Shown here: positions 1 to 54,051 of the stretch, one piece after another | Numbering within the stretch: the stretch's first letter is position 1 | How the letters are laid out: each line of letters opens with the position of its first letter | IMG/VR virus record: IMGVR_UViG_2049941000_000114 | Strand: one strand, 5' to 3' | Length of the DNA stretch: 54,051 nucleotides | Origin: an uncultured virus (IMG/VR IMGVR_UViG_2049941000_000114) | Lineage: Duplodnaviria; Heunggongvirae; Uroviricota; Caudoviricetes | Notes under the pieces: model-generated | Told to the model about the DNA's origin: nothing | The model's input: only the letters and a program-made list of their open reading frames with translations | Database searches by the model: none | Position numbers and translations under genes: made by a program

Positions 1-1
1 G

Positions 2-133
2 AAGGAGCGTTGCCCGCATGTGCAAATCCTGAGCCTCGACTACGATCCGGACACGAGTTTCGCGAACATCGAGAACAGGCTTCAGATGCTCATCATCAAC
101 GCCCGCGAGTTGGAAAAAGCAAATCAGCAATGA
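2..133 (+). CDS. 3' fragment of a bacterial gene, resembling the C-terminus of CoA-substrate activase/2-hydroxyacyl-CoA dehydratase proteins (non-phage)
   Basis: Manual translation KERCPHVQILSLDYDPDTSFANIENRLQMLIINARELEKANQQ*. GC-rich codon usage unlike the phage. Confidence 0.55.
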   Translation, partial: KERCPHVQILSLDYDPDTSFANIENRLQMLIINARELEKANQQ

Positions 134-250
134 GCTATGAGGTATGAGGACGGCACTACGTGCCTTTGAGCTATATGCAGCGACCGCCCTCAAACCTCAC
201 AACCTCAAACCTCACACCTCAAAGGGCCGCAAGGCCCGACCTGATACCTA
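131..250. repeat. REP-like intergenic element with TGAGG/CCTCA repeats and small hairpins
   Basis: tgagctatgaggtatgagg followed by complementary cctcaaacctcacaacctcaaacctcacacctca, plus hairpin gggcc-gcaa-ggccc. The style recalls Fibrobacter intergenic repeats (from memory, unverified). Confidence 0.5.
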
Positions 251-253
251 CTA

Positions 254-302
254 ATGCTCAACGTCTCTAATGTCAGTCTTCAATACGGTAGCCGCGTCCT
301 CT
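254..302 (+). CDS. 5' fragment of an ABC ATPase, probably ABC-F (non-phage), cut by a gap
   Basis: Manual translation MLNVSNVSLQYGSRVL, a typical ABC ATPase N-terminus. Confidence 0.55.
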
Positions 303-312
303 NNNNNNNNNN

Positions 313-564
313 ATAAACATACCATTCAGCGCCATATTGAAAAACGGTTCCTTGTCGAAAATTTATACTTGATAAAAGTTCGCCCGAAAACACCGCATCG
401 TAGGCTTGAATGTTTCTTTGAGCAAGTCCGACGCCAATTTCGGCTAATTTTGCTACAAGCAACTGTGTTTTCCATTCAACGCTGTCTTGGTATTGTCTAA
501 CTTGTTTTATTGCATCGCGTATGCCTTGCTGTGTTGCCTTTACCTTTATGACTTTTCTCGCCAT
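313..564 (-). CDS. HK97 gp10-like tail-completion protein, N-terminal part
   Basis: Follows the head-closure gene; SGELLSSI motif; continuation found at 1485-1628. Confidence 0.65.
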
Positions 565-632
565 TTTAAGCCCCTTTATCCTTTAGACGATGAATTTAGC
601 ACACGAACGTCTAAAGTCGCTCTGCGGGCGTC

Positions 633-1100
633 CTACGGAACGAGATAGCCATTTGCGTCTTTAACCAACTTGCCAAGCAAGACTTTGGTAAAGTTAAGGC
701 TATCTTTGACCTGTAGCACTTTGTAATCAGCACTATTCGGGTCTACGTGGCGATTGTCGCCGGTACCAACGTATACAGGCTCGCTTTTGTGCCAAACAAG
801 CGACGTTTCGTTTATCGGAAATTCTGATACCGTATATAAAAGAGTCGCGTCATAGTTGGCATCGTTTATTCCAAACTCTACCGCCCGCGTCTCTCCACCG
901 CTAAAAGCAATATTCGCTTGAAAATCTATCGGATCCGAATAAACTTTCTGTTTGTCGCCCGTAACCCTGTAATGCTTTACGCCATCGTCGTCAACGTAAT
1001 CAACAATCTTGTTGCCATCGTCGTCCAAGACGTATACGGGTTCAACTCCTATAAGCAAAGCATATTTGAGCGATTGTTTATTTCGCGTCGCTAACTTCAT
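633..1100 (-). CDS. Head-closure / head-tail joining protein
   Basis: 155 aa with RNKQ...ANI...FG...ADYKV pattern; position in the head-tail module. Confidence 0.65.
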   Translation of the reverse strand: MKLATRNKQSLKYALLIGVEPVYVLDDDGNKIVDYVDDDGVKHYRVTGDKQKVYSDPIDFQANIAFSGGETRAVEFGINDANYDATLLYTVSEFPINETSLVWHKSEPVYVGTGDNRHVDPNSADYKVLQVKDSLNFTKVLLGKLVKDANGYLVP

Positions 1101-1401
1101 TTTCTGATACCTTTTCGCCGATTTCCCATACGGCGCTTTCTATAAGAACGTCAATCTGCTCAATGTCAAGATCAACACCATGTTCTTCAAGGAACTTTTT
1201 AACGTATTTGTTCTTAATAGCGCCCATGCCGGACTCTTTATATATCTGTTCGGCCGCCTTAACCGCATACGTAACCCACTCAATTATCTTGGCCATTTTA
1301 GCGTCGTCAATCTTGCTCTTGATGTAAGGAATCACAAATGTCGTGATGATCGCTACAAGTAATGCTATTATTGCTTCAATTGTCTTCGTGTAATCTGTCA
1401 T
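1078..1401 (-). CDS. Holin, LL-H-like
   Basis: N-terminal TM helix then AVKAAEQI...IESAV. Confidence 0.8.
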   Translation of the reverse strand: MTDYTKTIEAIIALLVAIITTFVIPYIKSKIDDAKMAKIIEWVTYAVKAAEQIYKESGMGAIKNKYVKKFLEEHGVDLDIEQIDVLIESAVWEIGEKVSENEVSDAK

Positions 1402-1484
1402 ATTCTACCTCCGTCATACCGCTGTTAAACTGTTCGAAATTCTGCTGACTTTCTTCAAGTCTTGTCTTTTCTTCNNNNNNNNNN

Positions 1485-1628
1485 ACCATCTTTGTAGTAA
1501 AACCACCCTTTTTCACCGTGGTCATTTACGTCATATTTCCAACCTTTTTCAGCCGCTAACGGATGGCTTTGCATATTGCCCCAATAGCCTGTTCCAAACT
1601 CAACGAACGCCGCCCACGGGCAATCTGT
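1485..1628 (-). CDS. Misplaced internal fragment of the gp10-like gene
   Basis: Manual translation TDCPWAAFVEFGTGYWG...KGWFYYKDG. The VEFGT motif continues the 313-564 ORF. Confidence 0.7.
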
Positions 1629-2454
1629 NNNNNNNNNNNNNNNNNNNNNNNNNNNNNNNNNNNNNNNNNNNNNNNNNNNNNNNNNNNNNNNNNNNNNNNN
1701 NNNNNNNNNNNNNNNNNNNNNNNNNNNNNNNNNNNNNNNNNNNNNNNNNNNNNNNNNNNNNNNNNNNNNNNNNNNNNNNNNNNNNNNNNNNNNNNNNNNN
1801 NNNNNNNNNNNNNNNNNNNNNNNNNNNNNNNNNNNNNNNNNNNNNNNNNNNNNNNNNNNNNNNNNNNNNNNNNNNNNNNNNNNNNNNNNNNNNNNNNNNN
1901 NNNNNNNNNNNNNNNNNNNNNNNNNNNNNNNNNNNNNNNNNNNNNNNNNNNNNNNNNNNNNNNNNNNNNNNNNNNNNNNNNNNNNNNNNNNNNNNNNNNN
2001 NNNNNNNNNNNNNNNNNNNNNNNNNNNNNNNNNNNNNNNNNNNNNNNNNNNNNNNNNNNNNNNNNNNNNNNNNNNNNNNNNNNNNNNNNNNNNNNNNNNN
2101 NNNNNNNNNNNNNNNNNNNNNNNNNNNNNNNNNNNNNNNNNNNNNNNNNNNNNNNNNNNNNNNNNNNNNNNNNNNNNNNNNNNNNNNNNNNNNNNNNNNN
2201 NNNNNNNNNNNNNNNNNNNNNNNNNNNNNNNNNNNNNNNNNNNNNNNNNNNNNNNNNNNNNNNNNNNNNNNNNNNNNNNNNNNNNNNNNNNNNNNNNNNN
2301 NNNNNNNNNNNNNNNNNNNNNNNNNNNNNNNNNNNNNNNNNNNNNNNNNNNNNNNNNNNNNNNNNNNNNNNNNNNNNNNNNNNNNNATTTCGCTTACCTA
2401 AATAAGCCTTAATGCTGTATGTTCCAAACACCGCCACNNNNNNNNNNGATTGTT

Positions 2455-2760
2455 TCAACTATCTTCGTGTAATCTGTCATATTCTACCTCCGTCATACCG
2501 CTATTAAACTGTTCGAAATTCTGCTGACTTTCTTCAAGTCTTGTCTTTTCTTCGTTTCGCTTACCTAAATAAGCCTTAATGCTGTATGTGCCAAACACCG
2601 CCACCACTTCGGTAACAAGCGTTATTGCTAACGTTTCTGCTATTTCCTTGCCTAAAAATGCAAGAATGTATGTTAACTGTATGTCTACAAGCGCCACAAT
2701 CAATATCAATGTGGTCATGCGCTTGGAATATTCTTTTTTAGTCCTTTTCTTTTTCTTCAT
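2455..2760 (-). CDS. Two-TM membrane protein, holin-like or lysis accessory
   Basis: Basic N-terminus and two hydrophobic helices. Its 3' end is repeated at about 1370-1474, where it abuts the holin. Confidence 0.6.
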   Translation of the reverse strand: MKKKKRTKKEYSKRMTTLILIVALVDIQLTYILAFLGKEIAETLAITLVTEVVAVFGTYSIKAYLGKRNEEKTRLEESQQNFEQFNSGMTEVEYDRLHEDS

Positions 2761-2762
2761 GG

Positions 2763-3149
2763 CTACGCGCCTTTGCTTTGGTTTTCTAAATCATCTATTC
2801 TGTGATTTGCTACTCTGCTTTTTTCTTCCAAAAGAAGTATCATTTTTTCACATTGATAGGTACGATCAATAACGTTATTGTGCTTTTCAACTCTATCAGA
2901 TAAAATCTCAATCATGGTAACTGTCTGTTGGTGAGCGCCCTTAAGTTCCGATACCGTGTCGGTTAAATCGTCAACCTTACTTTCAAGCGTTGAGATTTTA
3001 CTTTCAAGCCTTGCATAGTTTTCACGTTCCTTTGATGCGTTTACATCCATGCCTTTACGCTTTGTCTGTCCTTTTTCAGTTAACCATATTCCAAATACCG
3101 TAAATAACGGCGTACATATTATCGTGAGAATTGAAACTAAATAATCCAT
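2763..3149 (-). CDS. N-terminal TM plus coiled-coil protein (XhlA/holin-associated type)
   Basis: MDYLVSILTIIC...VEKHNNVIDR...ANHRIDDLE. Confidence 0.6.
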   Translation of the reverse strand: MDYLVSILTIICTPLFTVFGIWLTEKGQTKRKGMDVNASKERENYARLESKISTLESKVDDLTDTVSELKGAHQQTVTMIEILSDRVEKHNNVIDRTYQCEKMILLLEEKSRVANHRIDDLENQSKGA

Positions 3150-3235
3150 ACCTTTACCATCCTTTTTAAGAAAAAGACAAGCCACCCACCACCATCAACG
3201 CTTGTCACCCTACGGCTATAGCCATGCACAAACTT

Positions 3236-3724
3236 CTATAAAATCTTTGCAAATGGTGTTACATCACCAACAATTGACTCTCTTTTGATCATTGTCCTGT
3301 TGACGCCGTTCTCGCTATGATTTGTTTCATAGTCCATACCGTCAGCGTAATAATCAAACAAAACCAAATCTATTAACATTCCGAGGTAATTCTTTTCGAT
3401 ATCCTCGTTACGCATTTCTTCGGTGTAACTGTCGGGATAATTTCGGTTCTTGGCAATGTCTAACTTTGCCTTTTCAATTAATTCTTCGATTAAAACGTTT
3501 TTGTCGAGATCGGTAAAAACAATTTCGTTTCCCGAAAGGCCATTTTCGACTTTGTNNNNNNNNNNGCGGTTTTTGGCAATGTCTAACTTTGCCTTTTCAA
3601 TTAATTCTTCGATTAAGACATTTTTGTCGAGATCGGTAAAAACAATTTCGTTGTTTGAAAGCCCGTTTTCGACTTTGTACTGTCTTAATCTTATTTTGAT
3701 TTTTTCGACCAAAGTGTACGACAT
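3236..3724 (-). CDS. Head-tail adaptor (SPP1 gp15-like); internal duplication is a gap artefact
   Basis: RNYP...HSENGVNR motif. Two near-identical alleles flank the gap at 3556-3565. Confidence 0.75.
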   Translation of the reverse strand: MSYTLVEKIKIRLRQYKVENGLSNNEIVFTDLDKNVLIEELIEKAKLDIAKNRXXXXKVENGLSGNEIVFTDLDKNVLIEELIEKAKLDIAKNRNYPDSYTEEMRNEDIEKNYLGMLIDLVLFDYYADGMDYETNHSENGVNRTMIKRESIVGDVTPFAKIL

Positions 3725-3735
3725 TGCTATGTCTC

Positions 3736-4056
3736 CTATAAGTTCAAAAGTTCAATGAGTTCTGACTTAAGTTCGGCGCCGGATTTGTCGGCCGCTTTCT
3801 TAACGCCATGCTTACGCGCCAAACGTCTTAAATCGACGATAGGCATACGGTTGATTTCTGTTTTAGTGTAAGTAGGTTCTACAGGAACTTCTTTGGGTTC
3901 CTCAACCTTTTCTTCGGCGCTCTCAACAACCTCTTTTACAGGCTCTACAGCCTTTGGTTCTTCTTTAACGGGCGCTTTTTCGTCTGTAGGCACTTCTGTA
4001 TTCGGTGCGTACCAAATGCCATTGTGCTTAACGGAATAAGGGAATTTCATATTCAA
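3736..4056 (-). CDS. Small post-capsid protein with Rho-N/HeH-like C-terminus
   Basis: VKHNG N-terminus, E/P/K-rich linker, YTKTEINRM...LRRLA...ELKSELI. Confidence 0.6.
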   Translation of the reverse strand: MNMKFPYSVKHNGIWYAPNTEVPTDEKAPVKEEPKAVEPVKEVVESAEEKVEEPKEVPVEPTYTKTEINRMPIVDLRRLARKHGVKKAADKSGAELKSELIELLNL

Positions 4057-4070
4057 TCTTCCTTTCCACT

Positions 4071-4097
4071 AAAAGGGGCGGGTTTTTACGCCCGCCC
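4071..4097 (-). terminator. Intrinsic terminator after the major capsid gene
   Basis: gggcggg/cccgccc stem followed by a T-tract on the minus strand. Confidence 0.7.
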
Positions 4098-4120
4098 ACT
4101 TAAATAGTTGGCTCTTGACC

Positions 4121-5191
4121 TTATGAGCAAACCTTAAGAACAGCGACTTCATCCATTCTCTCGTAAGAGGGAAGAACGATCTCTGATACTGTGGTCTTGG
4201 TCTGAACAGGGTCGTTAGAAATGGTAACAGCGATTGCTACACCGTTATCGGTAACAGCAACGTCTGCGGTGGGATTGCCGATAAGAGTTCTTTCTTCGGG
4301 GGTTGTTCCTTTCCATGTATTTCCGAGGGTTCCATCGGGAATAAGGGTAGCGAACTTGTCGGGATAGAACTTTGTAGCAACGCCGGACTCGTTCTTGAAC
4401 TGTTTGGTGTAAACGATAATCGCGATATTGAGTTCGTTAGAGAATACCTCTTTAACTCTTGCATCGGTCATAATAACCGTTGCGGTAGCGTTCTGTGCAA
4501 GAACGTAAGCACGAATCTTGTCGTTCTTCTTAAGTAAGCCCATAGTAGCGGCTGATACGATCATCTTGGTAGGTCTTGAACCTGTCTTTGCTTCTACAGC
4601 ATCGCACATATCCATAACGTCCTTGATGGGGTCGGAATCATCGAGATCATCCCATGCGGAGGTGCCGGTAAGTGCGGTGTAGTTTGTAGCAACCCAAGAG
4701 TTATCGGGGTCGTAGTCGTAAGTGTATGTTGCGTTGTCAGCCGAAATGGAAATCTGCGGTTTACCATTGGTCTGCGGTGCAAGCAACTGAAAGATCATTC
4801 TTTCGGGTACTACGTTAGCGCCATCAACAAGTGTGGTAGCGTCGTCGAAGATACGACGAACAACGTCTTTAGCGTAAGGATCATTGGAATCAAGAACACG
4901 CATAATGTCCTGTTCGTCCTTTTCCTTAACGATCATGGACTCCTTAAAAAAAGCCATCTGTGTTTCGGTAAGGGAGAATCCCTCTCTTGAACGAATTGTA
5001 GATACGGTATCAAAAGCCGAGGGCTTTAACGATACGGGTAAACCTTTTGAAGTCTTAATCCAAGAAAGATCAAGACCCATCTTTTTGCGGGTAGGGAAAA
5101 GACCCTCGCCAAGGTAAGCAATCTTGTTGCTTGCAACTTCGTTGTAAACAAGCGCAAGTCTTTTAGCACTATATACATCAGTTATCTTCAT
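4121..5191 (-). CDS. Major capsid protein (Phage_cap_E-like)
   Basis: 356 aa, YLGEGLFP...GNTWKGTTPEE...SEIVLPSYE; follows scaffold and decoration genes. Confidence 0.9.
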   Translation of the reverse strand: MKITDVYSAKRLALVYNEVASNKIAYLGEGLFPTRKKMGLDLSWIKTSKGLPVSLKPSAFDTVSTIRSREGFSLTETQMAFFKESMIVKEKDEQDIMRVLDSNDPYAKDVVRRIFDDATTLVDGANVVPERMIFQLLAPQTNGKPQISISADNATYTYDYDPDNSWVATNYTALTGTSAWDDLDDSDPIKDVMDMCDAVEAKTGSRPTKMIVSAATMGLLKKNDKIRAYVLAQNATATVIMTDARVKEVFSNELNIAIIVYTKQFKNESGVATKFYPDKFATLIPDGTLGNTWKGTTPEERTLIGNPTADVAVTDNGVAIAVTISNDPVQTKTTVSEIVLPSYERMDEVAVLKVCS

Positions 5192-5210
5192 GGTTTGCTT
5201 CTCCTTTCAA

Positions 5211-5549
5211 TTAATCGAAAACGATTAACGGCAAAGCCGTCTTTTCTGCATCGGTGATCGTGTGGCTACTGTTAGCCTGTGCATTGGCAACGTTTACCGT
5301 ACCAAAAGCGCGGAGGATAGAGCCGTTAGGATCGTCGTCAGTTACATCGTTGATAAGAATACCTATTGCGTTGCTTACGCCCTCTGTAGTGGTTGCGATA
5401 GAGCCATCAGCGGCAATAAGGTTGCCGGCTTTAACTTCATGTACTGAACTTGTAAAAGCCGTGATCGTCATGGGAACAAAAAGTTCGCCACCCAATTTTC
5501 TCTTAAGAATTTCGGGGGTAGAAGTTATGTTTGTGTTTGCGTATTTCAT
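5211..5549 (-). CDS. Head decoration protein
   Basis: 112 aa between scaffold and capsid; VKAG...AIGILINDV. Confidence 0.7.
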   Translation of the reverse strand: MKYANTNITSTPEILKRKLGGELFVPMTITAFTSSVHEVKAGNLIAADGSIATTTEGVSNAIGILINDVTDDDPNGSILRAFGTVNVANAQANSSHTITDAEKTALPLIVFD

Positions 5550-5577
5550 AACTCTGTGTTTTCTCCTTTCAGAAAGT

Positions 5578-6147
5578 TTATAAGTAACTATTTACTATGT
5601 CGGTGGCTGATTTATTAACGCCGGACAGTTCACTTGCGATTGCTTCTGTAAGTTTGTCGGCGTCAGTTTTATCGTCACCGCCTTTATCGCCACCCTTGGG
5701 GTTAGGAGTACCGTCAAGCAACTCCTTTTCCTTTTGGGATTTAGCCGTGTTTTCTCTGTCGGCAATTATCTGACCGAGGATTGTAGTGTCGAGTTTTCCA
5801 TCGTCACCAATCAACTTTTCAGCCTGTTCGCCTGTAATTCCGATCTCTGCAAGTTGTTTGTGTAACTCCATTTTGGCAACTGATTTTTCAAGTTCTTCGA
5901 TTTTGGCGTTAGCCGCTTCGGTTGCCTTGTTAGCCCTTTCGAGTTCGGATAGATTAGCGTTATTAACGTCGTCTAACTTCTTCTGTAACTCGCTCGCTTT
6001 AAGCGCGTCGGCTTTGTACTTGTTGGCAAGGTCTTTTTCTTTCTGTGTCTCACCGCCAACTTGGTTGAGATAGTTTGTAACCTGTTCCTCTGTGGGTTCG
6101 GCTACTCCAAGCGTTTTGAGGTTTTCTTTAGCCTGTTCTCTCGTCAT
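5578..6147 (-). CDS. Capsid scaffolding protein
   Basis: Coiled-coil, acidic; ELLDGTPNPKGG motif; position. Confidence 0.8.
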   Translation of the reverse strand: MTREQAKENLKTLGVAEPTEEQVTNYLNQVGGETQKEKDLANKYKADALKASELQKKLDDVNNANLSELERANKATEAANAKIEELEKSVAKMELHKQLAEIGITGEQAEKLIGDDGKLDTTILGQIIADRENTAKSQKEKELLDGTPNPKGGDKGGDDKTDADKLTEAIASELSGVNKSATDIVNSYL

Positions 6148-6237
6148 TTAATTGTCCTTTCTCGCCTACGATTTGTTAACGCGGTTCTCTCCGCTTGGCG
6201 TTTCCATTTACCGCATGGATGCTTTATTTTGCATAAC

Positions 6238-6264
6238 AAAAAGAGACGTCCGAAAACGTCTCTT
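6238..6264 (-). terminator. Intrinsic terminator after the zinc-ribbon insert
   Basis: aagagacgt/acgtctctt stem plus T-tract on the minus strand. Confidence 0.65.
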
Positions 6265-6286
6265 GGTTGCACTATGAATTATTTAT

Positions 6287-6667
6287 TTAAAAAACATTTC
6301 CGCACGAACCACAAATGTATTTTCTTACGGTTCGTTCTTCGCCACCGTGTACCACGTACTGTTCGGGGCGCTTGACCGTCTCTTTTTTATTGACAAGTGT
6401 AAACGGTCTTAATGGATTGAGGTTTAAAGTGTATCGGGTTTTAACGTCTGCCGGTACAACCGTGGTGTAAGTCGGCGTAGCGTACGTTGATACGTTTATC
6501 GTAATCTTTGTACTTCTGCATTGCGGACACATAACTACGCGTTTCTGCCCTAAATTGTCAAAAAAATAAACAAGATCGCTCTCGCCATCTTCTTTCAACG
6601 GAACACCGCATTTTATGCAAAATTTCGCGTTATTGTATACCGCACCGCACTTTTCACACCAAGCCAT
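6287..6667 (-). CDS. Multi zinc-ribbon protein (moron-like)
   Basis: Four CxxC pairs; GGAGGT RBS before ATG at 6667. Confidence 0.75.
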   Translation of the reverse strand: MAWCEKCGAVYNNAKFCIKCGVPLKEDGESDLVYFFDNLGQKRVVMCPQCRSTKITINVSTYATPTYTTVVPADVKTRYTLNLNPLRPFTLVNKKETVKRPEQYVVHGGEERTVRKYICGSCGNVF

Positions 6668-6710
6668 GTTATTACCTCCGACTTGATTATACATCAAACG
6701 ACGCTTTTTC

Positions 6711-7373
6711 TCAATTCTTCTTACCAAAATATTGACAGACGCATCGACAATTTACAACCTCTTTAGCGTCGGCGCCTAAACTTTGATCTAACGGGAAAAG
6801 CATTTCGTAACCGCCTACGATAAAAGGCTTTTGAATGGCTACTTCTTGCCCGTCAGCCCATACATGAGTATGGCGAACTTTCTTATCGCGCATTGCAAGC
6901 CAACGCTTACGCGTATAGCCCGCTTTAATCGCTTCTACGTGCTGTTCGTAATTTGCAAAAGCGTTTGTATCGTTTGATGCGATCATTACCGCCCTGTCAT
7001 GCGACAAGTAGTAATCCTGTGCTATATGCTCATACGTCGTATTAAGCACTTCCGTAATGGTTTCATCGACGCGCTGACTTATCATCGGATCCTCAACGTC
7101 GTAACCATTTTCCGTAAGTACATCGTTGTAACCGCGTATTAAGTAGTCCGTCCAATAGTTATTGTCGTCTATTACGCTATCGCCAACAGCAACCGTCGCG
7201 GACATTAACAAAAACAGCATCAAGTAAAGATTGTTGATGCCGTTTGCTGTGTTAATGCGCTTTTCTATTTCTTCCGGCTCTAACTCCATTTCCTCGAAAT
7301 AGTCTCTAATCTTTTGCTTATCCTGTTCGGTCTGCAAATTATTAAGTTCGTCAATCGAAGATGTATGAGCCAT
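6711..7373 (-). CDS. Minor head protein (Mu gpF/SPP1 gp7-like)
   Basis: KRWLAMRDKKVRHTH...DGQ...FP.D...NCRC. Confidence 0.85.
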   Translation of the reverse strand: MAHTSSIDELNNLQTEQDKQKIRDYFEEMELEPEEIEKRINTANGINNLYLMLFLLMSATVAVGDSVIDDNNYWTDYLIRGYNDVLTENGYDVEDPMISQRVDETITEVLNTTYEHIAQDYYLSHDRAVMIASNDTNAFANYEQHVEAIKAGYTRKRWLAMRDKKVRHTHVWADGQEVAIQKPFIVGGYEMLFPLDQSLGADAKEVVNCRCVCQYFGKKN

Positions 7374-7375
7374 GT

Positions 7376-8806
7376 TTATTCAATGTCCTGTGTGTCTGTC
7401 TGATCTTCAACAGGTGGTGCATCTTTGGGATATAAGTATTCCATTCTTTCGCGGCTTTCAATTGCCACCTGTTCGGGATCGCTAAACAAGTTAACTGTCT
7501 TAATAGCACGCTCATTTTCGATACCGCACTTAAGCAATATCTGCAAAACTTCGGCCTTTGTAAGCATATTGTCGAGTTTTGAGCGTGATATTTTAATCTC
7601 AACATCACTCGGTACAAGTGAGAACTTTTTCTCAATCCGAAGTGCGTTAAGGATTATTCTTAAAGCCATGCGTTCAGAACGCTTAAATATAGGCTCTGAC
7701 AGTTCGGCGCGCTTCTCGGAATTATAAAATCCGTTTCTCAAAAGCACCGCGTTTCCTGTATCGCCACCGCTGTTTTTCTGCCTGTTCGACATACCCTGTA
7801 TTTCAAGTAATTTGTCGTAAAGGTCAGATACGGCTACTTGGCTTTCGGTCTGATTGAGTTCCTGTGAAAGAATGTCAACGTCGGCCTTGTTCTCGGAACC
7901 GTTATTTGACTTAACGGCTAAAGCACCCTCGTTACGCATCTTGCGGAACGCAACCTCATCAATTTCACAATTGACGAATTTAACCCATGATGCAACAAAC
8001 TGTTCAATGCCGTTTGAACGGTCGCTTGCCATCTTGTTAAGTTCGTCTGTAATCGAAATTGTGATCTCTATGTCAGAAATTCGTCTTGCATTGTTCGGGT
8101 ATTCAATGATCGGGATTGCACCCATACCATTGATGCCACTCTTAAGGATTTTACCCTCTGCAATCTTGAACCAAAACGAATTTGTGTATACCCAATAAAC
8201 ATTCCTGTATTCGTTATCGCCCTTGATGTATACGCCCATCATCGGGTTATCTTCGCTGTCGTATACAACAAATGCGTCTCTCGGATCCGGCGTGGTTAAG
8301 TAAAACGGCGTTTCATCCATCAAACGGTTTTTCTTTTTGCTGTGTCCGATGTAACGATAAGCCGTACCACATACCGAACGCCAACGGCATAACTCGATAT
8401 CTTCGTACGCTTTATCTTCGCTGTCTGCGTAAGTGTTAAGCCTTGCCACTTCGTCAGACTTTGTTTCGTCCTTGCCGTGTAAAACGTACTGTATGGGTTC
8501 GCCCGCGATCTCGGCTGTCTTTGTCTCGACAATAAACCATGCAAGGTTTTCAACGACCTTGTTGTTTACTTCGGGGCGGTTCTGCTTAACGCGATATAAA
8601 ATCGGCTGATCTCCACGATAGTACCTGTCGAGATACGTGATCTGATCTACGTTGACGCTATGATCTGCAAGCGCCTTTGTAAGTTCATTAACGACGTTAT
8701 CGGCCGTTATACTATCAGCGTTAGTCTTAATGACAAGACGCCCGAAAGAGTTTTCGCAAAGCGCTGTAAACGGTCTGTAGTTTTTCTGTGCATATCTCCA
8801 AGCCAT
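7376..8806 (-). CDS. Portal protein (SPP1 gp6-like)
   Basis: 476 aa, YYRGDQPIL...NNKVVEN...IPIIEYPNN. Confidence 0.92.
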   Translation of the reverse strand: MAWRYAQKNYRPFTALCENSFGRLVIKTNADSITADNVVNELTKALADHSVNVDQITYLDRYYRGDQPILYRVKQNRPEVNNKVVENLAWFIVETKTAEIAGEPIQYVLHGKDETKSDEVARLNTYADSEDKAYEDIELCRWRSVCGTAYRYIGHSKKKNRLMDETPFYLTTPDPRDAFVVYDSEDNPMMGVYIKGDNEYRNVYWVYTNSFWFKIAEGKILKSGINGMGAIPIIEYPNNARRISDIEITISITDELNKMASDRSNGIEQFVASWVKFVNCEIDEVAFRKMRNEGALAVKSNNGSENKADVDILSQELNQTESQVAVSDLYDKLLEIQGMSNRQKNSGGDTGNAVLLRNGFYNSEKRAELSEPIFKRSERMALRIILNALRIEKKFSLVPSDVEIKISRSKLDNMLTKAEVLQILLKCGIENERAIKTVNLFSDPEQVAIESRERMEYLYPKDAPPVEDQTDTQDIE

Positions 8807-9016
8807 TTAAAAATACCTCTTGCCGGACGCGCTTGCTCTTGTAGGCTCGTCGCAAATTTTAGTCTTATCCGTGGTCGGGTCGTACATGACAATCTTGTTG
8901 CAACTTTTGCAACGTGTCGTCATGGGGATTTTGGTAATGCCGTTCCAAGTCATTACCTGTGTGTCACATTTCGGACACGCTATCGGTATCTTTTTAAAGT
9001 CCATTTTTATTGTCAT
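8807..9016 (-). CDS. Small zinc-ribbon protein (Mu Com-like)
   Basis: CPKC...CKSC, directly upstream of the portal. Confidence 0.6.
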   Translation of the reverse strand: MTIKMDFKKIPIACPKCDTQVMTWNGITKIPMTTRCKSCNKIVMYDPTTDKTKICDEPTRASASGKRYF

Positions 9017-9129
9017 GCAAAAAGCACGCCGACCTTGTGGTTCAGCGCGCTTTTTGGGATTTTTGAAAACGAATTTTTACGGGGGTTGTATAAGAACGAC
9101 TACTTCAAAAGCCACTTCTTACTAATACC

Positions 9130-9181
9130 ATTTTAGCACATTTGAAAAATTGCGTTTGTTGTTTTTTGTTGTATTTGTTGC
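9130..9181 (-). promoter_or_regulatory. Putative late promoter with activator-binding direct repeats
   Basis: Three CAACAAA repeats at about 10 bp period upstream of an extended -10 (TGCTAAAAT), right after the late regulator. The repeats recur at 9459-9486. Confidence 0.55.
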
Positions 9182-9185
9182 GTGG

Positions 9186-9447
9186 TCAACAAGTGGTGTT
9201 GCATTTATCTAAAAACTGTGTCAGTTTTCGGCATACATTGCCACGATCGGTATATAAAATCTCGCCAATTTCTTGATATGTCATGCCTTTAAAGTATTTT
9301 CCCTCGATTATGAACCTCATTTCGGGATCGTCAATGCTCTCAACGGCCTGTGCAACCTCAATGCTTAAGTTCGTGTATTCTTCTTGCCTTGCGTGCAACT
9401 GAATAATCAAGTCTTTGATCTTTTCCTGTCTCGCCGCGTCCTGTTTT
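9186..9447 (-). CDS. Second allele (3' part) of the late regulator
   Basis: Diverged copy of the 9491-9934 C-terminus, separated by a 10-N gap. Confidence 0.7.
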
Positions 9448-9490
9448 NNNNNNNNNNTGTTTGTTGTTTTTTGTTGTATTTGTTGCCAAT

Positions 9491-9934
9491 TTAGTTTTCA
9501 ACTACGTTTTTCTCTAAAAACTTCGTCAAAATACGACATACATAGCCACGATCTGTATACAAAACATCGCCTATTTCTTGATATGTCATGCCCTTAAGAT
9601 ACTTGCTCTCGATAATGAATCTGATTTTAGGGTCGTCAATCTTTTCAATCAATTCTGCGACTTCAACACGCAAGTTCGTGTATTCTTCTTGCCTTGCGTG
9701 CAACTGAATAAGCAAGTTTTTGATCTTTTCCTGTCTCGCCGTGTCCTGTTTTACGTTCGGTGCCGAAATCTCAAAGTGACGTTCCGCATACGGAAACTCG
9801 TTCATAGAGCCTTTTACAATGCCATGCTCGGACGGAACGATATATTGCGACCAATAATCAATCTTTTCGTTGATGCGCTCTATCTCGCGCTCTGCCACGC
9901 TGTACTTTTCAAGAACCTCTCTCGTTAAGACCAT
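9491..9934 (-). CDS. Late transcription regulator (ArpU/RinA-like, sigma-70 region-4 HTH)
   Basis: IDDPKIRFIIESKYLKGMTYQEIGDVL HTH. Confidence 0.75.
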   Translation of the reverse strand: MVLTREVLEKYSVAEREIERINEKIDYWSQYIVPSEHGIVKGSMNEFPYAERHFEISAPNVKQDTARQEKIKNLLIQLHARQEEYTNLRVEVAELIEKIDDPKIRFIIESKYLKGMTYQEIGDVLYTDRGYVCRILTKFLEKNVVEN

Positions 9935-10947
9935 TTAAAAACCTCCCCTAAACGGATTGTGTACCGCTGTAACTTCTCCGTTTGTCTTTTTTTCGTCCAT
10001 AATCGCTAATTGTGCCATGCTATCGGCGCTATCGTCGTGTACGTTCTTACCCTCGGCCGTATACATGCTCATATCCTCCATAGCCCGCTGATAATCTGCG
10101 TCACGCTTAAAATATATAAATCCATCGGGTATTTCATCGGGTTCCGGCGTGTATGGCGCCAAAAACTCGTAGTTGCCCTTGATTGCATCTGAATAACCCT
10201 TGATCTTGTCCTCTTTGCTCATTCTCGTCGGCGCGCCTACAGACGTTACGCGGATCCCGTCTATAGCGTTCTCNNNNNNNNNNNNNNNNNNNNNNNNNNN
10301 NNNNNNNNNNNNNNNNNNNNNNNNNNNNNNNNNNNNNNNNNNNNNNNNNNNNNNNNNNNNNNNNNNNNNNNNNNNNNNNNNNNNNNNNNNNNNNNNNNNN
10401 NNNNNNNNNNNNNNNNNNNNNNNNNNAATCGTGCGCTTGTCGTATACCCATCGGCATATCAACCTACGGCCATCGTCCATTTCGTAACAGATCGGCGTTG
10501 ATACGTTATCGCCACCGCCTACAGCGGGGTCTATGACCGCATAGACACGCTTTATAGCCTTGATCTCTACAAGTCCATCAAAGTACCGTAACTCGTCTAC
10601 AGGGAACAGTAAGCCCTCACGTACGTACGGNNNNNNNNNNTGTGAGATAACGCTTTGTAGAGTCCAAAAACAACTGTCCGACACCGTTTCGCTCTATTCG
10701 TGCTTCGCTTGCACCGTTAGTCTTTAACGCGTTAACTACTTTCGGTACCGTGAACTTNNNNNNNNNNATCAAGCGCCGGTATACGCAAGAATTTGTATTC
10801 GGGGTCGTCACCGTACATTCTGCGAAGTCGTTCAAGCGGATCCAATACGTTCCATAACGTTCCGACCATCAACTCTTGGGCGCCATCGTTTTTTCGGTCA
10901 ACCATCTTGTTTAGGTACTCTTGAAACGTTTCCTCCATGCGGACAGG
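9935..10947 (-). CDS. Terminase large subunit C-terminal nuclease pieces, fragmented and partly duplicated
   Basis: VIDPAVGGGD, IERNG and HDDSADSMAQL motifs on gap-separated fragments. Confidence 0.8.
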
Positions 10948-10957
10948 NNNNNNNNNN

Positions 10958-12205
10958 ACCACCGCCTACAGCGGGGTCTATAACCGCATATACACGCTTT
11001 ATGGCCTTTAGTTCCACTAAACCATCGAAATATCGCATTTCGTCTGTAGGGAACAATAAGCCCTCACGTACATACGGCTGTTGCTGATACTTTGCTTGCC
11101 ACTCGGCATTATCAAGCCTTGACCGCATTTCTTTGTAGTATTCCGTCGAAAAACCGTGTAAAACGTAGTCAAAATTGCTTTCGTCGTTTTCGTCAAGCGC
11201 CGGTATTCGCAAGAATTTGTACTCTGGGTCGTCGCCGTACATCCTTCGGAGACGTTCAAGCGGGTCTAACACGTTCCATAACGTTCCGACCATTAACTCT
11301 TGTGCGCCATCGTTCTTACGGTCAACCATCTTGTTCAGATACTCTTGAAACGTTTCCTCCATGCGGACAGGCGATAATGAATGTTGTCTGTCTCTTACAA
11401 GGTCGTCTACGTACAAAAGCCCGTCACTTGATACGTCAATCGCACCCGTCCATGTTGCATCTATACCACGACACGTTATCGTTGCAAAACGATCGGGTTC
11501 ATCAAGCGTTATCGTGAAGTCCTCGGCCGATTTATCGCGTAATAGTTCGTGATTTGGCCAAAAATAGCCGTATATCTCGCCAAATTTGTACTCGCTTGAC
11601 GTCATAAAGTTGAGTAATTCTTTGTAAAAGCCCTTTACAAGCGTTCCGGCGTGACCGCCCATAGCGTTATGGCTGTTCGGATGGCGTAACGCCCGCCAAC
11701 ATAGCCCGAATATGCAAATCGTCGATTTTCCCGTTCGAGACGGTAAACTTACGCCTAAAAACTTGTATTTGCCTTCCTCTAACGCCTGTAACTCCCTCGC
11801 TACAAGCACTAATGACGGTTTTCCCGACTTCGTGTAGCGTCTCGGTGCATAAAACTTTTTCTCGAATGGCCTGTCTTTCTCCATGTAGGCGATAAACGAC
11901 TCAAACACAAAGAACGATTCTTCAAGTATGATCTGCCACCAAAAATCTAATTCCTGTAATTCGGTGCCTGTCTTTAGTCGATACGCGTCAACGGCGTCTA
12001 TCGTCATGCCCTGTACTTCAAACAGCCGCTTTACGTAACTTTTCGCTTTAGCTGTTAGGCTTAAACCGTACTCAACGTCGTGTTCCTCCGTTAAGGCTAT
12101 ATGCGCTAACGCTATGTAGTTATCGTATTGCTCGATAGGCAACATCCCGTCTACCGCCATCGACTCTATGCAATTGACCGCTTCGATTAGTTCGGCACTC
12201 GCCAT
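10958..12205 (-). CDS. terL: Terminase large subunit, ATPase portion
   Basis: Walker A LPSRTGKST, Walker B LLYVDD, GTLW, YQQQP. Confidence 0.92.
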
Positions 12206-12269
12206 GTAAACATATCCTTTTTTGATTTTTAAAAAATTTTTAAATACGCCGTTAGGCGTCGCTTCGCAG

Positions 12270-12306
12270 AAAAAAAGACCGCTACCAACTTTCGTTAGTA
12301 ACGGTC
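12270..12306 (-). terminator. Probable intrinsic terminator upstream of terL
   Basis: gaccg.tac/gta.cggtc stem with a minus-strand T-tract. Confidence 0.5.
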
Positions 12307-12739
12307 GCGTGATTATCGTTATCCTTTTACGCCTTATGCGTAACGCTTATGAAATTTTATATATACTTTGGGTGAGGATNNNNNNNNNNNNNNNNNNNNN
12401 NNNNNNNNNNNNNNNNNNNNNNNNNNNNNNNNNNNNNNNNNNNNNNNNNNNNNNNNNNNNNNNNNNNNNNNNNNNNNNNNNNNNNNNNNNNNNNNNNNNN
12501 NNNNNNNNNNNNNNNNNNNNNNNNNNNNNNNNNNNNNNNNNNNNNNNNNNNNNNNNNNNNNNNNNNNNNNNNNNNNNNNNNNNNNNNNNNNNNNNNNNNN
12601 NNNNNNNNNNNNNNNNNNNNNNNNNNNNNNNNNNNNNNNNNNNNNNNNNNNNNNNNNNNNNNNNNNNNNNNNNNNNNNNNNNNNNNNNNNNNNNNNNNNN
12701 NNNNNNNNNNNNNNNNNNNNNNNNNNNNNNNNNNNNNNN

Positions 12740-13044
12740 CCCTCAACCCGATAATCTAACGGGTACTCGCGTTTAAATTCCTCAAATAACTCGTCGGCAT
12801 CATCCCATCGTTTTCGGTCGAGCAATCCTTGCCAATTCTCGTAATACCAATCGGCTGTATGTACCGCGTGACCATCTGCATACGTGACATTGTTAACCGT
12901 CTTATTCGTGTAGTTATTCGTGATCTGCGTATGGCTATCTCGCATTACTTTAGTTCCGCAATACTCGCAATACATAAACTCTCTTTCGCTATCTATCTCT
13001 AAATCTGCGTTGCATTGTGGACATTTTAACGCTATTAATGGCAT
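12740..13044 (-). CDS. TFIIB-type zinc-ribbon protein (moron-like), runs into a gap
   Basis: KCPQC...YCEYCG; similar to the 45559-46158 product. Confidence 0.75.
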
Positions 13045-13359
13045 ACTACGTAGTTCCCCCTATCGTTGTTTTATGCTTAATAAAACCAAATATCGTTATG
13101 CTATGTATATATCTATGGCCTTTTTATATTTTTAAAAATTTTAATTATGGCCTATGGGTTTAAATAATTTTNNNNNNNNNNAGATTTATTTTATATAAAA
13201 ATTTATACAGGTTTTTGGCCGGTATGATCTAAAACGGGTTTTAAATGGTCAACTATTCGTTAAATGTCTCTTTTGCGAAATGTTGATTTTATCTTTAAAT
13301 GCCTGTAAACCCTGTATTTACGCGGGTTTCAGCGTTTTATATCTTTATGGCCTGTTTAA

Positions 13360-13569
13360 CTATTCGCCATTGTTGGCTGTCTGTCCGTCTGTCAAAGACA
13401 ATTTTGATCGTATATCTGTCAATGTTTTAACCGTTGATTTTATTTCGTTGGCTTTGATTGTTCCGTTCCATCCGTGGCGGTAATTAGCATAGGCAATATT
13501 TAAAATCGGCTGTTTGCTGTCCGTCGCCCTTGCCTGTATTCTTTCCGCGTCTTTTTGTTCAATGTTTTT
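13360..13569 (-). CDS. Putative terminase small subunit, C-terminal fragment, allele 1
   Basis: Manual translation KNIEQKDAERIQARATDSKQPILNIAYANYRHGWNG...; upstream of terL. Confidence 0.5.
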   Translation of the reverse strand, partial: KNIEQKDAERIQARATDSKQPILNIAYANYRHGWNGTIKANEIKSTVKTLTDIRSKLSLTDGQTANNGE

Positions 13570-13648
13570 NNNNNNNNNNGTCTTTAAATGCCTGTAAACC
13601 CTGTATTTATGCGGGTTTCAGCGTTTTATATCTTTATGGCCTGTTTAA

Positions 13649-13858
13649 CTATTCGCCGTTGTTCGCGTTTAGTCCGTCTGACAAAGACAAATTAGATCGT
13701 ATATCCGTTAATGTTTTGACCGTGGATTTAATCTCATTCGCTTTAATCGTTCCGTTCCATCCATGCCGGTAATTAGCATATGCAATATTTAAAATCGGCT
13801 GTTTGCTATCCGTCGCCCTTGCCTGTATTCTTTCCGCGTCTTTTTGTTCAATGTTTTT
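13649..13858 (-). CDS. Putative terminase small subunit, C-terminal fragment, allele 2
   Basis: Near-identical copy of 13360-13569 with many third-position differences, which supports this reading frame. Confidence 0.5.
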   Translation of the reverse strand, partial: KNIEQKDAERIQARATDSKQPILNIAYANYRHGWNGTIKANEIKSTVKTLTDIRSNLSLSDGLNANNGE

Positions 13859-14389
13859 NNNNNNNNNNNNNNNNNNNNNNNNNNNNNNNNNNNNNNNNNN
13901 NNNNNNNNNNNNNNNNNNNNNNNNNNNNNNNNNNNNNNNNNNNNNNNNNNNNNNNNNNNNNNNNNNNNNNNNNNNNNNNNNNNNNNNNNNNNNNNNNNNN
14001 NNNNNNNNNNNNNNNNNNNNNNNNNNNNNNNNNNNNNNNNNNNNNNNNNNNNNNNNNNNNNNNNNNNNNNNNNNNNNNNNNNNNNNNNNNNNNNNNNNNN
14101 NNNNNNNNNNNNNNNNNNNNNNNNNNNNNNNNNNNNNNNNNNNNNNNNNNNNNNNNNNNNNNNNNNNNNNNNNNNNNNNNNNNNNNNNNNNNNNNNNNNN
14201 NNNNNNNNNNNNNNNNNNNNNNNNNNNNNNNNNNNNNNNNNNNNNNNNNNNNNNNNNNNNNNNNNNNNNNNNNNNNNNNNNNNNNNNNNNNNNNNNNNNN
14301 NNNNNNNNNNNNNNNNNNNNNNNNNNNNNNNNNNNNNNNNNNNNNNNNNNNNNNNNNNNNNNNCAATCTCACACACGGAGGGTTTAAAC

Positions 14390-14560
14390 ATGATCGCATA
14401 CTACATTATTTATTCATTACGCAACGACGACAAAACGCGCGAAATAAGCATAGACGCGAAAAACCTTAAAAGCGCAAAAAGGAAAATCGGCAAAAAACAC
14501 AAATACAAAGATGGCCGGATGATAAAAATACTTAAGGCCGAAACCATAGCATATTTTTAA
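14390..14560 (+). CDS. Hypothetical small protein, array gene 1 (56 aa)
   Basis: ACGGAGG RBS at 14375, ATG at 14390. Confidence 0.75.
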   Translation: MIAYYIIYSLRNDDKTREISIDAKNLKSAKRKIGKKHKYKDGRMIKILKAETIAYF

Positions 14561-14573
14561 CGGAGGTTAACAC

Positions 14574-14840
14574 ATGACAATCAAAGAATTAAACACACTT
14601 AAAAAGGGCGATCAAGTTTACATCAATACGGGCGCCGGATGGCGTCAGATTATGACATTCAAAAAAGTCACAACGGTGACAACGTTCGGCAAGCATACAT
14701 TGTCAGATTTAATTAATGACAAAATCGATTTTGACAACGGCAAACAGGAAACACAAGCGATTTGCGAATATACCGACGAACGCGGAAAAACCCGCGAAAC
14801 GTTCATAAACCCGCGCAAATTACACAAATACACATTTTAA
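14574..14840 (+). CDS. Hypothetical protein, array gene 2
   Basis: ACGGAGG RBS at 14560. Confidence 0.8.
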   Translation: MTIKELNTLKKGDQVYINTGAGWRQIMTFKKVTTVTTFGKHTLSDLINDKIDFDNGKQETQAICEYTDERGKTRETFINPRKLHKYTF

Positions 14841-14856
14841 CGGAGGATTAAACACC

Positions 14857-15192
14857 ATGAAAAATTATTTTGACTCAATAACAAGCGACCGAAACGATTA
14901 TTTGATCAAGCAACCTAAAAAGGCCGACGTTTTAAACAACGCAAAAATAGCGGGTAACGTTTCCATTTTGGGCGGTAGCAATAATCGCGCGGTAGTTATT
15001 AAAGACGGTAACACGGTTTATTTACAATCATACGACACGATCGTTTTATCGGTCGATATTTTAACCGGCACGATCAAAAAAATGTGGAATGGCTACACGG
15101 CCACAACACTAAAACACGTCAACGCCTTTTTAAAGGGCTTTAACGGTCAACAATTTAACAAAAAATCATGGGAAAATTTCACGGAGGTTTAA
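14857..15192 (+). CDS. Hypothetical protein, array gene 3
   Basis: RBS at 14840; LQSYDTIV...TATTLKHVNAF. Confidence 0.8.
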   Translation: MKNYFDSITSDRNDYLIKQPKKADVLNNAKIAGNVSILGGSNNRAVVIKDGNTVYLQSYDTIVLSVDILTGTIKKMWNGYTATTLKHVNAFLKGFNGQQFNKKSWENFTEV

Positions 15193-15195
15193 AAA

Positions 15196-15396
15196 ATGGT
15201 AGTAAAAATCGCGTCAAAGGTAGACAAAAACGGCAATACATACGGCCTTATATTTGACACCGAAAAGAAAACATTTAATTGTGGTTATTCGGTCGTAGCG
15301 TGGGGAATTGATTTTCACGCAACAAAAAAAGAGATTAAGCAATTTATCGACTACACACTTAAATCCAACGGTTACACGCCGGTCATAAAACTTTAA
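15196..15396 (+). CDS. Hypothetical protein, array gene 4
   Basis: RBS at 15181. Confidence 0.8.
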   Translation: MVVKIASKVDKNGNTYGLIFDTEKKTFNCGYSVVAWGIDFHATKKEIKQFIDYTLKSNGYTPVIKL

Positions 15397-15414
15397 AACG
15401 GAGGTTAACAGCAT

Positions 15415-16128
15415 ATGAAAAAAACAGGTTTAACAGGATACGAAAACGAATTAAAGAAGATCGAACGCGAACGCGCAAAAATACAGGATTTAACAAAAGA
15501 ATACGATTTTAAAGCGGGCGCGTGCGAACGTTTGAGCAACGTTGAAACGGACGCCGAACGCGAAACGATTTTAAACGATCTTAAAAAAGAAAGAGCCGAA
15601 CGCGACGCAATAAGACAGGAAAACGAAAAGATCAATATAAAAATTAAGTGTTTGCAACACAACGCAATATTAACATTTACGCGCGAAATAATCCCGATAA
15701 TATCGGAGGTTTTAAAACCGTACTATAACAAGCCATTAGGCGAAAAGACCCGCGCAAAAATCCGCGACGAATTAAAAGCCCGCTATAATATAGCGTTTTA
15801 TTTCAAAGACGCGCGCGAAATGGTTTTTGTTTTCCTTAATGATGCCGGATATAGTTACGGCGCGTCAATTAGCGTCTATGCAAGTTACACCACGCCGTTT
15901 TTGACAGATAACAAAATAAATGATCTGTCAACGGTCAATATACACACGTATAAACGGCCATATATAGAAAACGTCGATAAACACGTTAAAGCGCTTTATA
16001 AGGCATACGACGACGCCAAAAAAGCATACGACGATTTTTGCATAAAGGCGGGTATTTATACGGGGTTATCGGTGGACGGTTTAAAGGATATCGACAAATA
16101 CAATCCTAAATTTAACGGCATTATTTAA
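15415..16128 (+). CDS. Hypothetical coiled-coil protein, array gene 5
   Basis: RBS at 15398; 237 aa. Confidence 0.8.
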   Translation: MKKTGLTGYENELKKIERERAKIQDLTKEYDFKAGACERLSNVETDAERETILNDLKKERAERDAIRQENEKINIKIKCLQHNAILTFTREIIPIISEVLKPYYNKPLGEKTRAKIRDELKARYNIAFYFKDAREMVFVFLNDAGYSYGASISVYASYTTPFLTDNKINDLSTVNIHTYKRPYIENVDKHVKALYKAYDDAKKAYDDFCIKAGIYTGLSVDGLKDIDKYNPKFNGII

Positions 16129-16142
16129 CGGAGGGCGAAAAA

Positions 16143-16343
16143 ATGAATAGAACAATATATATAAATTTCACGGATTTAAACGATGAAACACAAGACCATA
16201 TTTTATCACTTGCAATTGAAGATGTTCGAAAAAATGAATTAAAAGAAATAGTCAAAACATACGGAAAAGAACGCGCCGACGAAATAATAACAGAACGCGC
16301 CGAACGTAAAATATATGAATATGATTATATTTTTAATGTATAG
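16143..16343 (+). CDS. Hypothetical protein, array gene 6
   Basis: RBS at 16128. Confidence 0.8.
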   Translation: MNRTIYINFTDLNDETQDHILSLAIEDVRKNELKEIVKTYGKERADEIITERAERKIYEYDYIFNV

Positions 16344-16356
16344 GGAGGGCGACAAC

Positions 16357-16560
16357 ATGAAAAATTATAAATCTTTAGAAATGCAAACAGCATACAAAAA
16401 CGGAGGTTTTCGCGAACGTTTCGCAATGGAAAACGGCAATAAAACAACGTTATATATTAACGGGCATAAAATTTTTAAATTTACATATAGCCTTTATACG
16501 GCATATCAAGACGCAAACGGGGCGACATATGACGCAACCGCTAAACAATGGATATATTAA
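16357..16560 (+). CDS. Hypothetical protein, array gene 7
   Basis: GGGAGG RBS at 16343; start corrected to ATG at 16357. Confidence 0.8.
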   Translation: MKNYKSLEMQTAYKNGGFRERFAMENGNKTTLYINGHKIFKFTYSLYTAYQDANGATYDATAKQWIY

Positions 16561-16574
16561 CGGAGGTTTTGAAA

Positions 16575-16817
16575 ATGAAAAAATATTTTATCGCCAAATC
16601 GGTTAAAGATCATGAGTATTTATACAACAAAGCAAGCGCCATTTTGGTACCAACGGCAAGCGCGCGCAAAATATGCGACGCCTTAAACAATATCAAATAT
16701 CAATTGAAAACCGGCGAAATATGGCACATACACGAAAACGATTTTTATATTGATGATTATATACCGTTTGAAATAAAGCGCGTAACAAATTCAAAATTTA
16801 CTATTTCATACCGATAA
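16575..16817 (+). CDS. Hypothetical protein, array gene 8
   Basis: RBS at 16560; start corrected to ATG at 16575. Confidence 0.8.
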   Translation: MKKYFIAKSVKDHEYLYNKASAILVPTASARKICDALNNIKYQLKTGEIWHIHENDFYIDDYIPFEIKRVTNSKFTISYR

Positions 16818-16831
16818 ACGGAGGTTAAACA

Positions 16832-17119
16832 ATGAATAACTACATTTTTACAGATAAAAACAACAACCATTATAAAAGGATTGATAAAAGGCAAGCGAAA
16901 CGCGCTTACGACGCCGGCAAAACGATTGTTTTATGCCCTTGTAATTTTCGGCCGTTTGGAATGTGGGCGCCGGAGGTAGATATCAACAAAGAGGATTATA
17001 AAACGCGCGGTTATGACCCCGCCGACATGGATTTTAAAAAGCGTTTAATGTATTTCGAATACTACAATTGCACGAACACGGAAACCGGCCGTTATAGTGC
17101 CTTTTATATACAGGTTTAA
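16832..17119 (+). CDS. Hypothetical protein, array gene 9
   Basis: RBS at 16818; LCPCNFRP...YYNC...ETGRY. Confidence 0.8.
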   Translation: MNNYIFTDKNNNHYKRIDKRQAKRAYDAGKTIVLCPCNFRPFGMWAPEVDINKEDYKTRGYDPADMDFKKRLMYFEYYNCTNTETGRYSAFYIQV

Positions 17120-17163
17120 CGGCAAACATTGAAAACAAAAAACATTTACGGAGGTTTAACAAC

Positions 17164-17895
17164 ATGATCACAACAACAACCAAAGAAACACTTAAACAGG
17201 CCAAACAGGAATTAAACAAAATTTTCGATTATATCAAAGAGAATAACGACGCGTTAACAGGTTATACCGATTTAAAACTACATGATGCAAGTTTTTATTG
17301 TTACCGCGATATGCAAAACGATTTTCCGTTATGTTACGCGACATATTCACACAATGATGATTTTTACGACTATTTTTATCGTTTTTGTGAATCGTCGTTT
17401 GATCAATTCACGGAGGATTTAAACGAAAAACGAATTGATTTTGAAAAAACAATTGATCGTATCGGCCACACGTCAAAGTTTTATTGTTACGCCGGCCACG
17501 ATGAGAACGCCGAAACAATGATAAATGATTTTATTTATAGTGAATACGGCGACGAATACGAAATAAAAAACGGCGCGTTTTCATTTTCGCATTATTACGG
17601 CGTTTCTGAAATAATCAACGGTCTGGAATATTTTGTTAAAAATGCCTTTAACGATTTTAAAGCCAAAACAGCCGACGCAATAACAATTTATAAATACATT
17701 GAGGATTTTAAACAAAATCAAATTGAGTATTTCAAAGAGTATTTAACATTTTACGAGGATGATTTAAAAGCCGAAAAAGACGCGGAAACGGCACAATATA
17801 ACGCCGACGCGGAAACGGCGCGCAATATTGCGGATGCGTACAAAATACCCGCCGAAACAATGCAAACTTTAAAAAGCGTTATTTACGCATATTAA
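17164..17895 (+). CDS. Hypothetical acidic, Tyr/Phe-rich protein, array gene 10
   Basis: RBS at 17148; 243 aa. Confidence 0.8.
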   Translation: MITTTTKETLKQAKQELNKIFDYIKENNDALTGYTDLKLHDASFYCYRDMQNDFPLCYATYSHNDDFYDYFYRFCESSFDQFTEDLNEKRIDFEKTIDRIGHTSKFYCYAGHDENAETMINDFIYSEYGDEYEIKNGAFSFSHYYGVSEIINGLEYFVKNAFNDFKAKTADAITIYKYIEDFKQNQIEYFKEYLTFYEDDLKAEKDAETAQYNADAETARNIADAYKIPAETMQTLKSVIYAY

Positions 17896-17910
17896 ACGGA
17901 GGTCGAAACT

Positions 17911-18234
17911 ATGAATAATATTTTATTTAATATGCCCGTTTTACCCGTCGAAAATGAGCCGTTATTTACTTTTGATCTTTACAAAGACGAAAACACCGAC
18001 CACAAAACCGGCGAAAAGTATCATTTATGCGTCATTTCACAATGGAGTGATAAAACCGTTAAAGCGCGCGAAATCGGGCATAAATCCTTTTATATTAACG
18101 GCGCTTTTTCGGATATACGCGGATTTTTTGACCGAATAAAAAACAATGACAACGAAATGAAAAAGATTTTTGATAAATCAGAAAACACGCGTTTATATAT
18201 CACAAAATCGGAAAACTACAAAGTGACATTTTAA
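17911..18234 (+). CDS. Hypothetical protein, array gene 11
   Basis: RBS at 17896. Confidence 0.8.
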   Translation: MNNILFNMPVLPVENEPLFTFDLYKDENTDHKTGEKYHLCVISQWSDKTVKAREIGHKSFYINGAFSDIRGFFDRIKNNDNEMKKIFDKSENTRLYITKSENYKVTF

Positions 18235-18248
18235 CGGAGGTTTAAACC

Positions 18249-18544
18249 ATGAATTTTATTGCGATCTTAAAAACAGACGGGGATTTTTACCCGATAGCAA
18301 ATTTATATACAGATTATGAGACATACAACAACGCGACATTTTCGCCGGACGTCGAAACGGTCGAAATAATACCGTTGTCGATTAAGGGCAAAACGTACGC
18401 CGATAAAAAGAATTTTTTCCGTGATCTTGCTATACAATACAGCAACGCGGATTTAAGCGGCATATCATACGGAGAAACGGCTATAATAACGGGCTTTTTT
18501 GAGAAAAACGCGCGCCGTTTTGGATTGTTAAACGAATTACGCGA
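18249..18544 (+). CDS. Hypothetical protein, array gene 12 (3' end in gap)
   Basis: RBS at 18234; GKTYADKK...SYGE...RFGLLNELR. Confidence 0.8.
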
Positions 18545-18629
18545 NNNNNNNNNNTCCGAAATGCCTACAAAGCTGTCGTAGGTTCATCCATTCGGTTGTA
18601 CCTGTNNNNNNNNNNAAACTGTATAATTT

Positions 18630-18655
18630 AAGGGGCTTTATATATGCCCCTTTTT
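18630..18655 (+). terminator. Intrinsic terminator closing the plus-strand array
   Basis: aagggg/cccctt stem then a T-tract. Confidence 0.7.
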
Positions 18656-18659
18656 ATTG

Positions 18660-19470
18660 TGGCCGTTATCGTTTAGGGTTTTAACGTTGTGCAATTCGGC
18701 GGGCGGTCGTTTCGGTACCTTGACAATTTAACATCAAATAAACTATGTTTAAGATAGTATACTTTTATAAGCCCCTTTTAGGCTTTATTTGTGATACTTA
18801 AAACAGGCGATAAACCCGCGTTAATTTTGGGCGTTTATGCCCTTTTACGGGCATACGTAGACAGGCGACAAAACGCGCCGTTATGATCTTAAAACGGCCT
18901 GTATTGCGTTTTATCATCCTATAGCGTATAAATGCCCGTTTGCGGTCGTTTTGATCGAATACAGGGCAATTTATAACCGCCGTTTATGGCCGCTTATAGC
19001 CGATTTAAGGCCGTTAAAGCCCGTTGATGATATCCGGCACAATAAACCGATTAAACCCCGTTTAAAAGCGTTTAAGGCCATTAAAAATATAGTGTGTTTT
19101 GTTGTTTGGCTTTATCGCATACCCGCGTTTATTTGCCCGTAAAGGCGTTTGAAATGGTTTTAACGTTAAAATATACCTTAAATGTATAAACCCGCCTATA
19201 TGACCGCGTAAACGTGTTTAAAAGCCTGTTCGCGTACGGCGTACAAAATGCCCGCGTTTAGTGTTGTGTGTTGATCATCCCGCGCCAATAGTATAACTTT
19301 ATTAAGTCCGTTATAAAGTACGCTATAAATTGACTTTTACGGTCGGTACTTATAAGGTTTTTAGGTACATTTGTTCGGTCAAAAGTTCTTTGCAAGTTCG
19401 TTGCAAGTTTTTCAGAAATCGTAAAATCGAGTTTTGGCTGTGGAAAATGATAGGGGGGGGGTATTTTTTG
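18660..19470. other. Non-coding block rich in short inverted and direct repeats, ending in a G9 run
   Basis: No credible ORF; hairpin at 18836-18855; CCCGCGTT three times; G9 at 19453-19461. Confidence 0.6.
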
Positions 19471-19478
19471 GTTTACTC

Positions 19479-20231
19479 TTAAAAATTTTTCATCGAAGCA
19501 ATCGCTTTTTCTAATGGCATTTTTTTGTTTATAACTCTTACATACAGTTTGCCGTACGATATGTTTTCAAATTTGCATATTTCAGACAAGCACATCTGCT
19601 TTCCTTTATACAAGTAGCGGTGTGTGTTTCTGCGGTTTTTGGGCTGTTCCGAAAGAGGAACCCACCTACAATTGCTTGGTGAATACCCTTTGTCGTTGTC
19701 TATACGATCTATCGAAAGTCCTTTTTCCCATCCGTTTTTTACAGACCATTCAAAGAAATTGTCAAACCCCTTCTGACCACTCCATTCTTCGCATACCTTA
19801 ATGCCACGCTCACCATAATCGTAAAATGCGATATGTTTAGGATTTTCGCATCTTTCGTGCATACCTCTATATTTTTGGTAAAGTGGGTGTTTGGTTTTAG
19901 TTTCTACACCGTACAAAGAAAGGTTTTCTCTTTTTCTCCGTCCGGCTCTACTCTTTACGCTATCAATTCTTTTCTTGCTTACGTCGGATATTACGCAATT
20001 GCTCGGATTATACCCCATCCCCGTGTCAATTCTGCTAACCGAAAGACCCTGTCGGTACCCATTATCCATGCACCATTTTATAAAATTTTCCCTATTACTG
20101 TGCCAGTCCTCACACATGGTTATGCCTTTAGCACCATAATTACTGTAAATGATACTTCGTGGGTCGTAGCATCTGCGTTTTATGTCTCTATATAATTGAA
20201 TTAATGATTTTCTGTCCGTTTGTTCCTTCAT
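19479..20231 (-). CDS. HNH homing endonuclease with duplicated nuclease module
   Basis: Two YG.(K/R)GI..C..W...RID...GY.PSNC units plus a C-terminal HTH-like segment. Confidence 0.85.
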   Translation of the reverse strand: MKEQTDRKSLIQLYRDIKRRCYDPRSIIYSNYGAKGITMCEDWHSNRENFIKWCMDNGYRQGLSVSRIDTGMGYNPSNCVISDVSKKRIDSVKSRAGRRKRENLSLYGVETKTKHPLYQKYRGMHERCENPKHIAFYDYGERGIKVCEEWSGQKGFDNFFEWSVKNGWEKGLSIDRIDNDKGYSPSNCRWVPLSEQPKNRRNTHRYLYKGKQMCLSEICKFENISYGKLYVRVINKKMPLEKAIASMKNF

Positions 20232-20359
20232 TTCCTATTCCTCAAATGCCCCTCTCACACGTCAGATTTGACCGAGACGGGGCATTAAATGTTTTAATCG
20301 AATATTTTAGTCTTGACCACCTTTACGCGCCTTAAACGACGTTTCTGGGTGGGTGTCCT

Positions 20360-20587
20360 TCATTCACCCCACGCATACGGGTCGTCGCGGCACTCCATAA
20401 CAGCATCCTGTATATCCATACCTTTCTTAACGACTCTGTTATACATGGCGCTGTACTTAAACCCGAAATGCCTACAAAGCTGTCGTAGGTTCATCCATTC
20501 GGTTGTACCTGTGGCGTCAGTAACTTGGTATCTCATTTTCGTCTGGCCTGTCGATTTGTACGTTGAGGGTGTGTTTGCTATTGCCAT
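20360..20587 (-). CDS. Small HTH-like DNA-binding protein
   Basis: MNLRQLCRHFGFKYSAMYNRVVKKGMDIQDAV resembles the C-termini of the HNH proteins. Confidence 0.6.
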   Translation of the reverse strand: MAIANTPSTYKSTGQTKMRYQVTDATGTTEWMNLRQLCRHFGFKYSAMYNRVVKKGMDIQDAVMECRDDPYAWGE

Positions 20588-20650
20588 GTGATCACGTCCT
20601 TTCTTAAAAGTCGAATTACGGATTTTTGCTTAAAATTCTGTTTTAAATCC

Positions 20651-20745
20651 GACTCATCAAATTTGATGAGTCAAAATCCGGCGCCTTGATTTAAAGGCAT
20701 ACCCCCTGTCAATTTATTATACACCCAAAAGGGGTCGGGTGTCAG
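20651..20745 (-). promoter_or_regulatory. Sigma-A-like promoter with a downstream perfect 22-bp palindrome
   Basis: Minus strand CTGACA-18 nt-TATAAT; palindrome GACTCATCAAATTTGATGAGTC at 20651-20672. Confidence 0.55.
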
Positions 20746-20795
20746 ATGCGTACCCCGTTGTTCCATTTATAAACCTAAATAGGGTCTGGGTACGT

Positions 20796-23700
20796 TTACG
20801 GTCGTCCGAAAATATAAATACATAAACTTATAATGCAGATTACTGAAATGTGACTTGATATCCAACAATAGACAAACGGCTTAAAATGATGATAAAACGC
20901 TTTACCGAATATCTCTTTAGTCTCTATAATATCTTTAATCACGTAGCGCCATCCCGCGAGATAAAACACACCGGCAACCGCTATCCACATATACTTAAAC
21001 CAAGTCATTGTTGTTCTCCCTATGTAATCGTTATTACGATTTTAACCCATCTTCAAAACCTTTGGCAAATGCTTTCCATTCAGAGTCAAGCCAAACGTGC
21101 GGCATTGTTGGCGATTTTCTAATCCCGATCAAGACCAGAAATTTGTAAAACGTTCCGTTAAGGTTATGTTTGCGCCACTTATTCCAACGCCGGATATGAT
21201 TAATTATTTTCAAGTTTGCTCCCCCTTATCTGCTTTGATGATTACTGTAAATTCGTTAAGGCTTTCAACGTCGTGACCATTGCACTCTAATTCTCTAAAT
21301 GCTGTTATCTCATTTGTATCAATCAGATTCCCGTGTCCTTTTGGAAGTGGTATGCCGTTTAATATTGCATTTTCACAAATTCCCCCGTCTGTGCCATATT
21401 TTTTAAGGAAATTATATGTTTCTTCGGGTATCTTAATAACCAATTCTACGTCTGCCATGCTTAACCGTCCTTTCTTTATAAATCAATTTCAAACTTTTGC
21501 GCCAAACTCCACAAATCATTAAAATCGAACGAATTATAATCTTCATCATACAAAAGAATTTCTGCGCTTGATGATACCATTGCTTCACCTATTTGAAACA
21601 AATATTTTAAAAGCATTTTTTCTTTATCTGTTAATGATTCTATCTCTGCCATGTTATTCCTCGCTTTCCTTTTTGTACTTGTCAATGATCTCAAGTGCCG
21701 TTCCAAGACCACACGCTCTCTCGCTCCACATATCTGATTTGTTGCGAAATCTTGTATATTCCTGTTCTAGCTCGGCTCGTATCTTGTCAAGTGCGTCCAT
21801 CTGCTTAAGTGCTTTCTTCGCATCTTCCCAAACGTCTTTAGATATGATAACTTCGCCATGTTCTTCGTGATATTTTGTATCATCGTATTTAAGAGCATTA
21901 ATCGCCATATCAATCGCCTGTATCTGGTCGGGTGTAGCAAAGTCTTTTCGGTATTCAATCTGTAAGATTGCCTGTTCTCTTGTCATATATCCTCACTTTC
22001 CGTTTTGATCAAAAATGTAAAGAATTTATTATAATTCTTCTCCATATATTTCTGAAACTTATTATAGCATTCACCGCATAAATATCTTGTTGTATCGTGT
22101 TCCCAAAAAGTAATATGCTTACAGGTAACTGTATGTCGGTCACCATATTCTATAATTCTCCCACATTTATTGCACTTATCAATAATCATGTGTCCTCACC
22201 TTCTTTCTCAATCCTAACGACATCGGCAACTATCTTAAGCATTTCTGATATCGGATGATTTTCCAAAAAGTACTTCAATTCATCATACAGATTATTCATC
22301 TCGTTGTTATAACTACTATCTCCATACATACTCATTTCTTATTCCTCACTTAACATACGCTTCAAATAATTTATTCAATTTTGTTGCTTCTAATATGGCA
22401 TTTTTCAGCATAGCGTTTTCTCTTCGCTTTTTTGCCGTACATGGTTTAGAACAGTAATTCTGTCTGCGACATTCCTCACAATTTCCATTTGAAAGCCATT
22501 GCTCATCATGCTTGATACTCATGTTTCTACCCCCACTCTGAATCAATCATTTCTTTTGCTTTTTCAAAACCCATTGTTGTAAAAAACGAGTAATAAATTA
22601 ACCGAAAAACATCAATAATTTGTAGGATTACTCCTAATGCTACTATGATTGCTAAAATCATTTTTTATCCTCTCTTTCACGCTTGGGTAGGACAGGTTTT
22701 AACTCTGCTATACGCATCTTGGCTTCTGCGAATGTTTCGTTATACAATTCCGTTTCTGTCACACAATGTATGGCTTCCTGTCTGCTTATCGCATCGTCAA
22801 GAGATTTCACATTGTTATAAGCACGTACTATTTCATTCACTTTGGTATGACAATCTTGACATGGGGGATAATATATTGGCTCTTGCTCTAATGCTTCGCT
22901 TGCCATTTTTACCGCACCCCATACAGTATTGGCATCATAGGCAAATTCTGTTCTTTTTAAATCGCATTGTTTATGCAAAAACATTTCTAAAACTTTAATT
23001 GCTTCTTTTCTTGTCATTCTTCACCCCCTACCTCTGACTCCTTTGGTACATACTTGAGCCGGTCACAGTTTACATTTTCGATTGCGTTCTTCGGAGAATC
23101 AGCTTCAACAAAAAAGAATCCATGATACCAAAGATCAAATACCAGATATAATCGTTCTTCTGCGTAATACGTTATATATCTGCCGTTCTTGCCGTATGGT
23201 TGCTCACACAACAAGTGCGGTATCTTTTCGTACAACTCCCATATTGCTTTGTCTACTCTTAATGCACCTTTACTCATGCTTATTCGCCCCCACTTTCTTT
23301 AAAAGAATCTTCTTAATCCATCGTGGCAACATACATATCAACATTGATTTTGGATACTCATTGCTATACTCTGCCATGTAACAACCGCAATCGTTGCACT
23401 CACACTCGTAACCTCTTTCTTCCCATGACAACGGACAACATTCGCAATCGGGTTCATACCAACAATGCAATTCTGTCCAACGTTTACTCCCGCCGCTTCT
23501 ATCAAATCTGCCATAATTGAATGTTTCTATGTGAATATTGCCGATTGTTTTGTCTATTTCAATGCGCTTTTTAAATTTCAATACCCTCATTCTTTTACCT
23601 CAACAATACTTATTTCTCGGCACATCGCCATGTTTGCACCGTGTCTTTTTGTGTCTTTCTCTGCTGATTTGTAGGTTTTATATCTTTTTGCGTCTACAAA

Positions 23701-26130
23701 CATTCCCGTGAATGGCACAAAAGATTCGTCTTGAACTATATAGTTTCTACCTTTCGCTATGTAATCGTTATCAACTCTCACTACGTATGGCATATCTTCA
23801 CCTCATTTTCTTAATGCTTGCATATTCTTTTTAAGGACGTAATTTTCATATTCGAGTGCTTTACGTCTTGTGTATTCCTCGGTGTATACTTCTTCCGATA
23901 CTGTGTTTTCTTCACGCTTTGGTATGACAGATGGCAAGGCTTTAATCTGTTCACTCATAACTTCCGTATCATATTTTCTGTCCAAATGAAGTCTTGAAAT
24001 TTCTACTATCTGCATCACCGCCGATCTGCTTACGCAATCGTCACAAGGCTCTATCTTCTACCCCAATTCATAGCCTAACTCGCGTAACTGTTCTATCGCC
24101 GTGTCACGCTCCCACATGACTTGTTCAAACACTCCACGGCTTACAGTATCATTACATGGTTCTTGCTCTAAAGCCTTGATTGCCATATCAAGTGCCATGC
24201 ACACTTCTTTTGAAACCTCTACTCCTTCACTCGCTCTGATTTTATCGATGTATTTTTTACAAATTTCTAAACATCTTATTGCTTTTTCTCTTGTTATGCT
24301 TTCTTCCTCATTAACATTTATTGTTCTTCGTTCTCTTAAATCTTCAAGTAAACCTTCGTATATTTCGTCATTAATTTCTTCAATCGTTGTTTTCATTTAT
24401 CCTCGCTTTCTTGTGGCTCAACCATCTTTGCGCCACAATGACAATATGGAAACTCTGACAACCCTACATCCGTTGTTAAAATTCTCCGACCACATAACGA
24501 ACACTCATGGCTATATGTTTGTGCTGTCTCTATAAGTGGCATTTTTATCCAATGTCCTGTCTTTGGCTTATACTCGGCTTTGGCTTTCTCATAACCTTTG
24601 TCAAAACCCTCGTTATATACAAGGCTTAAGGAACATGACTCTTTTATTTTTTCTTCTGACATTCTTACGATCGTAGCACTTTTAAGGGCTTTCCATATTT
24701 CAGACAAAAGCGTTTTGCCAGTTCGCATACCACTTATAAAAACGTCCTGTTCTGCAAAGGCTTTATATAGTTCTTCGTCCATTTCGACGATCATTCTGAC
24801 TTTCTTCATAATCTACCTCTCTACTTATATTCCCAATCTAACCCGTCTGATCTTGGATGAACCGACTTATGATTTTCTTCAAAACTCATAATGTAATTTG
24901 CCGGACACGTAACATAAGGCGATTGATTTTCAAACGTTATGCTTGTGGTTCCCATGCTTACACAAGTCCAACCGCTATCATTTCTGTACTTTGCGACAAT
25001 ATCCGCTTCTTTAACGGGGTCGAGAATAACTCTCGATATGTGTTGTATTTGCAAAATGATTACCTCCCTCTACTCCTTATGTCGCACTTACATAGATTGC
25101 GATTATTTTTTCCCACGGTATTTGTTTAGCCTTTTCTTCGAGTTCTTCATCGCTCCAATCGTCAGCTTCGAAACAGCCATAATAATTACAGCAATCTTCG
25201 TAATCGTCACCCTCAAATTCGATATAAGCGTTGTCGTAATTTACCGCCACGGTTACAATCTCTGGCTCATACAGATACCCAACCATATAACTGTAATCAT
25301 CATCTATACCGTCCGTATCAATCATGGCATGGACTTTCAAGTCGGGATTTTCAGTCATAAGTTTGGTTAACTTTTCTGCGTATTCCTTGTTATTCTGTAT
25401 GCTTTTCATTTAATCACCTCTCAAACTTTGCGTTCCACCATTCTTCACGATATAACGAAGTGTGATTTCTTACATGAAATTCTATTCCGTTATCACCTGT
25501 CATTGTTTTATACGGCTTTACTTCATTCTTGGGATGTAAAGCCTTTTGCACATCGCCGTTCGTTGCGTCTATCGGAATGATGACTATTCGCTCTAAATCT
25601 TGTTCGCTTAACCATCCTTTTCGGACAAGGTTTTTAAGTCTGTGTCTTAAACTTTGTGGCATGATCATTACTCCTTTTTATTTTCTGCGTCCTCTTTCAA
25701 GGCATCCAAAGCTACGTCGGTCAAAAAATTGTATAACGTTCCAAAAACAAACCCGAATGAAACTTTGTGCTTTTCAGAAACAGCAATAATCATTTCACCA
25801 AGCGTTTTACGTAACTCGTTCATATCTTTTTCAAGTTCTTTAACTTCTTTTTCGGATTTCATCTTCGTTCATTCTCCTTTTCATATCGTCAATTAACCAT
25901 GTAAATTCGTTAATTACCTTTTCGCGTTCTTCCCGCCGGATTTCTTTAACTACGTTCGGAAATTCTTCTTCGACAGTTTCTTTATCCCAAAAGAACGTAT
26001 CGTCTCTCGGCGGGTGCAACATACCTTTAGCGTTAAGGTCGGTTAATATCTGTTGGATTTCCGTAATGTAATGCCACGGCCTTTGTTTATATATGCCTTT
26101 CGCCAATCTTTCTATCTTTCTTTTCGTCAT
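20796..26130 (-). other. Tightly packed cluster of about 20 small hypothetical genes (nin-like accessory region, part 1)
   Basis: Abutting 45-140 aa minus-strand ORFs with recurring MTRE.AI, ALEQEPC, KTGHWI/zinc-finger and ESED(K) modules. Confidence 0.75.
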
Positions 26131-26131
26131 G

Positions 26132-26659
26132 CTATTCCTCTTTTATTTCTTCGTTTAAGATTTTTGCGTATCGTTTCTTGTATTCCTTTGGCGGCAATTT
26201 GCGTTCGCTTGTGAACATTGTCATTTGTTCAAATTGGTGTCGTTCTACTTCTCTTTGGCCACCCCACGCAAAACCACCGCATTTTTCTTCTTCGCATACC
26301 CAACCGCTTGCTTTTAATGATGTGCCTAATTCAGATTCAAGTATGTAGGTTATGATCTTTTGATAACCCATTTCTTTACCAATTCGGGCGCATCGTGCAT
26401 ATAATATTGAACAAGCGTTGTATGTGCCATCTGTACATAATCTCAAAACTTCAAGGATATTATCGTTATCAATCATTCGACTTTGCGGGTGTCCGACGAT
26501 TGCCACGCCACATAACCTATCGCCATCCCAAACTGATAACGAAAACTTATGACCTTGAACCTTATCGTGATGCCGATGATGGTTTATCACATATTCATTC
26601 GCGTTCTTTAGACTTATAGGTTTAATTGTCAGCGCGTTCTTCGATTCCCTTCGGTTCAT
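26132..26659 (-). CDS. XF1762-like protein
   Basis: HHRHH..VQGHKFS...EVLRLCTDG..NACS.LY...ITYILESE.G.SLKASGW. Confidence 0.75.
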   Translation of the reverse strand: MNRRESKNALTIKPISLKNANEYVINHHRHHDKVQGHKFSLSVWDGDRLCGVAIVGHPQSRMIDNDNILEVLRLCTDGTYNACSILYARCARIGKEMGYQKIITYILESELGTSLKASGWVCEEEKCGGFAWGGQREVERHQFEQMTMFTSERKLPPKEYKKRYAKILNEEIKEE

Positions 26660-27173
26660 AAGCCGATAAATCCCTCCGTTCTTTCTCGTTCACAATCCGT
26701 TTAAGTTCCGGCGTTAAAACGCTTATACCTTTTTCACGCTGTAAAACGCTTTTGTACGCCCTTATAAAATGTGATTGCGTAACGTTCTCGTTGTAGTCCG
26801 TTGACATTCCCCACGCCCTTAAATTCGATGCTGAACCAACAGCCTTTTTAATCGGTTCGGGAAATGCGTCAAATCGTTCCTGTGCGTGATAAGCACTATC
26901 ACGTATCGCGTCACTTACGATCGCCCATGCTTCAAGTTCGGGCATATCGCTTTTCTTCAAGAAGTTTGTTGCAATTTCCCTTAAGTCAGCTATCGTCGGC
27001 GGGTATTTGCCTGTAAGCATATACTGACGAGCCGAATAGTTAAGTATCTTGTATTCAACGTCTTTAAACATTTCGAACCAAACATTAAAGGCGTCAGCAT
27101 CGGGTATAAACGACGGTGAAGTGTATACAGACTTTAAAGCCTTTACTATGATGCCAAATTCTTCGCGCGTCAT
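26622..27173 (-). CDS. Helicase loader/inhibitor (G39P-like)
   Basis: WFEMFKD...KYPPTIADLRE...EAW. Confidence 0.7.
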   Translation of the reverse strand: MTREEFGIIVKALKSVYTSPSFIPDADAFNVWFEMFKDVEYKILNYSARQYMLTGKYPPTIADLREIATNFLKKSDMPELEAWAIVSDAIRDSAYHAQERFDAFPEPIKKAVGSASNLRAWGMSTDYNENVTQSHFIRAYKSVLQREKGISVLTPELKRIVNEKERRDLSAYEPKGIEERADN

Positions 27174-30100
27174 TTATGATCGTCCTCCAGATGATTGTTT
27201 AATATCCATTCTTCGTAACATTTGATAAAGATATCTTTTGTCATTACGGGGATTCGCCTAACATTTTTCGTTCCGTCGTCGTATTGCTCTATTGGTTCAA
27301 TGTAATATGCTGTATCGTCTATGAGTTCAATTTGGGGTTCGTCCGGCGGTACTTTTTTAGGCCAATCCATCTTTTCATATACTCCCATCTTCCTCACCTC
27401 TGTATTGCTCGATTATCCGAAATACGTCGCCACGCCTTATCAATCTGCGACCATCTTCTGTTAATTCAGACGGTAGACTTGTGATCTCTTTGCTTATAGC
27501 GTTAAGCAAGTCTCTGTACGCTTTTTCGTGTTCATCAAGTGGTATGCCGTTTCTAATTGCGGTAAGACAAGCATGAACTAATGTCTTTCCCGATCTGAAA
27601 CCGTATACTATGTTTGTCACCGTTTTAAGGGTTTTATATATATCTTCTGATATTTCAACTACAAGTTTCATAGTTCCGGTTCCTCGCTTTCTGTTCTCGG
27701 TATTCCGATAAGGTCATATAATCGACTCCTTGTAACGCTTAATTGTTTGTCGATATAACCTTTTAATCGTTCTTCACGATTACCGCCGAGCCACTTGGTT
27801 TTAAACTCTGACAAGGTTTTTCGATAATCTTCTTCGCCTATATCGCCACTCTGCCACCATTCAAGATCATGCAAAACTTCGCACAAATCCTTTATTAAAT
27901 CGTTCATTTCATCATCGTACATTTGGTCTGCACATTCTTCTGACAATGAATAACAAATATAGTTATAACTTCCACCACTCATGTTAGTTCTCGCTTTCTG
28001 CCTTATTAGCAATTACCGCAAGGCTTTTGGAAATATCTGCAAGCATTGTAGCGATTACACCAAGTTGAAATGTTACCATTTCCTCATAAGTCCCTGTTGG
28101 CTTGCTTTTCGCTTTTTCAATCATCCCATCAACAACAATTCCATTTTCTTCAAATCTTGTCATTTTTTATCCTCACTTTCCTGTGGCTCAAACATTTTGT
28201 CAAAATCATCTTTCCACATAATCTCGGCAAGAAATTCGTCGTTACCGCAAAGCATTACCTGTAGAACTACAACAGGTTCCATGATTTTTTTAGTTAGCCA
28301 TTCTCCATAAAGATTTTTATATTCTTCTTTCCTTTTGCACATAGTCGGTTCTTTGGCTAATAACTTATCTGCCAAATCTGATTTCATGTGAAATCTCAAA
28401 AAGAACGAGTCCTTATAATTCTTTACCAAAGTGCCACCAACGGCATTTATATGTATTGAATTTTTAAATGACGCCGAATTATCTGTGTAATCAAACATTG
28501 ATTATTCCTCGCTTTCCTGTGGCTCTGCATACTTCTTTTCAATCCGTTCAAGATTATCAGCAAAATCGTTAAGAACTTGCGCAAATTCTCTTGACTCGGC
28601 AATAATAGTTTTTAAGTTTAGTTCTACGCCAATCTCATATTTGGCCATTTATTTATCCTCGCTTTCTGCCTTAATTTCTCGATTTTCTTGAAATTCTTTC
28701 CAACTGTCTATTCCGTTTATTAGTCTTTGTTCTTCTTCATACAACCATTCATCAAGTGTCATTCCTTATCCCTCACTTTCCATCTTTGTACCGCAATTAG
28801 GACAGAACTTGGGTTTTCCACGCATTAACAATTCATAATCACATTCTGAACAATAATCATTACCATATTGACTCTTTTTAACCCAATGCCCTGTCTTTGG
28901 CACTTGTTCAAGTGCTTGAATTGCCATATTAATTGCTACCAAATCTACTCCACCACATCTATATTGTGTATAATTTTTAAGTCTTTCTATTGCTTCTTCT
29001 CTTGTCATTCCGCAGCTCCTTTTTTAAAAACTATCTTCGTCAACGCAAAAAATTATCCTAAAGCACAAAATATCAATACTTATCGTATAAATGCGGTGTC
29101 TGTTACCTACAAGCGTTAGATGCAACGCTAACGGAAACACCCAATGCCATGTGTCCTTGTATATTTTTAGTCGTTTCATTCAAGCACCCCCTTATACGGT
29201 GCGTTCCACCAATCTTTCCAAAAGTCATAACTAATGCCACCTTTTACCCCATTTGATGTAACGCTTGTAGTAGCATGAACAGTAAAAGCCATTTCGGTAA
29301 AATCTATGCTTGGAAATACCGCTTTAATCACATCACCGTTTGTTGCATTTCTGGAAATAAAGATTGTCTCCGTGTCGTCTTTCTCGTTATGTGCTATGAG
29401 CGTAGACACATCGATACGAGTTATAACCCCGTCTTTTGTTAGTATTATTTCTTGGGTGTCCTCGTTGTATGCAAACCAGACGTTTATTTTTTCTGCGGGC
29501 GTCTTTTCAGCCCATGCTTTTACTTTGTCGTTCATTCAACGTACCCCCTCTTTTCAATGGCTTTATCCCACTCGGAACAAGTCTTTAACAAAGTGTCTTG
29601 ATCTTCGCTCAACTTCTCCAAAACGCCCTTGTCGCTTTCTCCCTGTAAACACTTGACGATAATTCGATAGATGCTATTGAACGTTATTTTGTTGCACGTC
29701 TTACAATTCGCATCGTCTGACGACGCGGCACAATCCGTTTCGTACTGTTTGATGTTGGCTATGATCTCGTTAATGACGTTTGAACTGTAAAAAGCAATCT
29801 TGGTTCCGTTTGGCGTAGTAAGCGTTATCTTTGTCGTTGTTAATAATTCGTCTGAATTACTTTCCATTTTCAAAACCTTGTTAGTCATATTTCTTTACCT
29901 CCCAATTAACTCGGCTTGTTAAGTGATAGCCACCACAACGATTACAGTAATAAAAGTCAAGTTCGACTCCACGCTTTTTACGACAATACTTCAACGCGCG
30001 TCTCGCGTCGCTTTCGTTCCTGTACCGGCGTTTACGTTTGCATGATTGCCAATCGCTATGTCTATCCTCTTTCCAATGATTAACTTTGGTCATATTCAGC

Positions 30101-30601
30101 ACTCCTTACGTCAATTCCCGTAACATCGGCAACGTGCTTGATCATATCGTCCATCGAGTTAACATTCTCGTTCCATTCGTTTTGTGTCTCGATAAATAAC
30201 TGTTCTATCGAGTTCGGTTTCCACCCTCGCTTATATAAAGCAAGGGCAAAACACGCGTATACTTCGGGAACGACTTTGTTTATCTCCGTCTCTAACCGTT
30301 TCTGTAGTTTGTATGTCTCTATAAGCTGTTTGTTCATGCTTTTACCTCATGTAAACGGCAATTCTGTCGGTACAAGACGATAATTCTCAACGATCGAGCA
30401 AAACGTTACGTCTGGATTATCAATAAGCATCTGCGCCACTTCCTCTGTTGCGTCGGTTGTAAACGGGTCAAAACGCGTTTCGTCGATTTCTTTTTCTTCA
30501 ATCACGCTCTTTACGCCGTTCTTATCTACGTGTATTCCGCGTAAAACGTAATATTTCTCAACCTCTACTCTTTTCTTTACTACCGCTGATACTGTACTCA
30601 T
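27170..30601 (-). other. Cluster of about 14 small hypothetical genes (accessory region, part 2)
   Basis: Abutting small ORFs including MSGGSYNY-type, zinc-finger (28766-29008) and YYCNRCGGYHLTS (29881-30102) proteins. Confidence 0.75.
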
Positions 30602-30611
30602 GTTTATCCTC

Positions 30612-31439
30612 CTAAAAATGTAGTCCTGTTGGCTCGTTCATAACATAATCGTCAACCTTCGATACTCTGTTTGCTATCGCGTCAATGTAAGCCGAGCCAC
30701 TTGTCGTTTTATTTGTCTTTGATTCACGCTCTTTAACGGCGTCTATAACCCATCTTTGTATAGCGTAATTATGTGACTTTGATTTATAACCCTTGTCGGC
30801 TATATACAGATCAAGAAATGCTATGGCTTTGTTTCGCATTTCTACGCCGTACTTATTGGCTAAATGGTCATATTCTTTGTCTGTCAACATTACAAGGCCA
30901 CATTCGCCAAAATGATGCTTTGGTTCTTCTTCTTTTTGTTTCTTAACTTTTTTAGGCGGTTCGGAAGTCTCTTGTGCGTCACCCGAAGGGTGTATATCTT
31001 CCTCTAAACTAACCTTACCTAAACTAACCTTACCTAACCTAACCTCGGTATCCATTTTGTATCCATCTTGTATACAACTTGTATCCACAAGGTTTTCAGA
31101 TATCGTATAAGCACCGTTTTTCTTTACATCGAGTAACGATCTTTCGTCTTGATAATTGGTTTTATGAAACCTGTCTTTCTGAATGTAATTGTGTATTCGC
31201 CAATGTTTGATAACGATTACGCCGGACTCAAATTCGATAATAAAACTTTTGGCACACAAGATTTTGTAATCGTCGTCATTGGCGCCACACATTCTCTGTA
31301 TGCGTTTAGGATTATTTACAAACCCTTCGTCGTCAGCCCTCATACAAAGATGGAAATAAAGCATCTGCGTACTTGCGGGCATATCCAAAAATGCGTCGCT
31401 ATCAATGATTGCTTTTGAAAACATTCGTCTTTCTGCCAT
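30612..31439 (-). CDS. Replisome organizer / replication initiator
   Basis: MAERRMFSK.IIDSDAFLDMP...LYFHL.MRADDEGF...IKHWRIHN. Confidence 0.9.
   Translation of the reverse strand: MAERRMFSKAIIDSDAFLDMPASTQMLYFHLCMRADDEGFVNNPKRIQRMCGANDDDYKILCAKSFIIEFESGVIVIKHWRIHNYIQKDRFHKTNYQDERSLLDVKKNGAYTISENLVDTSCIQDGYKMDTEVRLGKVSLGKVSLEEDIHPSGDAQETSEPPKKVKKQKEEEPKHHFGECGLVMLTDKEYDHLANKYGVEMRNKAIAFLDLYIADKGYKSKSHNYAIQRWVIDAVKERESKTNKTTSGSAYIDAIANRVSKVDDYVMNEPTGLHF
31047..31090. repeat. Four 11-bp iteron-like repeats inside the initiator gene (probable origin)
   Basis: ggtatccattt, tgtatccatct, tgtatacaact, tgtatccacaa in tandem, next to aaactaaccttacct repeats. Confidence 0.6.
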
Positions 31440-31442
31440 CGG

Positions 31443-31646
31443 CTAATTACCTTCTTTCTTCTCGCCGGTTTTTTCTTTCGGTGTAGGTTTCTTTGGCGGG
31501 TTCAAAACTAACGATAAAAGCGTCATTGATACCGTCTTTGATATAACCTCGTTAGTCAGAGCCTTTGCAGACTGAAAACCTATAAATATGCCGATCAGCG
31601 CGCCTATCATAAGGCCGAGAAATAAAAATATCGTGTTCATGGTCAA
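31443..31646 (-). CDS. Small membrane protein
   Basis: Hydrophobic N-terminus; abuts both neighbours. Confidence 0.6.
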   Translation of the reverse strand: MTMNTIFLFLGLMIGALIGIFIGFQSAKALTNEVISKTVSMTLLSLVLNPPKKPTPKEKTGEKKEGN

Positions 31647-32242
31647 CCCTCCTGTGTAAGTAATTCGATTACGCGTTTTCCCGCTTCATTTGGCGTACAA
31701 AATACAAATTCGACGCCGTATTTTAATTGCATCGTTAACATTGACTTCGCAAGTTGTTCTCCAGAAACAGGGGGTTTGCTCGGTATCGGTACATTAAGCA
31801 TCCTTCCGTTTTCGTGAGCCTTGTTGATCTTGAACCAACGAAGGCGCCTTGTGCTTGTGTATCTGAAAACGTCTTGTATGCTCTTAATGCCCTCTTTGTT
31901 TTCAACGAGGATATAGAGTTTCGCGCCTACCTTTTGGCTCAAAATTACTTCATCCCTAAAGCGGCTGTGACTTGACGAACAAATATTTGACGTGATTTCG
32001 TCAAGATTTTTCTTGGTATCAACGCAAACTTTTATATCCGCAACAAGGTCTTGCTTTTTGAGCCTGTCACCGCGCCTTTTTATGGTTTCTTCGATCTGCG
32101 GGGTCAAGATACAGTAATCACCAAACGGCAACGGAATAGGTAAAACCTCAAAGCCCATAGCGTTAAAGCAATCATGCTTAAATCGATTTGATCTACCATG
32201 TGTACCCGCAAATTGGTTTTTGTCAGCACATATTGTTGTCAT
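31643..32242 (-). CDS. ERCC4-like nuclease (putative resolvase)
   Basis: LPFGDY...VDTKK.L.E...RFRDE...LYILVE...KYGVEFVFC. Confidence 0.75.
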   Translation of the reverse strand: MTTICADKNQFAGTHGRSNRFKHDCFNAMGFEVLPIPLPFGDYCILTPQIEETIKRRGDRLKKQDLVADIKVCVDTKKNLDEITSNICSSSHSRFRDEVILSQKVGAKLYILVENKEGIKSIQDVFRYTSTRRLRWFKINKAHENGRMLNVPIPSKPPVSGEQLAKSMLTMQLKYGVEFVFCTPNEAGKRVIELLTQEG

Positions 32243-32254
32243 GCGTTATACCTC

Positions 32255-32692
32255 CTACGGCCTTGCGAACGGAAGATCTTCATCGATTCCCGCCGGCACG
32301 TTCATAAATCCATCTGCGGGCGACTGTGTTGTAGTAGACTGTGCCTGTGGCATATCGTTACTCTGCTGTGCGTTCTTGCTCTCGGCAAATTCCTGTTCCT
32401 CAACAAGTACGTCCGTGGTATAAACTTTGTTACCGTCCTTGTTTGTGTAGGAACCTGTCTGAATACGTCCTGTGATAATGACTTTCGTACCTTTGTGAAA
32501 ATATTTCTCGGCAAATTCGCCGTTTTTACCGAGTGCGGTTATGCTGATAAAATCAGCTGACTGTTCGCCCTCTTTTTTGAATTTGCGATCTACCGCCAAT
32601 GTATACTTGGCTACCGCAATTGAATTGTCGTTTTGGGAATATCTGATTTCTGGGTCGCGTGAAAGGCGGCCACACAAGATTACTTTATTCAT
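32255..32692 (-). CDS. ssb: Single-stranded DNA-binding protein
   Basis: MNKVILCGRL..DPEIRY...GRIQTGSY...DEDLPF. Confidence 0.95.
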   Translation of the reverse strand: MNKVILCGRLSRDPEIRYSQNDNSIAVAKYTLAVDRKFKKEGEQSADFISITALGKNGEFAEKYFHKGTKVIITGRIQTGSYTNKDGNKVYTTDVLVEEQEFAESKNAQQSNDMPQAQSTTTQSPADGFMNVPAGIDEDLPFARP

Positions 32693-32865
32693 GCTGTTAC
32701 ACTCCTTTGATATTTGATTTTGTGTTCAAGTTTCTTACATTCGAAACAAATAACTCTTTGCGACGTTAAACGGTATCGCTCCGTAGGTTCCTTGCAACGT
32801 TCGCATTGATATACGTATTTGAGTTTCCCGAAATCGCTGTATGTCGTTCCTAAAAGTCTACTCAT
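32689..32865 (-). CDS. Small zinc-finger protein
   Basis: CERC...CFEC; probable ATG at 32865. Confidence 0.55.
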   Translation of the reverse strand: MSRLLGTTYSDFGKLKYVYQCERCKEPTERYRLTSQRVICFECKKLEHKIKYQRSVTA

Positions 32866-33169
32866 ACGTTGCACCCTCCAATTCGTATATGATGCTTTTT
32901 CCTGTCGATAACGCGTATTCATGCTCAATCTTTGCACCGTGACTTTCTCGCCAATCCTTAAGCATATAGATACAATCGCAAGTCTCTAAAAACCTTAATG
33001 AATTGCAGATATAGTCAATGTATTTTGTATCTTTAGGAAAAAGAATTAATGCTGACGCCGGATTTATAACGGTAAAGTCAAGTTTTGTAAGGTACTGTTC
33101 GGCCTGTTTAAACTTGTTTAAGTAGTTATCATCACCCGTTATCTTTCCGCTTATGTATGCCTTTAACAT
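32858..33169 (-). CDS. DUF4406-family protein (nucleoside deoxyribosyltransferase-like)
   Basis: YISGKITG...INPA...CD.IYML.DW.ES.GAKIE. Confidence 0.85.
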   Translation of the reverse strand: MLKAYISGKITGDDNYLNKFKQAEQYLTKLDFTVINPASALILFPKDTKYIDYICNSLRFLETCDCIYMLKDWRESHGAKIEHEYALSTGKSIIYELEGATYE

Positions 33170-33178
33170 TCAAAACTC

Positions 33179-33858
33179 CTATAATTCGTATTTCGTACCG
33201 TTTCGTGCGTAATCGACAAATACGGCATCCGGCACGATTGATTTGATTTCTTCGACAATCTCGGTCGGATTTGTAGAGCCAAAGCCTAAATGAATGGCGA
33301 TTACACTTTTCATACTTGGCGTTAAATTCGTCTGAATGATGCCTTTACAGGTTTCAAGTGAACAATGGCCACCTATCTTATGATTAAAGTTCGGTGCGTC
33401 CATATCGACGTATTTTTCTTGGTAATTGACCTCGACCAAAAAGTGATTGATCTTACACGCTTTGAATGAGTACCGGCAAAAACTTAAATCCGTAAGGTAC
33501 AAAATTGACTCACCATTTATGTGCCTTATAAGCGCACCGTAACTGTTTATGTCGCCGTGTGGATTTGTAAACGCCTGTATGTAATACCCACCCATATACA
33601 TACTTGCCCGCGCTTTGTCGGTATCGTAAGGGGTGAGCATTGGTACGCCCAACCCCTCATATTCATGCCGATATTTGGCGTGATCACCTAACCGTGAGAA
33701 TGACTTATAAAGCAACCGACTATTTTACTCAAATCAAAATTGAGTGCTATCTTGGTTTCTTTTAATGCAATACCGCAATCAAGAATTAACACTTCACCGT
33801 CACAATCAATCAGATAAGTGTTTCCATCCGAGCCGGAACCCAATATGTTCAATCTCAC
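33179..33858 (-). CDS. YycJ/PhnP-like MBL-fold metallohydrolase split by 5 extra nt at the HxHxDH motif
   Basis: LGSGSDGN...LDCG...SHSHG* then DHAK...H.D...YLTD...EVNY...GH...IHL in another frame. GTG start at 33858 overlaps the upstream TGA. Joined length 224 aa. Confidence 0.85.
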
Positions 33859-34418
33859 GTAACCACCCCCTTTTCTTCGGCAAATTTCCATACAAAACCG
33901 CCCGCTTGTTTTCTTCCTTGCTCACCGCTTGCAACCTGTAATATGTTGCGTTGACAAACTCCTGTATAATTACTTGCCAACGTTGCGTTTGCATATTCCG
34001 CGATAAAGTCTCCCGCAAGTGTGTATTGAATAACTCTTTTAGGTCGAACATATCGGTTATAGCGGTTCATACCCTCAAATAGTCGTTTGTTCTGCTTATA
34101 TGTTTCTGCAACATGCTTTGCCGGATGAATTATTTCCAAATTGTCAACACGGTTATTTTGCTTATTCCCGTCCTTATGATGAACGTGATAACCTTTAGGT
34201 ATTCCACCTATAAAAGTTTGCGCGACAAGACGATGAAGTCTGTATGTATGCGAAAACCCTTTTGAGTCTTTCAATACGTGCGTAAAATACCAACCGTTTT
34301 TATTGGTTTCTTTGGTTATCCTCCACCCAAAACGTTTTGTGTAATGTTTGAGATTTCCCATGTTGGAGATTTGGTACAATCCCTCAAATCCTTTTACGTC
34401 ACGCCATTCTTCATTCAT
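33855..34418 (-). CDS. NUMOD4-HNH-NUMOD1 homing endonuclease
   Basis: EEWRDVKGFEGLYQISNMG...HRLVA...HHKDGNKQNNRVDNLE...AGGFVWKF. Confidence 0.9.
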   Translation of the reverse strand: MNEEWRDVKGFEGLYQISNMGNLKHYTKRFGWRITKETNKNGWYFTHVLKDSKGFSHTYRLHRLVAQTFIGGIPKGYHVHHKDGNKQNNRVDNLEIIHPAKHVAETYKQNKRLFEGMNRYNRYVRPKRVIQYTLAGDFIAEYANATLASNYTGVCQRNILQVASGEQGRKQAGGFVWKFAEEKGVVT

Positions 34419-35406
34419 CCTTGTTTTCCTCTACGTCTTTAGCCACCGACTCAAACACGTTTTCGTCGTCAAATTCTTCGGCGTTAGCCTGTTCTGCGAT
34501 TTCTTCCTGTGTCTGCTCATATGTTTCGTTAAGTTCCAAAAGTGAACGAGACGCCAAAGCATGTAATTCTTTCGGGTATTTCTTGATCGCATTGTTACGC
34601 ATCTTTCTACGTATCATTTCTTCCGGCGTATCAAGCCAAGCCCCCGACATATACGGTCTTGCAACTTCGCATTTGAGCATTTCGTCAACCGTTTCACACT
34701 TGCGAAGTTCCGCGTAGATTTCCTCTTTCCTTGCTTCAATCTGCTTTTTCTGATCTTCGGTGGCTTTGTAGCGATTTGCGCATATGCCGAAAGTCTCATT
34801 CATCAAATTCTGTCTCACATGAGCAAAAAGATTTGTTTTTGTGCTGTCTCGCTCTGCGATCAGATATGTTTCTTTGTTATCGTTAAGAAGAAGTGGGTAC
34901 ACAACACGAATACACTTGTTTGACAATCCTTTTGCTTCATGTTCCGGCGGGATAACTTCAAAGCCCTTTTTCTTCGGATAAGTAAAATCGTCTCCCTCGC
35001 AAACGTACCATACGTCGCCAACCATCTTTATGTTTGCCCCAAAATGACGTAACAATGAGTCATTTCCATCGCCCTCAATCTGCATTTCCACGACTTTAAC
35101 GTAGTTATCGCCTGTCTTTTTAGTACGAAGTTGGAAATAACACTCTCTGTTGGGCGCCAAAGGGTCTAACTGTAACGATGCGCAACGACCAACAATAGAT
35201 CGCAAGTTTGACATATCAATGTTGTTCATGCTTTCGCCACTGTCTTTTACCAAATGAAAGATCGCGTCTACGGCGTTCTTTGCACATTTTGTTTCGTTTT
35301 CTGCCAATGTCAAACCACTTTCTTCGTAATCACGACTAACCAAAGCGGTTAATTGGTTCTGCCATTGACTTATCGGGGTAGTTAATTCATTTTTCTGTTC
35401 TGCCAT
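34411..35406 (-). CDS. RecT-like single-strand annealing protein
   Basis: RECYFQLR...MIRRKMRNNAIKK; lies between the SMC-like ATPase and MBL genes; start MAEQK. Confidence 0.7.
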   Translation of the reverse strand: MAEQKNELTTPISQWQNQLTALVSRDYEESGLTLAENETKCAKNAVDAIFHLVKDSGESMNNIDMSNLRSIVGRCASLQLDPLAPNRECYFQLRTKKTGDNYVKVVEMQIEGDGNDSLLRHFGANIKMVGDVWYVCEGDDFTYPKKKGFEVIPPEHEAKGLSNKCIRVVYPLLLNDNKETYLIAERDSTKTNLFAHVRQNLMNETFGICANRYKATEDQKKQIEARKEEIYAELRKCETVDEMLKCEVARPYMSGAWLDTPEEMIRRKMRNNAIKKYPKELHALASRSLLELNETYEQTQEEIAEQANAEEFDDENVFESVAKDVEENKDE

Positions 35407-36004
35407 TTTGCGTTTCCTTTCTTTTTGTGAAGTATTCAATTACTTTTTCTTTATCCGTTTCCATGTTTAAGTGATATAAAAATGTTGATCGTGGTATCGC
35501 AAGTTTTTTTGACCATTCGGATATCGTAAGTTCCTCCCCTTTGTAAGAGATTGTGTTGTTTACCTTCCTTATTGGCGTTGACAGCGCTCTTTCAATCGGC
35601 CAATGCCTTTGGCCAATTCTTGTGTATAGCGTGTCTTGTGAAATTCCCAATTTGTCAGCCCATTCTGCCAATGTGTGAGTTTCCCCGTTGTATGCAATGA
35701 AACGATTTGAAGTTCGGTTGTTACTTTGAACTTTTACTGAAACCCATCGACAATTTGAAGGTTCATAATTTCCATCGCCATTAATTCTGTCAATAGTGCA
35801 ACCACGTTTTGGGGCGTTGTAGTCGTAGCCGTTAGCCAACGCCCACTCGCGAAACCGCAAATAACCATCCTTTCCCGTCCACTCGTCACATACTTTGATT
35901 CCTTTAAGCGCATAACTTGTAGCATTGGGAGCCTTGAAATCGTGACAACGGCGGTGCATGGCTCGCCATACTGTTTTTAATCGATCTCGTTTACTTGCGG
36001 CCAT
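35387..36004 (-). CDS. HNH homing endonuclease
   Basis: GIKVCDEW...TIDRI..DGNYEPSNCRW...Q.NNR...TLAEWA. Confidence 0.88.
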   Translation of the reverse strand: MAASKRDRLKTVWRAMHRRCHDFKAPNATSYALKGIKVCDEWTGKDGYLRFREWALANGYDYNAPKRGCTIDRINGDGNYEPSNCRWVSVKVQSNNRTSNRFIAYNGETHTLAEWADKLGISQDTLYTRIGQRHWPIERALSTPIRKVNNTISYKGEELTISEWSKKLAIPRSTFLYHLNMETDKEKVIEYFTKRKETQNGRTEK

Positions 36005-36010
36005 GTTTGT

Positions 36011-37906
36011 TTATTCCTCCGTTTCTACTGTTACCTTGTCGTATGCGGGGTCTACGTAAAGGCTGATAACCTGTGCGTCCATATCGGGAATTTCGGTGCA
36101 ACTTTCCCTGTTATCCGCAAATATAGGCGCGTACTTGTCGTAAGTCTTTGATAACGTCTTAATAACGTCTAATCCCGCCTGTATACGACCGGCGCTGTTA
36201 AGTTCCGCATATCCAACGCCGTTAACCGTAAGTTCGCAAGTTTCAGCGATACCGCCGTTAATTGCCTGTTCAAAGAGTTTCCACTTAACCAACTCAAACT
36301 GTCCGTTAATGCTTGCCGATACGCTGTTTAACTTCTCTTTAATAAAGTTCTCAACGAGATACAGCATCTTTTCTGCATCTGCGACTTTCTGTGATACGTC
36401 GCGCTGTTCGGTTTTAAGTTCTTCGATACGTTCATCAACGGTAGCGTTGTTGTTTGCAAGCACGATCTGTGACTCAACGGTTTTCAGATCATTTTCAAGC
36501 ACTATCAAGGCATCATTAACGTTGTTGCCGTTACATTCCGCAATCTTTGTTTCAACCTCTTTACGGCGATTAAGCAAGTCGTTGTAGCCCTTGTCGTTTG
36601 TAAGGTCAACCGAAGTGGGAATATCGTTAAGTTTTGCCTTGATACTCTCAACGTTTTCAGCGGCCTTATCTTTCAAATTCTCAACGTCGGCAAAATTGGC
36701 TTTAAGCGTATCGATTTCGGCCTTAAGGGTTTCAATCTTCGCCTTTGACTCACGCCCCTCTGCAAGCAACCTATCCATGATTGCCTTTTTCTTGCTTGCG
36801 AAATCGTTCTTTAACTCATTAACCTTGTCGTCGGGCAATGTCTGACCGCAAGTCGGGCAAATAGCCTTTGTTTCGTCAAAGACCTTTTCTTTCTCGGCCG
36901 TATACTCCGTACCCATTTCGGCACTTCGGGCGATCATAGAGTCTAACTGTCTTTCCTTGCTTGATATCTTCGACTCTGTATCGCACCATTCGGTTTCATA
37001 ACGTCTGAAAGCGTCTTTAGCATTGACAAGTTCCATATCAAGATTGCTACGCTGTTCACGGATAGATGCGTTAGCGTTACGCTCGTAATCGCTGATCTGA
37101 AAATCAAGACTTAACTTTTCTTCCTTTAACTTGCCGTAATCGTCTTTGCCGGACTCGGCTTTAACTTTCTCGATCTGCTCTTTTAAGGAATTTCTCTGTA
37201 ATTCGAGTTCAGCGACGTCGATATCAACTTTCTGCTTTGAAATCTCGTCTATACGAACAGGGAGTTCGGCTTGTTTCTTTTTGAGTTCCTTTAAAGCATT
37301 GGAATACTTTCTCTGAATGTCCTCTGTGGATCCTTTTTCGAGATCGCTTAAGAGGGCGTCGAACCCGCCAACGCGTTTAGCAATCTCAATGTCGCTTTCG
37401 GTTATAGCGAGTTTCATAAGCGTATCGCGCTGTTCTTTCCACTTCATGTTCGGGAAATACAAGGGATTTGTGAGTATCTTGAAAAGGTTCTCATCCATGA
37501 CAGACGCGATAAAGTCCTTGTATTCCTTTTCAGATTTCGGGAACCCATCAATTTCATATTTATTGACGTTGCCCTTAAATACCGCTGTCTCTGAACCGCG
37601 CTGTTTAACCCAATTCTGACTCTGAACTTTCTTAAGTTCGGTTTCCTTGCCATCAATGTCGATTACCGCCGATACTGTGATATCCACGTAATCAACAAAC
37701 TTACCATCACTGTCGATCGGTCTTAAGTCAAACTTTTCGGAATATACGCTGTTCTTGTTAAAGAGTAGCCATAAGAAAGCGTCAACGATCGTTGTCTTGC
37801 CGGACGCGTTACGTCCAAGAATTTTAGATTTGTTTGAGAATGAAAGTTCAAGGTCTTTAATTCCTTTGAAGTTTTCAAGTTTGATGCTTTTAAGTGTTAA
37901 TTTCAT
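36011..37906 (-). CDS. SMC/SbcC-like AAA ATPase
   Basis: ENFKG, GRNASGKTT, coiled coil with CPTCGQ hook, PIFADNRES. Confidence 0.88.
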   Translation of the reverse strand: MKLTLKSIKLENFKGIKDLELSFSNKSKILGRNASGKTTIVDAFLWLLFNKNSVYSEKFDLRPIDSDGKFVDYVDITVSAVIDIDGKETELKKVQSQNWVKQRGSETAVFKGNVNKYEIDGFPKSEKEYKDFIASVMDENLFKILTNPLYFPNMKWKEQRDTLMKLAITESDIEIAKRVGGFDALLSDLEKGSTEDIQRKYSNALKELKKKQAELPVRIDEISKQKVDIDVAELELQRNSLKEQIEKVKAESGKDDYGKLKEEKLSLDFQISDYERNANASIREQRSNLDMELVNAKDAFRRYETEWCDTESKISSKERQLDSMIARSAEMGTEYTAEKEKVFDETKAICPTCGQTLPDDKVNELKNDFASKKKAIMDRLLAEGRESKAKIETLKAEIDTLKANFADVENLKDKAAENVESIKAKLNDIPTSVDLTNDKGYNDLLNRRKEVETKIAECNGNNVNDALIVLENDLKTVESQIVLANNNATVDERIEELKTEQRDVSQKVADAEKMLYLVENFIKEKLNSVSASINGQFELVKWKLFEQAINGGIAETCELTVNGVGYAELNSAGRIQAGLDVIKTLSKTYDKYAPIFADNRESCTEIPDMDAQVISLYVDPAYDKVTVETEE

Positions 37907-37910
37907 GTTC

Positions 37911-38207
37911 TTAATCCTCCTTAAGTTTTATCCATTTTCCGTTTTTGCGCGTATACATTTCGTTAGTCTTTGTAAAGCGAATGATCGCGCTTTCTTCATC
38001 GTTGTTTTTCGAAAGGTGAATAACAACCTTTTCTGATACGCCCAACTTGCGCATATACTTAAGACACAAATTTGCAACGGCCATAACGTATATGTTAAGT
38101 GGACATTCTTTCATTTCCGGCACGTCGGGTTTCTGCGGTGTGTTCCGCAACTTTGTTGCCTTGCGTATGGTCAGTGGCTTTGGTAACTTCTTTTTGCTTA
38201 ATGGCAT
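37911..38207 (-). CDS. Hypothetical protein
   Basis: 98 aa ORF abutting both neighbours. Confidence 0.6.
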   Translation of the reverse strand: MPLSKKKLPKPLTIRKATKLRNTPQKPDVPEMKECPLNIYVMAVANLCLKYMRKLGVSEKVVIHLSKNNDEESAIIRFTKTNEMYTRKNGKWIKLKED

Positions 38208-38807
38208 TTAATACACCCCCTCGTAATCTGTTTCTGTTGAAAAATATGTGTTGCCGATCACCGCATATTGATAGCCGAATGGATGCGGATAATCTGCTCT
38301 GAAATAGAGCAAGTCTTTCGGAAATGCGTTACTACATTCAAGCGCTTGTAATACCGCCGAGCGACATTCATCCGTGATCTCGCCGTTACAATCCGAATGA
38401 CTAAAAGCACCGTCGTAATAAAGTACGTCGTGCATCGTTTCGCCCCATCTGCCATCCTGTAAGCGATTAATCATTACTTGCGCGACTAAAACCTTGCCGA
38501 TGTAAGGTAAAATGCTTGCTTCGTTCATTACGACGCGTGACATTTCTTCAAGTTCGGTTTCTGTCACGTTTACCGCCCATTCAGAGATAACTTCCTGTGG
38601 CGATTCAACGCGTGCAGATACGACTTTTACAAATTCAATTTCTGTTGTGGATTTTGGTATAGACATAACAGGCGTTTCTTCTGTCGTGGGAGACTTTTTA
38701 ATCTGAAATATCAATATTGCGCCTATTATTAAAGTGATAACCATTAAGGTTATTGTTACGATGTAAATAAGTGCGATCTTGTCAATTATCTGTAATTTTC
38801 GTTTCAT
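38208..38807 (-). CDS. SleB-like cell wall hydrolase (Hydrolase_2) with N-terminal TM anchor
   Basis: VVMNEA...VAQVMINR...F...LYF...IGNTYF. Confidence 0.85.
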   Translation of the reverse strand: MKRKLQIIDKIALIYIVTITLMVITLIIGAILIFQIKKSPTTEETPVMSIPKSTTEIEFVKVVSARVESPQEVISEWAVNVTETELEEMSRVVMNEASILPYIGKVLVAQVMINRLQDGRWGETMHDVLYYDGAFSHSDCNGEITDECRSAVLQALECSNAFPKDLLYFRADYPHPFGYQYAVIGNTYFSTETDYEGVY

Positions 38808-38991
38808 CTTTGACCCCTAAATATTCGTAGAATTTGATTCGGCTTATGATGTATCGATAGCCATTACCCGTTACACTCGGTATGGCTTGACCAAATGGAT
38901 ATATGCCACGTTGTAGACCTACTCTTAATCCCTGTGGCGCTATGCCGAGCATTTTCGCGGTTTCATTAACCGTAAGCGTTAGATTTGTCAT
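38782..38991 (-). CDS. Excisionase-like HTH protein
   Basis: LTVNETAKMLG...RVGLQRG..PFG.A...YII. Confidence 0.7.
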   Translation of the reverse strand: MTNLTLTVNETAKMLGIAPQGLRVGLQRGIYPFGQAIPSVTGNGYRYIISRIKFYEYLGVKDETKITDN

Positions 38992-39470
38992 GCTTCACAC
39001 TCCATAGACGGTAAAACGCCGTAACGTTTAAGTTCTTCGTACAGGAACATTCGACCTTTCTGTGTCCAGACGGTTAAAGGCTTTGAACCTTCCGTACCGT
39101 TCGTTCTCTTGTATGTGTTTACTCTTGTCTTTGTGTAACCTTTGCCAAGATATTTCGAGTAAAGTAACCATTGGTCGCTTATCCTATGCTGAATACCCAA
39201 ATGGTTAAGCATACTGTTGAAACGCTTTGCTGACATTCCGTAATCCTGTGCAACCTGTGAGGTCGTCATGCACTCGGTCGTTGATAAGATCACGTCGCAA
39301 TAATCAACTTTGGGTTTCATTTCACCGATAACTCTATCCATCTGAACCACGGACTCTTTAAGTTCTTCGTTTTCAAGCGCCAACTGATTATTTTTCTTGA
39401 CTTCGGCAAGCAACTGTTCAAGCGCTGATTCGTAATTCATCGGTAAACTGTATGAACCCGTTTTTCTGAT
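38988..39470 (-). CDS. Antirepressor C-terminal (ANT/KilAC) part
   Basis: IRKTGSY...KPKVDY.D...AQDYGMSA...WTQKGR. Confidence 0.85.
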   Translation of the reverse strand: MRKTGSYSLPMNYESALEQLLAEVKKNNQLALENEELKESVVQMDRVIGEMKPKVDYCDVILSTTECMTTSQVAQDYGMSAKRFNSMLNHLGIQHRISDQWLLYSKYLGKGYTKTRVNTYKRTNGTEGSKPLTVWTQKGRMFLYEELKRYGVLPSMECEA

Positions 39471-39480
39471 NNNNNNNNNN

Positions 39481-41148
39481 CATTGACTCAAACGTATCTA
39501 CCCACGCGCCGGACATATAAGGAATAGCCGCTTCGCACTTGATCATGTCGTCCACGGTTTCACACTTACGAAGTTCCGCATAGATTGCTTCTTTCTTTTC
39601 ATCAATCTGCTTTTTCTGTGCGTCTGTAGCCTTAAAACGGTTTTCACAAATGCCAAACGTTTCGTTCATAAGATTGTTGCGAACATGTGCAAAAAGATTA
39701 ACTTTAACCGACTCACGTTCAGCGATAAGGTATGTAACGCTGTCGTCGTTTAACTTGACAGGCAACACAACGCGAACGGTTTTCTGTGAAAGACCTTTCT
39801 GTTCCCATTCGGGATCCGTAAGAGTCAATCCTTTGCGCTTGGGATAAGTAAACTCGTCACCCTCTTTTACAATCCACCAATCGTAAACCTGTTTAACGTT
39901 GATACCGAAGTTCCTCAACAATGATTCCTGTCCGGCACCCTCTAATCCGAGTTCAACAACCTGTGTCCACTGATCACCAACCTTTTTCTTTCGGAGTTGG
40001 AAATAACACTCTCTCGGAAATCCGTTAGCATTTAACTTAAGTGATGCACACTGTCCAACGATCTCTCTTAAGTTACTTGTGTCAACGTCTTTCATAGCGA
40101 CGCCACTACTTTTTACGATCTGATATATGCTTGACATTGCGTTCATAGCGCACGCTTTCGAATAATCNNNNNNNNNNTGTTACATTCCGCAATCTTTGTT
40201 TCAACTTCCTTACGCTTATTAAGCAAGTCGTTGTAGCCCTTGTCGTTTGTAAGGTCAACCGATGTAGGAATATCGTTAAGTTTTGCCTTGATACTCTCAA
40301 CGTTTTCAGCGGCCTTNNNNNNNNNNTTTCTGTTCATCTGCCATGATTAATCCTCACTTTCTACTGTTACAGCGCTGTATGCGGGGTCTACATAAAGGCT
40401 GATAACCTGTGCGTCCATATCGGGTATTACGCTTACGCTTTCGCGGTTATCGCACCATATAGGGCAATACTTGTCATAAATCTTTGATAACGTCTTGATA
40501 ACGTCTAATCCCGCCTGTATACGTCCGGCGCTGTTAAGTTCCGCATATCCAACACCGTTAACTGTAAGTTCGCAAGTTTCAGCGATACCGCCGTTAATTG
40601 CCTGTTCAAACAGTTTCCACTTAACAAGTTCAAACTGTCCGTTTATGCTTGCTGATACGCTGTTTAACTTCTCTTTAATGAAGTTCTCAACGAGATACAG
40701 CATCTTTTCTGCATCTGCGACTTTCTGTGANNNNNNNNNNATTTCAATCTTCGCCTTTGACTCACGCCCCTCTGCAAGCAACTTATCCATGATTGCCTTT
40801 TTCTTACTTGCGAAATCGTTCTTCAACTCGTTAACCCTGTCGTCGGGCAACTTCTGACCGCAAGTGGGGCAAATAGCCTTTGTTTCGTCAAAGACCTTTT
40901 CTTTCTCGGCCGTATANNNNNNNNNNCGCTACCAAAACCTTGCCGATATAAGGCAAAATGCTTGCTTCGTTCATAACGACACGCGACATTTCTTCAAGTT
41001 CTGTTTCGCTTACATCAACACCCCATTCGGATATGACCGGCTGTGGTGATTCGGGATTGTTGCGTACCGCGATAACTCGCGAAAATTCAATTTCTGTTGT
41101 GGATTTGTTTGATATAGAGGTAACAGGCGCCGTATCATCGACAGAAAC
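39481..41148 (-). other. Second-haplotype fragments of the RecT-like, SMC-like and SleB-like genes
   Basis: Gap-delimited pieces that re-encode parts of 34411-38807 with substitutions. Confidence 0.85.
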
Positions 41149-41551
41149 NNNNNNNNNNNNNNNNNNNNNNNNNNNNNNNNNNNNNNNNNNNNNNNNNNNN
41201 NNNNNNNNNNNNNNNNNNNNNNNNNNNNNNNNNNNNNNNNNNNNNNNNNNNNNNNNNNNNNNNNNNNNNNNNNNNNNNNNNNNNNNNNNNNNNNNNNNNN
41301 NNNNNNNNNNNNNNNNNNNNNNNNNNNNNNNNNNNNNNNNNNNNNNNNNNNNNNNNNNNNNNNNNNNNNNNNNNNNNNNNNNNNNNNNNNNNNNNNNNNN
41401 NNNNNNNNNNNNNNNNNNNNNNNNNNNNNNNNNNNNNNNNNNNNNNNNNNNNNNNNNNNNNNNNNNNNNNNNNNNNNNNNNNNNNNNNNNNNNNNNNNNN
41501 NNNNNNNNNNNNNNNNNNNNNNNNNNNNNNNNNNNNNNNNNNNNNNNNNNN

Positions 41552-41911
41552 CGCCGGTAAAACTTCCGATGTAACCCAATGTTTAAACTTCTTAATTCGG
41601 TCAATCCTGTTCTGCACTTCTATGGGGTACGCATCTGATACCCCACCCTTATTTGCTTTTTGAGGTTGCATAGCAAAAATAATTGAGTACAATCCGCTTT
41701 CGTTAACGATGATTGTGGGCTGTGGTCTACCAAGCGCGTCGGCTATTTCCGCAATAACCTTGTCGTCCTCGTCAACTCTTGAAAGCGTTCTGCTTGAATT
41801 TGTGTCTCCGAAGTATTCACAAACATCACGGCCAACAAACCACGGCTCGTTATCCACTTCAAGAACTCTTACATTTGAAAAATCGTCATTATTTAATGTG
41901 AGAAAATTCAT
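41552..41911 (-). CDS. Antirepressor BRO-N part (joins 38988-39470)
   Basis: EPWFVGRDV...NESGLYS...FKHWVTSEVLPA, which normally continues IRKTG. Confidence 0.88.
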
Positions 41912-42342
41912 AAATTACCTCCCGCAACAAACTTCTTCATAGAATTTAAAAAAGCGTCTGTCTTACGTTCCATTTCCTGTGAGTCGTCACGATAATTGAT
42001 CGTTTTGCTTTCGATTTGAGAAATTGCGTCCTCAAAAGACAGATCAAACAGTTCTGAACCCTCTTTGCGATATTTTGCAAAGATTTGATGAAATCGCTTT
42101 TCGACTTTGGTGTAATTTGTGCATTTGGGCGTCAAAGCAAATCGGCCGATTTCTTTGTCAGCGTAATTTGTGCATTGCATTTTCAAAGTTTGCAATCTTC
42201 CGTAAGGCTTTTTGCTTTGCCCAATTTTCAACATATTTCCGTATTCAAGAATGTATACATATCCGAAATGCGGGGGCGTTTGCTTTTCAACCTCTTTGAT
42301 TCCCTCGAAGTTCTCTTTTTCAAAAATCGTTAAATTGTGCAT
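41908..42342 (-). CDS. T5orf172 / GIY-YIG-like protein
   Basis: GYVYIL...LKIGQS..P..RL..L...E..FH..F..YR..GSELF. Confidence 0.75.
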   Translation of the reverse strand: MHNLTIFEKENFEGIKEVEKQTPPHFGYVYILEYGNMLKIGQSKKPYGRLQTLKMQCTNYADKEIGRFALTPKCTNYTKVEKRFHQIFAKYRKEGSELFDLSFEDAISQIESKTINYRDDSQEMERKTDAFLNSMKKFVAGGNL

Positions 42343-42365
42343 GATTCCTCCTACAAAAGTTTCCA

Positions 42366-42578
42366 TCAAGACACTTTATAGGCAACAAAATAAGTGTCCG
42401 CGCTGATATGGTAATGGTTACAAATGAGTCGAATTTCCGATACTCTAAACTCTACAAAACCGTTCAACTTCTTCGATATTGTAGGTGCTGTAATATCGAG
42501 CAATTCGGCTATCTCTGCGGCTGTAACATTGTTCTCGTCCATCCATGCGAGGAACTTTGTATACTTGACTCTTTCCAT
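42366..42578 (-). CDS. Cro-like HTH protein
   Basis: 70 aa XRE HTH divergent from the repressor; GAAGGAG RBS. Confidence 0.85.
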   Translation of the reverse strand: MERVKYTKFLAWMDENNVTAAEIAELLDITAPTISKKLNGFVEFRVSEIRLICNHYHISADTYFVAYKVS

Positions 42579-42600
42579 CGATTTACTCCTTTCATTTCGT

Positions 42601-42713
42601 GTTTCCTGTTGGAAACCTTCTTCAAGATAACATGGTTTTGTTTCCAAGTCAACAACTTTTTTGAACTTTTTTGAAAGTTTTGTATTCACATTGGAAACAC
42701 TTTATGGTATTTT
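42601..42713. promoter_or_regulatory. Divergent promoters and operators of the genetic switch
   Basis: Palindrome GTTTCC-tgtt-GGAAAC at 42601-42616. Minus TTGACT-17-TATCTT (42652-42624). Plus TTCACA-17-TATTTT (42685-42713). Each spacer holds a TGGAAAC half-site. Confidence 0.75.
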
Positions 42714-42734
42714 AAAGGTAGGAGGAAAGGGATT

Positions 42735-43118
42735 ATGTCAGATTTTTCAAGGAATTTATACAACTTAAGAACTGAAAATGGGTATACGTTAGATAGCCTT
42801 GCTACGGCAATAAACAAGGCTTGTGGTACAAACTTTACAAAAAGCACTTTTTCTAAATGGGAAAGAGGGGCGACGGAACCCGCTTTTCAAAGTATTATTC
42901 CAATCGCGGATTTCTTTAATGTGTCTGTGGATTACTTGATAGGCGTTAATACCGTAAAGGTAGATGAAAGATCAGATAAGGTTTCGTTTGAGAACGCAAG
43001 GCTTGTTGGCAAGATCAGAAACGATGCTGAACTTTTAGATGCGCTTAAAGTATATTTCTCCTTACCCGAAGATAAGAAGAAATACGCTGTAAACTTGATT
43101 AAGATGTTGGGAGATTAA
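42735..43118 (+). CDS. CI-like XRE repressor with no peptidase domain
   Basis: LR...GYT...LA...SKWERG.TEP...IADFFNVSVDYLIG. Confidence 0.88.
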   Translation: MSDFSRNLYNLRTENGYTLDSLATAINKACGTNFTKSTFSKWERGATEPAFQSIIPIADFFNVSVDYLIGVNTVKVDERSDKVSFENARLVGKIRNDAELLDALKVYFSLPEDKKKYAVNLIKMLGD

Positions 43119-43218
43119 AGTCGTCCATGATATCTACAACAACAAGGTAGATATACGCTATTACGTCGGGGCGCTTTATTCTTTTCAGTAATTTTAATAG
43201 TGCTTTTTTCATTTCCAT
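43099..43218 (-). CDS. 39-aa peptide convergent on and overlapping the repressor 3' end
   Basis: Manual translation MEMKKALLKLLKRIKRPDVIAYIYLVVVDIMDDFNLPTS*; GAGGG RBS. Confidence 0.5.
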   Translation of the reverse strand: MEMKKALLKLLKRIKRPDVIAYIYLVVVDIMDDFNLPTS

Positions 43219-43357
43219 AGTAAATTCCCTCGTTTCTTATGTTGTTAATAATTTATCACTTTCTAAAACATAAAACGGGAAAGGTTAAAACAGAGTTAAA
43301 ACAATCCATTTTTTATAGAAAAAGGTCAAAAATTCATTCCAAAACGGAGGTAAAAGG

Positions 43358-44074
43358 GTGAAATTAGATGTTTTTATCGTCGAAGATACTAAAATAGACG
43401 CCAAAATTCTTACGGTAATTTTGGAAAACTACTTCGAGGAAAAGCATATCAGTTATTCCATACAGATTTATGATACAGGATTAGCCTTTTATTCAGACTA
43501 CGAGGAAGGCTATATAAATCCGAGTATGATTTTTATGGATATCTTTTTGCCAAAGTCAAATGGCCTTGAATTATGCCGCAAAATGCGTGAAAAGGGCTTT
43601 AATGGCGATATTTTGATTACTTCCGAGACAAAAGACCATTCAATTGACGCTTTTAGCGTTGACGCAAGGGCGTATATCTGTAAGCCGTACAATCCCGTAG
43701 AAGTGTATAAGGTATTGCAACGCGTGTGCCAATATTCTTCTATTCGCACGTTTACGTTTAAGATACGTCAGCGCGTTTATACAGTGCCGGTATCAGACGT
43801 TTGTTATGTAGAAAGCAACGCCAAACGTTGTACGTTACATTGTCGTGATGGCGTTACTTACACGATCTACAGGAAATTAGACGAAATAGCCGAAGAACTT
43901 TCAGACTCGCACTTTATACGATGCCATAAATCGTATCACGTTAACATGGATTGCGTCACGGATTTTACTACAGATGGCTTTAAAATGTTGTGCGGTGACG
44001 TGGTTCCGATTAGACAAGTTGACGTTAAACACGTTAAAGATGCTTATGAGAATTTCTGCAAAAAATACAGATAG
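43358..44074 (+). CDS. LytTR-family response regulator
   Basis: Receiver domain (VED, FMDI, ITS, KP) plus LytTR domain (YVES, FIRCHKSY.VNM). Confidence 0.92.
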   Translation: MKLDVFIVEDTKIDAKILTVILENYFEEKHISYSIQIYDTGLAFYSDYEEGYINPSMIFMDIFLPKSNGLELCRKMREKGFNGDILITSETKDHSIDAFSVDARAYICKPYNPVEVYKVLQRVCQYSSIRTFTFKIRQRVYTVPVSDVCYVESNAKRCTLHCRDGVTYTIYRKLDEIAEELSDSHFIRCHKSYHVNMDCVTDFTTDGFKMLCGDVVPIRQVDVKHVKDAYENFCKKYR

Positions 44075-44077
44075 GAG

Positions 44078-45253
44078 GTGCCTATGTTAATCAAATGCCC
44101 CGAATGTGGTTCTGACATATCAGACAAGGCGTATTCATGCCCTCATTGTGGTTATCCGATAAAGATACCGCCTACGGTAAAACAGGCGTCCTCTCGGTCA
44201 CGTATGCGTTTTAAACGCCTACCAAGTGGCTTTGGCACCATTAAGCATTTATCGGGTAAGCGTAGGAACCCTTACGTTGCCTATCCGACCGCTAAAGAAA
44301 AAGGCTATATGTTAAGCGGTTCGCCTATAAGTCGTAGTGCAATCGGCTACTATTCTACATATCAAGATGCTTATAATGCCTTATTGGAATACAACAAAAA
44401 GCCTTATGACGTGGAAAACAAAGATATAACGTTTGCCGAAGTCCATCAAATGTATTTCAGTGAAAAATTTAATGACCCTAACCGCACCTATTCTGTATCA
44501 TCAATAAACAGCGCTAAAAGCGGGTTTGGAAATCTTAAAGCCATACACGACATTCCTATTCGTCAGTTAAAAACATACCAAATCCAAAAGGTTATAGACG
44601 AATGTACCCTTAAACACGCATCTATTGAATTAATGCTTTTATGTCTTAAAGGTGTGTATGCGTTTGCCGTAAAAAACGATATTGTTGATAAAGATTATTC
44701 GAAATATGTTGAAAAGAAACGTGTCGAAGATGATGAAAAGGGCGAACCTTTTACCGAAGATCAGATAAAAACGCTTTGGAAACACAAAGATAATTCAACG
44801 GCTCAAATAGCATTGATTATGATATATTCGGGATTGCGCATAAAGGAACTCGAAACCATAACGATAGATTTAGAACATAACGTTATGATCGGTGGCTTAA
44901 AGACACGTTCCGGCAAAAACAGAACTATTCCGATACACCCCGCAATTAAAGATATGATTGCAAAATTTGAACCCAATACTTTTAGCGCTGAATACTATCG
45001 TAAAAACAGATTTTATTCATTGTTGCAAGAGTTAGACATTCAAACATCGGCAATAGGAACAAAACATACACCGCATGATTGCCGACATACCTTTGTTTGG
45101 CTTGCTGATAAATACAGGCTTGACACTTTGGCTAAAAAGATGATCGTCGGACACGCTTTGGGGAATGACATTGATGATAACACATACGGTCATAGAACGG
45201 CCGAAGAATTATACTCTGAAATTTGCAAAATTACACTCGGAAAACAGGCTTGA
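44078..45253 (+). CDS. int: Tyrosine integrase with N-terminal zinc ribbon
   Basis: SGLR, K, HDCRHT, GH, Y catalytic set; CPEC/CPHC N-terminus. Confidence 0.93.
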   Translation: MPMLIKCPECGSDISDKAYSCPHCGYPIKIPPTVKQASSRSRMRFKRLPSGFGTIKHLSGKRRNPYVAYPTAKEKGYMLSGSPISRSAIGYYSTYQDAYNALLEYNKKPYDVENKDITFAEVHQMYFSEKFNDPNRTYSVSSINSAKSGFGNLKAIHDIPIRQLKTYQIQKVIDECTLKHASIELMLLCLKGVYAFAVKNDIVDKDYSKYVEKKRVEDDEKGEPFTEDQIKTLWKHKDNSTAQIALIMIYSGLRIKELETITIDLEHNVMIGGLKTRSGKNRTIPIHPAIKDMIAKFEPNTFSAEYYRKNRFYSLLQELDIQTSAIGTKHTPHDCRHTFVWLADKYRLDTLAKKMIVGHALGNDIDDNTYGHRTAEELYSEICKITLGKQA

Positions 45254-45500
45254 ATTTGTTACCAATTTGTTGCCAATTGTGCATAATTGCATGTGATTTT
45301 CTATAATTTTGTTTGGATTTTAAAAAATGCTGTTTTGTTGATAAATTCAACGTTTTTACCTGTTTTACTGTTGTGAAATAAACACCGTACGAATTAAAGC
45401 GCTCTTAATGACATGTTATCTACCACAAAGATAAAACCCCGTGTTTATGCGGGGTTTGCGGGATTTGCGTGTACTTTTTTGTTGCTAATTGCGCATAACT
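45254..45500. other. Probable attP region
   Basis: Arm-like repeats tttgttRcYaat at about 45255, 45266 and 45478 flanking a candidate core, with a hairpin at 45434-45457. Confidence 0.55.
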
Positions 45501-45558
45501 TTTTGTAATTTTTCATAACGGTTTTTGAAAAATTATATGTCAAAGTAAATGCTTTTAA

Positions 45559-46158
45559 CTAACAAAACTTATTTATTATCAATGCTATTATAATAATTAG
45601 TATTATCCAAATAAAGGTCGAACAGCCTTTGTTGAACTTTTTTTGTTCTTCCTCTTTCATTACGGCCTCTATTCTTTTGTGTTCTTCTTCGATCTCTTTT
45701 TGTCTTATGTTTTCTTCATATTCTGCTAATTCTCGTTTTTTTATCATCATATCAGCAGAATAAGACTCTCTATATTTTCCAAACCTTTCACCAACAAGAA
45801 ACTTGTCGGCCATTTTTTCGTATGTATCTATTCTTTGTTTTAAACGTTCGTATTTTTCCAAACTATCCAAAGTATATAAACGTGTCCAATAAGCAACATT
45901 ATTTATGGACATAAACTCATTTCTTGGGTCGGTAGCATAATAATATGCAAAATCCTCTCTTAACCTATCTTCATGTGTTATTAACCAATTTTCAAACATG
46001 GTGTCTGCATCAAGAACATTCGACGAAACGTTGTAATTTTCTATGTTAATAACGTTCCTTAAAATCTCCTTGCTACCGCAATAAGGACAAAACAGGATAT
46101 TCTGATTGTCCTTTAAATCCATTTCACCACCACAAGATTGACACTTACATTTTGCCAT
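45559..46158 (-). CDS. Zinc-ribbon protein with C-terminal TM helix (moron-like)
   Basis: CQSC...CPYC, coiled coil, C-terminal FIWIILIIIIALII. Confidence 0.8.
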   Translation of the reverse strand: MAKCKCQSCGGEMDLKDNQNILFCPYCGSKEILRNVINIENYNVSSNVLDADTMFENWLITHEDRLREDFAYYYATDPRNEFMSINNVAYWTRLYTLDSLEKYERLKQRIDTYEKMADKFLVGERFGKYRESYSADMMIKKRELAEYEENIRQKEIEEEHKRIEAVMKEEEQKKFNKGCSTFIWIILIIIIALIINKFC

Positions 46159-46195
46159 ATTGGTTTTCCCCCTGTCGTTTTTATAACAGTATATA

Positions 46196-46243
46196 TTACT
46201 TGACGTGTAATGTATAGGGATTTGGGTTGTATTCTATCCACAT
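46196..46243 (-). pseudogene. 15-codon stump of the NPNP gene
   Basis: MWIEYNPNPYTLHVK*; 46216-46265 is identical to 53003-53052. Confidence 0.75.
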
Positions 46244-46383
46244 AGTTTTATCTCCTTGATATAAAGTTTAGGGCTTAACTATGCGAGTTTAAATGAAATA
46301 AAAGTGCAACTTTCGTGCATCTTTTTTAAAGATTTGGGATTTTCTATTCCGAAATGAGAATTAGAAACAAAAAAAGGCACCCT

Positions 46384-46581
46384 TTACAGGTGCCTAAAGA
46401 TAATTTCTTCTGATTTGTAGACTATGTTCTTGACTTGTCTTACCGATAAATCAAATTCCTCGGCAAGTGGCTCATAACGAATACCGTCCAATAATCGCCT
46501 TTTTACGAGACGTCTATTGCGTTCTGACTTTATCCAAGAATTAATAAGTGTTTCGAGTTGTTCTATGCTTAAATTATCCAT
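46384..46581 (-). CDS. Small sigma-region-4-like HTH protein
   Basis: RRLLDGIRYEPLAEEFDLSVRQVKNIVYK. Confidence 0.75.
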   Translation of the reverse strand: MDNLSIEQLETLINSWIKSERNRRLVKRRLLDGIRYEPLAEEFDLSVRQVKNIVYKSEEIIFRHL

Positions 46582-46739
46582 AGAACGTTACTTACAATTA
46601 AGGCGATCAATAAAACTATACACAAAGCCCATAAACGCTTATTTATGCGCTCAAATCTTGCCATATCGCTTTCATACAAAAGATAGACCATGTTATCAAC
46701 GTCATTTTTGTATTTTGATAAATCTATTCTATTTTTCAT
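46569..46739 (-). CDS. 56-aa membrane protein
   Basis: Manual translation ...YESDMARFERINKRLWALCIVLLIALIVSNVLWII*; GAGGT RBS. Confidence 0.65.
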   Translation of the reverse strand: MKNRIDLSKYKNDVDNMVYLLYESDMARFERINKRLWALCIVLLIALIVSNVLWII

Positions 46740-46824
46740 GCTTTTTACCTCACGTAAAGGCGAGCCGGCAATATACCGACCCGCCGAAAGAAAAGGAATA
46801 TAATATGAAAAGCCTTATGGCTAA

Positions 46825-48193
46825 TCATCGAGGAATGAGTATCTTTTCACCAACGAAGATTTTGTTTTTGTCCTTAATCTGCGGATTTACTTTCATAATT
46901 GCATCAACGGTTGTGTTAAAATCTTTCGCGATCTTTGTAAGCGTATCGCCTTTCTGAACCACATATATCGTCGGTGTCGGGGGTGTGGGTGTCGGTTCCG
47001 GCGTAGGCTGTGGCTGTTCGTTATACTTCGGACAAATAAAGCCACGAATGTAACGATAATTAACCGTGATAACTCTACGCTGACACTTTCCGTCGTAATT
47101 ACCCTCTATAACTGTAATCTTTCCGTTTGAAACCGTTTCAACCGCGCCAACATGGTTAGGCTGACCTGTGCAATCGCCTTTTCCGTCGTCCTCCCAATCA
47201 TAAAGAATAAGATCGGCGGGCTTTGGTACATAAGCATCGTTTTCTTGCCATATACCCATTGATTGAGCAATCTTCATCATCTGCGTACATGAACACTCGA
47301 TAGGATATATAGCCGTATATCCGACCGCTATAGCGCTTGCTGATACTGTGGCCGCACACCATGCGTCATTCATGGTCAACTTGTGACCGCGCGGGTGAGG
47401 TAAATAACTGTTATATATGTCAACAATTTCTCGATGCTTTGCGTTTCCGTCAGCGGCGCCGATAAATGATCTCATCTGATTGACGTAAACCTCGCGAGAA
47501 TACTTAACGGGCGTCGTTGCAAAGTATTTATTGTAAAAGTCGGTAGCATATTCTACACGTTTGCGCTGATTTTCTTCCGATGTGTCAGCCGGTCTTTCAA
47601 AATCAAGCATAAAACGTCTTGCGCAATCGCTTATTGTCGATGCGGGGTTTGTTATAACGTTCCACACCGAACGGTATTTGTTGGTAAGTTCCCAATAAAG
47701 ATAATCGAACTGTAGTAGCATATCTCCGATAGAAACGTCTCTATCTGTCGCAAGTTTAAGTAAATTGCGCTTTCGCGAATAATACGACCATTGACAGATC
47801 CCGTAACCGGCTGAATCCTCAAAATTACGAGTATGATCGTCAATCTGACGTGTATATTCTTCGTCTGTGATGTTCCATTTCTTGTTGTAAGAATTTTGTA
47901 GATTTGTAGGATATAGCGCTGACTCTGCGTATANNNNNNNNNNTCCATTGACAGATACCGTAACCGGCTGAATCCTCAAAATTGCGGATATGATCGTCAA
48001 TCTGACGTGTATATTCTTCGTCTGTGATGTTCCATTTTTCGTTGTAAGAATTTTGTAGATTTGTGGGATATAGCGCTGACTCTGCGTATAAGTTGGCCAA
48101 CATACTACATACGCCATTAATTGTTACGCCTTTACTTCTAAAATACTCGGTAAAAGGTTTAACAAGCGCTTCGTTATAAGACTTTAAAGCCAT
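46825..48193 (-). CDS. Endolysin: phage-tail-lysozyme domain, CHAP, Pro linker, LysM (gap duplication inside)
   Basis: NLYAES...GYGICQW...FERPA; WCAATVS...HVG.V...IEGN; YVVQKGDTL..IA. Confidence 0.9.
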
Positions 48194-48317
48194 GTTTATA
48201 CTCCTTTTCGCATAAAAAAACACCCCAAAGCCAACCGGCTTTGNNNNNNNNNNCACGCTATCCGAACGCAATCTAAAATGGATTTTGTGTCTATTCCGCC
48301 ACTATGTTGGTTTTGAC

Positions 48318-48621
48318 TTAACTTGTAACCATTGGCAAAAACTGTACTGTTAAGGTTGAGCCACTATTCGTACCAATGCGGTATCGTCTACCTTTATATA
48401 CATGGGTAGAACAAAAAGAGCCTACATTAGCGTTATAGCCAACCGATGAAGCAAGTGCCAACCCCGATGTATCGTCAATAATATATACATAAGCATTGGC
48501 TGTATTATTGTTGGTAATCGCTTGTAAAATACCGTTATCGGTTGCTGTCCACAATGTTATATTGCCTAATTGTGTAGGCGATGATGTGGTAGGTGAAGCA
48601 TTTATCGCATCTTCCACGCTT
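48318..48621 (-). CDS. Tail-fibre-like C-terminal fragment (alternative tip)
   Basis: Starts SVEDAI like the interior of 48936-49739 and then diverges. Confidence 0.55.
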
Positions 48622-48935
48622 NNNNNNNNNNTTAAGCATCTGCAAAAGCATCATTCTTCTTGTTCTTTGTATCGGCGTTGCTTTCTTATCGCCTATTTCT
48701 TCATCGAGTTTTTCCAACGCTTTTATGATTTTTTCAACCATAGGTTATTCCTCGCTTTCTTTTTCATAATATTTTTTGCAAATATCATAACGATAGCAAT
48801 CTCCGCAATCGTTATATGGCTCATCACCACTTTTGCCTGTGACTAAATCACAATCTGTACTAAAAACCATTTTTCTCCTTATTGTGTAATTAATGTCCTA
48901 AAGACTCGATATAATATCCGCCACTATGTTGGGAC

Positions 48936-49739
48936 TTAATAAACTCCATATATTTGATAGATATATTCACCGCTTGTACATTCTATCAATCTGAATGATG
49001 TTGAACTTGCGCTAATTCTTAAGAATTTATCTCCTTTGTTATATGGTAAATAACAGCCCATGTTCGCCACCATTGAGGGAAGTATACCAAAACTTTTACT
49101 ACTTGAACCGTCGCTTGAATTGCCTGTTCTTGCAACAAGGAATTTAAAATCTGTGACATTATCTGTAAGCGTAACGGTATTATCTGCCGTAAACTTTCCA
49201 CTATTGTATATTTGTTTGTACTTATAACCAAGTGCCGTATTAATATCATCAATCGCATCTTCCACACTCGTCACGCCATCGCTCATCATACAATTCTGCG
49301 CATTTGCCTTTACGCTTGATGCAATGGCGTTAACTGTGGCGGTAAGGTCTTTCTTGTAGGTATAAACATACAAGGGTTTAATAGACGAGTTATCTGTGCT
49401 TCTATTAGACCCCGAATATTGCGTATAGCCATCAAGAAATTGTAACTTTGTGTCTGACACATAATTAAATTCACGGCAATAGTTTATGTTCTGCGCACTA
49501 CTTCCCGAAGTACCGGCAAATGATACTACTCCACCGTATCCTTTTGGTGTATCGACACTTGCAATTCTATCACCCACAAGGAATAGTGTTCTCGTAAATT
49601 CATAATCGGTGGGGGTATCAAGGTCTATTTGTTGACCCGCAAAGGCACTTGACGGACTATTATTAATCCACGCAAGATGTATAATCTCACCTGTAATCTT
49701 TGCCGGAATAGACGATCTTATTAATTTACATTTAGCCAT
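48936..49739 (-). CDS. Tail fibre / receptor-binding-like protein
   Basis: Beta-rich domains; follows the 639-aa fibre-like gene. Confidence 0.6.
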   Translation of the reverse strand: MAKCKLIRSSIPAKITGEIIHLAWINNSPSSAFAGQQIDLDTPTDYEFTRTLFLVGDRIASVDTPKGYGGVVSFAGTSGSSAQNINYCREFNYVSDTKLQFLDGYTQYSGSNRSTDNSSIKPLYVYTYKKDLTATVNAIASSVKANAQNCMMSDGVTSVEDAIDDINTALGYKYKQIYNSGKFTADNTVTLTDNVTDFKFLVARTGNSSDGSSSKSFGILPSMVANMGCYLPYNKGDKFLRISASSTSFRLIECTSGEYIYQIYGVY

Positions 49740-49743
49740 ATTA

Positions 49744-51663
49744 TTACCTACCTTTCGCTACCATTACCATATTTACGGTTAACGCTTCAACGGCATATAA
49801 AATGTACTGACCGCTTGCGCTGTGAACTTCGCGGATTTTGCAAACTTCTGATTGCTCGGTGTCGGAATCAAGAACGTTTGTCGGACTCTCAAAACTGATT
49901 TCAGATACCGAATTAACAGTTACGTCCGAGTCAGAAACAATCGCCACATAAGGGCAAACCGTATTTGTGTTTGAATCGGTATTTGCCACCCAATCAGTTG
50001 TTTCGACGGTATATCTTCTTGAATCTATGGCGTTAGGTACATCGTGACGTAAGTAGTCCTTTAAGTTACGTCCGTACAACGTCTGTGCATATACAGGAAT
50101 CTGCGAACCAACGAAGTATTCAATACCGTGATCAGATACCGTGTAATCGGGCAAAACGCCACTCGGAATCATGTAAGTTACAGGCGTTGCTCTTACAAGG
50201 TAAATGTAGTTGGTATCATAATCGTAATCACGTCCGCTTGCCTGTGCTATAGCCAAGTTAGCGGCCGAATAAGTCATACGCTCAATTCTGTCGTATTCGA
50301 TAAACGTATTAGAGTTGATCTCGTCACGTACGGTACCAACAGCGCAAAGACCTTTAACCGTATGAGGTAACGGGTTGTCTGCTGTGTCTACGGTAGGTAA
50401 AATAACCGTTGACTCGGTAAACGTCTGAAAAGCACCCTCATAGCCCTCCGTCCAATCCGTCCACGGCAAATAGATATATGTGGTATCGTTACCGCCAACA
50501 ACGAATACGTAACCGTTATCTTCAATATTGAAGAAACCGTCTACGATCGTTACGGGCGTCTGCTGACCTGTTGTGGTGGTGCTGAATGTTACGCTTGTGT
50601 ATGCACCGCCGATCTTGTACTGATGGCCACCGGCAACGTAAGCATATCCGTTAGAACTCTGATATAAGTTCCATCCTGTAGACTTAAACGCTGTAGGCGT
50701 AGCCACGGTAATAGTTCCGCGATTTTCTGCTGTAAAATTAACGGTAAGTGTTGCTTTACCGCTTCTGTATACAACCGTAATCGTGTCTAACTCAACGGCA
50801 CCACCCGAAACGGTAACACCATAATCGGCAAGATCAACGACGTTGCTTAAATAAGTCCAATCGGTACCGTCATAAGAAAAGGCGTAGTTACCATCAACGT
50901 TTGATACGGCTGTACCAAAGTCAGACGCGTCAACTTCTACTTCAAGACTTATGTTAGATGAATAAGCCTGTGCGTTTTCTTCGGGAACATCAATTGTTAC
51001 ACCGTAATCGGTTATATCGACAACGTTATTGTCGTAATACCAATCGGATCCGTCGTAAGTGAATACGTATGTACCGCTTGTGTTGTTAACTTCGGCAACG
51101 AACGTATCTCTGTCAAAGGAATAACTCATAGCGGGAACAATACTTTTTGTTAAAACTTCTGCCGAGTAACCTGTCTTAACCGCATTTCCCTGTACGCTTG
51201 ATACCCATGCGTCACCGTCTGCGATTGATTGACTACCGCCCGACGTATCAATAATAAACGCTCTAAATTCTGTCTGTGCGTCGTCTGACGTAAGGTTGTC
51301 AGCGTAATCAACTACAGTAAGTTCTACGTTACCGTTTTCGTCGGGTTCTACATGGTTAACGGATTTAACCGTACCCTCTGAAACGTCAGCGTGTATTGTT
51401 CCGTCCTCATCAATTGTTATGGTTACGCCATCAATCTTGACACCGCCAAGTATTTCTGTACTCGCTACGGGGAGTTCATAAGTACCACCACTGACACAAA
51501 ACATCCACTTTGAAGTATCTGTAGGCAATGTACCCGCCGGTACATCGGTTAAGGCGATATATAAACTGTCCTCATAACTTACGGCGTCTAATTTCTGATA
51601 AGACACCACGCTATTCCATGTTCCTTTCGGAACTATAGCAACTCTACCCGCTATTGCGCTCAT
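49744..51663 (-). CDS. Tail fibre-like protein
   Basis: GRVAIVPKGTWN, LPVAST..LGGVK, VKSVN...PDENGNV, and a duplicated YVF.YDG.DW unit. Confidence 0.75.
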   Translation of the reverse strand: MSAIAGRVAIVPKGTWNSVVSYQKLDAVSYEDSLYIALTDVPAGTLPTDTSKWMFCVSGGTYELPVASTEILGGVKIDGVTITIDEDGTIHADVSEGTVKSVNHVEPDENGNVELTVVDYADNLTSDDAQTEFRAFIIDTSGGSQSIADGDAWVSSVQGNAVKTGYSAEVLTKSIVPAMSYSFDRDTFVAEVNNTSGTYVFTYDGSDWYYDNNVVDITDYGVTIDVPEENAQAYSSNISLEVEVDASDFGTAVSNVDGNYAFSYDGTDWTYLSNVVDLADYGVTVSGGAVELDTITVVYRSGKATLTVNFTAENRGTITVATPTAFKSTGWNLYQSSNGYAYVAGGHQYKIGGAYTSVTFSTTTTGQQTPVTIVDGFFNIEDNGYVFVVGGNDTTYIYLPWTDWTEGYEGAFQTFTESTVILPTVDTADNPLPHTVKGLCAVGTVRDEINSNTFIEYDRIERMTYSAANLAIAQASGRDYDYDTNYIYLVRATPVTYMIPSGVLPDYTVSDHGIEYFVGSQIPVYAQTLYGRNLKDYLRHDVPNAIDSRRYTVETTDWVANTDSNTNTVCPYVAIVSDSDVTVNSVSEISFESPTNVLDSDTEQSEVCKIREVHSASGQYILYAVEALTVNMVMVAKGR

Positions 51664-51727
51664 GTGTTAACTACCTCCCATGTTAAGTTACCGTTGTTGT
51701 CAACGGCGAATGAATATNNNNNNNNNN

Positions 51728-51830
51728 TGTTGCCTAACATACCGCATATGCCGTTAATCGTTACGCCTTTGCTCTTAAAATACTCGGTAAAAGGCTTAAC
51801 AAGCGCTTCATTGTAAGACTTTAAAGCCAT
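51728..51830 (-). CDS. Second allele of the endolysin 5' end
   Basis: MALKSYNEALVKPFTEYF copy. Confidence 0.75.
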
Positions 51831-51898
51831 GTTTTATACTCCTTTTCGCATAAAAAAACACCCCAAAGCCGTTTGGCCTTGGGGTTGTTCGTTAGTTA

Positions 51899-52228
51899 TT
51901 AGTTATCTGCCACCCATGAGTAAGTTGGCGTACCATCCGACACCGTAACTTTAAGGGTGTATGTACCGTCTGTAGTGGGCGCTTCGGGCATTGCGCGACT
52001 TTGGATTTCATCGTCTAATTCTTCGAGAAAATCCATGATCTGTTCGTATACGTCGGGTGTAGGCGGTTGCGGTGTTAATCCCTCGCTATAACCGCTTTCA
52101 TTGACGGGTATCAATATCATGTTGGTTGTAATGCGTTCGTCGTCGTGCGTGCCATATACAGACACTTTAAACGCGCTTGCTTTAAGCACTTCCCACGGAA
52201 CCATACAACTGTCGCCTACAAGCGGAAC
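51899..52228 (-). CDS. BppU-like protein, C-terminal part (N-terminus at 53063-53224)
   Basis: VPWEVL...VSVYG...ITTN...ESGY...TPDVYEQI. Confidence 0.6.
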   Translation of the reverse strand, partial: VPLVGDSCMVPWEVLKASAFKVSVYGTHDDERITTNMILIPVNESGYSEGLTPQPPTPDVYEQIMDFLEELDDEIQSRAMPEAPTTDGTYTLKVTVSDGTPTYSWVADN

Positions 52229-52238
52229 NNNNNNNNNN

Positions 52239-52650
52239 TCTTTCCTTTCTTTAGACTCTCTAATTGCTTTTTTAGGTCGTCTACGTCGCCCTGTAAGGCG
52301 CTTAACTTATCGTCAAGGTCATTCTTATCGTCTGTTATCTTTTTCTCGTCTCTAAAGACGTAATCGGCTATTCTGATAGAGGGTTTTCCTGTTGCGTCCG
52401 TCTGCTTAAGGTAAATAACCTGTTTGTCAGAATCCCATAATGCGACCGCGTTATTTGGCGTTACAAAATAGTTCATAACGTCACCCTCTTTAACCCAAAT
52501 AATATTTGAGTTATTCTGCGGTATCTGCGGTGTTTGCTGTGTCTGTGGCGTAGTATTCTGCGGTACGTTTACCGCCGGAATAGTCGGCTGTTGAAAGTTC
52601 GGGTAAAATGCGGGCTGATAGCCCATTGGAAAAGCATTGTTGTAAGCCAT
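52239..52650 (-). CDS. Q/P/N-rich hypothetical protein with IIWV domain
   Basis: Low-complexity N-terminus, then IIWV...LWDSD..VIYLK.TDA.GKP. Confidence 0.75.
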
Positions 52651-52652
52651 TT

Positions 52653-53030
52653 TTAGACCTCCTTATACCAAAAGAATTGTGGAGACTCCCGCGAAGAATC
52701 CCAAGCGTCATAGAGACAGCCGTTTTCGACAGTAGCGACATGACCGCCAAAGCCGAGTACGTAAGTTCCTTTAAAGAACTCATTGCAAAAATCTTCTGCC
52801 GTATAGCAATCAACACACGCGTCGGGTACCGACTCTCTAACAAAGCCGTTATGACGTAATACGTCACCCCATACGCTGTCTGTAGATGGCATTTTGCCGA
52901 CCTCAAAAGCGCGAATAGATAAAACAATAAACGCTTCTTCCCACGTCATGTTTAACGCTTTTGCTATCGCTCTTACAGCGCAATCATCTGTACGGTTTCC
53001 AAAGGGATTTGGGTTGTATTCTATCCACAT
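52653..53030 (-). CDS. NPNP protein, possible Cys-His-Asp peptidase-like fold
   Basis: YNPNP...DCAVRA...GHV...LYDAWDS. Confidence 0.75.
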   Translation of the reverse strand: MWIEYNPNPFGNRTDDCAVRAIAKALNMTWEEAFIVLSIRAFEVGKMPSTDSVWGDVLRHNGFVRESVPDACVDCYTAEDFCNEFFKGTYVLGFGGHVATVENGCLYDAWDSSRESPQFFWYKEV

Positions 53031-53062
53031 AGTTTTATCTCCTTGATATAAANNNNNNNNNN

Positions 53063-53224
53063 AGTGTATACATCGGTTCCGTTTCCAAAAACAACCGTTT
53101 TTGCTTTCCCATCCCAACCATCTGCAAACATAAACTTTGCAATAAGGTACTCGACGCTATCCGCAACAACTAAACTGTTATCGGTTCTTGTTAAAACCTG
53201 TTTATTTGCTAAAAAAGTAAGCAT
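53063..53224 (-). CDS. BppU-like protein, N-terminal part
   Basis: LTRTD...VVADSVEYL.A.F.F..GWDG..KT.VF. Confidence 0.6.
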
Positions 53225-53273
53225 TTTTGCCCTCCTTTAGTTTGCTTGTGCCTGTCAACCATTCCATACAGTT

Positions 53274-53510
53274 TTATTCCTCCGTCGGTTCGGGTGCGGG
53301 CCTCTTATCGACAATTTCTCTAAAGCCTGTCAGTTCTTTTCCGTATTCGTCAAGAATCACAACAACGGCGTAAAGAACGTCGTCGGCGTTATAATAAGCC
53401 GCAAGCATTTGATGATATCCGATCTTTGCTGACTGTTCACTTTCGGACGTTTCAACAGTACAAGAATATTGCCCCTGTGTATTTGTAACTTTCTTGATTA
53501 AATCAAACAT
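53274..53510 (-). CDS. Small hypothetical protein after the tail fibre genes
   Basis: 78 aa; GGGAGG RBS. Confidence 0.7.
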   Translation of the reverse strand: MFDLIKKVTNTQGQYSCTVETSESEQSAKIGYHQMLAAYYNADDVLYAVVVILDEYGKELTGFREIVDKRPAPEPTEE

Positions 53511-53523
53511 ATTTTGTCCTCCC

Positions 53524-53680
53524 TTATACTTTTCTTACATAAATCGTTCCCGTGACTTGCGTGTTCAAAAGTGTGGTATCGTCCCATTTTTTCACTCTTA
53601 TACCCCAAGCTGACGAATAACTTGAATAATACGGAATACCATAAGAGTCTGACGGGGTATTTATTTTAATGCCTAAAATG
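53524..53680 (-). CDS. 3' fragment of a further fibre-tip-like gene
   Basis: Manual translation ending ...WGIRVKKWDDTTLLNTQVTGTIYVRKV*. Confidence 0.45.
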
Positions 53681-53694
53681 NNNNNNNNNNCTCC

Positions 53695-54051
53695 TTATTC
53701 GACACTTGTAACGAAGATATAGTAACTTGCGCTTGGCGTATCTGAACCGTACAAGTAAAGTTCTTTAGCCGTTGCGTCGTAACCAACGTCCTCAAGTAAC
53801 ATATAATCTTCTTCGGCGGTTTCACTCATTACGGGTGAACCGTCATAGTTACAAAGTGAAACGCTCGGAACGTCGTAGATCGCCGTTAACGATATCGTCT
53901 TTTTATAAAGCGTCCTACTGTTGACTGTTACCTGTGTCCAACCTGTTGTAGTAACGGTAACAACCTTTGTTTTCTTGATACCCGCAATAGCGTTCGTGTT
54001 GGTCGCTACGTTTGAGTTCGTAGCATTTAAAGCGTTCTGCGTAGCCGTTGA
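53695..54051 (-). CDS. 3' fragment of a tail-fibre-like gene
   Basis: Open 118 codons, ...VTTTGWTQ...KELYLYG...FVTSVE*, analogous to the C-terminus of 49744-51663. Confidence 0.6.
   Translation of the reverse strand, partial: STATQNALNATNSNVATNTNAIAGIKKTKVVTVTTTGWTQVTVNSRTLYKKTISLTAIYDVPSVSLCNYDGSPVMSETAEEDYMLLEDVGYDATAKELYLYGSDTPSASYYIFVTSVE

Follow-up and report, generated by a model that had tools for sequence, protein, structure and literature searches.

Why should a phage whose genes lie mostly on one strand carry a compact block of small genes on the other, nearly all of them opened by the same seven letters? The question is raised by an uncultured member of the Caudoviricetes whose sequence comes from a metagenome of cattle gut or rumen (IMG/VR record IMGVR_UViG_2049941000_000114), analysed here over its whole length of 54,051 nt (the window). 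Twelve closely spaced small plus-strand genes (g1-g12) run from 14390 to about 18631, the rest of the genome being mostly minus-strand. A sequence-only reading had proposed an immediate-early anti-defence or takeover island with a junction that may also allow cassette-wise gene exchange. We find that the block is probably a self-contained accessory operon, hyperplastic or 'moron-type', whose junctions double as gene-exchange joints.

Layout and neighbourhood of the array

The twelve plus-strand reading frames of the earlier description are all present, each with a GGAGG site before its ATG, and are separated by gaps of 3-18 nt apart from a single 44-nt spacer ahead of g10 (Table 1). The single terminator said to close the array is borne out by a hairpin followed by a U-run (-15.8 kcal/mol, z = -2.0), which a simple terminator scanner missed because of its loop length. 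Just upstream, g12 is broken at 18545-18615 by N10, 51 nt and N10, with 50 of the 51 nt equal to 20463-20512; if the interrupting block is omitted, the frame would continue for five codons to a TAA at 18629-18631. From its gene content the phage looks temperate and siphovirus-like, the temperate reading following from the presence of an integrase and repressor-like genes, and the lysogeny module is the only other plus-strand block in the window.

Table 1. Features of the array, its flanks and the modules discussed in the text (site, first position of ACGGAGG unless stated otherwise)
Feature	Coordinates	Strand	Site	Description
Packaging-side fragment	13408..13569	-		C-terminal part of a ~210-aa conserved protein heading the packaging operon, in the small-terminase position
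N run	13859..14363			505 N directly upstream of the array, masking the DNA there
g1	14390-14560	+	14375-14381	56 aa, pI 10.0
g2	14574-14840	+	14560	88 aa; variable cassette
g3	14857-15192	+	14840	111 aa, DUF8033-like
g4	15196-15396	+	15181	66 aa
g5	15415-16128	+	15398	237 aa
g6	16143-16343	+	16128	66 aa, acidic; variable cassette
g7	16357-16560	+	GGGAGG	67 aa (entry 16343..16560)
g8	16575-16817	+	16560	80 aa; variable cassette
g9	16832-17119	+	16818	95 aa
g10	17164-17895	+	17148	243 aa, net charge -21, pI 4.5
g11	17911-18234	+	17896	107 aa; variable cassette, rare ORFan
g12	18249 to 18631	+	18234	~103 aa
Terminator-like hairpin	18630..18659	+		7 bp, 9-nt loop, then U-run
Noncoding flank	18660..19478			dinucleotide signature as in the array
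HNH endonuclease	19479..20231	-		phrog_3377 at 7.3e-74; ends the early/middle block, converges on the array
RecT-like annealase	34411-35439			phage-encoded, from gene content
Repressor-like genes	42366-43118			lysogeny module (one gene at 42735-43118)
Lysogeny-module gene	43358-44074	+		
Integrase	44078-45253	+		from gene content

The neighbour on the packaging side had been taken for a small terminase gene, and its position agrees with this; what is present, however, is a C-terminal fragment, and the full-length homologues in two related loci, L017 and L021, match no PHROG or Pfam family. A second copy at 13581-13858, after an N10 run, is 91% identical, and by tblastn both copies (13563-13408 and 13852-13697) match residues 144-195 of L017:3856-4488 at 65% identity. 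Presumably the adjoining N run contains both the array promoter and the beginning of the packaging operon, which diverges from the array. On the other side, the noncoding flank holds ten copies of CCG(CG)T(T/A)(T/A)A, making it a candidate packaging-site or protein-binding region.

Could scaffolding have made the counter-orientation, or the array itself? The window contains 29 N runs, diverged duplicates of 79-100% identity flank many of the N10 runs, and the array has an N run at either end (13859-14363 and 18545-18554). Against this, an independent 1916-nt contig from run X1 carries 13271-13569 and 14366-14549 on a single strand, 1274 letters apart; because it bridges the packaging-side fragment and g1 with their relative orientation unchanged, the linkage and orientation of the array are real. 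The gene order is also that of the array in contigs from three other studies, and the inverted layout recurs in L021 and L017, on contigs without interruptions. An assembly artefact is highly improbable.

A homogenised junction between the genes

All eleven ACGGAGG copies quoted for the array lie on the plus strand (Table 1), and g7 is indeed the lone gene with GGGAGG. In the whole window the motif occurs 21 times, where 3.25 copies are expected (sd 1.84, largest 10; none of 100 shuffles reached 21), and 13 of the 21 fall in the array, two of them being extra copies inside g7 (16400) and g10 (17410). The motif is a Shine-Dalgarno site within a homogenised junction, some 12-20 nt long, made up of a stop, a T-rich run, AACGGAGG, a T/A-rich spacer and ATG. 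Its fusion to the preceding stop had been described as frequent: an exact TAACGGAGG stands at the junctions of g2, g3, g6, g8 and g12, and TAA directly abuts the motif at g9 and g11. One base separates the two at g5; the site of g4 is located within the last codons of g3, and g10 has its long spacer. Among the array genes g6 alone ends in TAG, and it is followed by the GGGAGG of g7.

In an ordinary account of these signals the motif would reflect only selection for an optimal ribosome binding site for a Bacillota-type host. GGAGG lies at the canonical distance of 7-10 nt from the ATG in 12/12 array genes, and arrays of other phages (L013, L017, L059) are equally uniform; in L013 and L059 the uniform strong sites belong to co-oriented arrays, so that uniformity alone is not special. 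The AC prefix fits this account less well, being kept at 11/12 array sites but, elsewhere in the window, at 3/22 of the GGAGG sites that precede a start (Fisher p = 1.3e-5). The prefix is not just a remnant of the stop codon: it also occurs at g1, which has no upstream gene, and at g4 and g10. Nor does a C before GGAGG lengthen the duplex with the usual 3' end of 16S rRNA. Moreover, each array has a junction dialect of its own, uniform within and distinct between arrays (AACGGAGG here, AT(A/T)AGGAGGA in L017, AAAGGGG in L021), a pattern more readily explained by copying or homogenisation than by a single common optimum.

Single genes are skipped at the junctions in relatives

Gene content was compared in metagenome contigs of three further studies (X5, X6 and X10) and of run X1, the likely source sample; the contigs were aligned at 80% likeness and the comparison covered a single stretch. 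Contigs of X5, X6 and X10 and variants in X1 each skip a single gene, g2, g6, g8 or g11, with breakpoints in or at the stop/Shine-Dalgarno/start junction, three of them within identical letters (12, 9 and 6 nt). Skipping of g2 in X10 (joint 14554>14835) leaves 12 identical letters (TTTTAACGGAGG) on both sides, and skipping of g6 in X5 (two contigs), X6 and X10 (16129>16344) leaves nine (GGAGGGCGA); where g6 is absent, the joint places its standard ACGGAGG ahead of g7. The gene g8 is skipped in X10 (16573>16831, a side of 24 letters, six identical letters) and in X6 (16579>16857, with 17 other letters in between), and X10 also lacks g11, with the joint at the start codons (17919>18254, a side of 147). 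The g11 joint and one g8 joint have no letters in common beyond the start-codon region, and some joints may mix strains given the 80% likeness, the one side of 24 letters and several sides of 41. Each skip may reflect either an insertion or a deletion.

The suggestion that the junction serves as a site of cassette exchange is supported by these skips. Slippage between direct repeats of 6-12 nt can yield deletions without any 'designed' joint.

Position and composition of the array

Among relatives identified by their large terminase (TerL), L021 (60% identical) has the same order as the window, with the HNH gene followed by five counter-oriented genes, including homologues of g3 and g5, and then the packaging genes. 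L017 (75%) has at least six counter-oriented small genes, none of them homologous to g1-g12. The position of the array is therefore conserved while its gene content varies. In three of the five TerL-relative loci listed, out of 43 in total (L015, L019 and L020), the small genes are co-oriented and there is no inverted block. Elsewhere among phages, g3, g5 and g10 have homologues in ordinary, co-oriented small-gene regions upstream of terminase. The homologues of g3 adjoin those of g5 in L021/L069, L058 and L059, and in L064 homologues of g8 and g5 lie close to each other. The contigs with g5 and g10 homologues match in six sizes (11326, 54098, 54868, 13683, 24049 and 9005), so that the two families probably sit on the same contigs.

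The array is also a rare compositional island. The impression by eye of A-rich DNA with many CG dinucleotides is matched by 38.6% A and a CpG observed/expected ratio of 2.34 (1.39-1.46 elsewhere), at a GC content of 0.37 against 0.40-0.44 in the neighbours. AG and CT occur at about 0.3-0.5 times expectation on both strands, in the noncoding flank as in the array. Outside the L021 contig, 1892 sliding windows were compared and none matched this composition, and one distant relative with the same composition also has g3 and g5 homologues.

These observations bear on the account of the array as ordinary, in which the block would be the usual pre-terminase small-gene region, inverted, and the skips by-products of slippage between any short repeats. 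The occurrence of its gene families in co-oriented regions elsewhere is in line with it; the rarity of the island and the variation of four different genes, each by exactly one gene unit, speak against it together with the AC prefix and the private dialects. We regard it as possible but doubtful.

The array products

The observation that no product could be recognised holds after HMM searches and after fold searches with models of g5 and g10. Against Pfam, PHROGs, NCBIfam and PADLOC, g1-g12 gave no match beyond PHROGs families of unknown function, namely phrog_9662 for g2 (36 representative homologues) and phrog_4264 for g3 (5.6e-9; Atlas features of 0.93 for DUF8033 clusters). No known anti-defence, defence, structural or metabolic family was matched, no anti-restriction, anti-CRISPR or other counter-defence family was found in Pfam, PHROGs or NCBIfam, and the best PADLOC match, PbeC (E = 5e-4, 16.8 bits), lies over a coiled coil. 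The AlphaFold model of g5 (pLDDT 85.8) is a coiled-coil hairpin with a small alpha/beta domain and matches uncharacterised phage proteins only, and that of g10 (pLDDT 90.1) gave no informative fold match. The array proteins are real, since these models are confident and residues are conserved across homologues. Homologue prevalence (41 for g10, 22 for g5, just two clusters for g11 among 5.8 billion proteins) fits a core with cassettes.

The proposal of an anti-defence or takeover island expressed first after DNA entry, as in the T5 pre-early region, T7 class I or the SPO1 takeover genes, finds some agreement here. The array forms a separate unit of transcription, closed by its own terminator and encoding many small, strongly translated, phage-only proteins including rare ORFans; its single-gene turnover among wild relatives is expected of arms-race genes; and g10 is strongly acidic, as DNA-mimic inhibitors often are. 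On the other hand, 8/12 proteins are basic, and neither a counter-defence family in Pfam, PHROGs or NCBIfam nor, for the g5 and g10 models, an informative fold was matched. The analogy with first-entering regions itself is not supported: the gene content is that of a temperate phage, unlike T5, T7 and SPO1; the array adjoins packaging genes, and in lambda-like cos phages the packaging-gene end is packaged first and injected last; and the homologues of g3, g5 and g10 lie elsewhere in ordinary pre-terminase regions. An immediate-early island of this kind is unlikely.

Transcription from the repressed prophage, to the benefit of the lysogen through superinfection exclusion or host fitness, would account for other features. 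The array shares the plus strand with the lysogeny module, so that lytic read-through cannot drive it, and it has its own terminator, a composition unlike that of its neighbours and a place between two core blocks, all of them classic marks of a moron. However, no PADLOC family was matched at a meaningful score, membrane or secretion features were not seen by eye in the array proteins, twelve tiny genes per operon are unlike most described morons, and the homologues elsewhere lie in lytic-strand blocks. A lysogen-expressed moron operon appears unlikely.

Comparison with known systems

Morons of lambdoid and other temperate phages (Juhala, Hendrix and colleagues) are extra transcription units between core genes, with their own terminator and deviating composition. 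The array resembles them in all three respects and in lying on the strand of the lysogeny genes, but has 12 genes rather than one or two, and its presumed promoter is masked by N. The takeover module of Bacillus phage SPO1 and the T5 and T7 early regions are dense in small genes with very strong ribosome binding sites and host-directed or unknown functions; they belong to virulent phages, are situated in the terminal redundancy or at the end that enters first, and carry many early promoters, whereas the array stands by packaging genes, in a phage with integrase and repressor-like genes, and has room for one promoter. As in integron gene-cassette arrays (IntI, attI, attC), co-oriented promoterless small cassettes are gained or lost singly at a repeated joint, but no attC-like imperfect inverted repeats were found at the array junctions, no integron integrase is adjacent and the only integrase, that of the phage itself, lies 25 kb away.

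Another comparison is with the PeSL (promoter-early stem-loop) cassettes of T4-type hyperplastic regions, for which Arbiol et al. 2010 (PMC2839356) and Comeau et al. 2014 (PMC4122927) describe a short conserved regulatory motif between small, mostly ORFan, non-essential genes, with insertions, deletions and replacements at the motif in relatives. The array too has a short motif between small genes at which the relatives' changes fall. In PeSL phages, which are T4-type, each gene is flanked by a promoter and terminator hairpin; the array has instead a stop/Shine-Dalgarno/spacer junction within one operon, in a phage that looks temperate and siphovirus-like. Phage anti-defence clusters and diversity hotspots (for example bioRxiv 10.1101/2024.10.15.618418) likewise place variable small accessory genes at a fixed site between conserved genes, but in the array the searches of Pfam, PHROGs and NCBIfam revealed neither a member of a known anti-defence family nor an HTH regulator associated with one.

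A probable accessory operon with exchange joints

In this reading the array is an accessory operon that lies between the HNH gene, at the end of the early/middle block, and the packaging genes, from which its transcription leads away. One promoter, which we place in the N run, and the terminator seen at its end would frame the twelve genes, each with a strong Shine-Dalgarno site of its own. Since unrelated genes are separated by the same recurring letters, the junction probably doubles as a short-homology joint for the loss or gain of whole genes, possibly assisted by the phage RecT-type annealase. A core of g1, g3, g4, g5, g7, g9, g10 and g12 would be retained and g2, g6, g8 and g11 would come and go as cassettes. 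The products would be small, soluble, phage-only proteins, and, judged from gene size, turnover and context, their most likely targets are the host or competing elements, in counter-defence, takeover or exclusion.

A counter-oriented operon with its own gene junction

Of the 12 small plus-strand genes of the array (g1-g12), 11 share a start signal that is scarce elsewhere in the window. All 11 positions at which the sequence-only reading had placed ACGGAGG are confirmed, and the word occurs 21 times in the window against 3.25 expected, a count reached in 0 of 100 shuffles; 13 copies fall in the array, 11 of them before genes and two inside g7 and g10. GGAGG lies 7-10 nt before the ATG of 12/12 array genes, and the intergenic gaps measure 3-18 nt with the single exception of 44 nt before g10. 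When the junctions (stop, Shine-Dalgarno and spacer between successive genes) are aligned on GGAGG, they read approximately T-T-(T/A)-A-A-C-GGAGG-T-T-(T)-A-A-A-(C/A), with information reaching from ~5 nt before the core to ~7 nt after it. The AC prefix is more than the tail of a TAA stop, because it is also found at g1, which has no upstream gene, at g4, whose site lies within g3, and at g10, beyond the 44-nt spacer. Across the window, 11 of 12 array sites carry it, compared with 3 of 22 GGAGG start sites outside the array (p = 1.3e-5).

As had been read from the sequence, one terminator, a 7-bp hairpin with a U-run, ends the array. Ahead of it g12 is cut at 18545-18615 by a block of N10, 51 nt and N10, 50 of the 51 nt being identical to 20463-20512; with the block omitted, the g12 frame would run for five further codons to a TAA overlapping the hairpin. 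At the opposite end, a 1916-nt contig from the likely source sample (metagenome run X1) places 13271-13569 and 14366-14549 on the same strand, 1274 letters apart. Since this contig bridges a packaging-side fragment and g1, the array is linked to, and diverges from, the packaging operon, and its counter-orientation is real. The suggestion that the array lies beside the small terminase gene holds as regards physical linkage to the packaging operon, but 13271-13569 encodes only a C-terminal fragment of a protein at the small-terminase position. The 505 N upstream of the array (13859-14363) represent ~1.3 kb, and the array promoter probably lies within this masked DNA. Promoter-like matches in 12740-20300 number 22, compared with 23.6 in shuffles, and none is at a junction; an Rfam scan of the same interval at E <= 1 gave no match.

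Junction-like (N)CGGAGG words with T/A-rich tails also occur inside genes, at 15702-15708 (g5), 16400-16406 (g7), 16969-16975 (g9) and 17410-17416 (g10), so that internal CGGAGG numbers 4 over the whole array versus 0.54 expected. None of these copies has a start codon at a usable distance, and the g10 copy is very like the junction between g3 and g4. They may have been left by cassettes that fused, or may have arisen by chance.

Single genes are skipped at the junction

Contigs from X1 and from metagenome runs of three other studies (X5, X6 and X10) were compared with the window over 12740-18544 at 80% likeness. Skipped singly are g2 in X10 (joint 14554>14835, side 178), with a variant skip in X1; g6 in X5 (two contigs), X6 and X10 (16129>16344); g8 in X10 (16573>16831, side 24) and also in X6 (16579>16857, with 17 other letters between); and g11 in X10 (17919>18254, two letters between, side 147). 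Another X10 contig retains g8. Three of the joints fall in letters that are identical on both sides in the window, 12 for g2 (TTTTAACGGAGG), nine for g6 (GGAGGGCGA) and six for the first g8 joint, in X10 (AATGAA), while the g11 joint lies within both start-codon regions. The earlier proposal that the junction serves cassette exchange is thereby supported, and the gene-order comparison suggested as its check finds gene content varying by single genes at the junction. The evidence is of contigs rather than reads, some with short sides, taken from a single stretch with no control region, and each skip may be read as insertion or deletion. The only array gene ending in TAG, g6, is followed by GGGAGG, and in its absence g7 gets a standard site; the one odd site of the array is therefore a cassette-junction scar.

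Homologues of g10 (n = 41) and g5 (n = 22) are found on contigs of six coinciding lengths, g11 has two clusters among 5.8 billion proteins and g2 has 36 representatives, prevalences that agree with a core plus cassettes. It is well supported that the array is an independent inverted accessory operon whose private junction doubles as the joint for insertions and deletions.

The position is kept in relatives and the content changes

The position of the array is conserved across relatives and its content is not, as judged from 43 IMG/VR loci with a related large terminase (TerL), upstream genes being listed for 5 of the 43. A tblastn search with the 12 products against these loci matched only L021 (TerL 60%), by g3 and g5. 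The gene order there is HNH, ~900 nt of noncoding DNA, five counter-oriented genes (led by homologues of g3 and g5, in that order), a ~210-aa protein and TerL. In L017 (TerL 75%) the counter-oriented small genes number at least six; one encodes a GP88-family protein, and all are unrelated to the 12 of the window. Three further loci (L015, L019, L020) have co-oriented small genes only. Each inverted array keeps a uniform junction dialect, AACGGAGG in the window, AT(A/T)AGGAGGA in L017 and AAAGGGG(A/G)T in L021. Nucleotide similarity between the flanks of the window and those of L021 and L017 is confined to the packaging-side fragment and HNH. In Clostridium phage Maintenon, whose TerL is 40% identical, the DNA upstream of the terminase carries no inverted block. 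The array had no blastn match among 50,697 phage records, no close relative emerged from IMG/VR with only g10 and g5 as queries, and in GTDB genomes the g10 alignment picked out a single distant contig of 3 kb.

Remote homologues, at 13 metagenome loci and one genome locus for g10 and at 13 IMG/VR loci for g5, lie in long co-oriented runs of small genes, among which g8 recurs once (L064) and, apart from g3, the remaining genes never. In 3 of the 13 g5 loci (L058, L059, L069), all in distant phages, g3 and g5 are neighbours, at 33-41% identity, which suggests that the DUF8033-like g3 and the coiled-coil g5 are a functional pair. The CpG excess is raised around the pair there as well (1.4-1.5 versus 0.8-1.0).

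The large terminase of L017 (5718-8507) has 929 aa, with ~340 extra residues after the start of the ATPase part that look like an intein or homing-endonuclease insertion. Between the array and packaging operon of L021 (3956-4383) are three copies of CAAGGCACAAAA, a possible operator. An operator of this kind common to L021 and the window was rejected, with 10 two-mismatch matches versus 6.9 expected and none near the array; the matching region of the window is N.

The products

Searched against Pfam, PHROGs, NCBIfam and PADLOC, 0 of the 12 products reached a named family at a meaningful score, Pfam, NCBIfam and PADLOC giving sub-threshold noise only. The sequence-only reading had likewise recognised no product, and the g5 and g10 models are without an informative fold match. 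Nor did any product match the known anti-defence families as represented in Pfam, PHROGs and NCBIfam, folds being compared for g5 and g10 only. For g3, an Atlas feature search returned DUF8033 (PF26096) clusters at 0.93 (213/256 features; 30/30 matches) and phrog_4264 matched at 5.6e-9; Pfam gave no DUF8033 match at E <= 0.1. We consider g3 to be probably DUF8033-like; no paper on DUF8033 was found in the literature.

The models of g10 (pLDDT 90.1) and g5 (pLDDT 85.8) are confident folds. Their best PDB matches were set aside as background, helical for g10 (Foldseek E = 2.1; VIA wide Z = 6.3, rmsd 1.2 over 42 residues) and coiled-coil hairpin for g5 (Foldseek E = 0.21; VIA wide Z = 8.9 over 90 residues). 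The BFVD matches of g5 were all to uncharacterised proteins of gut siphoviruses (best 1.7e-10). By charge, the products divide into eight basic, three acidic (g10 with a net charge of -21) and one neutral. Residues 1-38 of g2 (14574-14690) match repeated stretches of very large proteins, for example 12 in the 2911-aa protein P0072, and may form a small repeat or binding module.

The phage and its assembly

A PHROG scan of 55 ORFs describes a tailed phage with mostly minus-strand genes, including a recombination and replication set (RecT-like, SbcC-like, DnaD-like loader and SSB) and a Mom-like gene; by gene content it looks temperate (see table). The sequence-only reading had likened the array to the first-entering regions of T5, T7 and SPO1. 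The evidence does not support this analogy: those regions belong to virulent phages and sit at the genome end that enters first, whereas the present phage looks temperate, with integrase and repressor-like genes, and its array adjoins the packaging operon. An early counter-defence or takeover locus, which the analogy was meant to support, is a possible but doubtful account of the array.

Coordinates of the array genes and of other predicted features in the window
Feature	Position	Strand	Basis or remark
g1	14390-14560	+
g2	14574-14840	+
g3	14857-15192	+
g4	15196-15396	+
g5	15415-16128	+
g6	16143-16343	+
g7	16357-16560	+
g8	16575-16817	+
g9	16832-17119	+
g10	17164-17895	+
g11	17911-18234	+
g12	from 18249	+
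Terminator hairpin	18630-18659
Major head protein	4121-5191		PHROG scan
Portal	7376-8806		PHROG scan
Large terminase	10898-12205		PHROG scan
Large terminase, apparent second part	9935-10684
HNH endonuclease	19479-20231	-	PHROG scan
HNH/homing endonuclease	33855-34418	-
HNH/homing endonuclease	35387-36004	-
HNH/homing endonuclease	41908-42369	-
Mom-like DNA modification protein	26132-26659	-	phrog_1384, 1.2e-36; early region
Nucleoside 2-deoxyribosyltransferase-like	32858-33169
cro-like gene	42366-42689		PHROG scan; listed with the plus-strand lysogeny module
Repressor-like gene	42735-43118	+	PHROG scan
Lysogeny-module gene, unknown function	43358-44074	+	PHROG scan
Integrase	44078-45253	+	phrog_1; PHROG scan

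The runs containing the array are cattle gut or rumen metagenomes, no RNA run being among the 21 listed. The window looks like a metagenome scaffold stringing together strain variants and short repeat pieces. It contains 29 N runs, 24 of exactly 10 N, and many of the latter have beside them a duplicate (79-100% identical) of either the segment before or one far away; the array stretch 14364-18544 contains no N. Examples of N10 sites are 3556-3565, 9448-9457, 10948-10957, 13570-13579, 47934-47943 and 53053-53062, besides the block in g12, and duplicate pairs include 13581-13858 with 13292-13569 (91%), 18556-18605 with 20463-20512 and 53003-53052 with 46216-46265 (both identical). Gene calls adjacent to N10 are unreliable. 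The large terminase is apparently split, with N runs and duplicates between its parts. The RecT-like and SbcC-like genes recur as incomplete second copies (39418-41129 versus 34411-38674; 67-95% identical, in N10-separated pieces), which are either a real duplication or scaffolded contigs of a second strain. Four HNH/homing-endonuclease genes are present in this 54-kb phage.

A compositional island

The impression of many CG dinucleotides in the array is confirmed, CpG observed/expected being 2.34 compared with 1.39-1.46 in the rest of the window, and the k-mer depletion check places AG (0.48 versus 0.85-0.88) and CT (0.28 versus 0.67-0.73) below the rest of the window; GC is 0.37 versus 0.40-0.44 in the flanking DNA. 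The coding strand is poor in AG as well as CT, so this is no simple codon effect, and the signature extends into the noncoding flank, 18616-19478 (CpG 1.82, AG 0.64, CT 0.47). It is found in 12/12 genes, the variable ones included (CpG 1.9-3.0, AG+CT 0.30-0.53), and CGN makes up 47 of 53 arginine codons in the array versus 199 of 368 elsewhere. The array and flank of L021 are alike (CpG 2.53, AG 0.28, CT 0.33), and the signature is absent from the L021 backbone (1.18) and the L017 array (1.16). A scan of 1892 sliding windows of 1.5 kb, drawn from 70 metagenome, genome and IMG/VR loci, found 14 that combine CpG >= 1.9 with AG+CT <= 0.55, and 14/14 are on the L021 contig. Genes of the g10 family in other phages take the composition of their surroundings (CpG 0.72-1.25); the signature therefore belongs to the locus and not to gene families. 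Its presence in two phages with TerL 60% identical would favour an ongoing local process over a fading foreign origin. A tie between the AG/CT-poor signature and the Mom-like gene was rejected, there being no Mom-like match in five related (incomplete) records, the L021 contig included.

Within the flank (18660-19478), which separates the terminator of the array from the HNH gene, 10 copies of CCG(CG)T(T/A)(T/A)A, eight on one strand, fall in ~540 nt versus ~1.3 per kb elsewhere. Similar words, of the CCCGTT(T/A)A type, occur in the matching L021 flank (712-1623). The gene junction includes TTAACGG, the reverse complement of the flank word. These repeats are a candidate packaging-site or protein-binding array.

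Comparison with known systems

Morons carry their own promoter and terminator, differ in composition from flanking genes and are expressed from the repressed prophage. The array resembles them in its composition (GC, CpG, AG, CT). A terminator-like hairpin is present, and the region upstream, where a promoter would be sought, is N; we rate a prophage-expressed moron as rather unlikely. The better part of our expectation goes to some other role, or no special one. Integron cassettes end in an attC-type imperfect inverted repeat, with an IntI integrase and attI beside the array. The junctions here have no inverted repeats and 12740-20300 encodes no integrase, that of the phage (phrog_1) lying far from it in the lysogeny module.

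The closest described mechanism is PeSL-mediated modular shuffling in T4-type phages. PeSL units of T4-type hyperplastic regions each have a strong sigma-70-like early promoter and a stem-loop terminator, and insertions and deletions between close relatives break in the repeated motif (PMC2839356, PMC4122927). The array is similar in that its breakpoints (g2, g6, g8 and g11; X10, X5, X6 and X1) fall in a repeated motif. It differs from PeSLs as portrayed there in that the junctions have no promoter, the gaps being too short, and no inverted repeat, the only hairpin being the terminal one. A unit without promoter or hairpin, bringing only a start signal, is therefore a variant of the PeSL kind and not a member. 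Joints mediated by ribosome-binding sites in mosaic genomes were not described among the literature matches listed, which is not proof of absence.

A broader reading, which we regard as distinctly improbable, is that array and noncoding flank form a counter-defence locus that is a cassette platform shaped at both the protein and the DNA level. Such a platform would work like an integron without an integrase, its private stop/Shine-Dalgarno junction gaining and shedding ORFan genes through recombination over short homologies. At the DNA level, the entire island would be under its own strand-symmetric regime (CpG 2.3-2.5x, AG/CT 0.3-0.5x expectation), persisting in two phages with terminases 60% identical, and this regime could reflect evasion of host nucleases or modification by DNA that works before other protection exists.

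How phages gain and lose ORFans without breaking expression is an old question, for which linker or boundary sequences and PeSLs have been considered. Here a bare ribosome-binding junction appears sufficient for gene turnover: at the junction, wild relatives sampled in different cattle studies differ by precisely one gene at a time, and a new gene therefore arrives with its start signal. The variable g2, g6, g8 and g11 and the conserved g3-g5 pair are candidates for counter-defence and host-control screens. The signature, strand-symmetric, spanning coding and noncoding DNA and common to two distant relatives, may indicate that selection or mutation acts locally in phage genomes, and the junction offers a concrete, testable rule for spotting swappable accessory genes in uncultured phages.

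What the first reader, a model, noticed from the sequence alone, without database searches (positions are those of the whole stretch)
33677..33705. Candidate programmed ribosomal stop-hop (translational bypass) in the active-site motif of an MBL-fold gene
Seen: the minus strand reads AGT CAT TCT CAC GGT TA GGT GAT CAC GCC. A GGT codon (33693-33691) is followed at once by TAG (33690-33688), and an identical GGT (33688-33686) lies 5 nt on, overlapping the stop. Taking off from the first GGT and landing on the second gives S-H-S-H-G-D-H, the exact HxHxDH metal motif, in a 224-aa protein. Readthrough or a simple -1 slip would not restore that spacing. The extra 5 nt are not a perfect tandem duplication (ACGGT vs TAGGT), not a homopolymer and not near a gap, and both halves keep their motifs. 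Known: matched take-off/landing codons with an adjacent stop define T4 gene 60 bypassing and stop-hopping. Inference: a recoding signal that sets the amount of full-length hydrolase in the recombination module.
Basis: partly seen in the sequence, partly recalled or inferred. Interest (0 to 1): 0.82.

Follow-up and report, generated by a model that had tools for sequence, protein, structure and literature searches.

The report
Stop-hop gap in phage hydrolase gene
A phage enzyme gene is interrupted inside its active-site motif by five extra bases carrying a stop codon, and the same kind of interruption recurs under selection in many phages, mostly beside a homing nuclease gene, so ribosomes probably hop over it.

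Summary
On the minus strand CAC GGT TAG overlaps GGT GAT CAC at 33686-33696. An MBL-fold gene is split into 56-codon and 168-codon frames, and a +5 hop would give HSHGDH and a 224-aa protein, the length of intact relatives.

It is not an artefact or a singleton. A depth-155 contig of the probable source sample, and contigs from two other studies, carry the same 5 nt. In the window's clade, 15 of 18 N-half protein clusters end at H-x-H-G plus stop.

Among 257 unique family genes with DNA, 145 carry a gap at this exact codon, in 19 layouts of 1 to 11 nt. A stop follows the take-off codon in all 19. In 17 the landing codon is synonymous, or the site is prfB-like. Every layout restores HxHxDH.

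Gapped genes are as constrained as intact ones, with dN/dS of 0.045 (N-half) and 0.095 (C-half).

A NUMOD4-HNH endonuclease gene lies directly upstream in the window. Of 62 relatives found through that endonuclease, 59 are gapped, against 33 of 142 found through the hydrolase.

Best reading (confidence 0.62): a cassette like T4 mobA/gene 60, in which the gap is hopped by the ribosome and probably blocks self-cleavage. Translation across the gap and nuclease specificity were not tested.

The parts
34411..35439 (-). RecT-like single-strand annealing protein gene. Its last codons overlap the HNH start (ATGAATGA).
   Evidence: Pfam RecT E 4.4e-6; phrog_2185 E 1.3e-77; sequence.
33855..34418 (-). 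NUMOD4 + HNH_3 homing-endonuclease gene (187 aa), wedged between recT and the hydrolase gene. Its TGA overlaps the hydrolase GTG start (GTGA).
   Evidence: Pfam HNH_3 1.6e-14 and NUMOD4 5.3e-12. It is absent from variant contigs in X5, X6 and X10. Orthologues (273-322 bits) sit in the same place only beside gapped genes in that survey.
33863..33870 (-). Shine-Dalgarno-like GGGGGTGG inside the 3' end of the HNH gene, 4 nt before the hydrolase GTG start.
   Evidence: Read. The equivalent gaggtgg + ATG arrangement is seen in the cassettes of other clades.
33691..33858 (-). Hydrolase ORF1: 56 codons from GTG to the take-off GGT, ending ...S-H-S-H-G.
   Evidence: Pfam Lactamase_B E 2.8e-5. 15 of 18 related N-half clusters end at the same residue.
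33691..33693 (-). Take-off codon GGT (Gly, fourth residue of HxHxDH).
   Evidence: The take-off codon is GGT in 109 of 145 unique gapped genes.
33688..33690 (-). TAG stop codon, in frame directly after the take-off codon.
   Evidence: A stop follows the take-off codon in 19 of 19 layouts.
33686..33690 (-). The 5-nt coding gap (TAGGT). It is skipped if peptidyl-tRNA-Gly re-pairs with the second GGT (33688-33686).
   Evidence: An HNH-less relative in X10 replaces 87 letters here with 82, which is 5 fewer.
33179..33685 (-). Hydrolase ORF2: 168 codons from GAT CAC (the D-H of the motif) to the stop at 33181-33179.
   Evidence: phrog_392 'metal-dependent hydrolase' E 1.8e-25. It is 85-95% identical to intact 224-aa relatives.
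32255..32692 (-). SSB gene, part of the same recombination/replication module.
   Evidence: Pfam SSB E 1.9e-29.

Best explanation
The 5 nt are a short coding gap inside the HxHxDH metal-binding motif of a phage MBL-fold phosphodiesterase/nuclease gene (phrog_392) in a RecT-SSB recombination module.

Inferred decoding: the ribosome reads ORF1 up to GGT. With TAG in the A site, peptidyl-tRNA-Gly unpairs, the mRNA slips 5 nt, and the tRNA re-pairs with the next GGT. Decoding resumes at GAT CAC. The product is a 224-aa enzyme with an exact HSHGDH motif. Ribosomes that do not hop terminate and release a 56-aa fragment.

Inferred reason for the gap: a NUMOD4-HNH homing endonuclease is inserted directly upstream. 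The endonuclease and the gap behave as one cassette, as in T4 mobA/gene 60. The gap would break up the conserved DNA that the endonuclease recognises, protecting the carrier genome, while hopping keeps the enzyme.

Shown here: the gap is real; it recurs at the same codon in many lineages with different sequences and lengths; both halves stay under purifying selection; and the gap is strongly associated with the HNH gene.

Inferred, not shown: the hop itself, its efficiency, and the nuclease's target.
For: (1) Recurrence. Of 257 unique family genes, 145 have a gap exactly between the fourth motif codon and GAY CAY, in 19 layouts of 1, 2, 4, 5, 6, 7, 10 or 11 nt. A stop follows the take-off codon in 19 of 19 layouts. 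In 17 of 19 layouts (126 of 145 genes) the landing codon is synonymous (Gly, Leu or Val pairs) or the site is CTT TGA C. Every layout restores HxHxDH.

(2) Gap length changes inside 70%-identity clusters ({6,10}, {6,11}, {4,5}, {5,6}). This includes an in-frame and a +1 form that differ by TTAA. Codon-by-codon reading of the gap does not explain that.

(3) Selection. In the gut clade, gapped-gapped pairs have median dN/dS 0.045 (N-half, median dS 0.79) and 0.095 (C-half). Intact-intact pairs give 0.043 and 0.082. All 32 gapped genes keep GDH, the same length and no extra stops. Other layouts mostly give medians of 0.06-0.28.

(4) All 14 unique 6-nt inserts in the first census, and all 43 in the full census, carry a stop in the frame being read; none is two sense codons.

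(5) Window clade. 15 of 18 N-half clusters (62-96% identity) end at H-x-H-G plus stop, and some have substitutions beside the break.

(6) HNH link. Of 62 genes found through the endonuclease, 59 are gapped. At the unique-gene level the split is 37 of 40 against 33 of 142 for genes found through the hydrolase (Fisher p 7.8e-16). At the cluster level p is 4e-4.

(7) In the window's population, HNH-less variants are 5 nt shorter here (X10: 82 letters for 87; X5: 171 letters where 176 are expected). The HNH+gap segment is nearly identical across studies, while the C-half differs by 43 of 614 nt.

(8) Precedent. The MobA HNH element plus the gene 60 bypass cassette protects against MobA nicking (10.1101/2022.08.31.505936, section 12 read). 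Synthetic stop-hops with matched codons are described in PMC5009743 (passages read).
Against: There is no protein, ribosome-profiling or RNA evidence.

Reported stop-hops in synthetic constructs are inefficient (my recollection, roughly 1%). No shared stimulatory RNA structure was found: 84-nt windows of gapped genes fold less stably than intact ones (median -13.6 against -19.1 kcal/mol).

Two layouts have landing codons that match the take-off codon only at positions 2 and 3: TAT TGA then GAC (15 genes) and GGT TGA then AGC (4 genes).

Many gapped genes have no adjacent HNH (58 of 76). No neighbouring ORF is positively linked to the gap in the gut clade. Three HNH-adjacent genes are ungapped. 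So the immunity link is not obligatory, or the nuclease is often lost.

Matched codons could partly be a by-product of small duplications made during repair. Counts are not phylogenetically independent, and two of the surveys were ascertained by a pattern that demands a gap.

Other gapped members of the window's own clade are known only as proteins.
Confidence: 0.62

Rival explanations
1. The gap is only a scar or immunity mark left by the homing endonuclease. The hydrolase is dead in gapped phages. The apparent constraint reflects recent spread of the gap into previously intact genes, or recombination with intact alleles.
For: The gap is linked to a selfish HNH gene. Gapped alleles carry a distinct patch of flanking sequence that could move by gene conversion. 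The HNH+gap segment looks recently transferred between backgrounds. The 2-nt layout (L062/L063) is a single sequence and could be a plain lesion.
Against: Gapped-gapped pairs reach median dS 0.79 (N-half) and 0.31 (C-half), yet dN/dS equals that of intact genes. None of the 32 gut-clade gapped genes has a second lesion. Gapped genes form their own clades in the C-half tree. 34 of 57 clusters hold gapped genes (32 gapped only, 2 mixed). A stop directly after the take-off codon in 19 of 19 layouts is not expected from random scars.
Confidence: 0.12
2. The two frames are translated separately and assemble into a two-piece enzyme. The C piece would start at TTG 33715, or by re-initiation after the stop.
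For: In the window, a TTG at 33715 opens the C frame 9 codons before GDH. T4 Topo II works as split subunits, according to the preprint's section 12.
Against: In the 10-nt layouts the C frame has a stop codon immediately before the landing codon. In L062 and L076 the first ATG/GTG/TTG of the C frame lies after the D-H residues. A C piece made there would therefore lack two metal ligands that are kept in 32 of 32 genes. The 6-nt layouts are in frame. There is no good Shine-Dalgarno sequence before TTG 33715.
Confidence: 0.08
3. Recoding occurs but not by hopping. Instead it is ordinary frameshifting (-1, +1 or +2) or stop readthrough, by a different route for each layout, giving enzymes with one or two extra residues in the motif.
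For: One relative has the classic prfB heptamer CTT TGA C (L417). For the 4-nt layout TAT TGA C GAC, a +1 shift is as easy to draw as a +4 hop. SD-like AGGTG or AGGAG overlaps many landing sites.
Against: Gaps of 5, 6, 10 and 11 nt would need -1, 0, +1 and -1 frame changes. They would give HxHxxDH or HxHxxxDH, whereas all 112 intact genes keep HxHxDH spacing. The window site has no slippery run. Only re-pairing on the landing codon gives one product for all layouts.
Confidence: 0.1
4. The gap is removed before translation, in DNA of a subpopulation or in the mRNA.
For: This was not excluded. Only assembled contigs, which drop rare variants, could be laid.
Against: No mechanism is known that excises 1-11 nt precisely. 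The direct repeats are only 2-3 nt long. The stop after the take-off codon would have no role. Contigs at depth 155 show only the gapped form.
Confidence: 0.05

Closest known systems
T4 gene 60 translational bypass with the MobA HNH homing endonuclease (Bonocora et al. 2011, seen only as a reference in PMC5009743; Manning & Atkins preprint 10.1101/2022.08.31.505936, abstract and section 12 read)
   Same: An HNH homing-endonuclease gene sits next to a gene interrupted by a non-coding insert. The insert lies in a region that encodes a metal-binding site. The take-off is a Gly codon followed at once by a stop, with a matching Gly landing codon. The gap is present in nearly all endonuclease carriers and persists in relatives that lack the endonuclease.
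   Different: The target gene differs (MBL-fold hydrolase, not topoisomerase II). The gap is 1-11 nt, not 50 nt. No shared stem-loop was found. The endonuclease does not split the gene but sits upstream of it. There are many unrelated gap sequences at one site rather than one conserved cassette. Homology of this HNH to MobA was not tested.
Synthetic 'stop-hops' and tRNA hopping in E. coli (cited as ref. 54 in PMC5009743; passages read)
   Same: Matched codons flank a stop codon. The P-site tRNA re-pairs a few nucleotides downstream. The 6-nt layouts (for example GGT TAA GGA and CTC TGA CTG) have the layout that review describes for them.
   Different: Those were engineered constructs. The review states that no natural in-frame stop-hop is known. 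Here the layouts are natural, conserved and under selection.
prfB (RF2) programmed +1 frameshift, CUU UGA C
   Same: A stop codon in the A site drives P-site tRNA re-pairing. One relative (L417) carries exactly CTT TGA C at this motif position.
   Different: The window's site needs +5, not +1. No autoregulatory logic through RF2 was tested.
Mitochondrial 'byp' inserts of Magnusiomyces (mentioned in PMC5009743; passage read)
   Same: The review describes many short nucleotide inserts in coding sequence that are corrected at translation. That their take-off and landing codons match is my recollection.
   Different: Those inserts are 27-55 nt by my recollection, scattered over many genes, and have no endonuclease link. 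Here one codon position of one gene family is hit repeatedly.
'Savior' indel with low-level compensatory frameshifting (herpesvirus thymidine kinase; PMC5009743 passage read)
   Same: An indel that is useful at the DNA level is tolerated because a fraction of ribosomes restores the frame.
   Different: That case is a homopolymer slip selected by a drug. Here the benefit would be immunity to a homing nuclease.

Membership tests
Programmed translational bypassing / hopping | Take-off and landing codons readable by the same peptidyl-tRNA | tested here: met
   Window: GGT and GGT. The landing codon is synonymous or prfB-like in 17 of 19 layouts, which is 126 of 145 unique genes. Two layouts match at only 2 of 3 positions.
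Programmed translational bypassing / hopping | Stop or slow-to-decode codon directly 3' of the take-off codon | tested here: met
   TAG in the window. TAG, TAA or TGA in 19 of 19 layouts.
Programmed translational bypassing / hopping | Both ORFs conserved as parts of one protein | tested here: met
   dN/dS is 0.045 (N-half) and 0.095 (C-half) in gapped pairs, equal to intact pairs. The hop product has the length and motif of intact relatives.
Programmed translational bypassing / hopping | Stimulatory mRNA structure at the take-off site (as in gene 60) | tested here: inconclusive
   Only small, differing hairpins are predicted. Gapped windows fold less stably than intact ones. Short hops may not need a structure.
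Programmed translational bypassing / hopping | Nascent-peptide signal | not testable with these tools
   The 18 residues before the break are nearly invariant in the window clade, but they are also part of the fold.
Programmed translational bypassing / hopping | A single polypeptide spanning the gap is observed | not testable with these tools
   No RNA run was listed. No proteomic data were available.
MobA-type homing endonuclease + bypass cassette | HNH homing-endonuclease gene adjacent to the interrupted gene | tested here: met
   HNH_3 + NUMOD4 gene at 33855-34418, overlapping both neighbouring genes. Orthologues occupy the same position in other clades.
MobA-type homing endonuclease + bypass cassette | Endonuclease carriers have the gap; some gapped genes lack the endonuclease | tested here: met
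   59 of 62 HNH-adjacent genes are gapped. 58 of 76 gapped genes lack an adjacent HNH.
MobA-type homing endonuclease + bypass cassette | The insert protects the carrier from cleavage by its own endonuclease | not testable with these tools
   This needs an in vitro cleavage or nicking assay.
MobA-type homing endonuclease + bypass cassette | The cassette moves between genomes | tested here: inconclusive
   The HNH+gap segment is nearly identical in another study (X5 record 10, 1 difference in 812 nt), while another X5 contig that abuts it over the rest of the C-half differs by 43 of 614 nt. L209 and L255 have hydrolases 96% and 86% identical (N- and C-half) but HNH proteins only 56% identical. 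This is suggestive only.
MobA-type homing endonuclease + bypass cassette | Inserted in the topoisomerase II large-subunit gene with the conserved 50-nt cassette | tested here: not met
   The target is an MBL-fold hydrolase and the gap is 5 nt. It works like this element but is not a member of it.
MBL-fold hydrolase (Pfam Lactamase_B; phrog_392) | HxHxDH motif, downstream His/Asp ligands and the MBL fold | tested here: met
   N-half: Lactamase_B E 2.8e-5. C-half: phrog_392 E 1.8e-25. The model of intact relative P0002 has pLDDT 95.4; its best PDB matches are ELAC homologue 1zkp (E 1.3e-13), YhfI, tRNase Z, Apyc1 and PhnP. The motif is complete only after the hop.
Anti-Pycsar nuclease Apyc1 (PF23023) | Score above the Pfam gathering threshold | tested here: not met
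   17-21 bits against a cut-off of 50, N-terminal region only. PDB 7u2s gives E 0.0033. Some database relatives are annotated Apyc1-like.

The most novel reading that the evidence does not exclude
A homing endonuclease repeatedly drives the appearance of tiny stop-containing inserts (1-11 nt, at least 19 layouts) at one codon of an active-site motif. Phages keep the enzyme because ribosomes hop or shift over these inserts.

This would be the first natural family of short stop-hops, including in-frame ones. It would also be the second, independently evolved, endonuclease-plus-bypass cassette after T4 mobA/gene 60. The many layouts would form a ready-made natural mutational series for studying take-off and landing rules.
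Probability: 0.55. Interest if true: 0.95.

Novelty: new variant of a known kind. Interest (0 to 1): 0.9.

Why it matters
Efficient translational bypassing has rested essentially on one bacterial-virus example, T4 gene 60. The 2022 preprint read here still calls that cassette unique, and the 2016 review read here says no natural in-frame stop-hop is known.

If these gaps are hopped, they give dozens of natural variants for working out what a ribosome needs to take off and land. The variants differ in gap length (1-11 nt), use three stop codons, use Gly, Leu, Val and Tyr take-off codons, and include both matched and partly matched landing codons.

They would also show that pairing a homing nuclease with a gap that the ribosome skips is a repeatable evolutionary solution, not a one-off.

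There is a practical consequence too. Gene callers split or truncate these genes: 56-aa and 153-178-aa fragments are in the protein databases. A common phage enzyme is therefore being mis-annotated as broken.

Tried and rejected
**Searches that found nothing or were unavailable**
- DNA search of the gene against INPHARED phages found nothing.
- A single-protein scan of IMG/VR gave one weak locus.
- The GTDB genome scan gave 3 distant intact loci.
Earlier scan notes held nothing.
- DNA of the other gapped members of the window's own clade could not be obtained. They are known only as proteins.
- No RNA holder was listed among the sequencing runs.
- Bonocora 2011 (PMC3182709) is not held. I cite it only through the review's reference list.
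- Five literature searches found no paper on a bypass or hop in an MBL-fold or phrog_392 gene.

**Corrected counts**
- The first tblastn count called 106 of 114 loci intact. It missed in-frame gaps, which align as one segment. It was replaced by the junction censuses.

**Checks on the rivals**
- A search for a neighbouring ORF linked to the gap in the gut clade found none (best positive p 0.028).
- RNA folding found no shared structure.
- A profile search of PDB sequences with alignment A1 found nothing.

**Chance control for the +5 pattern**
- 52 of 116 hits were outside the family. About 50 of these carry the junction (or a one-base variant) found in the three I translated, where it lies in another frame of an ordinary long ORF.

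**Rejected explanations**
- Assembly or sequencing error.
- Stop-codon reassignment: all three stops are used in the gaps and at gene ends.
- A phage-encoded suppressor or odd tRNA.

**Not run**
- The complex-prediction tool was not used, because halves of a split fold tend to pass by likeness to solved structures.
Full report
**The site**

The minus strand reads ...AGT CAT TCT CAC GGT TAG GTG ATC ACG CC.... GGT lies at 33693-33691, TAG at 33690-33688, and a second GGT at 33688-33686 overlaps the stop and is followed by GAT CAC.

ORF1 runs from the GTG at 33858 for 56 codons and ends S-H-S-H-G. The other frame continues G-D-H-A-K-Y... for 169 codons to the stop at 33181-33179.

- The N-half matches Pfam Lactamase_B (E 2.8e-5).
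- The C-half matches phrog_392 'metal-dependent hydrolase' (E 1.8e-25).
- A +5 move from the first GGT to the second gives HSHGDH and 224 aa, the length of intact relatives.
- A -1 slip, a +2 shift or TAG readthrough would give the wrong spacing or the wrong frame.

**Not an artefact, not a singleton**

The window comes from a bovine gut metagenome.

- An independent assembly of the probable source sample has a depth-155 contig covering 33027-34500 with no difference.
- Contigs from two other studies carry the same form: X5 record 10 (812 nt, 1 difference, no gaps) and X6 record 16 (305 nt, 0 differences).
- In the large protein collection, P0001 (97% identical, 5 contigs) is the same broken C-half, including the out-of-frame lead-in.
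- A search with the 56-aa N-half found 18 clusters. Fifteen of them, 62-96% identical, end at H-x-H-G plus stop. The other three read through.
- Some of the 15 have substitutions right beside the break (THAHG, SHVHG). The break has therefore persisted while its flanks changed.

**DNA from more distant relatives**

Scans of metagenome, IMG/VR and GTDB contigs with a family alignment gave 114 loci.

- Seven showed a frame change at the same codon. L062 and L063 read CAT GTG TAG ACC with GTA GAC CAT in the new frame. L076 and L078-L081 read CAT GGT TGA TTA AGGT GAC CAT, or GGT TAA TTA AGGA.
- Close relatives of L076 in IMG/VR (80 loci) added in-frame forms such as GGT TAA GGA GAT CAC and GGC TAA GGC.
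- Pattern scans found the window's own +5 layout (CAY NNN CAY GGN TAG GN GAY CAY) in 116 or more IMG/VR loci. In 64 of them both halves belong to this family, with 12 junction sequences in at least 14 clusters at 70% identity.
- The other 52 are mostly one junction sequence that, in the three loci translated, lies in another frame of an ordinary long ORF. They serve as a chance control.
- The in-frame TAA layout occurs in 47 loci, 44 of them in the family.

**The census**

Of 352 genes parsed, 351 had the downstream frame confirmed by the family profile, and 257 are unique. Of these, 112 are ungapped and 145 are gapped. The 19 layouts are:

| Gap (nt) | Layout | Unique genes |
|---|---|---|
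| 1 | CTT TGA C | 1 |
| 2 | GTG TAG, landing GTA | 1 |
| 4 | TAT TGA, landing GAC | 15 |
| 5 | GGT TAG, landing GGA / GGC / GGT | 42 / 12 / 2 (the window is one of the 2) |
| 5 | GGT TGA, landing AGC | 4 |
| 6 | GGT TAA GGA / GGC / GGT | 15 / 11 / 4 |
| 6 | GGA TAA GGA | 8 |
| 6 | GGC TAA GGC | 1 |
| 6 | CTC TGA CTG | 4 |
| 7 | CTG TGA C CTG | 1 |
| 7 | CTT TAG G CTT | 1 |
| 10 | three layouts | 19 |
| 11 | GGT TAA CCCAT GGC | 4 |

- In all 19 layouts the take-off codon is followed at once by a stop.
- In 17 layouts the landing codon is synonymous, or the site is the prfB heptamer.
- All layouts restore HxHxDH.
- None of the 43 six-nt inserts consists of sense codons.
- Ungapped genes use GGA (64) or GGG (7) when the fourth residue is Gly, and never GGT. 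This fits inserts of the form GGTTA, GGTTAA or GGTT(A/G)ATTAA placed before the original codon.

**Selection**

In the human-gut clade there are 98 unique genes, 32 gapped and 66 intact.

- Gapped-gapped pairs have median dN/dS 0.045 in the N-half (median dS 0.79) and 0.095 in the C-half (median dS 0.31).
- Intact-intact pairs give 0.043 and 0.082.
- All 32 gapped genes keep GDH, the same C-half length and no further stops.
- The gapped genes form two clades of the C-half tree, in which 6- and 10-nt forms are mixed.
- Other layouts give medians of 0.06-0.28, including the two with imperfect landing codons. One group (GGA TAA GGA, C-half 0.44) was saturated and aligned without gaps.
- Gap length varies inside 70%-identity clusters.

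A dead gene does not fit these numbers.

A two-piece enzyme fits poorly. In the 10-nt layouts the downstream frame has a stop right before the landing codon. In L062 and L076 its first start codon lies after the D-H ligands.

**The endonuclease**

Directly upstream of ORF1 lies a 187-aa NUMOD4 + HNH_3 gene.

- Its ATG sits inside the end of recT (ATGAATGA).
- Its TGA overlaps the hydrolase GTG (GTGA).
- Its 3' end supplies the Shine-Dalgarno sequence.

Variant contigs in X5, X6 and X10 lack this gene. In X6 the junction recreates ATG AAA CTT, so in HNH-less phages the hydrolase starts at the very ATG that the HNH gene uses in the window.

This fits the protein data. Thirteen of 15 gapped N-halves have Arg at position 2 and none has Lys, while 6 of 8 readthrough forms start MK.

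The HNH-less variants are 5 nt shorter at the motif. X10 replaces 87 letters with 82. X5 record 11 has 171 letters where a gapped form would have 176. The X5 figure is my arithmetic and assumes the X6 junction.

Two contig-length fingerprints place HNH relatives on the same contigs as gapped halves: 25,555 nt (P0030 and P0001) and 7,949 nt (P0031 and P0013).

A profile of 120 HNH relatives gave strong hits (273-322 bits) only directly upstream of gapped genes: 18 of 76 gapped against 0 of 101 intact.

In the reciprocal survey I searched IMG/VR with the endonuclease and then looked downstream.

- 64 of 80 loci had an orthologue.
- 62 of those had the hydrolase next to it, and 59 of the 62 were gapped.
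- The 3 ungapped ones have Phe or Thr at the fourth motif position.

At the unique-gene level this is 37 gapped to 3 intact, against 33 to 109 for genes found through the hydrolase (p 7.8e-16). At the level of 57 clusters, 16 of 17 clusters with the HNH hold gapped genes, against 18 of 40 without it (p 4e-4). These tests ignore shared ancestry.

Many gapped genes lack the HNH, and no other neighbouring ORF tracks the gap.

HNH proteins are 52-66% identical between clades whose hydrolase C-halves are 30-45% identical. L209 and L255 have nearly the same hydrolase (96% and 86% for the two halves) but HNH proteins only 56% identical. This suggests turnover of the endonuclease.

**Comparison with what is known**

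The nearest system is T4 mobA/gene 60. According to the Manning & Atkins preprint (abstract and section 12 read):

- the HNH endonuclease and the 50-nt bypass form one mobile element;
- the bypass insert prevents MobA nicking;
- it is found in every phage with the endonuclease and in several that lost it;
- it 'remains unique'.

The 2016 review (passages read) describes synthetic stop-hops with matched codons flanking a stop. It says no natural in-frame stop-hop is known.

The present case shares the logic and the codon-stop-codon anatomy. It differs in target gene, gap size, lack of a shared RNA structure, and the variety of inserts at one site. It is not a member of the MobA element.

The enzyme itself is a small MBL-fold phosphodiesterase or nuclease.

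- The model of intact relative P0002 (pLDDT 95.4) is nearest to ELAC/RNase Z-like proteins, YhfI, Apyc1 and PhnP.
- It fails the Apyc1 Pfam threshold.
- Its substrate is unknown. It always sits beside RecT.

**Verdict**

The gap is real, widespread, conserved and under selection, so some non-standard decoding is needed. A hop of peptidyl-tRNA onto the next matching codon is the one mechanism that explains all layouts with a single product. The link to the homing endonuclease gives a reason for the gap.

Hopping, its efficiency and the nuclease's target remain inferences. No RNA or protein data were available, and the window clade's other members are known only as proteins.

Noticed in passing
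window 35387-36004 (-): A second, unrelated HNH endonuclease gene (phrog_3377, E 3.7e-51) sits between the SbcC-like ATPase gene (36011-37906) and recT. The recombination module therefore carries two free-standing endonuclease genes.
   Followed up: no
window 34411-34418 and 33855-33858: The HNH gene has taken over the recT-coupled ATG that starts the hydrolase in HNH-less variants. It gives the hydrolase a new GTG start plus a Shine-Dalgarno sequence from its own 3' end. The same 'gaggtgg...ATG' arrangement recurs in other clades.
   Followed up: partly
L417 (IMG/VR): One HNH-adjacent relative has CAT CTT TGA CCA C at the motif. This is the E. coli prfB +1 frameshift heptamer CTT TGA C, and a +1 slip would restore HxHxDH.
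   Followed up: partly
L441 = GenBank MT838995.1, locus 1001-1800: An unannotated GenBank phage scaffold from human faeces carries the cassette. An HNH orthologue (49% identical) is followed by the hydrolase with CAT CTC TGA CTT GAT CAC, an in-frame Leu-stop-Leu layout.
   Followed up: yes
L407, L411, L422: The only three HNH-adjacent hydrolase genes without a gap have Phe or Thr at the fourth motif position (CAT TTT GAT CAT; CAT ACT GAT CAT). These may be naturally resistant target sequences.
   Followed up: no
L209 vs L255: The hydrolase genes are nearly identical (96% N-half, 86% C-half), but the upstream HNH proteins are only 56% identical. This suggests replacement of one endonuclease by another at the same site.
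   Followed up: no
L200, L201, L206 and about 48 other loci: The +5 pattern also hits one junction sequence in about 50 loci outside the family. In the three loci translated it lies in another frame of an ordinary long ORF, with no stop in the frame actually read, so it is a pure chance match.
   Followed up: yes
gut-clade loci L116-L195: An 89-aa ORF downstream of the hydrolase is present in 39 of 52 loci then classed as intact (that class still held a few in-frame gapped forms) but only 9 of 28 gapped loci (p 0.0003). This probably reflects clade structure.
   Followed up: no
window 44078-45253 (+): An integrase gene (phrog_1, E 9e-31), together with portal, terminase and major head genes, shows that the window is a temperate tailed phage or prophage of about 54 kb.
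   Followed up: no
L062 4396-4962: A 188-aa ORF with a weak GIY-YIG match (E 3.4e-4, below threshold) lies 1.2 kb downstream of the 2-nt-gapped hydrolase gene.
   Followed up: no
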